The notes: generated by a model not told the origin, from the letters alone. Counted from the first letter of the stretch, positions 1 to 64,000 are shown. The stretch: DNA of 64,000 nt from Chrysomallon squamiferum (GCA_012295275.1 CM022675.1:12090001-12154000), one strand, 5' to 3'. Numbers and translations are program-made.

Positions 1-232
1 CAAAACAGTTACTGATTCAAAGCAATTTTCTGTCTGAGTGCTGTGTGAAAGAAGGATACAACTGGCATCAGGCAAATTCATCTTCATATGTTTTACAGAA
101 AAAAAACCTAAATTTAATCACTAATATAAACCAAAAGCATTATTAAGATTTAGGAATCTGTATACAGATAACTAAAAAAAAAAAAAAAGTAGAAACAGTT
201 TCATCTTTCTACAATAAAAAAAATTATCTTCC

Positions 233-303
<71 letters not shown>

Positions 304-582
304 AATAAAATAAAATAAATAAATAAATAAATATAACAAAAACAAAATGTGAAAACAAAAACAAACTAACAAGCCAGCCATCGAGAACTTCTTTGTAATT
401 TCTTGGTTGTAAATTTTGGACAAATTTAAAAAACAAAAATACCTTATATTTCTAGAACTTCTTCTTATTAAATTTATAATAAATATTTAGAAATATTTGA
501 CACTTCCAAAACTTCTTCTTAGACCCACATCTGCTTGTAAATTTTTTTTTAATAAATATTAAAAAATATCTGACACTTCCAG

Positions 583-3500
583 GAGCCTGGATAATTACTG
601 GAGGAACAAACGCTGGAGTGATGAAACATGTAGGTGAAGCAGTTCGGGATTTCGGTCTGACTGCAAACAAACAGGGTCAAGTCATTGCCATTGGCATAGC
701 ACCATGGGGTTGCATTGATAAAAGACAAGAACTTGTTGACACAAAAGTGAGTAAATATGTTCAGTTATTTTGCTTTATGCATGCTTCTCAAATGGAATAA
801 ATTTGCAGAGAATCATGGAGCTGCTTTCAGAACAGAACAGAACTGAAGTAAATTCATATGTTATTTTCTTTCATGCATGGGCATCTTAAATGAAATCATA
901 GCTTTGACAACAGAAGAGAACTCATAGATGTAAACATTCAATGGACTGCTCATTTTTGACAGCAGAAAAGAATAATTTTATATGAGTATTCTGATGGAGT
1001 ATATATATATGTCAGTGGTCTCCCCATCATTTGTGAAAGGGATGGTGGGAATCGGTGTAATTGGTGCAAGTAATACAAAGGGATGATACAGAAAATGTTC
1101 AGTGTATAACTACTTTGAACAATGTTCAAATTACTTGTTTGTTTAAAATACTCCTATAAATAATAGCAAGTTTATTTTATTTGCATTTAAATAAATTCAG
1201 AGTGTCTGTTTTATTTATTATACAAAAAGAAGTTCACAAAATAAAAGGGTGGCAGATACTGCTGCCATGGTGACGAATGGCAGGCGAACTTGTAAGCTGT
1301 GAAAAAAATTAATAAATGGAAGAAGAAACAATTTATATAAACACTGAGGAATGAATTGATCTTAATCACCGTCATATCTCAGTCGAAATCTTCACAAATA
1401 AAATAATTAATACCCGTTATCTACTTGATATGTTTTCTATAAAAGTGCAGTGTTTATGATTATTTTCCTAAAATATCTGATAATGCAATTTATGTTAAAA
1501 AAAAAGGGACACATATACATGCAAGCATAAATATCTGCATTCACACCCTCACATACTTATATTCTTGTTATATTTTTCAGGGAAAGTGGCCTGCCAGTTA
1601 CAAAATAACAAAGCAGGCAACCAAGAAAGAATGTTTTCTTGATCCTAACCACTCACATTTTATTTTGATTGACAATGGAACACAACATAAATTTGCTGTG
1701 GAAATTCCTTTCAGGCCAAACTGGAGAGTACAATAGCAAATATGAAAACTGATACAGGACAAGGTAAATATATTTTATATTCACTATGAAAGAAAATAAT
1801 AAACTTTAATCAATATTAGCAGGATAATCATAATCTGTGACCATAACTAGTTGCTAAGATTTTAAAGTAATCGTATTTGTAATATAACCCCTATTAGAGT
1901 GAGAGTCTTTTGCACAAACAATTTTGCTTGTATTACATTACCAATAATTTTATTAAGACTTCATTTACATGAATAATACAATTCCTCCCAGATGCTGTCA
2001 GGGTTCCAGTGTGTATGCTGGTTCTTGAAGGGGGACCTGGGACTCTGGAAACCTGCTGTAGTGCCATTGAGAAAGGAACTCCTGCTGTCATCATTAAGGT
2101 ACTGTTCAATTTGTATACTGAATTTGAACAATATATCATCTTTAATAATCTTTAGTTATATGTTTATGGGTGCATCCACTGCAAAATAACATACACTGAG
2201 TAATGAAAATCAGTTATGTTTCCCTTAATGCCCCATTTGACCACTGAAATGTAAGCAAGGTCATGGTTGGGTGAGCAGAAGAAAAGAGATGCCATCCTAT
2301 TTTCAGTTATAACTTTTTTTTTTAATTTTTAGCTGTTTTCTTGCAGTATTTACTGTTTCTGTATCTGTATGAAGAATGTAAAATTTAATAGTGTAGGATT
2401 GTTTGTTACTGAAATTTTTAATTCCATGTATTATGTTACCAGCTCAGTTTGTGACTAAACATTAATGTTGCAAACTTGAATAATGGTAAATATTATTACG
2501 TATAAAATAGGAAGTTATCCTTGCATGGTGTCATTTTATTATGGTCACTATTCCTGTCTCTGTTACAATGTTTAAATGTTTATCTTTTTTAACAGAACAT
2601 TTTATTGTGTAATAAATACTGTAATTTGTCTAGTAAATTTGTCTATAGATTGGTAACTGTCACAAAATTGATTTGTAACCAAATGGGAATACGTAACAAA
2701 AATTACTTGTAACAAAGCATTGTTAATGAAAGGGTGGTGAAATGTCTGGTAACAAAAGTGTTTTATAACAAAATTGGCCCGTAACAAAATGTCCCATACT
2801 CAATTTTCAGGGATCAGGCAGAGCTGCAGACATCTTGGCTTATGCTTATCAGAACTCAAAAGAAGAGGAAGTTGAAAAGTGTGACAAAGAAGGAAGAATT
2901 CAGAAACAGTAAGTATATCTTTTTTAAAGTGTAGCTTATTGTGTTGTTTCTTTACTAGTTTCTTTGTTACATTTTTTTTTTTTTTTTTTTTTTTGTAACA
3001 GCAACCAAACTTTGTTAATAATAAAATATATAATTAAGTAGAAATATTTTGAATGTGTGCATGTGTGTGTGTTTATGTGCAAACTCCAAACTTTGTTAAT
3101 AATAAACTGTTGTAAATGACTTTCTAAAATTTTATTATTTATTACTGATTTTCTTGCTATTATTTTTATCATCATCATTTATTTATTTTATATCAGTGCT
3201 GTTTTCTTTGTTTGTTTTTTTTTATTTTTTTTTTTTAAAATAATTTTACTAAGACAAAACAAGGACCTAAAAAAACTTATCCAAAATTTAAATTTAATAA
3301 ATTTCAAAAAATTACATTTCAGAACTCAGACTGTTATTGATGCTGCTCTGGAAATCGAGATTACAGAGAGGGTGAAGGCTGAATTCACTGACTATGATCT
3401 CACTCAGAGGGTGGGCTGGGTTCGTCAGTGTCTTCAAAACCGAGACCTCCTGACAGTGTTTGAACTGGACTCTAGAAACTCAGCCAGTGATGTAGACATG

Positions 3501-3764
3501 GCAATCCTGAAAGCTCTTTTGAAAGGTGAATTGATTGTCTCAGTGTAAGACAAGAGTCTGTAGTAGTGATGTGTTGTCATTTTCAGTTTGTCTGAATCAG
3601 TGTTTTACTTTGTGAGAGATGTCGTGTGATTTAAAATATATATAATTTGGAATGATTATGGGATGATATTAGGTAGTTATCATATATTTTATTCTTTTTG
3701 ACGTTTGTGTATCTTTTAAGATATGCCTGTGTTCATTTGTTGTTTGTTTTTTTAAAATTTATAT

Positions 3765-3795
<31 letters not shown>

Positions 3796-6700
3796 TATAT
3801 ATTTTATTTATTTATTTATTTTTATTTTTATTTTTTATATAATTTTTCAAAATATATTTTTAGTTATTATTTATTATTATTGTAATTCCAAGTATTATTT
3901 TTTTTTATTTTCATAACATATATCTTTGTGTGTGTGTGTGTGTATGAGTATATATGTATCTGTTAATGCTTTAAACATAATTTACAAAATGTTGTTTAAT
4001 AAATCGTGTCTGATTTATTGCTCAGCTAACAAACATGAAGTAATGGATCAGCTTAAACTGGCGTTGGCCTGGAACAGAATTGACATAGCTAAGAGTGACA
4101 TTTTCACAGATGAGCGACTCTGGCCGGTAAGATCTACATTAACAGTCCTTTTAATTAATTCTGATTAGCAGGCATCTTAATGTTATTGCCTTTATATAAA
4201 TACGAAATGAGATTTGTTGTTTGAAAATGTAGATGTAAATTTTAATAATCTCTGTCTTTCTGAGTGTTTGTGTGTGTCTCTGTGTGTGTGTGTGTGGGTG
4301 TGTGTATTCAAAAAATATCTTATCGTTTTGTCTGAAGTCCAAAAGATTTGAAAATCTCTCCATAAATATGAAGAAGAATGTTACCCATCAGTTGATATTC
4401 AATAAATATGTTAAACTGAAGATGTCTGTGTTAGTATGAAGTATAATAATGTCTGCATGTGATCAACTGAAGATATCTGCATTAGCAAGAATTAAAATAG
4501 TGCATTAAATAGCTGATTTCATTCTGAGATTTTACATTTTGGCTCATATTTCATCTCTGTATTACTGACTGGTTACACTGGATGTGTTTTGTTGCTGATT
4601 TCAGGCTGGATCTCTTGATGATGTGATGCTGTCTGCCATTCAGTTAAACCGATCTGATTTTGTCGATCTCTTTCTTGATCATGGTGTCAACATCAAGGAC
4701 TTCCTCACTCCAAGGAGACTTTTCAGTCTTTACAACAATGTAACAGTTTACTTATTATTATTATTTTTAAAATTTATTTACTCAGATCTTAAATTCTTTT
4801 TATTAAAATATTAACTTAAAATAAAAAAAAAAAAAAAAAATACTTTGGATACCTGTGGCATACTGATACTATATATATGTATGTTACAAAGTAAAACAAA
4901 CTTTAAGTAATAAGCTTTACTGGATGTTATTAGTTATTATGTTATCTCTTTGTTTTAATGTAATTTTACATGTTATAACACTCTGTTTTTATTTCAGATA
5001 AATCAGAATTCTGTTCAGTATTCATTACTGTCCAAAATAAAAGCTCAAAAGGTAAGCAGTTCCTTAAAAAAAACAATGTCCCCTATTTGCTTAGATACTA
5101 AGAATCACAGTGACCTTTTCTCAAAATATTTTAAGGTCATTTTGTAATTTTTAAGGGTCATTCTTAGTCAGCTGAGCAAACTTGTTCTTCAGTGGCTGCA
5201 GACCCAATGGAAAGTTGTGCATCATTGTATGTAATGGGTAACACTGCATATTTTATCTTCATAAAATCAAACAGAAAACCAATAATGTTTTCATTTGCAG
5301 CAGTTAAAACAACTTTAAAAAAAAAAAAAAAAAAAAAATATCCAGTGTTCTTATTCAAGATATTTCAGCCTTTCAGTTCATATAACATTTTATATCAGTG
5401 TTAATACTTACACTAATATATAATTATATACATTTTAAATTGGTGAATTAAGAAATATTTGTGTTATGTATGTATGTTTATTTAAGTCAGTACATATCTG
5501 AGGTTAGTACCCAACTATTTCATTGTTAGGCTTATTTAATAAGCTTTTAATCATTTGCAGTATTTACCTAACAATTACAGGAAGTTTCCAGCTTTTTTAT
5601 TGGTTTGTTAATAGAATTTGACTTATGTTATTTAATGGAAATTTGCTGATTTGTAAAAGTGAAAAAAAATTATACTAATAACGTGCTGATACTTAACAGA
5701 ATTTATTTACAATGTATTAATAAATTAGAAAGATAAAAAAAACACATAAAAACGAAAAAGTGAAAAATTATATTTTTTTTTACAATTTATAATTAAGCAG
5801 TTGGTTAGTAAACTAGTTAAAAACATTTTAAACAATTAATAATAATAATAATAAAAATTTTAAGCAACGTTAAAACAAATTTAAAAATTAATAATAACAA
5901 CTTAATTAAAAGCATTATACATTTTTATTTTTACAGAGAAAACGAACAATCAAAGTTAGTTTTGGTTATATTTTCTTGGTGTAATTATAGATGTATTTAA
6001 AAATGTTTGTAGCAATAGCAATAATCACTTTTTATATATATATATATATACTAATCCTACTTTTCTCATTACTAATTGTTGTAAGACTGTATGTATGTGA
6101 TGCATTAAGACAGACCAAAAGTCCACAAAAATCTGGACATGAGAGATTTAATAATCATTACATTTCAAAAGTTTATTTTATTTTAATTTTTGGATAAGTT
6201 AAGTGGATATGATAGGTTTTAAAGTTGGCATAAAAATGGGATTTCACTGTTTGCATAACTTATGTGGATGTTTAAAAAAGACTAATATAGAATAAAAAAT
6301 ATTTTTATTTGCAGATACTTTATGAAGATGAGAAAGTTTATCAATAAATAAATGTTTTATATTTTAAAATGACTTCAATATTTTTGAATGCATATTTTGG
6401 CAAATCACTTATTTACATTTTCTCTAAAATATAAATGATTTTATTAAAGTTTCTATAATATTTACATAAAATGTTTTATTAACAGAACTTTTGTATAATT
6501 GTGTGTGTGGCTGTGTGTGTATATGTTGGTGTAACTGATTGTGCACATTAGCGTATACACACAGATGTATGCACACAGATGTATCTTGCAAACTGTAATA
6601 ATAACTGAATGTTGCATTTTGGAGTGACTTTATGCATTCACAAATGGGTTTCTTTAATCAACTGAAATAACAAACAAAATATTATATCTGGAAAAATAAA

Positions 6701-8901
6701 ATAATAATTATTAACAAAACATTAAATTTTTCTTTTTTTTCTTCTTTGCTTCACTCAGTAAATAAATAATAAATGTCATTGTTTCCATTTTAGCACAGTT
6801 CACATTTTGCTGGAAGTTGCCAAAAACACACATACATGCAAACATACATTGAAAAAAAAAAAAAAATAATAATAATAAAAAAATAACATTGTAATTGACA
6901 AAGATCATTATTATTGCATAATCACTTTATCAGTTTTTTTATTATAAATATGTCTCACATTCTCCAGTAGGTTCATATTCACTCATATGGTTTAAATTTG
7001 GGTTTTTTGCTTTTAGAGGCAAACATTTTGTAAAAAATTGTTGTAGTGAGTTTACTGTAGATTAGAGGTATCCAATCACCAGTTCATCCTGCATGTTATT
7101 GTTTTGCAAATCATCGACTCAAAAAAATATAGGCCAGCTATGTTAAGCCTGTCATAGTTAACAGTAATATTTAAGCTGTAATAATAATAATAATATATTT
7201 CTCTAATACTAGAAATTTCAGTAAAACTAACTTGTTAATTAGAATCTATAATTTCTTTTCAGTTCATTGTCAATAACCATGTATAATGAGAAAATTTCTT
7301 CATCTTGTTTCTTTCGTCTATTTTTTTCAAAATCCATTTAATCAAAAAACAAAACAAAAAATATGAAGTAATATAATTCTGTAAGAAATAACTGTCAGTG
7401 ATTTATTTTAGGTTCAGATAAATAATAAGTACTTCTTTGCCTTGATTGTGAAGTTAAATTAAATGTAGATATTTGAATAGAGAAATTAGCATGAATATAT
7501 TTATTATCTTTTCACATGCTGATTTTGAATTCTTATTTGAACACATTTTTAAATTAATCTAAGAATTAAATATGTTTTGACTATAATTATTTCATTTTCT
7601 TTTATTTTAAATCTGTTTATTTATTTATTTTATAATCAGTAAGCTTGTTAGGTTTCAGTGAAATATTTATTCAATCAATGATTTATTTTAATTTATTTTA
7701 ATTTTAATTTTATTATTCTTTTAAACATTAGAAATGTTTACACCATAATGAAATATATTTTACATGAAATTTTTCTTGCCATATTTTGATTATTATTTTC
7801 ATTTTTATAACATTACTGAATTTAATTTTAAATTTTCAGTTTAACTGTATTTAACTGGATTTATCCTTTGATTATTAAAATATTATCAATCTTATTTTTA
7901 TTTTTTTATTATATTTTTAAAATCAGAATCGTGCAAATTTCAATCTGGAGGACATTGGCTTGTTGATTCAGGATCTTCTGGGTGACTACTACCAGCCTTA
8001 CTACCTGACTGATAAAAAATACAGATACCTCAATGTTGACGACATACTTGACAATACTACAATAAATCGAGAAAGAAGCATAAGAGAAGGTTTGATGGGT
8101 GCAGCAATAATGATGGGAAACACTGGAAACACTATCATTGGTAAGATATGGAACAGAAATTAGCCATTAAGATGATATTGAATAATGTTTGTTATTTGAC
8201 TCTTGAAAGATTCCCTGTAGATAATGAAAATAAAGCAGTCTGTTAAGAATGTTGAATCATTTTTTTAATTGTTACTTTGGTAAAACACTAATGATGATGA
8301 TAATAACAGTACAACCAAAACAATAAAAACAAAAAATAAATTTGCAAATCATCAACTAAAATAAAACTAAATATACTACGTAATTTTTATGTATATTCTA
8401 AATTGTTTGTTTTCAGATCCAAAGCTTGTTGCCGATTCCACAGATTTCTTTCACCGACCAGCACAGGAACTTTTCATCTGGGCAGTTCTTCTTAACAGAC
8501 AAAGTTTGGCAAAACTGTTTTGGAGAGAAGGCAATGTAAGGATTAAAAAAAAAAATCAACTTTTTGTTTAATTAAGGACTTAAGAAATGCAGTGTATTCG
8601 TGGATGGATTCATGTTGTATTATTCTTTCTGTTTCTCTGATTCTATTTGTCTGTCTGTCTCTATATCTTTTTCTCTGTAGCTGTCTGTCTGTCTGTCTCA
8701 CTGACTCTATCTTTCTCTCTCTGTCTCACTTTCTATGTCAGTCTTTGTCTCTTTCTTCCTTTTTACTTAATCCATATTTAATACACACTCTTTCTCTCTG
8801 TTATTCTGAATCCATATTTAACTCTCTCTCTCTCTCTCTCTGCCCCTCATGGATGTATTCATATTGTATTATTCTGTCTAATGGTTTCTCTCAGTCTGTT
8901 T

Positions 8902-8935
<34 letters not shown>

Positions 8936-8992
8936 CCTCATGGATGTATTCATATTGTATTATTCTGTCTAATGGTTTCTCTCAGTCTGTTT

Positions 8993-9054
<62 letters not shown>

Positions 9055-9136
9055 CCTCATGGATGTATTCATATTGTATTATTCTGTCTAATGGTTTCTC
9101 TCCGTCTGTTTGTCATCTCTCTCTCTCTCTCTCTCT

Positions 9137-9199
<63 letters not shown>

Positions 9200-9866
9200 A
9201 CTGTCACTAACTCTGTTTCTCTGATTCATTTAATATATTCAACACGCACATTTTCAGGAACAAATTGCAGGGGCTCTGGTGGCCAATGCTTTGTTGAACG
9301 CCCTCAAAACACACACTGACGACGCAGAACAAATTAACAGTTTTACCAAAGATGCAGAGTAAGTATTTTACTCAGTCATTATTCTTTTATCTCTTTAATT
9401 TCCCCACAAACATGAAGAAACACTGGTTTTACCTTTTCATCCCCTCAGAGAATCAAATCATTTCGCTGTGCAGAGATGCAATGGAAATTTAATATGTTGT
9501 AATTAAATTGTTTAATGTAATGTGAAATATTGTAATTGAAATATTCTTGTGAAACTTCAAGTTACAGAAATAATGGGCACATTTATTGATTGTTACAGTT
9601 CTTTGATAAAATAAATTTATACCTCTTCTGAATCTACCACGAGTTGAATGATTCATAAAAACACTATAGTAATTACTAAAGTCAGTGTCATAATCATCCT
9701 CAGCAGGGGCTTTATTGTCTTATTATTATTATTATTATTATTACTATTACTATTACTATTTATTATTACTATTATTATTATTATTATTCTTTTATGTACT
9801 ATTATTAATATTTGTATTATTATTATTTAATCTTTTTTGACATTATTAGTTTTGTTTATCATCATC

Positions 9867-9898
<32 letters not shown>

Positions 9899-9965
9899 TA
9901 CTATTATTATTATTATTATTATTATTATTATCATTTATTATTATTATTATTATTCTTTTATGTAC

Positions 9966-9997
<32 letters not shown>

Positions 9998-10020
9998 TTT
10001 TATGTACTATTATTAATATT

Positions 10021-10051
<31 letters not shown>

Positions 10052-11333
10052 TATTATTACTGTATATTTCAGAGAATTTGAGAAACTCGCTATAGGCATT
10101 CTCAACAGCTGTAACAACAGTGACGAGAAGCGAACCCGAGAACTGTTGATTCGAGAACTGAGTAACTGGGGCGACACAACCTCCGTACTAATTGCTGTAC
10201 AAGCCGACAACAAACGATTTGTCTCACAAACTGCTTGTCAGAACCTCCTCAACAACATCTGGATGGGACAGCTGTCACATGACAACAATATGCTGGGTGT
10301 TAGTAAATTTAATAATTGTCATTGTAGGTTTACCTGTAATGAAAGCGAAAGGGAAATGCTGTTGTTAGTTTAATAGTAATTTGCTGGATAATTTAAAAAT
10401 AATGTTTTGGTTTCTTTGTTTATTTTTGTTTTTGTATATTTATAATAATTTTTTGGTTTCTTTGTTTATTTTTGTTTTTGTATATTTATTATTTTTTGTT
10501 GGTTTATTATTGTTATTATTGTTATCTTCATTATTATTATTTTATATACTGTTACTAGTATTGGTATTATTATTTATGTTTTCAAATATTTTTAGTTCTA
10601 TTATAATTGTTATTATTATCATTATTATTACAATCATATATTATTGTTGTTGTTGTTGTTGTTGTTGTTATTATTATAATCATATATTATTATTGTTGTT
10701 GTTGTTGTTGTTGTTGTTATTATAATTATAATCATATATTATTATTATAAAAACCATATTATGTGTTTTGTTTCAGCTGCTGTCCAGTATAATATTTCCA
10801 CCAATGATTTTTCTGGTTATCAAATTTCGTGATGAAGAAAAAGCTAAACATGAAGCACTTATTCATAGTTCAGAGCAACCCAAGGCCACAAACAAGGTAA
10901 TATTTTTTATATTAAGTAATTTTTTTACTATTAAAATGATTAAACTTACAGAACTTACAGAACTATTAGTTTAAATGAAATTTGCAATATTATTGTTCTT
11001 TTAAAATTAATAAATATCCCGAAAATTTGCTATATTATTATTTTAATTTTAATAACTTATCCTGAAAATATTCATAAAACAAAGATTCGTAATCTGTTAT
11101 GGCTTAGTGTAATATAAAAAAAAATTAATTGAATAATAAATATGAAATATTAGATTTCTGTAATTTACAAAAAAAAGAAAGAAAAAGGAATACTACTACT
11201 ACTACTACTACTACTAATAATAATAATAATAATAAATGAATAAAATATACATTTGTAAGATATAAAAGATTGGAATTTCTATAATTTTAAATTAATTATA
11301 TATTAAATTTTTTTTTTTTTAAATAAATTAGTA

Positions 11334-11365
<32 letters not shown>

Positions 11366-11894
11366 AAATAATAGAAACATTTTTTACTGAGTTGTTTGAT
11401 TTACCATTGAGATATTTTTTCCCATAAAAATATTTCTCTTTACAGTATGTGAACTGCATAACAGTTACTGAATGTTAAATTTTTTTTCAAATTGTTTTTT
11501 TCAAGCCATCCAGTGCTCGTTCAGTTAGACCAGAAATGATGAAAGAAGAGATGAAGGCTAGCATCATGGAGTTAGTGCTTTTCTTATCAACTTCTTGATT
11601 TAGTCATTTCATGGTTTACCAGTATAGAAAACAATAAAATATATAACTAGTTCATATATGTATGTGTGATGTGTTTGTGTGTGTGTCTGGTGCTATGTGT
11701 GTGCGTGAGTGTGGTATAGTTTTGTTTAAATCCCAGGTCTTCAACTTTGTTATTATTTTATTCCTTAACTATAAATGATTATGATTACTATTTCATTTTT
11801 GTTTATAAAAACAGAAATTGATTCAACCATCACTTAATGTTAGCAACATTATTTGAGTGAATGTTTTCAAAAAGATAATTTTTAAATTTTTAAA

Positions 11895-11944
<50 letters not shown>

Positions 11945-12212
11945 TGTTTTGTTAATTTATCCTGATGAAATTTTAAAAGAGCATTTTTGAAATGATGACT
12001 TTAATATATTTTATATGAAATTTTTTCAGAAAGGAAACAAAAAACAAAACCTGTATTAAGAAAAAATTTTCACCTGTGGAAAAACTGAAGTTATTCTACA
12101 CAGCACCAATCATCATATTTTACCTCAATGTGGTAAGAAATATTTTATTTACATTAAATAAATATTATTGAATTGATTTATATTATATACTATTATTATT
12201 ATTATTTATTTA

Positions 12213-12294
<82 letters not shown>

Positions 12295-15200
12295 TTTATT
12301 TTTATTTTTAATTTTTATTTTTTATATTTTATTTCAGATCTCATACCTCATGTTCCTCATGTTATACAGCTACATTTTACTTGTCGAGTTCAGAAGTACT
12401 TTTTCTCTGTTCGAAGCCATTCTCATTGGCTGGGTTTTCACGATCTTCACTGAAGAAATAAGACAGGTGTTTATGGGAAGTGCAACCTCACTGCGATCGA
12501 AAATGGCTTCGTACTTCACAGATTCCTGGAACATTCTAGACGTCATAACAATTGTTCTTTTCACATTAGGAATGGTCTTGCGCTTCATCCCTGGTGAAAA
12601 CTTTCTCGAAGCAGCGAGGGTGGTTCTGGCTCTGAATCTCGTGTCTTTCTTTCTGCGTATCCTGCACATTTTCTCAGTGAACAAACAGCTAGGACCAAAG
12701 CTTGTCATGATAAAAAGAATGGTAAGAAAGTCACTGTCATCGTCAAACATTTAATTTATTATTTCGTTCATTGATAAATTCACATATATTTTTTTTTTTT
12801 CCCATTACTAATTCATTCATTCGTTGCTTCTTTCATTAATTCAGTAATTTTTTTCATTATGAGTTAATTAATTCATTCATTCACTCGTTCATTCACTAAC
12901 TCTGTTTGTTTTTCAGCTGGAAGATCTCTTGTCCTTTGTCATAATTCTCATGGTGTTTATCCTGGCATATGCAATTGCTTCAGAGGCCATTTTGTATCCA
13001 AACGCTCCTTTTGACTCATACTTGCTTTTCTACACAATTCGCAAAGCCTACTGGACAGTATATGGAGAACTCTTTTTGCAAGAACTGGAAGCCTCAATTG
13101 GTAAGAAAATTCATTTTTCATCTTTCCACTATTTGACATAAGCACTACAATCTTCTGACACAAATGAAAACTATGGTAGAAGTATCTACCTAGGCATCGT
13201 ACTGAATTGTTTTAAATATTATACCAGACACAAGAGATAGATACATTTCATTTTTGTCGTAATGGAATACCAGAGTTTATATATATATATATAACAGCTA
13301 AAAAGGTTACCATAGGTAGGGAAAAAATCATAAGAGTGGTCAGTATAACAATTATTGAAGGTATTTGAGAGGTTAAATTACATTCTTATTGTGCTATTAG
13401 TTATATCTATTAAATACAATGAGTTTTTGCTTGCACTGATTTTGACATAATTATGTGAAGAAATTTATCTCTTGGTTGGATGAAATAAATACAAAGGGAT
13501 GCGACTCTACCTTGATGAATTTAGTTATTAACTGCAGTACACTATACCTATACTCAAACTATTAATAAATGAGAACAGTGATATGGATAAATAACAAATA
13601 CATCATACTGTTCACCATGCATGTATGTAAGGGATTTCACAACAATAATAATGGGAATTGTAAACTTGATAAACCTGTGGTAACCTGTAGGTTACCAGGT
13701 CCTATTTTGTGGTAACCTCTAAATGGGTTACCAGACATGATTCTTATTTCAATGCCTGTTACAGCAAACATGTTGATACAGAACTCTTATACTGAACTAC
13801 TGCAGCTTATCTGTTCATAAATTTCAGGTAATCTTTTTATGCTACAAGTAATGTTTTGATATACTGCAGCTAATCTTTTGATATAATACAGCAGATCTGT
13901 TCATATATTACAGCTAACGTGTTGATATAATACAGCTAATGTGTTGATATATTGCATCTAATGTGTTGATATATTGCATCTAATGTGTTGATATATTGCA
14001 GCTAATGTGTTGATATATTACAGCTCATGTGTTGATACATTGCATCTTATGTGTTTACATATTACAGCTAATATTTTGATATTAGATATTAAACAATATA
14101 ACTAAGAATATGTTACAGCAAATCTGTTAATATTATTACAGCAAACAAGTTGATATATTGCAGCTGTGTTGCTATATCCCAGATAATTCATATATTATAG
14201 GTAATACGATGATTTTTCACAACTAATGTCTTGATTATATTACTTCTAACATATTACTTTATTACATCTAATGTGTTGATATATTACAGCAAATGTGCTA
14301 ATGTATTGATATATCACAGCTAATGTGCTGATATATTACAGCTAATATGTTGATAGTAGATACCAAAAATACGACTAAAGTATATAGTTAATGTTTTGAT
14401 ACATTGTAGCCAATGTTCTGATATATTGCAGCTTATGAGTTGATATTAGATATTAAAGATAAAACCTAAGATATGTTATAGCAAATATGTTGACATATGA
14501 CAGCTAACATGTTGATATATAACTGCTAATGTGTTGATATATGACAGCTTATGTATTGATATATTACAGTTCATGTGTAAATATATTACAGCTAATGTGT
14601 TGATATATTACAGCTAATGTATTGATATTTTACAGTTCATGTGTAAATATATTACAGCTGTGTTGATATATTACAGTTCATGTGTAAATATATTACAGCT
14701 AATGTGTTGATATATTACAGTTTATGTGTAAATATCTTACAGCTAATGTATAAAAATATCTTACAGCTAATAACGACTGCACAAATGACCCAGCTCTCTT
14801 TGCTGACCACAAGAGTCTGAGATGTCCATCTGAAGTTGGGAAATACCTTGTACCAGTACTGATGGGAATCTACATCTTGCTCACTAATGTCCTCCTGCTC
14901 AATCTACTCATTGCTATGTTCAGGTTAGTTGAAATCAGATATCTGTTTTTGCATCAGTAGCTATATTGTAATGTCTAGATGATTTATATCATCGTATTGT
15001 ATATCATGAAGTCAAAAATATTATAATTATTATATCATGAAATTAAATGTGTATTGTTGTATCATGAAGGTATATATATATGTATATATATATATAGGAA
15101 GCTACACTCTGTATTATCATATCTCATAGTATGATATGAAAATAAATATTTATTGGCATATTGTAAAGTCAGATATTTATTTTTATATTAAATTATATTG

Positions 15201-16082
15201 TTATATCATTTAAATAGTATTATTATGTCATGGAGTCAAATATCTATTGTTATATCACAGAGTTAAATATTTGTATGTCATGAAGTCAGATCCTTTTTTG
15301 TTATTTCATGACATGTATTAACCTATAAAACATTCTATATTTAATTAAGGTTTTATTCATAACTGAAATGTGAAGTATAAAAAGTTCAGTATTTAATTTC
15401 TTTAAAACTTTTCTTCTTAAATCACAAAAGTAAGTAATAACATAGACAATAATATACTTAGCATCATCATATTATAACATATATATATATATATATAATA
15501 CACTATATAATCTATCCCATATATTACAATGCATGTAATACACCACATATCCTCTCCCAAATAGTGTAACCCTCATTATTAGATCATATATCCTGTCCAG
15601 CTATTTGTAATGCATATATTAGACTATCTGTTATATCCCAAAATATTGCAAAACCAGTATGTTGGAGCACACATATATATATAGCACCATGCATTCTATC
15701 CCATGTGTTATATACATTAAACCATATATTCTGTCCTTACAGATTTCAACACATTTTTAATGCCAAATGTTTTGTCCCAGAATACTGTAATATGCATATT
15801 TGACATTAACCTGAACAAGATAAAGCTGGTATTTCAAAAAAGTATCCAGTTAATTCATTTATCCTGCAGTGCTAAATAAGACACAAATTAAATTAAATTA
15901 AATTAAATTAACTGTTTTATTTATTATCTTATAAGTCTGAATGGTAGTAGATTCATATGTATTGATTTCATTATTTTTATATATCAAAACAAAATCTGTT
16001 ACTTTTTTAAATGAAAATTGTTTTCAAAATGTATTTTTATGATCTAAACTGGCAATTAAGCACTAAACAAATAACTTTGAAC

Positions 16083-16162
<80 letters not shown>

Positions 16163-19100
16163 ACTACTAATTTACCAAAAGCTATATTTATTTAGTCATC
16201 ATATCTTGCCTCTGCACACAGTGATTGTAGTGTTAATGTTACATGTTTAAATAGTTTTATGATAAAAATAAACTGAATTTTTCCTAGCTAACTACTTAAA
16301 TAAAAAATTTTAAAATTACATTAAATAACATAAAATAGAAAAAATATAATAAAAATTTCAGTTATTTGTTTGAACAAATGTAACAAAACACTGAAAGTGA
16401 AACATCTGACATTTTGTTTTTCAATTCATCTCATATTAATGTATAAGAAAAAGCTTATGTTATAATATTACAAATTTATTAACAATTTTGTGGCAAAAAA
16501 ATGAACAGAATATATCTTACCTAACAGCATTGATAAATAAATAAACAAAGAAATTTCAGATATGTGTTTGAACAATGCAGCAAATCACCAGTAGTATTTG
16601 CAAATTTGTTTAATTTCACATCATATTAATGTATTCAAAAAGTTTATGTTATAATTTTTTGGTTAAAATTAAAACAAATGTTTTTTTATTTTTAGCTATA
16701 GCTAACTACATAAATAAATAAACAAATAAATAAACAAAACATTTTCAGTTATGTATTTGAGCAAATGCAACAAAACACTGATAGTATCTGGAAGTTTGTT
16801 CGACTTCATGTCATACTAGAATACTGCAGACGACCAGCTTTACCTCCTCCATTGATCATCTTCGAACATGTTAAAATGTTGTTCGCTCTCTGTTGTCACA
16901 AAAACAAATTCTACAACTCCAAGTTTAGTAAGTGGCTGCTGTTGTTGTTAATGTTCCTTAGTAACCCAGTGTCATTGTTGCGGTTGCCATTGTAGATATT
17001 TTATTATTATTATTTTTTATTTTTTCATTGTTGTCCTAATAGTGGATGTGGTAGCCATGTTTGTTTTCTTTATTGTTATGTTAATAAATGTTTGTTTTGG
17101 GGTGTTTTTTTTTTAATTGTTCTCCTAATAATTGTCCCTTTATTATGATGTGTTGCCATTGTAGCAATGTTTGTCTTCTTTTTTATTATTATTATTATTT
17201 ATTTTTTATTTTTTCTAATTGGTGGTGTCTTTGTTATGATGCAGTTGCTGTATTTCCCAAGTTTGGCTTTTATTATTAAGAACTTTTTTTTTTTTGATTA
17301 ATTGTTGATCCTAATAATGATCCTTTTGTGTATTGGCATATTTTAGTGTTTTGTTTTTGATTATAGGATAAGATTAGGCATCAATTTATGTTTATGTCTA
17401 AAGTCTTAAATAATTAATTTAATACTGAAAATCATTTAAAAAAAAAAATTAAATGCAACAAACAACACAAATAAGCAAGTAAGTAAATATGTGTTTAAGA
17501 TTTTTATTTATTTACTTTTACATGTGCAGATTTGAATTGTTTTAGTTTATTTTGTTTAATTAATTTTTTCAAGAGGTCTGAATAAATTTGTTCAGTTGAT
17601 AATATACAATATTTTACTTGTTTGTAATTTCATTTTAATTTAGTTTTTTTTTAATACTACCTTTATTTTTTTTTTTTTATTATTATTATTTTTTTTTTAA
17701 ATATATTTTTAAGAATATATATATTTCATCTTCAATAATTTTATTTTATTTATATAATAAATTCATTATAAATGCATAAAAAATGCTTTTCATTTTGATA
17801 CCAATTCTGTATATAATATATATAAAATATATATATATATATTCACACATATGAGTAATAAATAAATAAATTAATTAATTAATAAAAAAAGGGAATATTA
17901 TAGGTTTTTATGTAAGTATATCATTCATCACATCAGCTTCAAGTATGTCACAGCAACTGCTGTCATTGATTTGATGTGCAGGGTCAACCACACATACTTT
18001 CTTTCTTCTGCTTCAGATCCTTTTTCAGTTTCCTTTGTTGTTGTTGTTGTTGTTGTACATGTTCTGTTTTCACTTGTTTCGTGCTCAGCTACACTTTCCA
18101 AATGATACAAGACAAGACCAGTGACTACTGGAACTACCAGCGATTCCAGCTGGTTGTCGAATACAACTCCCGCCCGCCTCTGCCACCTCCCTTTATTGTC
18201 CTCACCCACCTCTGGCAGTTGCTCAAAGCCACTGTGTTCCGATGTTGTTGTTCCCAAACGAAACCATCCAGTGATTTGTGTGAGTTTGTAAACCTTTGTT
18301 TTTGTGTTATTGCTTAGCTACCTCTTAGTGCTTTATAAGCAGATATGCCAACTGAAAAATTAATTGCAGTGATATCAATGGTCGACGGTTTCAAGATTTT
18401 GGGTCTTCTCAAAATATTTTTTGTTATGCTTAGTGCTTTACTTAATAATATCCCTTTACCAGGCCTAAACTATTATGCATCTGACAGAAAAGAAAAGAAA
18501 AGAAAAATTAATAATAATAATAAAGAAAAAAGTAACTTATAGTCAGTCTCATTGTAATTGTTTAATGAAAGCCCTAATGTCTTGTAATTAAATTTAAAAT
18601 TGTGATACTTGGCATTTCTGCATTATAAGTAATTACAGTGATTACAAATTGTAATAGAAACTTAATGTTGTGATGTTAAATATAACCTTTCCATTGTATA
18701 ATTTGTAGTGTCTTGCTTTAAAGTTATTCAGTTATTGTAACTGATAATAAAAAGTTTATGTTGTGAGTTAAATATAACCTTTATTGTATTGTTGTAATAT
18801 CTTGCTTTAAAGTTTTTAAAATAAAATGTTTATGTTGGAATTTTTATATTTTATAAATGTAAACTGTTTCTTTGTCAGCAGTCGTAATTTTAATATTTAA
18901 TATTTAATATATTACTTTTAAAGTTAATAGTAATAATTGTTGATTTGAAATGAAGGTTATTATTATTGTCTTCTTCTTATTATTGTTGTAAAAATAATCA
19001 TTTTCAAATGTGGAGTTGATTTAAATTATTATACATCAAAATATTATCTAAGCTTTAAATTGTAATCGTATGGATGTTTTGCCAAAATGTTTATTTTATA

Positions 19101-21182
19101 TTATTATTTTTTTTAATATTTTCCAGAATTATACCATTAATATTTATGCACTTTACTTTATCTAAATTTTGAATCTTAAAATGTTTTATTCTCTTACTTT
19201 AATGTTGATTTCAATCAGGCGTAAAATTTGACAACAAGCTTGAGGAGAAACAGCTTGTCCAGTGGGAGAATGTCATAGCTGACTCCTACAGGAGTGCTGA
19301 GGAGCAGAGTGAATTTGAAAGTTTAGGAAACCAAGTCAAGATCTCCTTAAACAGGTATATCCATTGAGTTTTGTGTAGCTGTGATTCCTTTGAACCATCT
19401 AGTTTTGTATAACTCTGATTCTTTTGAACCATTGGGTTTTGTATAACTATAACTGTCATTCTTTTGAACCATTGGGCTTTGTATAACTGCGATTGTTTTG
19501 AACCATTGGGCTTTGTATAACTGATTCTTTTGAACAATCAGGTTCTGTGTAATTGATTCTTTTGAACAATCAGGTTCTGTGTAACTGATTCTTTAGAACC
19601 ATCAGGTTTTGCATAACTGATTATTTGGAACCATTTGGTTTTACATAACTGTGATTCTTTTAAACCATTGGGTTTTGTATCGCACCGATGTTTTTGAATA
19701 CTTGCAAATATGTCACTTTACTTAATTTATTTTATGTAAAGTGGATGCATGTACAATGTACAATAAATTACTTTATGAAGACTGGATGAACGTGCAATAT
19801 ACAATAATTTATTTTACATTGACTGGATGATCCTACAATGTGCAGTAATTTGTTTTGTTTAAACGTATGGTGTACAGTTATTTTTCAAAGTGTGGACACA
19901 TGTACAATGTACAATAATTTAATTAATGTAGACTGGATGCTGTAATGGCCAAGGTGGACGAACTGCAGGAAGGTCAGTCTGGTGGCCTGAATCTCTCCAT
20001 GAGCATGTCCAGACAAAGAACAAATTTAAAATTTCCATCACAGACTGAAATGAGACTTGAAAAACTTGAGGATCAGGTAACAGCATTATTTGTTTATATC
20101 TGATAGAGGTCTTCCTTTGTTGTTTTATTTAATTATTATTATTATTATTATTGTTATTATTATTATTATTTTATTTTTTTAATTTTTTTTTATTATTGTT
20201 ATTATTTTTTTTAAAGTGAAATACAAATAAAGGAGATAAAACATATCCATTTTTCTTTTGATGTTGGTTAATCAAATAGTTGGGATGAAATTATTATGTA
20301 ATATTATTTTTTACTATAATTTTATAGCAGTTTAAAACTTCATGATACTATGATCATTGAAAAGATCCATATATAATAAAAAGATTTCATTTCACATTTT
20401 TCTTTTCTCATCAGTCCTGTGTTCATATTTGTTTTGGTTTTTTTCTAAGTAATGGCCAATCACATTTTTGTTTTCTCTCCAGTACAGTTATTATTATCAG
20501 TAATGTGTGTTCACATTTTGGTGTTGTCAGATTTGACAGTTCACATTTTTGTTTCCTTGTTTCAGATGATGAACACTTACAAAGCACTGAACTGGATAAT
20601 GCAGTCTATGACAGAAAACAAAATGGGAAGCAAGCCCCCACTTTTACCAGATTTACAGAAACAACGAGACAATGGTACACTTTTAGATTTACGATTAATA
20701 TTCATAAATTAATTCAAAATGACTAGTTCCTGTAATTAATATTCATAAATTAATTGAAAATGATTAGTTCCTGTAATTAATCACATCATTTTAAATTTAA
20801 AATCTCTTAAGGAAAGGCAAACAAAAAAAACAAAAATGTTGCTAATAAATTTATTTTGTTTTTAAATTTCTTTAAATTGTTATTGTATAATAATGTCTAA
20901 AATTATCTTATTATTATGACTTTAAATACATACCAGAATGTTACTGTTTGAATGAGAATTACTGTACTTAAAAAAAGAAATTTCAACTAACTTAAGGCCT
21001 TTATTTTTCATTTATTTTGCTAATAAATTTCTTTAAATTGTTATTGTATAATAATGTCTAAAATTATCTTATTATTATGACTTTAAATACATACCTGAAT
21101 GTTACTGTTTGAATGAGAATTACTGTACTTAATAAAAGAAATTGTGAATTGTTTTAATTCATCTAACTTAAGACCTTTATTT

Positions 21183-21213
<31 letters not shown>

Positions 21214-21417
21214 TGTTCCAGAGAGAGAAGTATCTGCTTATTTTATTTTATTACAGAAATCAGCCGTACTAAATTAAATTATATAAATCTTTGTTTTTAT
21301 CATTTTTTGACTTAATTATTGTTATTATTATTATTATTATTTTTTTTTTTTGTATTCATTTTATTTCTTTATTTAATTTTAACCTGTTTGTTAAAGTTTG
21401 TTATCATGATGATGGTG

Positions 21418-21461
<44 letters not shown>

Positions 21462-21819
21462 CCTCTTTACAAAGGGTTATTGTTTTGTTGTTATTTTATT
21501 TTGATTTTTATTACTTTTTATATAATTACCTTTAAGATAATATTTAAGCATCATCTTTTGTGTCATAAAATTAATGAAAATAAAATTTAGCTTTCAAGTG
21601 AAATATAATACAGACAGTAAGTAAACAAATAATAGTAAGAAAACGGAAAAAAAAATTACAAAAACGTCTCTAAAGATTTTAATTTTATTTTATATTAATT
21701 AGGCCAGAGATGATGTAGAAGCTGCATTGTGGCAGACAATGACATCAACAATCCATCTGCATGGAGCTCACGAGAAATTCCTACGTCTCATAGCTGAGAA
21801 GCTTAATGCTCCATTTTAA
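583..21819 (+). CDS. TRPM2: TRPM2-like cation channel, copy 1 (5' exons outside window; 1-bp frameshift near 1714 is either an assembly error or pseudogenising)
   Basis: GT-AG exons in continuous phase apart from the 1714 indel: 583-746, 1581-1763, 1992-2098, 2811-2908, 3323-3525, 4026-4126, 4605-4739, 4998-5051, 5937-5954, 7927-8140, 8417-8535, 9258-9358, 10073-10298, 10777-10896, 11506-11570, 12030-12132, 12338-12721, 12917-13100, 14767-14923, [16749-16927 or 18089-18279], 19219-19354, 19932-20076, 20566-20674, 21222-21229 (or -21265), 21703-21819. TRPM motifs: GAWIITGGTNAGVMKHVGEA, LDPNHSHFILIDNG, LEGGPGTL, GSGRAAD, LALAWNRIDIA, LFIWAVL, S2 EEIRQ and S3 WNILD Ca2+ site, LGPKLVMI, pore YWTVYGELF, S6 NVLLLNLLIAMF, TRP box, coiled coil. 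The last exon resembles the NUDT9-H C-terminus. Confidence 0.9.
5937..5954 (+). CDS. 18-nt in-frame microexon of TRPM copy 1 (RKRTIK)
   Basis: tttttatttttacag|AGAAAACGAACAATCAAA|gttagt; phase 0-0 between exons 4998-5051 and 7927-8140. Confidence 0.65.
8592..9200. repeat. Composite intronic repeat: ~64-bp unit alternating with (CT)n tracts
   Basis: gcccctcatggatgtattcatattgtattattctgtctaatggtttctctcagtctgtttgtc at ~8842, ~8933 and ~9052, separated by (CT)n; an older degenerate copy at ~8600. Confidence 0.9.
13790..14771. repeat. Degenerate ~22-bp intronic minisatellite (consensus atattacagctaatgtgttgat)
   Basis: Dozens of tandem copies, e.g. 14581-14750; the last unit provides the real acceptor ttacag|ctaat at 14766/14767. 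Confidence 0.9.
14985..15800. repeat. Two further degenerate intronic minisatellites
   Basis: Recurring tattgttatatcatgaagtcaaa-like units (14985-15310) and accatatattctgtccca-like units (15480-15800). Confidence 0.6.
16270..16748 (+). pseudogene. Two decayed partial copies (pseudo-exons) of TRP-helix exon A with their acceptors
   Basis: atttcag|ttatttgtttgaacaaatgTAAcaaaacactga (16362) and atttcag|atatgtgtttgaacaatgcagcaaatcac (16560) versus the true exon attttcag|ttatgtatttgagcaaatgcaacaaaacactga (16749); ~190-200 bp period. Confidence 0.8.
16749..16927 (+). CDS. TRP-helix/TRP-box exon, variant A
   Basis: (S)YVFEQMQQNTDSIWKFVRLHVILEYCRRPALPPPLIIFEHV...; tttcag acceptor, gtaagt donor, 179 nt, phase 2 to 1. 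Confidence 0.88.
18089..18279 (+). CDS. TRP-helix/TRP-box exon, variant B
   Basis: (S)YTFQMIQDKTSDYWNYQRFQLVVEYNSRPPLPPPFIVLTHL...; ctcag acceptor, gtgagt donor, 191 nt, phase 2 to 1. Confidence 0.88.
19360..19700. repeat. ~31-33-bp intronic minisatellite
   Basis: About 10 units of tgattcttttgaaccattgggttttgtataac immediately after the donor at 19354. Confidence 0.9.
20840..21180. repeat. Near-perfect tandem duplication of ~130 bp
   Basis: aaatttctttaaattgttattgtataataatgtc...gagaattactgtacttaa at ~20864-20971 and ~21025-21132. Confidence 0.85.
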
Positions 21820-23424
21820 CTGCATTATTACGATCTATATATACTAAACATTCTATTGCTGTTTTGGGGATTTTGAGGGGGTTTTATTAATTAAAAAATC
21901 AAAAACAACAACAAAAAACAAAACCTGAATTTTGTAATATATATAAAAAAATTTAATTATTATGCAATTATACAGAAATATAATTTTACCAAAAATGTGA
22001 ATAATCAAACTTTTCCAAATTTATTTATACTGTAAATGTATGCATATATTTGCTAATTTTATGTTCTTTGTGGTTTATTAGTACATTTTAATTCACAAAC
22101 ACAGATATTTATGAGTGAAAAAACAAAAATGTATTTATCTAGTAAGGTTTTGCTCAAATTTGTTTCACCTGTGATTTTTAAATTTTGCTCATTTATTAAT
22201 TTAATGAAGTTTTTAATATATCAGTGATTATTTTTCATTTACATTTTGATAATTTTAATCATGTCAGTTCCTTAGATACACATCTTTAAATAATTGCAAT
22301 AATGTTGTTTTTTTTCTTTAACAAATGTTTAAAAAATATGTTTTTCTTGGTTTCTGTTTTATTTTTAAAATGTTTGAAAAACCATCTGAATATAATTTTA
22401 TCTTAAACCTTTTCTGGATGTAATTTTATTTTTCATTTTTCTGTGTATTTATTTTGATATATAATTTTATGTAAACTTATTTGTAGACTTTAAATTTATT
22501 ATTATTATTGTTGTTATTATCATTATTATTATTATTTATTATTATTTTTTTTATATGCAGTTTTATTTATAAAAGTTTCTGAAAGTAAATTATTTTTAAA
22601 ATTTGCGACACATACAGAAAGCCTGTGTAAGAATTGATACAGCTGTCTTTCTGAACTGAGATTTCAAATTCTGTGTTTGATTTAACTTCTTGTGTACCTG
22701 AATTTTCTCTCATTTCTAACCATTTGTACAATTTCATATTTATTTATTATTAATCCCGAGAATTTAAATTTCTAAAATTTGCTTTTGTTGTTGTTGTTTT
22801 CAGGAATTTTATTATGACACAAATCTGTTTATAGCAATAATGGGATATTTAAAAATAAGAATATATAAAAATAAAATCTCTATTTTATGTACAAATTAAT
22901 ATTTACGATTATAAAAACAAGAATACATAAAAATATCTATTTTATGTACAAATCAATATACTGTTATATGTAAATATGTGTACACAAGGTACTTGATTAT
23001 AATACATATCGTAATGATGTAAACATTATTAAAATAAGTAATAAGATGACATTACAGATTTTAATAACCTATTTAAAATCATAAAATACAAATGAACTAT
23101 GCATATGATAAAAGTTTGTCATTTTTTTTTGATGCTGTTGAACATTCCAAGTTTACTAGATGAGTATTCTGTTGTATGATTTTACATGTTAAACTTACTT
23201 AAGTAATTACATAATTAAAATGTCTTTATGTATTTTAAATCATTTTCATTTCATATAATATATAGTTATGTAGATAAATGTAAACTCTTTTTAGTTCTTT
23301 CTTCTGTATGTTCATGCAAAAATTAATTTTTGTGGTTTTATAAACTTTATTATTATTATTATCTCTTTTAATGTATGTTCAGGAATATAATACATTTTTG
23401 TAGTTAGATCTGAAGAACTTTCAG

Positions 23425-23479
<55 letters not shown>

Positions 23480-24549
23480 CATATACATATATATATTACA
23501 TATATATATATGTATGTAAAATTGTTTTCATTTTTTTTTATGTGATTCATGAACATATTGATGTATTCAAATTAAGCTCTTACTTGTTTGTTTTTTTGTT
23601 TTTTGTTTGTTGGGGGTTTTTGTGGGTTTTTTTTTTTTTTGAATTTTTATCTATGTAATTATATGAGACGTAAGATAAACTATACAGTACAATATATTTA
23701 ATTGTTGTTTGTGACTGGCAGCATCTTGTTAATGTTGCTTATTTCTTCTGTTTTGTTAATAGTGGATTTTACAAAGTGTTTCATTGTTTCAGAACTCTGT
23801 ATAGTATAACTGTGGTTTTTTTTAGTAAGAACCCAATACATTTGTTTATTTATTTAATATTTGTTGACTTTAGTATTTTAACAACAGAGTACACCTGGTG
23901 GAACAATATTATGTTACATTACCTGTGATATTTGTGTACCTGATTTAATTTCTTTTTGTGCTTTTAAACACTGTACTTAAGGCACATCTGTGATATATAT
24001 ATATATTTTTTTTTTTATAAAATTACTTACATTTTTTAAACTTTAACAGGAAACATCGAATGAAATGCTCAAATCTATGATTTTATTAATTTACTGTATC
24101 TAATTATTGTTTTAAATCTGTTTGTTACTGATCTTTGTTAAAAAAAGATTTTTGCTCAAATGTTCAAGTGATACCTTGTCTTTGTGTGCAAGTTTTGAAT
24201 TACTGATAAAAATGGAAAGTAAATAAACTTGTAGGCAGTTTTATTCAAAATATTATTTGTGAGTTCTTAACTTGAAATTTTAGTATCAGAAAATAATAAT
24301 AATAATAACAGAAAAAGAAAATGTATATATAATCTTACTTGATGCATATAATCTTTATTAAGAAAATGTTTTTTGTTTTTTTAATTAATATTTTTTCCTG
24401 TTTCCATTTGTTGTGATAAGGCATTTTATAACGCATAATATGGTTGATTGTTTTTAATGTTTGTTTTTAATTTCACCGAGTTTTGTTTTAACTAATGTTT
24501 TCTTTAATTGACAATTGTGATAATGAACAAATATCTTTTATATTGTCGT

Positions 24550-25060
24550 GTAAATGTTTAACATTTCTTTTTAATGTGATTAAATATTACTGAATCTCTG
24601 ATTTTTGACATAAGATAAATTACACATACGTGTTTTTTAAATTACTTTTTAATGTGGCTAAATACCTTTTTTGAGAATAATTTTATTTTAGATCAATCTC
24701 TATATTATTTAACACCTAATATCTTTTTATATTATATATTGTGCCTTTTTTAATATTTATTTCTAATGTCATTAAATATAATTTTCAAAATAATTTTATT
24801 TTGAATCACATTTGTTTGATCATGCAGATAAGTTTTATATCGTCTGCTGTCTTTTTTTTTTTTAAATGTTTCTTTTTAATGTGACTAAATATTGTTTTAA
24901 ATATATTTATCACCAAATATCATTTTATTATATATTACGTCTTTTTAAATATTTCTTTTTAATATCACTAAATATTGTTTTAAGAAACATTTTATTTTAG
25001 ATTACATATTACCTTTATATTTCTTTTTAATGTTATTAAATATTGTTTTTAAGTCTTATT
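24550..25060. repeat. Degenerate AT-rich tandem repeat
   Basis: About 6 recurrences of tttctttttaatgtgactaaatattgttttaa-like cores. Confidence 0.6.
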
Positions 25061-25335
25061 TTAGCTAATACGGACTGTGATATTTTAACATCAATTAAAT
25101 AACAAATGATACATTATAACTGATTGTTTTTAATGTCATTAAATTTTGGAGTTAAAATGATTATGCATCTTCGTTCTAGTTCTTTTATAAAATGTTCTAA
25201 AATAATCGTGACCTTACGTAATGTGGTGTCTGTACTGTTTTCGTCAAACGTTTCCATGTTAAATGAACCAGCTACGTATTTGTGTAGGCATATAATTATT
25301 ATTATTATCCTTGCGTTTTATATCTATATGTACAG

Positions 25336-25547
25336 GTATGGTAGGATTTGTATGGTGTTGTATCTGGGTTTGTTTCGTTTATGACACACCTGCCGAGTGT
25401 CCGAAAATTACCGATCTAGAACGGAGATATATAGAATCGTCCCTCAAAAGTAAAGGTCATAGAGTTAAGGCAAGTTTTAAATTGCCCTTTGATAATAATT
25501 CGGTTTATTTTATCTGAGATACATACACAGGGGAAGGTACACACGCA

Positions 25548-25584
<37 letters not shown>

Positions 25585-26490
25585 AATTCCAAATTATTAC
25601 TTTGCTGTCTGGGGCAAATTATTACAGTAAAAGAAAATAAATAAATGCTGCCATTTTATTCCTCTCCATATGTAGTTGTGACGTCATCGTTTACATGGCG
25701 GACTAATCGCTCTTTTTTTTTTGTTCCCGTTTTTCTTTTTTCCTGTTTTTTCTATTTTTATTTTTCCTTTTTTAAAACCTGACCTAAAATTAACTTCAAA
25801 GCAAATCGGTCCTCGGTTGTACTATATATCCTTACAACTATGCCCGATCAGTAAGTAGTCTGGTATGATTACGTCTGCTTGTGAAGAGTAACGTCCCTTG
25901 TCAGTTTTAAGTGAATTATGGGCTCTTTTGCGCGGACAAGAATTCAGATGTGACTAGTCCCAGAATGTGTTTGACGTGACTTAATGATGTTTTGTTTTTC
26001 TGGGTAATCTTGCAGCTGAAATCTACCCCTTGTTAGCAGAGATCTTGCGCCATATTTATTAATTTGCTAAAGATTAATTATTTGTTTTACTGATGTAAAA
26101 AAGGTCATCAAAAAAAATCCCATTTTCAGTTGTTATTGCTATTACATATGACTGGTACATTTGATGATATTGTTATTACTAATATTTCATTTATAAATTT
26201 ATTACTCTTGTTGTTACTGATAATTTTACGTAGATAACGACACCCATTTTGAAGCACTAATCTTTGGAACATTTGTATTAAATTGGAATATTGCTGTTGT
26301 TCTTAACTTCCAGGGAACTGCAGAAGAATGGCAAGTGACCTTTTTCATTGCCGCTGGTGTATATGTCTTCGGTGCTACGTTTTACACCGTATTTGGCACC
26401 GCTGACATACAAGACTGGGCAGCAGTTAATAAAGTAATGGAAGAAATTGACGCGGGCCCAGATACTTCTTTTCGGAACTCATCCAATTAA
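25336..26490 (+). pseudogene. SLC17 (sialin/MFS anion transporter)-like gene relic, only two exons
   Basis: Exon 25336-25469 GMVGFVWCCIWVCFVYDTPAECPKITDLERRYIESSL (TM6/central loop; probable GC donor aag|gcaagt). Terminal exon 26314-26490 GTAEEWQVTFFIAAGVYVFGATFYTVFGTADIQDWA...stop (TM12). AATAAA at ~26539. No other SLC17 exons were found. Confidence 0.75.
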
Positions 26491-27510
26491 GGAAGCCATA
26501 CAAGAAGAGGAAGAGGATGCATAAGACTTTTAAGAACCAATAAAGATTTTGAATCTTGTCTAACATCAGCACGAGGCACGTCCAAGATGGCGCCTATCTA
26601 TATTCTTTTTTTTTCTTTTTTTTTTTCTTTGCAGATGTAACATCATCTCTCTTGTCTTCGTGTGTTTCTTTTTTTCGCAATCTCTTTGTCGACTTCCGCT
26701 CCATTTTTAGGATTTATTTCTTTCTAAATTTTTCTGGTTTATGTTTTATAAACTCTGCTGAAATAGTTTTAAAACAATATATAAAATAACCTTATGAATT
26801 TATAACGATATTAATATAACTAAAAACGATATGTTTGTATCTAGTATATTTTATTAATGTCATTTTATGGTAGAATACAAGAATATATAAAACACAGTAT
26901 TACTCTATTATAATAATTTTACAATGGAAAAAAAAAATTATTTATTTATTTATATTTTTAACAAATATTTATTTATGTATTTTTTGAAGACAAAACTATT
27001 ATTGTTATTTAATCTATGTTTTCTGAAGAATGAAATAAATATTGTTTAAGCTGTCTGCGTTTGAATTATGTGTTTACCTTTGCCTTTCATAAGTAACAAA
27101 TAATAACTATTTAGTCCGGATCAGTGACTGACAGCCTGGGCGTAAGGGCCCCCAGGGGGCGTTTTTGATGCGAGGCTAAGCCTGAAGCTTTTCTAGCACA
27201 TAATACGTTCATTATAATCCACAAATGAAATAATGAATATCCATTAAACATTTAAAAAAAAAAAAAAAGGAATTCTACTTTTTTTGCATCTTTGTTGAAA
27301 TTTGAGTAGTTATAACTTTATTCGTTAAATTTTAAAGTAAATTTTAATAAACAGCATTTAAGTTTAATTCATTAATTCTAAAATTATTGTGAGTTTGGTG
27401 TTTTAGATAAAATGATTTTGTCGAAATATTAAACGACAGGTTTTTGTTTTTTTCCTTCTTTTTATTCAGCTGTATAAGCAATAACTACTGTAATTATACT
27501 GTATTCTTCC

Positions 27511-27565
<55 letters not shown>

Positions 27566-29100
27566 ATCATCATCATTATCATCATTATAATCATAATTAT
27601 TATTATTAAAAACATTAACAACAACAAATCAAATGACAGAAAAAATAATACAGTAAATAAAAACTAAGGATGAGATTAAAAATAAAAGACAAAGTGGTTT
27701 TAAATATTAGGAGGAATAAAAAAAAAAATCCCAAATCAAAAAAAAAAAAAAAAAAAAAATTAAAAAAGAAAGAAAATAAATAAACAAGATTAATAAAATA
27801 ATAATAAAAACATACCGAAAAATCTCATTTAAAATTTAAAAGCATACATTTCAAAATCCACGACGTAACTATTACACTACACAATATTACATTTTTAACT
27901 GTTTAGAACGATATAAGGTTATATAAACTGTTGGTTTCGGAGCAAAATGCTACCTATTTTGTTTCTGTGTATTGGTTTCCATGACAATCGTGTTCACCTC
28001 GGCAAGTGCTTCACCAATTTCAAATTATCACATAGTTCTGAGTTTGTTATTTAAATAATTACTTTAAGTCTTGTATTTAATTATGTATAATGCTAGATTG
28101 GACGAGGCTAAAATAAATAACCAAACAGAACAATTCGAAATAGTTTTTTGTTGTCGAAAAAAATACGAAACTACCAAATGAGTCGTCTGTCATACTTTGC
28201 AACATGGCCACCAAAAGTTACCTGTGAACATAAACAATGCCTATCATAATTAGAACTTAATACACAAACAGGTAAAACTTGGAAATGATAAAGATTGATG
28301 TATTATAAAATTTAACTTTCGTAATATAAATCATCTTCGGCAGAGTTATGGAATAACGATAGATTTATGCAAGGATTTTGTCTTTTCTAAAATCTTAAGA
28401 AATGTGCCGGTGCTCGATCATTCAATCATTATCACATAATTTTACAGTCATTATTCTTTATATTTAATTATTTATTGCACGCAGATTACAAATGATATTA
28501 ATCAACGTTTGTTTGCGATATACACAACACGTAACTGCTATTTCAATAGGTATTTATTGTAAAATACGAAACCAGGAAACGATCGCCATGTTAACTTAGC
28601 AACAAAGGTAGCAGCAACAAGCACTTAGATGCAAAGGTGAAACTATTGGGAATAGATCAAGGCAGGTGTTTTATAAAATAGAATAATGCTAAATTAATAC
28701 AAGGATTCTGCAACTTCGGATTCGTTTACCGGGCTATGGCTGATGAATGGCGTTAGCATCTACGAAGTTGCGGCCATGTTGCAAGTGTATTTATAATAAT
28801 CCCTGTTGGTATAGCCTGGTATCGCAGTATTTTATTACTAGGAAGAAATAAAAAATAAACGATACTACTAGTACTGTTTCTACTACCATGACTTTCACTG
28901 CTACTGATAGTACTTTAATAGCCAACGATCCCAACTTAATCACGTCATGTCATATATTGATAAATAAATTCTGTTATGATATATTTTCTGAAATACTTAA
29001 GTTCACCATAGCTCAAGATTCAGTTAAAAGTATTCATAATATTCGCAAATATATAGGTACAAAAAAAAAAAGAAAGAAAAAATTTTAATATCTGACTTGG

Positions 29101-29143
<43 letters not shown>

Positions 29144-29212
29144 TGTATATATTTATTTATAACCTATAATATGACTATTTGGATTACAGATTGAAGGCAA
29201 CATGACATCATT

Positions 29213-29459
29213 ATGACAGCACGGATTACCCCAATTGACCAGATGGCTATTAGGTCAGAAGTTCCTGAAATGGAACAACTTGATAAACCAGTCATTAAAG
29301 AACAAACAAAAGCAGATAGAGATGTTGGAACGCCACTTGGACAGAGTGTAAGTGATCCAAACATTTTATTAGTATTAACAAATACTATTTCTATAGTATT
29401 TTACAACTGTCAATGCTGCTTAAAAACAAACAAAAACTACAACAAAAAAAACCCAACAG

Positions 29460-29490
<31 letters not shown>

Positions 29491-31041
29491 AAACCAATAA
29501 AAACCAAATAAAATGCTGAATAGTTATTGCATTAACTTCAGCATAGTTTCTTCCTTTATCTTAATGTCAGAATTATTCTTTCAACGATAATTTTATAATT
29601 AAGATTCTTACTGTCATAATTTAGTACATCTTATGCAATCAAATTTTTTGTTTGCTTGTTTCCTTATTGAAAAAATTAACATTTAACATATTTTAATATT
29701 AATGTTTATGTATGTCAGTTGATCTTTTTTTTTTTTTTGTGCAAGTTTGTATTCATATAATAATTAGTTAAATTTTACTCTTTGTAGAATGAAGACATAG
29801 CCTGGATCCGAAGCAACTTTAAAAAGAGAGAATGTGCTTGTTTTATCAAACAGCCAGAGTAAGTTGATGCTAAGATTTATTAATAATCATAAAAATAATT
29901 TAAAAAAAATATATAAAGTAACAATAAATAAAATAAAAAAATAAAAAAAACTCTCTTCTGGGATTTATTTTATATTAAGATTTAATATTTAAATTTAGAT
30001 CAGTTATGACTTAATTCCTATCCTAGATTTTCTTTCCTTTTATGATGAAGTAGAAACAAACTATAAAAACAAAGTATAGATTATGTTTAAGAAAATAACC
30101 CCAGTCAGCTATTAAACTTTTGTTCTAGAAAGATAAATTATTGATGCACCAGTACATATACAGAATATTGACCTTTTAACAAATGCATTCTTTTTTGTAA
30201 AAATAAATAATTAACAAAATAGAAAACCCTTCTTTAGTCCTTTTGACAGGGTATACTCAATAAAATCTTGATCGAATGGTATCTTATTATTCTGTGTCAC
30301 ATTACTCTAAGTATGAGGATAGGAGTGAAACATAGTAATAAAGGAGATAAAATTTTCATGGTGAAACTTTATTAAAAACATTTTTGATATTTATTGCACT
30401 ATAACTGTGACTGGTTTTAAATGACTGGCATTTTCTAAGTGTTTTTTTAACACTGAAACTATCAGATGCTTTTCAAATAACTCATTTATTTACAGTAATA
30501 ATGATGCAGATCCACTATGTCAGTGTGGATATCCAAAATCTGGACATCAGGACAAATTTATAGTGAAGGAAGGTGCGATATGGAAAACAAATGAAAACAC
30601 CAAAAACATATCCAACAGACTTTTTGGAGAAATTGAATTTTCTGGCTTAGGTGACAAAGTCTCAAAAGTAAGGAAAATTTTTTGTGTGATGGTGCATGTG
30701 CATATTTTTTTTTGTTTATGAGACTGTATATATGTTTGTTATTCACATACATATCTGTATCTATAATCAGTGTATCTTTATATGTATCTCTTACAAATCT
30801 ATATCGATATCAGTGAATCTTCATATGTATCTCATCTAGATATCTGTATCTGTATCTGTATCAGTGTACCTTTATGTGTATCTCACAAACATATCTGTAT
30901 CTCTCTATAATCAATATATCTTTATATGTATCTCTCATATACATATCTGTATCAATGTATCTTTATATGTATATATCTTTGGGTCTCTAATATGTCTATA
31001 ACTTTGTGCCTAAACATATAGATCCACCTACACCTTTATTT

Positions 31042-31097
<56 letters not shown>

Positions 31098-31241
31098 TGT
31101 GTGTGTGTGTGTGTGTGTGTCTTTGTCTTTACATGTATTTGTTTCTCTACTTTTCTGTGTAATTTAATTATGTAAAAGGATTCAAATGACTTTATTTTAT
31201 GCAATCTTGAGTCATTGACACACTCACGCATGCATGCGTGT

Positions 31242-31278
<37 letters not shown>

Positions 31279-31973
31279 TACTGAGAGATGCACACACAAT
31301 ATGTTGTATACAAATTCAGACATGTTTGGGTATACACAAAACAATATTTTATTCACAACCTAAAACATATAATTACATTTTTTTAATGAATATTTTACTA
31401 CATTATTGATTCTATGTATTTTTTTTTTCTTTAATTTAATTTTTATTTATTATCAGTACATTCGTGTAGATGTAGACACTGACGTTGAAAAGGTTGTAAA
31501 GCTGATGGTTGACAATTGGGGTCTTGTGAAACCTAACTTACTCATTTCTGTGACTGGTGGTGCTCAGACCTTTCACTTGAAAACTAGACTGAAAGATGCT
31601 TTCAAACGAGGTCTCATGAAAGCTGCCCTCAGTACAGGTAAGCTAATTTTTACCTGTGTTATTTCTAAACAGTCGTTCAGACTCACGTATCTCTGTCTAT
31701 ATCTGTGTATCTTCAAATGTGTCTGTCACATAATATCCCTCATTTAATATCAAAACAGTTACTGATTCAAAGCAATTTTCTGTCTGAGTGCTGTGTGAGA
31801 GAAGGATACAATTGGCATCAGGCAAATTCATCTTCATATGTTTTACAGAAAAAAAACCTAAATTTAATCACTAATATAAACCAAAAAAGCATTATTAAGA
31901 TTTAGGAATCTGTATACAGACAATCAAAAAAAAAAAAGTAGAAACAGTTTCATCTTCCTATAATAATAATAAT

Positions 31974-32036
<63 letters not shown>

Positions 32037-35000
32037 AATATAACAAAAACAAAATGTGAAAACAAAAACAAACTAACAAGCCAGCCATTGAGAACTTCTT
32101 TGTAATTTCTTGGTTGTAAATTTTGGACAAATTTAAAAAAAAAATACCTTATATTTCTAGAACTTCTTCTTATTAAATTTATAATAAATATTTAGAAATA
32201 TTTGACACTTCCAAAACTTCTTCTTAGATCCACATCTGCTTGTAAATTTTTTTTAATAAATATTTAAAAATATCTGATACTTCCAGGAGCCTGGATAATT
32301 ACTGGAGGAACAAACGCTGGAGTGATGAGACATGTAGGTGAAGCAGTTCGGGATTTCGGTCTAACTGCAAACAAACAGGGTCAGGTCATTGCCATTGGCA
32401 TAGCACCATGGGGTTGCATTGATAAAAGACAAGAACTCGTTGACACAAAAGTGAGTAAATATGTTCAGTTATTTTGCTTTATGCATGCTTCTCAAATGGA
32501 AATAAATTTGCAGAGAATCATGGAGCTGCTTTCAGAACAGAACAGAACTGAAGTAAATTCATATGTTATTTTCTTCCATGCATGGGCATCTTAAATGAAA
32601 TCATAGCTTTGACAACAGAAGAGAACTCATAGATGTAAACATTCAATGGACTGTTCATTTTTGACAGCAGAAAAGAATCATTTTATATGAGTATTCTGAT
32701 GGAGTATATGGATATCAGTGGTCTCCCCATCATTTGTGAAAGGGATGGTGGGAATTGGTGTAATTGGTGCAAGTAATACGAAGGGATGATACAGAAAATG
32801 TTCAGTGTATAACTACTTTGAACAATGTTCAAATGACTTGTTTGTCTAAAATACTCCTATAAATAACAGCAAGTTTATTTTATTTGCAGTTAAATAAATT
32901 CAGAGTGTCTATTTTATTTATTATACGAAAGAAAGTTCACAGAATAAAAGGGTGGCAGATACTGCTGCCATGGTGACGAACGGCAGGCGAACTTGTAAGC
33001 TGTGAAAAAAATAAATAAATGGAAGAAGAAACAATTTATATAAAAACTGAGGAATGAATTGATCTTATGTACCATCATATCTCAGTCGAAATCTTCACAA
33101 ATAAAATAATTAATACCCATTATCTACTTGATATGTTTTCTATAAAAGTGCAGTGTTTATGATTATTTTCCTAAAATATCTGATAATGCAATTTATGTTA
33201 AAAAAAAAGGGACACATATACATGCAAGCATAAATATCTGCATTCACACCCTCACATACTTATATTCTTGTTATATTTTTCAGGGAAAGTGGCCTGCCAG
33301 TTACAAAATAACAAAGCAGGCAACCAAGAAAGAATGTTTTCTTGATCCTAACCACTCACATTTTATTTTGATTGACAATGGAACACAACATAAATTTGCT
33401 GTGGAAATTCCTTTCCGGGCCAAACTGGAGAGTACAATAGCAAATATGAAAACTGATACAGGACAAGGTGAATATATTTTATATTCACTATGAAAGAAAA
33501 TAATAAACTTCAATCAAAATTAGCAGGATAATCATAATCTGTGACCGTAACGAGTTGCTAAGATTTTAAAGTAATCGTATTTGTAATATAACCCCTATTA
33601 CAGTGAGAGTCTTTTGCACAGACAATTTTGCTTGTATTACATTACCAAGAATTTTATTAAGACTTCATTTACTTGAATAATACAATTCCTCCCAGATGCT
33701 GTCAGGGTTCCAGTGTGTATGCTGGTTCTTGAAGGGGGACCTGGGACTCTGGAAACCTGCTGTAGTGCCATTGAGAAAGGAACTCCTGCTGTCATCATTA
33801 AGGTACTGTTCAATTTGTATACTGAATTTGAACAATATATCATCTTTAATAATCTTTAGTTATATGTTTATGGGTGCATCCACTGCAAAATAACATACAT
33901 TGAGTAATGAAAATCAGTTATGTTTCCCTTAATGCCCCATTTGATCATTCAAACCACTGAAATGTAAGCAAGGTCATGGTTGGGTGAGCAGAAGAAAAGA
34001 GATGCCATCCTATTTTCAGTTATAACTTTTTTTAATTTTTAGCTGTTTTCTTGCAGTAATTACTGTTTCTGTATCTGTATGAAGAATGTAAAATTTAATA
34101 GTGTAGGATTGTTTGTTACTGAAAGTTTAATTCCATGTATTATGTTACCAGCTCAGTTTGTGACTAAACATTAATGTTGCAAACTTGAATAATGGTAAAT
34201 ATTATTACGTATAAAATAGGAAGTTATCCTTGCACGGTGTCATTTTATTATGGTCACTATTCCTGTCTCTGTTACAATGTTTAAATGTTTATCTTTTATA
34301 ACAGAACATTTTATTGTGTAATAAATACTGTAATTTGTCTAGTAAATTTGTCTATAAATTGGTAACTGTCACAAAATTGATTTATAACCAAATGGGTATA
34401 CGTAACATGATTACTTGTAACAAAGCATTGTTAATGAAAGGGTGGTATTGAAATGTCTGGTAACAAAAGTGTTTTATAACAAAATTGGCCCGTAACAAAA
34501 TGTCCCATACTCAATTTTCAGGGATCAGGCAGAGCTGCAGACATCTTGGCTTATGCTTATCAGAACTCAAAAGAAGAGGAAGTTGAAAAGTGTGACAAAG
34601 AAGGAAGAATTCAGAAACAGTAAGTATATCTTTTTAAAGTGTAGCTTATTGTGTTGTTTCTTTACTAGTTTCTTTGTTACATTTTTTATTTTATTTTTAT
34701 TTTTTTGTAACAGCAACCAAACTTTGTTAATAATAAAATATATAATTAAGTAGAAATATTTTGAATGTGTGCATGTGTGTGTGTTTATGTGCAAACTCCA
34801 AACTTTGTTAATAATAAACTGTTGTAAATGACTTTCTAAAATTTTATTATTTATTACTGATTTTCTTGCTATTATTTTTATCATCATCGTTTATTTATCT
34901 TATATCAGTGCTGTTTTCTTTGTTTGTTTTTTTTTATTTGTTTTTTTTAAAATAATTTTACTAAGACAAAACAAGGACCTAAAAAAACTTATCCAAAATT

Positions 35001-35052
35001 TAAATTTAATAAATTTCAAAAAATTACATTTCAGAACTCAGGACTGTTATTG
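29213..35052 (+). CDS. TRPM2: TRPM2-like channel, copy 2 (start codon to MHR region; truncated by assembly gap)
   Basis: Exons 29213-29347 (MTARITPID...), 29788-29858 (AWIRSNFKKREC), 30496-30667 (CQCGY...FGEIEF), 31457-31637 (YIRV...PNLLISVTGGA), 32287-32450, 33284-33467, 33696-33802, 34522-34619, 35035-gap; phases continuous. Confidence 0.88.
31751..35052 (+). repeat. Segmental duplicate of window positions 1-3340
   Basis: Exons and introns align base for base with offset ~31.7 kb (caaaacagttactgattcaa at 1 and 31751); scattered SNPs and small indels. Confidence 0.97.
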
Positions 35053-35252
35053 NNNNNNNNNNNNNNNNNNNNNNNNNNNNNNNNNNNNNNNNNNNNNNNN
35101 NNNNNNNNNNNNNNNNNNNNNNNNNNNNNNNNNNNNNNNNNNNNNNNNNNNNNNNNNNNNNNNNNNNNNNNNNNNNNNNNNNNNNNNNNNNNNNNNNNNN
35201 NNNNNNNNNNNNNNNNNNNNNNNNNNNNNNNNNNNNNNNNNNNNNNNNNNNN
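35053..35252. other. Assembly gap (200 N)
   Basis: Run of exactly 200 N, probably an arbitrary scaffolding spacer. Confidence 0.99.
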
Positions 35253-38200
35253 AACGTTTTTGCCCACACTCGCCCCGACGGCGCGCACCTTTTGCACACG
35301 TTGAAATATTTTTCCCGACCGCACGGAATAGTGCCACACGGATTTTCAACTTTTGAAAATCGAATTTTTTCAAGTTTCGTTGAAAATGCTAGGGGTACCT
35401 TTTTCAAAGTGCAATAACTTTTTCTGAGCACGTGGGAAAAATCGGGCGCGCACATACAAAAAAAGTGGGGCAAGGTTGCCCGACACGGGTGAAAAGTGCC
35501 GCACGCGCCACCCAAGGGGAACAACAACTGTTTCCGACACGTGCACAAAAAACGCACATATTTTGAAAATTTGCTCGTTTTTTTTTCAAACGCATTTTCA
35601 AAAGGTGCAGCACCTTTGGTAAATGTTGGAAACGTTTTTGCCACACTCGCCCCGACGGCGCGCACCTTTTGCACACGTTGAAATATTTTTCCCGACCGCA
35701 CGGAATAGTGCCACACGGATTTTCAACTTTTGAAAATCGAATTTTTTCAAGTTTCGTTGAAAATGCTAGGGGTACCTTTTTCAAAGTGCAATAACTTTTT
35801 CTGAGCACGTGGGAAAAATCGGGCGCACATACCCAAAAGTGGGGCAAGGGTTGCCCGACACGGGTGAAAAGTGCCGCACGCGCCACCCAAGGGGAACAAC
35901 TCGTTTCCGACACGTGCACAAAAAACGCACATATTTTGAAAATTTGCTCGTTTTTTTTTCAAACGCATTTTCAAAAGGTGCAGCACCTTTGGTAAATGTT
36001 GGAAACGTTTTTGCCACACTCGCCCCGACGGCGCGCACCTTTTGCACACGTTGAAATATTTTTCCCGACCGCACGGAATAGTGCCACACGGATTTTCAAC
36101 TTTTGAAAATCGAATTTTTTCAAGTTTCGTTGAAAATGCTAGGGGTACCTTTTTCAAAGTGCAATAACTTTTTCTGAGCACGTGGGAAAAATCGGGCGCA
36201 CATACCCAAAAGTGGGGCAAAGGTTGCCCTACACGGGTGAAAAGTGCCGCACGCGCCACCCAAGGGGAACAACTCGTTTCCGACAACACGCACAAAAACG
36301 CACATATTTTGAAAATTTGCTCGTTTTTTTTTCAAACGCATTTTCAAAAGGTGCAGCACCTTTGGTAAATGTTGGAAACGTTTTTTTGCCACACTCGCCC
36401 CGACGGCGCGCACCTTTGCACACGTTGAAATATTTTTCCCGACCGCACGGAATAGTGCCACACGGATTTTCAACTTTTGAAAATCGAATTTTTTCAAGTT
36501 TCGTTGAAAATGCTAGGGGTACCTTTTTCAAAGTGCAATAACTTTTTATCTGAGCACGGGAAAAATCGGGCGCACATACCCAAAAGTGGGGCAAGGGTTG
36601 CCCTACACGGGTGAAAAGTGCCGCACGCGCCACCCAAGGGGAACAACTCGTTTCCGACACGTGCACAAAAAACGCACATATTTTTGAAAATTTGCTCGTT
36701 TTTTTTTCAAACGCATTTTCAAAAGGTGCAGCACCTTTGGTAAATGTTGGAAACGTTTTTGCCACACTCGCCCCGACGGCGCGCACCTTTTGCACACGTT
36801 GAAATATTTTTCCCGACCGCACGGAATAGTGCCACACGGATTTTCAACTTTTGAAAATCGAATTTTTTCAAGTTTCGTTGAAAATGCTAGGGGTACCTTT
36901 TTCAAAGTGCAATAACTTTTTCTGAGCACGTGGGAAAAATCGGGCGCACATACCCAAAAGTGGGGCAAGGGTTGCCCTACACGGGTGAAAAGTGCCGCAC
37001 GCGCCACCCAAGGGGAACAACTCGTTTCCGACACGTGCACAAAAAACGCACATATTTTGAAAATTTGCTTTTTTTTTTTTTTCAAACGCATTTTCAAAAG
37101 GTGCAGCACCTTTGGTAAATGTTGGACGTTTTTTTTGCCACACTCGCCCCGACGGCGCGCACCTTTGCACACGTTGAAATATTTTTCCCGACCGCACGGA
37201 ATAGTGCCACACGGATTTTCAATTTTGAAAATCGAATTTTTTTTCAAGTTTCGTTGAAAATGCTAGGGGTATTTTTTTTTTCAAAGTGCAATAACTTTTT
37301 TTCTGAGCACGTGGGAAAAATCGGGCGCACATATAAAAAAGTGGGGCAAGGGTTGCCCGACACGGGTGAAAAGTGCCGCACGCGCCACCCAAGGGGAACA
37401 ACTCGTTTCCGACACGTGCAAAAAACGCACATATTTTGAAAAAATTTGCTTTTTTTTTTCAAACGCATTTTCAAAAGGTGCAGCACCTTTGGTAAATGTT
37501 GGAAACGTTTTTGCCACACTCGCCCCGACGGCGCGCACCTTTTGCACACGTTGAAATATTTTTCCCGACCGCACGGAATAGTGCCACACGGATTTTCAAT
37601 TTTGAAAATCGAATTTTTCAAGTTTCGTTGAAAATGCTAGGGGGGTATAACTTTTTTCAAAGTGCAATAACTTTTTCTGAGCACGTGGGAAAAATCGGGC
37701 GCACATACCCAAAAGTGGGGCAAGGGTTGCCCTACACGGGTGAAAAGTGCCGCACGCGCCACCCAAGGGGAACAACTCGTTTCCGACACGTGCACAAAAA
37801 ACGCACATATTTTTGAAAATTTGCTTTTTTTTTTCAAACGCATTTTCAAAAGGGGCAGCACCTTTGGTAAATGTTGGAAACGTTTTTGCCACACTCGCCC
37901 CGACGGCGCGCACCTTTTGCACACGTTGAAATATTTTTCCCGACCGCACGGAATAGTGCCACACGGATTTTCAATTTTTGAAAATCGAATTTTTTCAAGT
38001 TTCGTTGAAAATGCTAGGGGTACCTTTTTCAAAGTGCAATAACTTTTTCTGAGCACGTGGGAAAAATCGGGCGCACATACCCAAAAGTGGGGCAAGGGTT
38101 GCCCTACACGGGTGAAAAGTGCCGCACGCGCCACCCAAGGGGAACAACTCGTTTCCGACACGTGCACAAAAAACGCACATATTTTGAAAATTTGCTCGTT

Positions 38201-41200
38201 TTTTTTTCAAACGCATTTTCAAAAGGTGCAGCACCTTTGGTAAATGTTGGAAACGTTTTTGCCACACTCGCCCCGACGGCGCGCACCTTTTGCACACGTT
38301 GAAATATTTTTCCCGACCGCACGGAATAGTGCCACACGGATTTTCAATTTTGAAAATCGAATTTTTCAAGTTTCGTTGAAAATGCTAGGGGTACTTTTTT
38401 TTCAAAGTGCAATAACTTTTTCTGAGCACGTGGGAAAAATCGGGCGCACATACCCAAAGTGGGGCAAGGGTTGCCCGACACGGGTGAAAAGTGCCGCACG
38501 CGCCACCCAAGGGGAACAACTCGTTTCCGACACGTGCACAAAAAACGCACATATTTTTGAAAATTTGCTCTTTTTTTTTTCAAACGCATTTTCAAAAGGT
38601 GCAGCACCTTTGGTAAATGTTGGAAACGTTTTTGCCACACTCGCCCCGACGGCGCGCACCTTTTGCACACGTTGAAATATTTTTCCCGACCGCACGGAAT
38701 AGTGCCACACGGATTTTCAATTTTTGAAAATCGAATTTTTTCAAGTTTCGTTGAAAATGCTAGGGGTACCTTTTTCAAAGTGCAATAACTTTTTCTGAGC
38801 ACGTGGGAAAAATCGGGCGCACATACCCAAAAGTGGGGCAAGGGTTGCCCGACACGGGTGAAAAGTGCCGCACGCGCCACCCAAGGGGAACAACTCGTTT
38901 CCGACACGTGCACAAAAAACGCACATATTTTTGAAAATTTGCTCTTTTTTTTTTCAAACGCATTTTCAAAAGGTGCAGCACCTTTGGTAAATGTTGGAAA
39001 CGTTTTTGCCACACTCGCCCCGACGGCGCGCACCTTTTGCACACGTTGAAATATTTTTCCCGACCGCACGGAATAGTGCCACACGGATTTTCAATTTTTG
39101 AAAATCGAATTTTTTCAAGTTTCGTTGAAAATGCTAGGGGTACCTTTTTCAAAGTGCAATAACTTTTTCTGAGCACGTGGGAAAAATCGGGCGCACATAC
39201 CCAAAAGTGGGGCAAGGGTTGCCCGACACGGGTGAAAAGTGCCGCACGCGCCACCCAAGGGGAACAACTCGTTTCCGAAACGTGCACAAAAAACGCACAT
39301 ATTTTTGAAAATTTGCTTTTTTTTTTCAAACGCATTTTCAAAAGGTGCAGCACCTTTGGTAAATGTTGGAAACGTTTTTGCCACACTCGCCCCGACGGCG
39401 CGCACCTTTTGCACACGTTGAAATATTTTTCCCGACCGCACGGAATAGTGCCACACGGATTTTCAATTTTTGAAAATCGAATTTTTTCAAGTTTCGTTGA
39501 AAATGCTAGGGGTACCTTTTCAAAGTGCAATTTTTTTTTTCTGAGCACGTGGGAAAAATCGGGCGCACATACCCAAAAGTGGGGCAAGGGTTGCCCGACA
39601 CGGGTGAAAAGTGCCGCACGCGCCACCCAAGGGGAACAACTCGTTTCCGACACGTGCACAAAAAACGCACATATTTTTGAAAATTTGCTCGTTTTTTTTC
39701 AAACGCATTTTCAAAAGGTGCAGCACCTTTGGTAAATGTTGGAAACGTTTTTGCCACACTCGCCCCGACGGCGCGCACCTTTTGCACACGTTGAAATATT
39801 TTTCCCGACCGCACGGAATAGTGCCACACGGATTTTCAATTTTTGAAAATCGAATTTTTTCAAGTTTCGTTGAAAATGCTAGGGGTACCTTTTTCAAAGT
39901 GCAATAACTTTTTCTGAGCACGTGGGAAAAATCGGGCGCACATACCAAAAAAGTGGGGCAAAGGGTTGCCCGACACGGGTGAAAAGTGCCGCACGCGCCA
40001 CCCAAGGGGAACAACTCGTTTCCGACACGTGCACAAAAAAAACGCACATATTTTGAAAATTTTTCGTTTTTTTTTCAAACGCATTTTCAAAAGGTGCAGC
40101 ACCTTTGGTAAATGTTGGAAACGTTTTTGCCACACTCGCCCCGACGGCGCGCACCTTTTGCACACGTTGAAATATTTTTCCCGACCGCACGGAATAGTGC
40201 CACACGGATTTTCAATTTTTGAAAATCGAATTTTTTCAAGTTTCGTTGAAAATGCTAGGGGTACTTTTTTTTTCAAAGTGCAATATTTTTTTTTCTGAGC
40301 ACGTGGGAAAAATCGGGCGCACATACCCAAAAGTGGGGCAAGGGTTGCCCGACACGGGTGAAAAGTGCCGCACGCGCCACCCAAGGGGAACAACTCGTTT
40401 CCGACACGTGCACAAAAAACGCACATATTTTTGAAAATTTGCTCGTTTTTTTTTCAAACGCATTTTCAAAAGGTGCAGCACCTTTGGTAAATGTTGGAAC
40501 GTTTTTTTTGCCACACTCGCCCCGACGGCGCGCACCTTTGCACACGTTGAAATATTTTTCCCGACCGCACGGAATAGTGCCACACGGATTTTCAATTTTT
40601 GAAAATCGAATTTTTTCAAGTTTCGTTGAAAATGCTAGGGGTACCTTTTTCAAAGTGCAATAACTTTTTCTGAGCACGTGGGAAAAATCGGGCGCACATA
40701 CCCAAAAGTGGGGCAAGGGTTGCCCGACACGGGTGAAAAGTGCCGCACGCGCCACCCAAGGGGAACAACTCGTTTCCGACACGTGCACAAAAAACGCACA
40801 TATTTTTGAAAATTTGCTCGTTTTTTTTTTCAAACGCATTTTCAAAAGGTGCAGCACCTTTGGTAAATGTTGGAAACGTTTTTGCCACACTCGCCCCCGA
40901 CGGCGCGCACTTTTTTGCACACGTTGAAATATTTTTCCCGACCGCACGGAATAGTGCCACACGGATTTTCAATTTTGAAAATCGAATTTTTTCAAGTTTC
41001 GTTGAACAAATGCTAGGGTACCTTTTTTCAAAGTGCAATAACTTTTTCTGAGCACGTGGGAAAAATCGGGCGCACATACCCAAAAGTGGGGCAAGGGTTG
41101 CCCTACACGGGTGAAAAGTGCCGCACGCGCCACCCAAGGGGAACAACTCGTTTCCGACACGTGCACAAAAAACGCACATATTTTTGAAAATTTGCTCGTT

Positions 41201-42322
41201 TTTTTTTCAAACGCATTTTCAAAAGGTGCAGCACCTTTGGTAAATGTTGGAAACGTTTTTGCCACACTCGCCCCGACGGCGCGCACCTTTTGCACACGTT
41301 GAAATATTTTTCCCGACCGCACGGAATAGTGCCACACGGATTTTCAATTTTTGAAAATCGAATTTTTTCAAGTTTCGTTGAAAATGCTAGGGGTACCTTT
41401 TTCAAAGTGCAATAACTTTTTCTGAGCACGTGGGAAAAATCGGGCGCACATACCCAAAAGTGGGGCAAGGGTTGCCCTACACGGGTGAAAAGTGCCGCAC
41501 GCGCCACCCAAGGGGAACAACTCGTTTCCGACACGCACACAAAAACGCACATATTTTTGAAAATTTGCTCGTTTTTTTTTCAAACGCATTTTCAAAAGGT
41601 GCAGCACCTTTGGTAAATGTTGGAAACGTTTTTGCCACACTCGCCCCGACGGCGCGCACCTTTTGCACACGTTGAAATATTTTTCCCGACCGCACGGAAT
41701 AGTGCCACACGGATTTTCAATTTTTGAAAATCGAATTTTTTCAAGTTTCGTTGAAAATGCTAGGGGTACCTTTTTCAAAGTGCAATAACTTTTTCTGAGC
41801 ACGTGGGAAAAATCGGGCGCACATACCCAAAAGTGGGGCAAGGGTTGCCCGACACGGGTGAAAAGTGCCGCACGCGCCACCCAAGGGGAACAACTCGTTT
41901 CCGACACGTGCACAAAAAACGCACATATTTTTGAAAATTTGCTCGTTTTTTTTTCAAACGCATTTTCAAAAGGTGCAGCACCTTTGGTAAATGTTGGAAA
42001 CGTTTTTGCCACACTCGCCCCGACGGCGCGCACCTTTTGCACACGTTGAAATATTTTTCCCGACCGCACGGAATAGTGCCACACGGATTTTCAATTTTTA
42101 AGAACCTAATATTTTCAAGACGCGATGAAAATGCAAGTGGTACCTTTTTCAAAGTGGAAGAACTTTTTATTGGCACGTGGCAAAAATGGGGCACTCGTAC
42201 CCAAAAGTGAGGGAAGGGTTTCCCGACACATATTTTAAAATTTACTTTGTTTTTCTTTCTCATGCATTTAAAATATGTGGCGCACCTTTTGTAAATGTTG
42301 AAAACGTTTTTGCCGCACTCGC
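35253..42322. repeat. CpG-rich tandem satellite, ~375-bp monomer, 18 full units plus one diverged, shortened unit
   Basis: aacgtttttgccacactcgccccgacggcg recurs at 35253, 35631, 36004, 36377, 36752 ... 41626, 41999, 42303; units differ mainly in homopolymer length. Confidence 0.98.
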
Positions 42323-42406
42323 CCCTAACCTTCACCCAAACCCTCTAACCCTAACCCTAACCCTAACCATGTAACCCCCTAACGCTAATCCTAAACCTAA
42401 CCTAAC
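42323..42406 (-). repeat. Degenerate telomere-type (TTAGGG)n tract
   Basis: + strand ccctaaccttcacccaaaccctctaaccctaaccctaaccctaaccatgtaaccccctaacgctaatcctaaacctaacctaac; three consecutive perfect CCCTAA at 42349-42366. Confidence 0.8.
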
Positions 42407-42574
42407 TACTAAATAAATAAATAAATAAATAAAGTAAAAGCAAAAAAAAATTAATTGAAAAATAGAAAATATTAATAGAAACTGTTTTTTAAAACAATAA
42501 AAGAAATAAAATATAATAAAATAAAAATAAAAAAATATTTCTATTTGTTTTGTAATATCTGACCTTTTTCTTAC

Positions 42575-43710
42575 TTATCAGTCTGACTCCTTTCATTGTT
42601 GTGTTTCTATAATACTCATCAACATCTATCATGGCCTGAAAGTGGTTTTCGAAAAACCAGTTAACATTTCATGAAGGATTATTATTTACTTTTCTTGTAA
42701 AGCCAAACTGGAGACATACACACTCTCTCACACACATTGGTATGTATTGTTTTATCTGCTTGTCACTGAAAATTTACAAAAAATAAATAATCATTATATT
42801 CCACAGAAAAGATGGTGAACTGAAAAAGCATAATTAAGGATGCTTTTATAGTTTTAAAAAATTTACTAGTTGTAATCCCACAAGTTAAAAAATAAATGTT
42901 CCACTAAAAACAGTAAATGACAGAAGCAGAAGTTGTGTTTGTGGAATTATGTATATGGCTGTATAAACAATTTAAAAATACTGTGTAATCCTTGCACATA
43001 ATTAATTTGTTATTAAATTAACTAAGAGAAGGAATAAAAGTCTTATATGTACCAAATTGGAATGCTTATCAAAGACAATATGTAACCGTGTGGATTCCTC
43101 ACATGAAGACTGCATTTCTTGTTCATACACTAGCCTGGAGTTTTTCTTCAATAATATTGTATAGTAAAAGAACTTCTTTTTTTTTTTTCTTTTTTTAAAA
43201 CAAAAAAAAAACCATAAATAAAATAAATGTTTAAAAATATGTAACAATAAATAAAAAGGATAAATTCAAAGGATAATATGGTATGAAATAAGTACAAGCT
43301 TTTGCATCAGATTATATATCAATGGAATCCATATATGAATCTTACATCAAGGGAGATAATTCTTGCATAGAACATCAGTTCCTATGATAAAACCAACCAG
43401 TAATTAGACAACAGCAATATAATTTTAATTCTGATAATCTGAAGAAGCCATTTCAAATTGGTTGAAAGAATGTATTCATCACTAATAACAATTAGAAAAA
43501 CTAAAACAAACTCAGTTTAAAATCTGGGAAACAAATTCTTAGTCTCTGTATATTCAATAAATTAATTTTCCTTTTCATTGAGAGCTGGATTTAGTAGATA
43601 TTTTCATGACCATGTTATGTACTCTCCTGTCTATGGGATGGTACAGATCAGTGGAAATAGTAGCAAAAGAAGTGCTTGCAGTTGACTTCTCATTATCTAA
43701 GTGTTTGATT
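42575..43710 (-). pseudogene. Further exon-like segments of the - strand gene downstream of the stop
   Basis: Exon-like 43134-43087, 42765-42690 and 42635-42575 have GT/AG ends and mutually compatible phases; the segment near 43710 has tgtcaa where an acceptor tgtcag is expected. Confidence 0.35.
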
Positions 43711-44485
43711 TGACACCACATAACAAATACAATGATGTAAGTATATATAATTAATTTGTTGGTTTTTGGGGGAGGTTTTGGGGGTAAGTAAAATAAACCA
43801 AAAAAAAGAACAAACAAATAATAAAATTTAAAAATTAACAAATTTTATTTATTGAAATAATCAATGTTTTTATTTCTAAAAAAAATATATATATCAATAT
43901 TTTTTACAATGAAATAAAAATTATAAAATATATGATATTCTTAACAAACATCTCATACAAAAAATATTTTTATTTCAACAGTAAATTATGTGTATGTTTA
44001 TGTTAGGCTGATGTTAATGCCATTTCCTGGGTTTTTCAATTCCCTCTCTTTGTCTGCAACAAATGAATGAATATTTCTTTAATGCATTTTAACTCATACA
44101 AGGTAACCAATGATTTTTTTGTTTTGTGGGAGGCAAGTTCATTTGTTCGTTTTCATTTTTCTGTTTTTTTGTTTTATTTTTTTCTATTTTTTCTTTGTTG
44201 TAAATAATTATATCAGTATACCAGTTTAAGGACACTAACTGGAAAACACCCAACTTAACACAACATTTACATGTCAGAAACCCAGTACATGTTACTTTTT
44301 TAATTTAAAGACAATGGACTCTCAACATGTTCTACTTGTAATCAGGGTTCAGTACTGTTATATGAAATTAATGATTAAAACTAATTTTGGTATTGAAGAC
44401 TGGTTGAACTACGTAAGTTTTTATGATTACATACCTTGTCTGAAGAGTCCCATCATGAATCTGTTGAAGTTTCCTTTAATTCTTT

Positions 44486-46164
44486 TTAAAAATTTGGCTG
44501 TGGGTTTTCACATTCATTAGCGATGTTGCTTTCAGCACAGCTGAAAAATATCAGTAAACATTAAAATTATTTCATTCACAGCTTAGTGTCACAATTTGAC
44601 TCAGATATTTGATTGTTACATTATTACTAAAATAAACTTTCAGAATAGTAACAAGTCAAATTAAAGTTAATTACAAATTTTAGAAAACTTTATATGTCAC
44701 AAAATATATCTGCATGACCAAGAAATATATATTTTATTTTATAATATTAATATGAGATATTTACAATTACTAACCTTTGAGTCTGGTTCCCAGTTATGCA
44801 ACCACTGTCCTGGTAAATCATCTGCAACAACAACAGAAAGTCAAAATTTAATTGTCTTTACTTTCAAATTATTTTGTTCAGAGACGAGTGGTTGCAAAAT
44901 ATTAAACAACATCAATAAGAATCATAACAGATTCACAGCAGTTCATGAAATTTGTCATTATTTATTTTACACAAGTTTTTTCATGTTTGATAAAAAAAAA
45001 AAAAAAATGTATTTCTATACTGATTACTTCTTAATTCTGTGAATGCAGCTTCCACTTCTGTTTACTGTTAGAAAAACAAATTTACAAAGCTGAACAGCTT
45101 TTTTCTATCTCTGTATAAGCCACATTTTGTCTAAACCTATTTGGTTATCTATGCACTGAAGTATTTGTCTCATATATTTTGTACATTTGTAAATCTGATA
45201 ATCAACTTAGACTAGTTTATAACTAATAAAAATAAATAATTGCAATTTGTTTTTGTTTGATTAATTAAAATTTGAGTAAGAATAATCTTCTTTTTTTTTT
45301 CTTTATTTTATGTAATACATACCATTTTTGATTGGTTATGATTTTCTGGAATCTTTGTGTCCTAAATCAAGAAAAACACACCCAACTTTGTATTACACAC
45401 TTTTAACACTGTATTATAAAAGAAAACAGAACTGTAAATATTCGTTGATATACATTTGTATCAACAAATTAAACTTGAATGGCTTCTGATGCTAATTGAG
45501 AGACTATTTTTTATTTCCAAATTAGTTACAACTTTAAATCACTCGTGTTTTTGTAAATCTCATTAAAGTGAATTATCATTTAACTCTTTTAATTTTGAAC
45601 AATATGAGAGATAAAACTCACTCCAGCTGCACAACAACTTTTATATTAATTTTATCATAGACAAGAAAACATGACAATATTTTATAAATCACATGTACGA
45701 ACTGAATGCTAAATGAAATAACCCAAATGTTGCACTAAAGTGATTTAATCATGTTTCCACCAAATATCAGTACAGAGATCTAATGAACAGTCTAGTGCGT
45801 CCTCCTATGTCAGCCATATTTAAATATTATAATCCATTCTTTTGTTGTTTATTTTTTATTTTTGTAAATGAGAAAATCAATTCTTTTTATTTATTTTTTA
45901 TTTTTTAAATAGTCTGCAGTGTGGAAAATATCCAGTCGAAATGGCAAAACAACTATCCATTAGCAAACAAAAACTAGAAAATACTAACCAATATCTTAGC
46001 CACATCATCATACATATCAGATCCAACAAAGTGAGAAACAATGTCATCTATCATTGACCAATCAGAATTTAGACTGACCGTTCTCTTCTCACCTACATAT
46101 TTATATTTATCTCCATAACAAGAAACAGAAGATGTACTCACTTTCAAAAAAAATGAATAAATAA

Positions 46165-46199
<35 letters not shown>

Positions 46200-47604
46200 T
46201 GAGTTATTTTCATTTACATCAAATTATTTATCTTAATATCTCCATTATAATATAATAATATTACCAATTTTTTTCCTTTTTTCCCTTTTTTTCCCCTTTT
46301 TAAATCAACAGTGATCTAGAAATACATGTTAATAAAGTACATAGTTTTAAATTATTTGTTATTGCTAGGTGGTTACTTAAAATATTACTGTAAAGACATA
46401 TAAGTAAAATCATACATCTAGCTTAAAATACTTACTATTAGATTTATCCACCTGAAAAGCAAGAATACATAATTAATTTTACTTTATTATTGTTTGTATT
46501 TTATTCAATTAATTTTATTACAGTGGTTTATTTTGTATATTGTTAGTTATAGAGTCTCATAAATTTCATAAATGTATCATGGTTTCACATATTCAGACAG
46601 TTACTATGAGTTCTCTTGCTGTTTCAAACAATGCTTGTTTGCTTGTTGACTTAGTTCAGATCAATGGCAGATTTTTAAAACAGATAATGTCTGATAAAGT
46701 GATAACAGAAGAAGAAAAAAACAGAGGTGTTTTCATGAAGATTAAGTAAAAAATTAAAACCTACCTCTAACTTATCCAAGGAATGTGGCCTTTCAAGAAA
46801 CTTTTTTTTGTCCTGAAGTCATATGTAATAAATTATTAACAGAAGTACAAAATAATTAAAATATTCACCTCTATTAATCTAATTATTAGAAGGCATAAAA
46901 CTTTAATTAACAGAAATACTAAGAAAGCATATAAACTCATTTAACAGTGATAATTCTGAATAATTATAATCTTATTTAATATCAACGAAGTTAAATATTA
47001 ATAGCAAAATTTACATAAATAAAATATGATAATTATAAGCCTATTTAATATCAACGAAGTTAAATATTAATAACAAAATTTACATAACTAAAATATGAAA
47101 ATAATTACAAATAAGTGGGCAAGTTCCTTGTGGTCATCAGATGAGTGAAATTCTCTAACAATTTCATCGAGGAGTGACCACGAGCTGTCCAGACGCAAGT
47201 CAAAATCAACGTCATCCTCAAAGAAATTTGTACAGGAGGAACTCGGTGACACTGGAAGTGCAATTAACAGATTCATTAATTTACGTTTATTATTTTAACA
47301 TTAAAATGGTTAATTAGTTATATTGTATAAATCTCTATTACAAAAACACAAAAATGCATAAACTTGTAGAAAAAGAATTATATAAATATCAGTAAAATTA
47401 TTTTGTCTACAATTCTTAAATACAGTTAAACTCCTCATACTACTGCTGACTAGAAATATACTAAAAGTTTATCCTTTCTAACTAACTGAACTACTCACAG
47501 TTTTTGCTGGAGTGTGGAGAGCTTATGTCTGTAAAACGGATTTCTCCAGGATCCTGGAAATTAAAAATATGTAGAAATAGAATCTATAAAAAAGAATTTG
47601 ATTT

Positions 47605-47652
<48 letters not shown>

Positions 47653-47942
47653 GAAAAGAAATCAAATCAACAATTAAAATTGTTATTTGATAAAGTTTAT
47701 CTTGTTTCCTCTTTTTGCAAGGTTATTATTTATTTATTTATTATTATTATTACTATTATTATTTTAATGTTGATTAAAACAGTTGTATTTTATGAATACG
47801 TTTTCTAAACTGCTCTATAAAATTGTTCTGAATAAAGAAGTAAATTTTAAGTAAAAGTTGTGCGGTAGAAAAACGTACATCGCTGGTGATGTCAGAAGAC
47901 TGATTAAAATCTCCATCAGTGTTCATCCAGGGCTTCCATTCC
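44486..47942 (-). CDS. Uncharacterised multi-exon gene with an internally repeated motif (possibly a pseudogene)
   Basis: Phase-consistent GT-AG exons on the - strand: 47942-47879, 47553-47499, 47251-47109, 46812-46765, 46451-46436, 46140-45989, 45361-45323, 44821-44775, 44540-44435 (in-frame TAA at 44488-44486). A probable non-coding first exon has its donor at 49541. No family recognised. Confidence 0.55.
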
Positions 47943-48114
47943 CTTAAAACAAAACAGCTGTACTATTAGAAACACACTTTTAAAATACAGCAACGATACT
48001 CTTACTTGCAGTACTTAAAAGTTTATAATGATGTGTCAAGACACCTTATGAAATGTCAACTGAGATATATTTGTAAATTTTGTGACCGATTAATTGGCAC
48101 CAATTTAATTTATT

Positions 48115-48160
<46 letters not shown>

Positions 48161-49057
48161 GACATATATATAAAATTAAAATCCGAAACTTAAGACAAGG
48201 AAAGAAACAATATTAATAGCAAATATAAATGATAAAAATAAAACGGAAACACAGGGCCCGCCACTATTTAGAGAAAAACAGATAGGATTATTACGCCTAT
48301 TTTGTCAAATGCATATAAGTCTCATTTATAGTCTTCCAAAGTATTTATGTCAGGGAAATTGATAGCAATGATCAAAAACTGATTTTAGGTTACCGAGTGT
48401 GGAGTTGAGAAAATAACGTTCTGTGTTACCTACTCAAGGGAAATAACCTTTACTGTTATTAGTCTTAGAATAACAAAACAGTTCCGGTTTATAAAACTAT
48501 AGCCTGACTATAAATATCCAAAGAAATTATAATTACTAAATGGTGAGAGAGAAAATGTGAAATATTTCACTGACAGAGCTTTTTAGAAAATCTTCTGCTA
48601 CGAAATTAACATATGCGTTAGAGAGCTTATTTTTTAATTTATTTTATTTTTTTATTTTTTTTATTTTTTTTTTTATATTTGACATATCACATTAATTCAG
48701 TCAAAACTGGAAATAAATATAATATCATCTTTTCAAATTAAAAATAATTGAATTAATAAATGAAATAACTTAATTAAATTAATGAATTACAATTATATTA
48801 TAAATTTATCAACAAATTATAATAATGGCTTTTAAGTGCTGAAGGCAAAGATTTGAAAATCATACTCTGAGCTTTGATCAAGCGAAGTCACCGATGGGGT
48901 GCATACAATTTCGACTGCACCTTTCTTTTGTTTAGATGGCCGCTTCATCTTAATTTTTTTTAAATCGAGTGAATTCCGCAGAAAATTCATTTTTCTCAAT
49001 CGGAAAAAGTCTGAACTCTTACAAACTTCGAAGCGCGTTAGTTCGTTGTCAAAGAGA

Positions 49058-49065
49058 TGACGTCA
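49058..49065. promoter_or_regulatory. Perfect CRE palindrome TGACGTCA in a locally CpG-rich patch
   Basis: agagaTGACGTCAtat; another perfect CRE at ~25679. Confidence 0.3.
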
Positions 49066-49462
49066 TATAATTAGGTTCTTATGGGAACGTTATGATTCGG
49101 CTAAAGTCGTGAAAAACAGAAGTAAAATTAATTCGAGACAATATGAACATTGACCACAACAACAACAACAATAATAATAATATTTAATACAAAGAACTAA
49201 TTATAATTAAAATATCTATGTCCACAACGTGTTACTAAAACTCAAATAAGAATTACCAAATAAATCATGAAAGGAACCTTTTGTAAATATACGTAAAATA
49301 ATCATGCGATAAAGAGTGTGTATCTGTGTCTATGTCCTGTCATCTTTCATTGTGATTACAATTATAATGAACAAATATGTATTGTAAAGTGCTAAAAAAA
49401 AAAAACCGACAAAGAACAGGTTCAGTTAAAAATAAATAAAAACATGAGAGAGAAAAAAGTAA

Positions 49463-49493
<31 letters not shown>

Positions 49494-50378
49494 AAAGGCA
49501 CAAAAGAAAAATAAATGGTAGGTGATCATGAATTCCTTACCGTTAAATTAACTGGTTAAACAATCAGAATCAAATATTTTCTCCGTGTCGTGGTAGGATG
49601 CTGTTTTCCCCCAAAAAATCATCTAATGAATGCTTTTAAAATCTGTAGTTCCAGTTCTACTGGACAACAACAGCAGTTTCACTCGAATAAATTTGTGAAA
49701 GAATTTAACAGCAGACTAGGATGTCTCATTCGTCAAGGAAAAGCAAGAATTAATTCAAGCATCTTGAAGTGTTTCCTGAAAAATGTTGGGCTTTCATCGC
49801 GAAGGACACTTTTTTCTTAAACATTTTTTTCAGTTTTCATCTTCTTCATCTTCACGTTAAGAAAAAACTTAAAATAACTTGTAGGTACCTCTTGTCAACT
49901 GGGGGGGGGGGTGATTGGAAGAAAGAAAGAAAAATAATAAATAAAATTCAGAACAGAAAAACTTTGTTTCATATCGTTATTGTTGTCATGTCTCTGACAA
50001 CTTTTGGTATCTGTTTATTTGTTCATGGAGCTAGATTTATTTACGATGATGGGTTTTACAATTTAATTAGCTAAAGTCTTGTTTCTCTTGTGTGGGTGTG
50101 TGGGTGTGTGGGTGTGTGGGTGTGTGTTTTAATAACTCAGGATATAAAAGTATGCTGAGTGCTGAGTATCTTCATCTATCAAAACAACCACTTGAAACGT
50201 CATTACAACTTGAACTAGTGAATAATTTAGAAACGTCTGCCTTTGGTATGCTGTCTGGTTGCCTATATTACAAAACAATAACAACAAACGTATCAGTAGT
50301 ATATGTTAAGGGAATTAGTTATAGAAACAAAATGAATTACGATTATAATATACATCCAGTAAAGTCTAGTCGATGCGA

Positions 50379-50442
<64 letters not shown>

Positions 50443-50669
50443 AATATGTTGATTTAACCATTAGGCCACTAAGGTTTATCTGAAAATCCATTGTTTTGTC
50501 GTGGCAATACTACCTTTATAATAATAATTTTGAAAATCAGTATTTACATTTTTGTGGTGCCACTGTCATAAATTAAAAATTCGATTTTTGTATCGTGTGA
50601 TGGGCAATAGATATAACTTTTTTATGTATAGGCACCCCCACCCACGAATTGATACGGTCTGCTAGTCTT

Positions 50670-50807
50670 TCTCACAACCAATCGTAGCGGAGATAGTGGT
50701 ATGCTATAACGTATAGAAATGCCAAACCTGCCCTGTCAGCCTTGCGAACTCAACAAACTTTCAACCAATCAAATTCGTTGTCACAAACTTCACTAGCAAG
50801 AGTCAAT
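50670..50807 (+). promoter_or_regulatory. Probable amphiphysin promoter with two CCAAT boxes
   Basis: aaCCAATc at 50678 and 50765 in CpG-enriched DNA immediately upstream of ATG 50808. Confidence 0.5.
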
Positions 50808-53800
50808 ATGGCAGAAAACAGTAAAGGAGGGATATTAGCGAAGGCTCAGAAACGTCTTTCTCGCACAAAAACAAAGGTGAGACGGTGTTTCATTTTATGC
50901 TCACGTCGTAAACTATGTATCAACGAAACGTTCCTGTTAAAATGGTGTTCTCAGAGCAATTAGTTTTATTGAATGCATCCTTTAAAATCGCAGGTGTTTA
51001 CTTTTTATTTCACTGCATATAAACTTCGAAATTCGCTGTACATGTTAGCGTCTTGTCACTTTCGAGTGCAATATTTCTTAACTTAACAAAAATAAATTAA
51101 ATTAAATTAAATATATAAAGAAATAAAATAAAAATGAGAAAATTAATTTATTCAGTAAGAGTTATCAGTAAAATATTTTGATTACTGTTTGGAAGAAACA
51201 TGATTTTCGAGTTAAATTAAGAATCAAAAATAATATAATTACAATGATATATGCATAAATCAGAAGTTGCTAGTGTGAAAAGGGGCGTACTGACATTATT
51301 TTGCTGTCATTTGTTATAATGTGATGTAAGATGTGAAGAGATCTGTATCTGCAGATGTTACAATTAATATATGTCGAGAATACTACAATAAAATAGCATT
51401 AATATTAAACATAAAAGTTTCTCTTCCATAAAAGTTTGGAAGATACAAATTCATACATCCAACTAGATAACATTAGATAAAAAACAAACAAACAAATCAG
51501 ATGACTATATTACTGAATACTTTAGTGTATCACTGATTAGATTTAAGAATAAATATTACTAGTTACAGTATACACACACTAACTTAGTGAGCACAAGGTA
51601 ACTGTTGCATTTTCAACAATTTACAATGCTTTTGGTAATTATCTAGATTCTGTACTACAAGTCAAAGGTGTTTTGGGTTTCAGTGAGGAAAACTGATTGT
51701 TGGTGACTGAATATTTAGAGTATTACTAATATCAGTTCCATATTCATTTTTGTTTCTTTCTCTTTGTCACTCCCCTCTTCATTAATCATTTTTTATTTTT
51801 TATTTTTTTATTTTTTTTAATCAAAATGTTTAACTGTCGACACTTTTAATAAACACAGCTGTCAAAAACCCATATTACACATTACATATTTTATACGTTT
51901 ATTTTGAAGTTCTTTCAGAGATGTTAAGTTCATGTAGATCAACAAATTCATTTTGAAGTAAATTGTAAAAAGATTTTAAAAAAGAAGCATTAAATTTTAA
52001 GAGTATCATGTTAAAATCCAAAGTTACACAGGATATAAGTATTTTCTGACAACCATTAGTTTATTTTGATGTTTCTTTCAGTGACATGAACTTTATTTAG
52101 GCTGACAGATTCATTTTCAAGTAACTATTAAGACCTTTATTTTAATAAACACAGCAGTTATAAATCCTATATTACAAAGTACATATTTTATTATAACAAT
52201 AAGTTTATTATGAAGTTTCCAATGATGAGTTTATGTTGATTTAGAATTTAAAAAAAAACAAATTAATAAAATAAAAAAATAAAAATTATTATTACTTTTT
52301 TTTAAAGAATCATTCTCAAAAATCATATTAACAATATCATAAGCATTTCAAAATCCAAAACCCAAATATCAAGGTATATGTTTAATGATCACACTCGGTA
52401 TATTTTGAAGTTTCCTTTGGTGATTCTGTGACATACATTAAAGGGGTTGATGTTGAAGCTGTCGACTACTTGGCATTGTCAGTGTCAGTGAGATATATGT
52501 CAGAGAAGAAAGATTCATCATTCTCACTTGAACATCTGTCTTCAGTTTATATGTCACCGTGCAGTGGCCATTATTAATGTGATACAGAACACATCAAGGT
52601 TAACATAAAGAGTTAACAGAAAATTTAACTGTAATATATTAAAATGAAATGTATTAAATAAAAAATGTGAAATTAATCAGCTTTAGTTCAGTTGTTTACA
52701 TGTTAGTGTTTAAAAATTAAAATAATTAATAATTTAAACAAATAAATTATAAAATAACAACTGATGATTCCCTTTCTATTACAGTTACAATGAAACATTC
52801 AGGTTTGAGAAAATGTGATTTTGAAATTTATTAATTGTAATTATTTTAATTAAGGAGAGCTTTTTACATCCTGCTAGCTGAATAAGGCATTGGTCTCCTT
52901 TACACACAGTTTGGTGAAGTGAACTGTTTGATGTACATTTACAGATCTATGTCAGATAATTGGAATGTGATGGAAATGTGACAGTGATCATACTGACGCT
53001 TCTTCAGTTGTTTAAATAATGAACAGAAGGCATTTATGTGATTTATTAACATCATTACACAAATAGTTTCTGATGACTTCACATTTTTATTAATCTGTAA
53101 TTCTTTAATTTTTTTCTATTTCTTTAAGTTCAGATACACTTTTCCTGTAATTCAAATATCTTAACCTATGAACATTAAAGATTACGTTATTGATTTATTA
53201 CTAATAATTATTAATAGTATAGCATTTGATGTTGTAACAGCAGATTTACATATTACTGTAAAACTATTGAACAATTAATTGTGTATGATCTTAAACTCAC
53301 AATCTTAAATCCATTAGCAGAGCACAAGCTAGAATGAGAAATAGTTCATTTGGGTGCTCCGACGATTATTCCTGCAAACTGTCACATCTCACTCCTGCAC
53401 TGTTACAAGTGAACTACCTTTAACACTTGGGTGTGTGCTTGTGAACATAATTAATGTTATTTTAAACTTAAACAGTTCTTCTTTCACTCTCATTCAAGTT
53501 TGACGACATTGTAATATTCAAAGAAACAAAGGTACCAAAAATGTCCTCTTTCATGTTTTGTACCCAATATACAACTTGAAATGAATGTATTGTTGTTAGT
53601 GAAGTAACCGATTTGCATTACCTTAATGTTTGGGTCATAATTATTTGATGCATACAAACTATTTGTTACTTTTTTTATTACAGATATCTTCAGTAAAGCT
53701 TTTAGTTGTTAATATGTGTAAGGTTGTATATGAGTGTATATATGTGTCTCAGTAACATATAATTTGTTTTCTGATTAGTGTTTTTTGGCTATCTGCGATA

Positions 53801-56800
53801 ATGCCGATATTTGTTTTTCATGTAAAAGATACTTTCCTGCAAATGGGGAAAAGTATTCCATTGAATGATGTTGTCTGGTTTCTTCTCAGTTTTTTTTCAT
53901 TTTAGAAATTGCTATTGCTAAGTTTTCTTAAATTACAATGTTGTTGTTTTTTTAATAATAATAAATAATAACAAAAATAAATAAATAAGTAAATACATTT
54001 TTTTTAAAATATATATATACCAAATCTGGCATTACTTTCAGATTTTAAATCTGTATTTTGACTCTTTTCATTCACACTGTTTTATTCTCCCTTTTAATGA
54101 ATTTCATAATTTTTCAGTTCATTTCCTAGTCTAAAAAAATAAATAAATAAATAAAGAACAAACAAATAAATAAATAAATAAATAAGTAGCAATAAATAAA
54201 AGACAACAACAAACAAAAAGGTGAAAACAAATAATTTTAGAAATTTAAATAAACCAAACTCAAAGTAATAAAATGCTCATAAAATAAATATAAGCTGACA
54301 TTAAAATAAAAATAAAACTGAGTAATAAAAATGCAGTTAAGCTTGAATACATTTTATTTTTTATTTTATTTTTTATCGGTTAATGCTTTATTCATTATCA
54401 TGCAACTTTTGTGTTATCTATTACAGTGATGTTACTTTTGTAGTTAGGGATCCTCCCCTGATCTTGCCTGTCAGAATATTTCAATGCAAACTTTTCTCAA
54501 ATGAAACCACTTAACAGGAAGCAGGGGTTTTTTTGTTTGTTTTTTAACAGCATAAATTGTAAATGTCAACCTTTCTTTTTAAAGATTTTTTTTTTTTTTT
54601 TTTTCCGTAAAAAAGTAAAAGAATTTACCAATTACAGTGGTCACAGTAATTTCAGTCTTTTAAATATTTATTATTTTTCAGTAAAGAAAGTGAAACAAAA
54701 AGTTAAAAGAATGTACTAACAACATTATATTACTATAATTTACATTCTTTAAACATTTTAATGGTTATTATTGTTATTATTACTTTTTTTGATGTAAAAT
54801 TATTTATATGAATATGTCAAATAGCATAACAGTATGTATCAGAGGTAACATAAAAAACACATACCTGTGATTGTGTCATAACTGTTATGAAAACATTATA
54901 CTTCTGATATTTTTAGATTTTATAAATAAAATATATTTATGACATCTGAATCAGCATTATATAAACAAACATAACAAATCATACATACATTTTGACATAC
55001 TCACACACTAAAATAGGATGTACTTTATTACACATATTAAGAGATGTGTTCAAATTATATTTAAATGCACACGTGCAGGCAAACACAGAGGTGTATATGT
55101 GTTCACATATGTATGTACGTATTGAGTATGCAAATGTGAAAAAATGAAAACTGAGTTTGTATGAGCTAAATACTTGAGTTAAGACTGTAAATATGAGTAT
55201 TACGACATCATGGGATGCATTGTAATATTATGACATCATGGGATGCATTGTAATAAAACACCTTGATGAATGGAGAGGCATGTTTGTTAGTTTGATGACG
55301 TTCTTCTGAATACAATGAAGAGTGTTGACTCACTGGCAATAAGACGATATAATCTTACATATACTGTTGTGTTTTTAGCTTATGTTTCAGCTGTCTATAA
55401 GTATGTATTTGTGAGTGTATGTTTATTTTTTATTGTATCTGAATACATGCAAGCATACCTGAAAAGTTAATCACACACACATAAACATACATACATATAC
55501 ATGTACATGCGCATGCCTATATGTGTGTGTGCAGCATGAAAGTATCCTGTTGAAAAATAGCTCGCGAAAGATCAAACATGTTTATTTTCATTATTGGTTC
55601 AAGAATGCATGTCATGGAAACAATTTTTCTGATAGTTTTTTCGTGACTTCTTGAATATCATATTTTACATACAAATTTAGTTTTCTGTTTTGCAAAGAAA
55701 ATAAAAACTGCCATCCATCAGAGTTTCTGTTATTCAGTTGTCACCTGCTAAGTATTTTTTTGGAATGTGAAAATGGGACTTGACTTTTTAAAGTAATCAC
55801 AGGACACGAAGATACAAGTAGTTAGTTAATCCGTACAAGAATGGTCATTAGTGTTTTCTTTTTTAACAGTTGTACCAGGTTTTCATGATTATTTGACAGT
55901 TAGGTATGTGACATCTGTTGTTTGTGTGCATGTTTGTGAATGTCTGGGAAAGCGATTGGCTTCCAGTAGATAATATTAACAGGTTTCCTAGGTAACTTTA
56001 TAGAGAAAAGGAGAAATTGAAGATGAGGGGAAAGAGAATGGATGAGTAAGAGAAAATGTATCTGTGTGAAATAAGTACACTGGCATGTGTTAGTTTTGAG
56101 TGCTTGTCAAATAATAACAGTAATTCCAGTTACCTGGTTACCATGGTAATTTTACAGATCTTTACGGTGACATATTTTTGTGTGTGTGTTTGTGCATATG
56201 TAAATGTGTGAGCATATGGACGTGACTGAGCGGGTGCTGTGTAAACTGCAGCTGTAGCTTCTAATGCAGTGTAACAGGTTATGAGGAAGCTGAGCACTGA
56301 CCCAGAACATTCTACCCAGATACTTGATCCATTGTCCTTCTCATAAATAAAATTGACCAGTCATGCCTGAACAAATGTGTAAAAATTACTTACAGGTACC
56401 TTGTTATGGTATTGTTCTTTACAAAGCAAGGAGGTTTTGGGGAAGGGAAGTTACTGTTATCTGTTTTTGATTGAGTGGTCCCACATTTGTGAAAAATGTT
56501 CAGAAACTATCAGATTATCAGAAATTTAGTATGGAAATAATGCTTGTATGTTACTGAAGACATTTTAAATGTATTTTGATAGATTTTTAAAGCTGTTGTA
56601 ATATAAACCAAAAGTTAAATATATTACATTTCCATGTATTTATATTGTTGTTGACACCAACCTTTGTTTGTAATAAAGCATAATGACAAAATAACAAGTG
56701 CAAGGAGATGCAGAAATTATAAGTAAATCTTTTCTGTGCTTGTCACATAATTATCATCTTCTGTAAATTATTGCAGATAAGTCAAATCTTGCACTGGAAT

Positions 56801-57301
56801 CTTAATAATATTTTAATTAGTGCATTAGATATTGTAGTTGTATATCAAAAATATCTTTTTATGTATTTTATATTAAAAATATCTTTTTATGGACCTGACT
56901 TCTGTTTGGTACCATATTGGATTTTTCATCAATAAAACAAGTATTACAAGTAATCCTACATAAAAATCCTTTCTGTTCATTAATTCAAGTGTCTGTACAT
57001 TAAACAGGTATTATTAAACAAATTAATTTAGTTTAGCATAGTAACTGCACTAACTGCACTTATGTAATTACATTACAATACTTTCCTCAGTATAGTGTCC
57101 ATTTTCAGGATGCATTTGAATAATACACTTTTCCTGTTACACAACAGAAAATGGTGTTATTCTTAAAATAAATTTCTTTACCATTATATTTTGTTTTCTT
57201 TCCTGTTATTCTTAGTTTATGACTGAATATAAAGTGGACAAAATAATTATAGAAATTATGTTTTAAGAAGAAGAAGAAGAAGAGAAGCAATACAAATAAT
57301 A

Positions 57302-57349
<48 letters not shown>

Positions 57350-59863
57350 TGTGTGTTTGTTAACTTCCAAAACCAAGTGTTATAAATTTACAAATGTTCA
57401 GTATGTCTTCACAAGGCACTCTTTATAATAATAATCTTGCTCATTATCGTCACCATTAATATACTATATAATCACAAAGCACTCAGTAAAAATGTTCAGT
57501 ATTATGTCATGCACAATGGCTTTTTCTTTTTCACTGGTGTGTTATTCATTCATTATAAAGATAAAACAACTACTTAGTGTTAGGCATTTTGTCAGAAAAA
57601 CACATTGTAATGTGCTTTTTAAAAGGTCATAAAATAGTGAGAAAAAAATCATTTAAAATTACGATTGAACCCATTTTGTTTTCAAATGTGACAGCAATCC
57701 TCTGCAGGCAGTGATAAAGAGAATTTAAAAAAATGAGGAAAATAAAAATAACTTTAAAACAACAAATGATCCATTAAATAAGCAAAGTTGAAGTTTGTTT
57801 ATCTATGTCATATATATATATATTAATTATTAACAATTGATTTTTCACTGTTATACTTAAGAAGGATAAATGGATGTTATTTTCATAGCATATTATTGTC
57901 ATGTATAAATCATATTTTTATTCTTAATATTTTACACGGACAAAGTTTAAACACAAACACAATAGATAAGAAACATGATTTGTTATTGCCAGTAAATATT
58001 TTTACTTAGTAAAGACATTTTTAAAGGAATAGTTAATTAAAGTAAAAGCTTGATTTATATTTTAAAAATCCATATCTGTATCTTTAGCTGTAATATTTTT
58101 ATCTCAATTTTCTGCCTTTACTAGTATCATAATATTAAGGTTTTTGTCCCATAATTTGAATCAAAATATGGTTTTCCTTTGACACTACTGAAGTAATGGT
58201 TTTGCATTTTCTAGTGTTATAGGGTCAATATTTTATCCTTTAACAATCTTAATATTCTTTTTTTTTTTGTTTAAGCAATTTTACCAATCAAAGTTCAAAC
58301 ATTTTTACTGTCAAATTTCTGTCATTTTTTTCAGACTTAATGAAGTTAATCTCCGTTTCTACTTTCTTGGTAACTAAATTCTTTCTGTTAATGCCAGTTT
58401 TCTCTCTTGTGTATGTTTCTAATTTTACTACTGTTTTTTCAATATATAAATTAATTATTTATACAACATTTTCCTTTTTAACATTAATCTCACTGTTATA
58501 CTATTTTTGTATTAAAACTTCATCTTTCTACTGTTTCAAACTTCCATCCTTTTATAATCTTATATTAGAATTATGCCTTTTTTTTGTTTAAAAGTCCACA
58601 ATTTCTGTTGTTTCATTGCTGCCCTTTATGGATTCTTAATATCAGAGTGTACTTCCATATATATATCATGATGTCTCAGCTGTGCTCAGTCTACCATTTT
58701 ATGTCAGTTCTTTTTTGCTGCCTTTATGCATCTTTTCTGCCTTCTTTATACCATTTAGTATCATAGGTGTGATTTCAGAATCCAGTGTGGATATAGTTAA
58801 TTTAATGTACAGGTTCTGTTACAGATAATCACTGGAAATGGAATTCTTACAGGTGAAATACAAAACAGTAATTATTCTTACATATCAAATGACAGGTTAC
58901 AAAAAGAATAAATAAGTTCCTGTTTTTCTTTTCTTTTCTCCTTTTTCTCTCTTTAAGTTTCTGTCTAAGAGGACAGTAAGCAAAGTAAGTATCAGTTTCA
59001 AGTTCCATATTGACAGCTGTAGAGATTTTTGTTCGACAGTATCCAGTACACAGTTGTAAATATATCAAGTTACCTCATTGTTTAGATAGCAGTATCTTTG
59101 TATTGTTGTGTTACTTTAGATAGGATGGTCAGATGATAAACTGTGTTCATAGCAAATATGATAAAGTGCACTTAGTTGAATTACATTTATTGAATATTTA
59201 TTTACTGCCTCAGCACTTTAAATCTATTGGCAACTTGAATTTTATTGTTTTTGCTGGCAAAAATTGGTTTAAAAGCTAGAGAAATGACATGTTTGTAGGT
59301 TCCATAACTTTGTATTTTGAACAAACTTGCCTGACACTTGTAACAGAAACATTTGAACTTGTATGTCAGACTTGATATAAGAAAATGTGTTATATGTGGC
59401 TGTGGGCAGACCTCTGTGGTGGAGCGTCTGCTTATGATATGGTAGGTCATTTTCTTATTCCACTCAACTGGCTATAGGATTTGCTCTATCTGTGGGATGG
59501 CACATCTAAAAGAGTGCTTGCTGCTAATTGGAAAAATGGCTCATGACATAATGTGTTTTCTCTCCATTTATCAGAATTGTCCTTTATTGTTAGTTTTGTA
59601 TAATATAACTGTAAATAAAATATGCATGTGTCATCAAATAAGACCCTTCATTCCTATAAAAATATTTTAGGATTTTATTTACCTGTATTGTGAGACATAT
59701 CATTCATTATTCTGATCATTTTGTATGCAATTCAGTGATGTACAACTCCCAGTTTTATTATATCTACAGAATTTCCAATACAAAAATGCAAGGGAACAGA
59801 TAATAATTCTTGTAACACACCTCGTTTGTTTATACATACATACATATATACATTAATACTTAT

Positions 59864-59919
<56 letters not shown>

Positions 59920-61570
59920 ATACACTATGGACTCTCTGAAAACTTGCCATGGACTAATTTGGATTTCTGTGTAAATCGACACCATTTCAAAGTTCCATCC
60001 AGCTATCATTAATCTAATTATGAACAAAACCCTGTCTAATCTGGATGCTTTTGCTTTCGGGTGTAAATTGCAGGACAAAAGAAACAAATTGTATAGTAAT
60101 TAGTTTTGTCAACATTGCACACAATTTTGCAAGTACAATCATTTGTTAAACAATAGCAGCAATTTGCACTTCTTTGGAGGTTAAATAAACAACAATGACT
60201 TGCTTTTTGTAATTACTATATGCAGCTAGATGAGCAGGATTATTTCTAGTGTGTGTTGATACCTAAATGAAATCACTCATTTAGATTTAGCAGAAGTCTA
60301 CAATAAATATGTAGAGTGCACATTTTACATTGTTTTATTGAATTCATTGTAACGCCAGAGAGAACTCTATTTACGTAGCTTTTTAATTGTGATCTTTACC
60401 ATACACGTAATTCTGTACAGTCAGTTATCATGTCCATCTCACTTTAGTTTGTTTATAAATTTAAAACAACTGTGTTTATTATCAAACTCTAATCACAACA
60501 GTAAAACAATGAATTTTTTGCAGTTACTCATACAGTTGGTCACATGATTTATTAAAAAATGTAATTTGAGGGAAGTCCACTGGCTGATTTCAAAATGTGT
60601 TCATAATTTCTGGACAAAATTTAAATGATGCAAAATATATCGATATTTTCAACTTTCAAATCATATATTAAAAAGATAAGTAAATAAATAATAATAATAA
60701 TCAGTGAAATAATAATTAAAAAAAGAAGAAGGCAAGTTAAATTTTGACGTGCATTAAAAGTAAGTCAAAGTTTAGTACAAAAGGGCGAGTATTTCACCCA
60801 CCTTATCCACTCATGTGAACCCAGGCAATGCAATTTAAAATATGAAGTCAGGCAGCATTTGACATTTTAAAACATAGCTGACACTTGATTGATTTTTTAC
60901 TGTAACATTTGTAATAAAACATTCCAATTTCATGTCATTTATCTTTACAAACCGGTACTCTGTTTAATGTTGGTCCCAAGTGAATCGAATTTTGACAGTC
61001 TAGTGTGTGTGTGTGTGTGTGTGTGTTTGTGGTGTGTGTGTGGTGTGTGTGTGTGTGTGAGTGTGTGTGTGTGTTTGTGGTGTGTGTGTGGTGTGTGTGT
61101 GTGTTTGTGATGTGTGTGTGTGTGTGTGTGTGTGTGTTTGTGGTGTGTGTGTGAAAGAAAAGAGAATACATAAAATAATGATAACCTATTTATGATATAG
61201 ATTCTCTTGAAATTGCTTTGTATTTAGCCTATATTTACATAAATATATATACAGTATGTCATTGTTTTTTTGTTGTTGTTGTTTTTTCTATATAACTATG
61301 TAACTCATAAGGCTGGTTTCTACCCCAAAATTTAAAAAAAAATGTTTTTAACATTTTGCTGACTCTGGTTTTATGACAGGCTTAGTTGTTGAAAATGGAA
61401 AGATGAACAAGGAGCTGTGTCTGTACCATCATTGACAACATACCAGGTCAGAGCCACTATAGCCAGGCCACTGTCATTGTTCTGTGTGTTTACTTGAGAG
61501 ACACCACTGCTTGTTTAGAGTGTGCTCTTTGTACTGGTTAAAAAGCAAGGGAGAGGGAGAGGGAGAGGGA

Positions 61571-61641
<71 letters not shown>

Positions 61642-63178
61642 AGGGAGGGAGGGAGGGAGGGAGGGGGAGGGAGAAATTGTATAAATGTCATGGATAACTA
61701 AACAATTCTCAAGTATATATAGTTTCACAATCCACCTTTGTTAATTAGAGTTTTCATATTTGACTGTTCTACTAAAGGTAGCCTTATTCCTTTTTTTTTT
61801 TCCCTCTTGCCTACTTCTGATTAGATTTTTCTGTCACAAAGTTGTTAAATTTGTTGCTTCTTTCTTAAACACCAAAACATCATAGCTGATCATAGCTGAC
61901 TGTTTAATTAGGTAACTTGGACATGTTAAAATCCAATGAAATCAATATGTATTACTGACAGCTGGTGTGTTTAAATTAAATGTTGGCTTAGGACAATGTT
62001 CAGAAATTTCAATTTATGGTGAGTAGTTGCTAATAAAAAAAATTGAGAATATAATTAACCCTGCATTATAAATTTATACAGTTTATTTTTTTTTATTTGA
62101 TATTTTTTTTTTTTTAATGTTTATTTTATAATTGTTATGATTATACTTGTAATTTTTATTTTAGGTTTTACAAAACCTTGGTAAAGCGGAAAGAACAACA
62201 GATGAATCTTTGGATGAATGTGCACATCTGATAGATAAGCAGCAGGTAAGAAACTGCATCATCTATAAAATCTATTTCAGTCCATTTCAGCTGGTATTTG
62301 TTTTTATCTGTATCCACCTAGAAACTTCAACCTAGTGAACATCATCCCACTTATAAACAATGATCTTGTTATCATGGTTGTTATTTTTTATTTTTTATTT
62401 TTTTTAAATGAAATTTTTTTCTTTGTGAAAATTTTATTATCTATAAAGATGTTTCCACTTTCCTGAATTCCTGGATCAGCACTGATTTTTCATTTGACCA
62501 AGTCAGAAAAAGAATTTATTTTACCTATAAAATAAAATTATGCTTAAAATTCATACATAATTTATTTTAAAGCTGTCATTTTCCTTCAGGATTTTGTTTT
62601 CATTTTTTCATATTTACCTATGCATTTTCAAACTAAACTTACATATTTTAAATATTTAAAAATTTTATTATTATTATTATTATTATTATTTATTCTTTAT
62701 TCAAGTTATTGTTTTATTTTAGGACATTTTTTTAAAAATGATGCACATGTATTTTCGAACTAAATTACCATATAGTATGAAACTTTTAAAAAACATTAAT
62801 TTTTCAAATTATTATACTTATTTTAAAATGAAACCTGCAATATGTTTTCTGTGTTTTCTTGTATATGCATTTTTTTTTCCATCCACATATATTTAACTAT
62901 AAATTTTTAAACTATACTTGCAATATATTTTTAAGCTATTATTTTCTTACACTTTTTCTTCTTTTAAAAAAAATAAGTATGTTCAAACCATTTGCAATGA
63001 ATTTTTAAACTCTGAGAACATATTTGCACTTGCTGTGTCAGTGTATTCTACATTGTTAAATTAAAGTCATTGTCTTTCTAAACTGTACAAACTGGTGATT
63101 GTTTTCTGTTTTAACAATTTCAGGAAGTTGCACACAGAGTACAGAAGGATCTGCGACATTATATTCAGTGTGCTAGAG
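50808..63178 (+). CDS. Amph: Amphiphysin/BIN1 N-BAR protein, exons 1-3 (continues beyond window)
   Basis: Exons 50808-50876, 62165-62245 and 63124-63178 give MAENSKGGILAKAQKRLSRTKTK|VLQNLGKAERTTDESLDECAHLIDKQQ|EVAHRVQKDLRHYIQCAR, matching the amphiphysin H0/BAR N-terminus. The 81- and 55-nt exon sizes match the recalled AMPH/BIN1 structure. Confidence 0.92.
55983..56150. promoter_or_regulatory. Pair of RFX X-box-like palindromes in amphiphysin intron 1
   Basis: GTTTCCTAGGTAAC (55983-55996) and GTTACCATGGTAAT (56137-56150). Confidence 0.5.
59400..59655 (+). mobile_element. Degenerate SINE-like interspersed repeat
   Basis: Core tctgtgggatggcacatctaaaagagtgcttgctgctaattggaaaa...ataactgtaaataaaatatg resembles, from memory, an abundant gastropod SINE; not verified by search. 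Confidence 0.45.
61003..61673. repeat. (TG)n and (GA)n/(GGGA)n microsatellite tracts (many more (TAA)n, (CA)n and (CT)n tracts across the window)
   Basis: Direct reading: 61003-61153 TG-rich, 61549-61673 GA-rich. Confidence 0.95.
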
Positions 63179-64000
63179 GTAAGTTTTTCTTTTCACGTTG
63201 GTAATTTAGTGCTTGTCTTTGTCTCTCTGTGGATACATTTTTACACACCACAGGAAAATATTTGTTAATTTTCTTCTTTTTTTTTCATTCATGCTTTTCC
63301 ATCTCTCCTCTCATACCTCCGCCATCTCATATATTGATCTGTTTTTCTGTAAATATCTTGTCAGTCCATCCTCTCTTCCGTCATACAAAAAAATGTTTGC
63401 TGCTTTGGTTTTTCATCCAGTCTTTCATTCTCTTACCAAACAAAAAATCATGCATAAACACATACATATTTTCTAAATTTATTAAACTGTATATAAGGAA
63501 AAAATAAAATCAGATGCTCTGATATATGTTATAAACAGTATCAAAATTATTGACTGTATTTGCACACTGAAGCTGTGAAATTCCTTCATTTATTCATATA
63601 ACACCATTTTCTTAAAGAATCTGATATATGAAAAGGTCTCCAGAGTATACTAATCATGTTACTACCATTTTTTTTTTCTGTCTGAATGATTTGCATTCTT
63701 ATATATTTCTATTTATTCATTAAATAAATTACTATTAATATTATCTTTCCTGGCACTATCATGTTACTGAACGTTTATCAGTTTTTTTGTTTTTTTTTTA
63801 CTTCACCCACCTGTTATTTTATTACATTGTATTTACTTGCAGTAAACAAGTAGTAAATAAAATAAACTGGCATGTATAGTGTTAATAAAATGAAATAGAT
63901 TTTATCAGAAGCCATATAATAAGCAGTTAAACTGTTGATGTAAAAAATAATTTAACATAACTTTATAACAGTTTGTTAAACTGATATGCATTTTATTGAT

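Follow-up and report, generated by a model that had tools for sequence, protein, structure and literature searches.

An apparently mutually exclusive, undescribed exon pair at the gate-coupling helix of molluscan TRPM2-like channels

The TRPM2-like gene and its two homologous exons

The window (the whole stretch of Chrysomallon squamiferum DNA analysed here, 64,000 nt; GCA_012295275.1 CM022675.1:12090001-12154000) opens with a gene that, judged by its sequence, is a gastropod TRPM2-like (TRPM-beta) channel. With the TRPM2-like protein of Gigantopelta aegis (P0001) as a tblastn query, exons could be laid out over window positions 500-21800 (Table 1). They carry the N-terminal MHR/SLOG and TRPM2-like domains (PF18139, E 7e-17; PF25508, E 3.7e-16), and S1-S6 followed by the TRP helix were recognised from tblastn to P0001 and from the PDB matches of two homologous exons, A and B. 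We found the residues of the Ca2+ site in the motifs EEIRQ (S2 Glu and Gln) and WNILD (S3 Asn and Asp) of the S1-S4 exon, and the Glu that the TRP helix contributes to this site (position 24, numbered as below) is common to window A and window B. The best match of the abalone A isoform in the structural database was Nematostella nvTRPM2 (PDB 6CO7, 1054 bits). The original prediction had named a TRPM2-like channel, and on this the Pfam domains, the S1-S6 layout, the Ca2+ residues and the Gigantopelta match agree.

Table 1. Features of the TRPM2-like locus in the window, and RefSeq isoform pairs from other molluscs
Feature	Window position or accessions	Strand	Evidence and remarks
N-terminal (MHR) exon with 1-nt deletion near 1712 and a stop within the exon	1581..1762	+	comparison with second copy
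Constitutive pore-to-S6 exon, ending ...LLNLLIAMF, phase-2 donor	14767..14923	+	tblastn, 84% to P0001 aa 1056-1104; splice sites; 5' edge placed by AG and reading frame
Decayed part-copy 1 of exon A 5' half, with acceptor	16362..16500 (end approximate)	+	stops, indels
Decayed part-copy 2 of exon A 5' half, with acceptor	16560..16690 (end approximate)	+	stops, indels
Alternative exon A	16749..16927	+	179 nt; AG before, donor GTAAGT; weak acceptor; phase 2 to 1
Alternative exon B	18089..18279	+	191 nt; AG before, donor GTGAGT; phase 2 to 1
Next constitutive exon (rib helix), takes A or B in phase 1	19219..19354	+	tblastn, RNA contig
Constitutive exon, start of coiled-coil region	19932..20076	+	joined to both neighbours in RNA contigs of 3/3 RNA runs
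Last exon before the missing NUDT9-H block	20566..20674	+	tblastn, RNA contigs
Terminal exon, last 38 aa of NUDT9-H	21703..21819	+	tblastn; out of frame with 20674
Second copy, covering the 5' part of the gene; frame open at the site of the first copy's shift	29788..35052	+	tblastn; cut by N gap at 35053
Haliotis isoform pair	XP_048236492.1/XP_048236491.1
Pomacea isoform pair	XP_025081224.1/XP_025081227.1
Crassostrea virginica isoform pair	XP_078332505.1/XP_078332504.1
Mizuhopecten isoform pair	XP_021362499.1/XP_021362498.1
Pecten isoform pair	XP_033724836.1/XP_033724821.1

Exons A and B each encode the end of S6, the TRP box, the TRP helix, a PPP stretch and the re-entrant helix. Their coordinates, peptides and AG/GT ends bear out the description of two intact, homologous and strongly diverged exons: in a pairwise alignment they agree at 16/42 amino acids and 64/126 nucleotides. 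Against solved TRPM structures, both peptides align at the end of S6 and the TRP helix, B with a best E of 5e-13 and A with one of 1.4e-10, and a Pfam search with the two exons by themselves gave no domain match. The best database match of B is the Gigantopelta aegis TRPM2-like protein, at 75%. Both lengths are 2 mod 3, and the frames S6-A-next and S6-B-next are open. The product that includes both exons meets a stop 5 codons into B and the product that skips both meets one 4 codons into exon 19219, as anticipated by the original prediction that using both or neither would shift the frame. The same prediction credited both exons with good splice sites; the AG and GT ends are indeed present in each, but this wording is too generous for A, which has 37% pyrimidine in its acceptor tract where B has 74%. 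The AG acceptors of the two decayed part-copies upstream of A (16362-16690) are possible decoy splice sites.

The copy of the gene that lies in the window is damaged. Compared with the second copy, one nucleotide is deleted, which shifts the frame and soon leads to a stop, and most of its NUDT9-H domain is missing: amino acids from about 1300 to 1567 are absent and the last 38 codons remain, out of frame. The product would end ...QRDNGQR, because the join of 20674 to 21703 puts the terminal exon out of frame. NUDT9-H motifs were present in 5/5 orthologues examined that carry A or B. The second copy, cut by a 200-N gap, is a tandem duplicate or a haplotype; over 3358 nt, its identity to window 1-3339 is 95.9%. 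In RNA run X4, one contig (depth 3) makes the 20674-21703 join with the window's alleles and has no differences over 56 nt; the channel predicted from this join would stop behind the coiled coil. Run X1, which does not cover exon 20566..20674, yielded two versions of the last exon, in contigs that depart from the window by 1 and by 10 differences, and RNA contigs that differ from the window continue into sequence resembling the missing exons. At 11 tallied amino-acid differences, a count that omits two in a gapped region and one split codon, the read allele equalled Gigantopelta 8 times, the window once and neither twice. Given the deletion, the missing NUDT9-H, the two read versions and this tally, we consider the window copy to be probably a young duplicate, either a decaying pseudogene or a channel that does without NUDT9-H. 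The original prediction overlooked this damage, and its claim that one gene makes two channels is consequently safer for the orthologous gene than for the damaged copy in the window.

Between the two TRPM copies lie the last exon of an SLC17 (sialin-like) transporter (window 26314-26490, E 2.7e-7) and, 0.9 kb from it, an earlier SLC17-like exon recognised by eye at about 25350-25480; this looks like another partial gene. Further along are a GC-rich satellite (window 35253-42229; 18.6 copies of a 374-nt unit, 96% matches), then, near 42320-42400, a few CCCTAA repeats like those of telomeres, and, at 50808-50880, an ORF start that we take to resemble the amphiphysin/BIN N-terminus.

Use, distribution and age of the pair

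We found B joined to exon 19219 and onward in one contig of RNA run X3 (depth 4.95). The join is read as 18279 to 19219 because the six intervening letters equal the X1 alleles at 19220-19225, and the junction 18279>19219, one of those that the original prediction proposed to count, is thus seen in one contig. The contigs of the three RNA runs miss A and the 5' part of B, at a depth of about 5-13 in the neighbouring exons, and give no evidence either way for these segments. For A, a 2360-nt contig encodes a Logan protein (P0237) that extends from an oyster-type A exon across the exons behind it and on through NUDT9-H; the continuity of this contig implies a spliced A transcript. Use of A in the window species itself we infer from these relatives. 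Spliced contigs thus exist for each type, B here and A in the oyster type.

We searched with the C-terminal channel region of Gigantopelta and examined the best 120 of 1213 proteins. Among these 120, a B-like segment was present in most mollusc hits and an A-like segment in Littorina, Batillaria, Lottia, two scallops, Saccostrea cucullata and Mactra. A Nucella gene model (P0013) holds A and then B; its A is trimmed and fused in frame to B, probably an annotation artefact of the same pair. Across 20 mollusc protein clusters, both forms occurred in 5, A alone in 1 and B alone in 14, among the members listed (15/75 for Magallana, 15/27 for Mytilus). The five species with both forms are Haliotis, Pomacea, Crassostrea virginica, Mizuhopecten and Pecten, each represented by predicted RefSeq isoform models that are identical outside one block of 56-63 amino acids, which begins behind LLIAMFS and extends as far as the next exon. 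The A and B isoforms are therefore already present in RefSeq, unremarked. Among the members listed, A is the minority form in 4/5 species with both, and the sole form in 4/4 full-length S. cucullata models and 3/4 Pomacea models. No A form was found among the members listed for heterobranch snails, Patella, Babylonia, chiton, mussels, Argopecten, Ruditapes, Dreissena and Mya, where annotation gaps are likely. In profile searches outside the molluscs, run against protein libraries that collapse isoforms, 18/205 new proteins favoured the A profile by >10 bits; by their similarity, these 18 are read as mollusc-like.

A genomic counterpart that does not depend on annotation came from a metagenome contig, L001, one of 2 loci retained from 76 pattern matches; the other locus (L002) was rejected as a further pair, being a chance 16-aa match. 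The S5 exon of L001 is bivalve-like, 80-82% identical to Mactra and Ruditapes proteins. It is followed in order by S6, A (185 nt) and B (206 nt), both again 2 mod 3 and in the same phases as in the window, with the same donors (GTAAGT for A, GTGAGT for B), and joining A to B is out of frame and runs into stops. In the window as in L001, we thus see neighbouring homologous exons of like length and identical phases, the pattern by which tandem exon duplication is recognised. GC3 is lower in A than in B at both loci (window, 0.34 vs 0.85; L001, 0.41 vs 0.62).

Several mechanisms of exclusion were considered. Steric exclusion was rejected, since A-B introns of 1161 nt (window) and 1109 nt (L001) greatly exceed the length at which it could operate, and so was U2/U12 incompatibility, since all sites are GT-AG with U2-type donors. 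For exclusion by docking/selector RNA pairing, 1/18 duplex tests beat all 20 shuffles, about what multiple testing leads one to expect, and the pairing concerned would loop out A. Intron conservation between the window and L001 was absent in 3/3 comparisons. Competition between splice sites likely sets the choice of A or B, and products with both exons or neither would be removed by nonsense-mediated decay.

The age of the pair was addressed with trees of 44 columns, in which most A/B labels were set from sequence and the L001 exons were labelled by position. In the first tree, the 12 A rows formed a clade (99/96) and the 30 B rows a group (87/75). In the second, to which L001 and five A hits were added and from which 10 near-duplicate or long rows were dropped, the corresponding values were 100/97 for 18 A rows and 80/72 for 24 B rows, and the first exon of L001 fell in A and the second in B. 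The A clade was present in all 200 bootstrap trees checked. Similarly, window A is identical to abalone A (Haliotis isoform X2) at 31/44 positions (70%) and to its own B at 17/44. A separate duplication in each of 7 species was rejected (AU p=7.6e-5, 19 rows); separate gastropod and bivalve duplications (p=0.136, 19 rows, 44 columns) stayed above rejection, and a duplication in the window lineage (p=0.060 and 0.063) fell short of 0.05. Because the A exons form one clade, the pair most likely arose by a single duplication before gastropods and bivalves split. That split lies some 500 million years back. In chiton and octopus, the corresponding segments group with B, so that the origin might be older still. 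Together, the five isoform pairs, the L001 layout, the spliced contigs and the trees that sort by type uphold the original proposal of mutual exclusion and long-term selection on both exons.

Residue contrasts at the gate and TRP helix

To compare the two forms, we took the exon's first Tyr as position 1, which corresponds to human TRPM2 1050 and TRPM8 981. The mapping derives from HMMER alignments to solved chains; the TRPM8 chain is one ahead, as checked at K995, R998, Y1005 and R1008. Counts refer to 12 A, 30 B and 13 outgroup rows. Position 4 is Glu in 12/12 A, and in B it is Gln in 25/30 and Glu in 3/30 (including Pomacea B); Glu also occurs in 3/13 outgroups, so that Glu4 is no absolute switch. 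Position 6 is Met, Thr or Leu in all A and Ile or Val in 30/30 B, and position 13 is Ile in every A and His or Tyr in every B. A basic residue (Lys or Arg) occupies position 15 throughout A, and in B at most once (1/30, Pomacea). Gln17 is found in 0/12 A and 27/30 B; position 18 is Arg in 30/30 B, and Arg (7), Gln (4) or Asn (1) in A. Leu21 is likewise absent from A (0/12) and invariant in B and the outgroups (30/30 and 13/13). Position 26 is Cys or Ser in 12/12 A, and Trp14, Tyr25, Arg28 and His40 are kept in all twelve. In the larger set of 18 A rows, the exceptions are Leu21 in 2/18 and His or Cys at position 15 in 2/18, and the Ca2+ Glu24 is replaced by Asp, Asn or Tyr in 8/18. The Mactra-like A exons (L001 990-1174; P0078, P0239) have Tyr or Asn in place of this Glu, and in those of caenogastropods Gln takes the place of the TRP-box Arg.

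The conserved signature of A is accordingly Glu4, Ile-Trp-[Lys/Arg] and no Gln17, and that of B is mostly Gln4, [His/Tyr]-Trp-non-basic and Gln17-Arg18. The contrast originally drawn, WKFVR versus WNYQR, reflects the window species' own versions and is not the contrast that is conserved across species. From the position counts, each exon appears to keep a different part of the ancestral box.

Position 4 aligns with human TRPM2 Q1053 and position 24 with E1073; positions 6, 15 and 18 align with TRPM8 V986, K995 and R998. The roles of these residues are taken from vertebrate TRPM2 and TRPM8. In passages of PMC6759353, human TRPM2 Q1053 restricts the pore and E1073 binds Ca2+. According to passages of PMC9805079, K995Q and R998Q lower the PIP2 sensitivity of TRPM8, and V986A/G/F are non-functional. 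Passages of PMC8145809 report that the gate opens through a flip of the TRP helix and the S4-S5 linker and that the TRP-box basic side chains of Nematostella TRPM2 face away from lipid; there, in 2021, the PIP2 site on TRPM2 is described as unresolved. Because A and B differ consistently at residues aligned with the TRPM2 gate and with the TRPM8 PIP2 and linker sites, A and B channels likely gate differently.

Interpretation and comparison with known systems

Our results suggest a real, ancient and apparently undescribed pair of mutually exclusive exons at the gate-coupling helix. The explanation we favour, and hold to be probable, is that A and B are tandem duplicates of the exon for the S6 end and TRP helix, used one at a time, and that swapping them likely alters how Ca2+, ADP-ribose and PIP2 open the pore. 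B would be the usual form and A a regulated minor form produced through the weaker exon. In a channel made with A, the inner gate would carry four Glu where most B have Gln, the basic residue of the TRP box, lost from B, would be retained, and the TRP-helix face of Gln, Arg and Leu preserved in B would be altered; the swap would then shift PIP2 and Ca2+ dependence and the open probability. The window copy would be a young duplicate, decaying or lacking NUDT9-H, and the swap itself would be carried out by the intact gene. A bolder version, which we advance tentatively and rate as possible rather than probable, holds that two TRP helices have existed since before snails and bivalves split, each bearing one half of WKFQR: A with the Lys and an acidic gate, B with the Gln-Arg and a neutral gate, so that splicing flips PIP2/Ca2+ coupling. 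If this is true, the A exons of some lineages carry natural counterparts of well-known loss-of-function mutants (Arg998-to-Gln, loss of the Ca2+ Glu), and nature offers a ready-made chimera series for the PIP2 site on TRPM2 and for TRP-helix gate opening.

Other readings bear on separate parts of this account. For the window alone, we judge the scales to be level on whether its copy is a pseudogene whose A and B owe their intact state to a recent duplication, the working pair residing in the other copy. The deletion near 1712 with its early stop and the absence of amino acids about 1300-1567 fit such decay, as do the 95.9% identity of the second copy, the X1 last-exon versions with 1 and 10 differences, the contigs unlike the window that run into missing-exon-like sequence, and the excess, 8 against 1, of derived residues on the window side; however, short runs of bases adjoin the deletion, which an assembly error could explain, and the depth-3 contig joins 20674 to 21703 as the window copy predicts. 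Nematostella TRPM2 without NUDT9-H still gates (passages of PMC5671594), and the domain has been lost repeatedly (passages of PMC13143021). In either case, the conserved exon pair is left untouched. That this pair arose twice, in gastropods and in bivalves, with the likeness of the A exons due to retained ancestry or convergence, seems to us quite improbable: the AU value of 0.136 tolerates it and several A traits (Ile13, basic 15) are ancestral, but the A clade (100/97, all 200 bootstrap trees checked), the shared derived traits at positions 6, 17, 21 and 26, and the agreement between the window and L001 in exon order, phases and donor hexamers argue for one origin.

The function of A admits two further readings. 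A real and conserved pair could include an A that leaves gating untuned and works in mixed A/B tetramers as a subunit that is silent or modulatory, or that affects trafficking or assembly. The absence from A of residues invariant or nearly so in B and the outgroups (Leu21 0/12, Gln17 0/12, Arg18 in 7/12), the substitutions of Glu24 by Asp, Asn or Tyr in 8/18 A exons, the non-functional or unresponsive TRPM8 mutants at V986 and R998 (passages of PMC9805079) and the minority status of A in 4/5 species with both, among the members listed, all point this way. We nevertheless consider it unlikely, given that Trp14, Tyr25, Arg28 and His40 persist in 12/12 A, that A retains the ancestral Ile-Trp-Lys lost in B, and that A is the sole form in 4/4 full-length S. 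cucullata and 3/4 Pomacea models among the members listed. Barely credible is a dead relic of an exon that gene predictors sometimes pick up: A is open and conserved in 18 sequences from two classes, is spliced into the multi-exon contig product P0237 and is 70% identical between the window snail and abalone, and these observations outweigh the weak window acceptor (37% pyrimidine), the decayed neighbours and the fact that some A-type proteins are unreviewed gene models.

We thus return to one gene with two gating modules, used one at a time; that both versions are kept across gastropods and bivalves implies long selection on them. As isoforms, A and B amount to natural helix-swap chimeras on an identical background. 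In the original prediction, such exons were not known to have been described for TRPM2, and our search agrees: in the passages covered of the open literature on TRPM evolution and splicing and of mollusc TRP surveys (PMC6137742, PMC7143563, PMC13483504, PMC12980990, PMC13143021, PMC8004665, PMC8539334, PMC9886277, PMC4843867), we found no description of the pair, although supplements could mention the isoforms. In these passages, insect TRPL, Pyx and TRPM variants are N-terminal, and Pieris TRPgamma has a 9-nt variant of the TRP domain. The oyster, scallop and abalone surveys, in the parts covered, leave the pair unmentioned. Because these surveys count genes, they could have overlooked a switch between isoforms in response to heat or oxidative stress.

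The junction of S6 and the TRP helix is a conserved coupling element of TRPM channels, normally encoded by a single exon. In AMPA receptors (flip/flop) and in Nav and Cav channels, duplicated mutually exclusive exons swap a gating module and have long been conserved; these are other channel families and other segments, and the likeness is one of analogy only. The closest known channel, Nematostella nvTRPM2 (6CO7, TRPM-beta), resembles the mollusc gene in its MHR, S1-S6, TRP helix and S2-S3 Ca2+ residues, and in NUDT9-H as found in the orthologues; it differs in that no alternative TRP-helix exon is mentioned in passages of PMC5671594, PMC8145809 and PMC13143021, and in that the window copy is without most of NUDT9-H. 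Among duplicated exons, passages of PMC4843867 describe exons 12 and 13 of Drosophila TrpA1, likewise in a TRP channel, as mutually exclusive, similar in length and able to change activation (heat sensitivity); unlike A and B, they encode 36-37 amino acids before S1, and in a TRPA channel. A mollusc example is exon 10 of the Crassostrea virginica alternative oxidase, a tandem duplicate used alternatively with one stress-induced form, but this is an enzyme's terminal exon and not a frame-locked internal pair in a channel (abstract of PMC5589949). Within the TRPM family itself, mammalian TRPM3 shows that splicing can retune a channel, the length of its pore loop setting selectivity; in passages of PMC9886277, this is achieved with an alternative 5' site and with cassette and alternative first exons, and a duplicated TRP-helix exon is not among the forms described.
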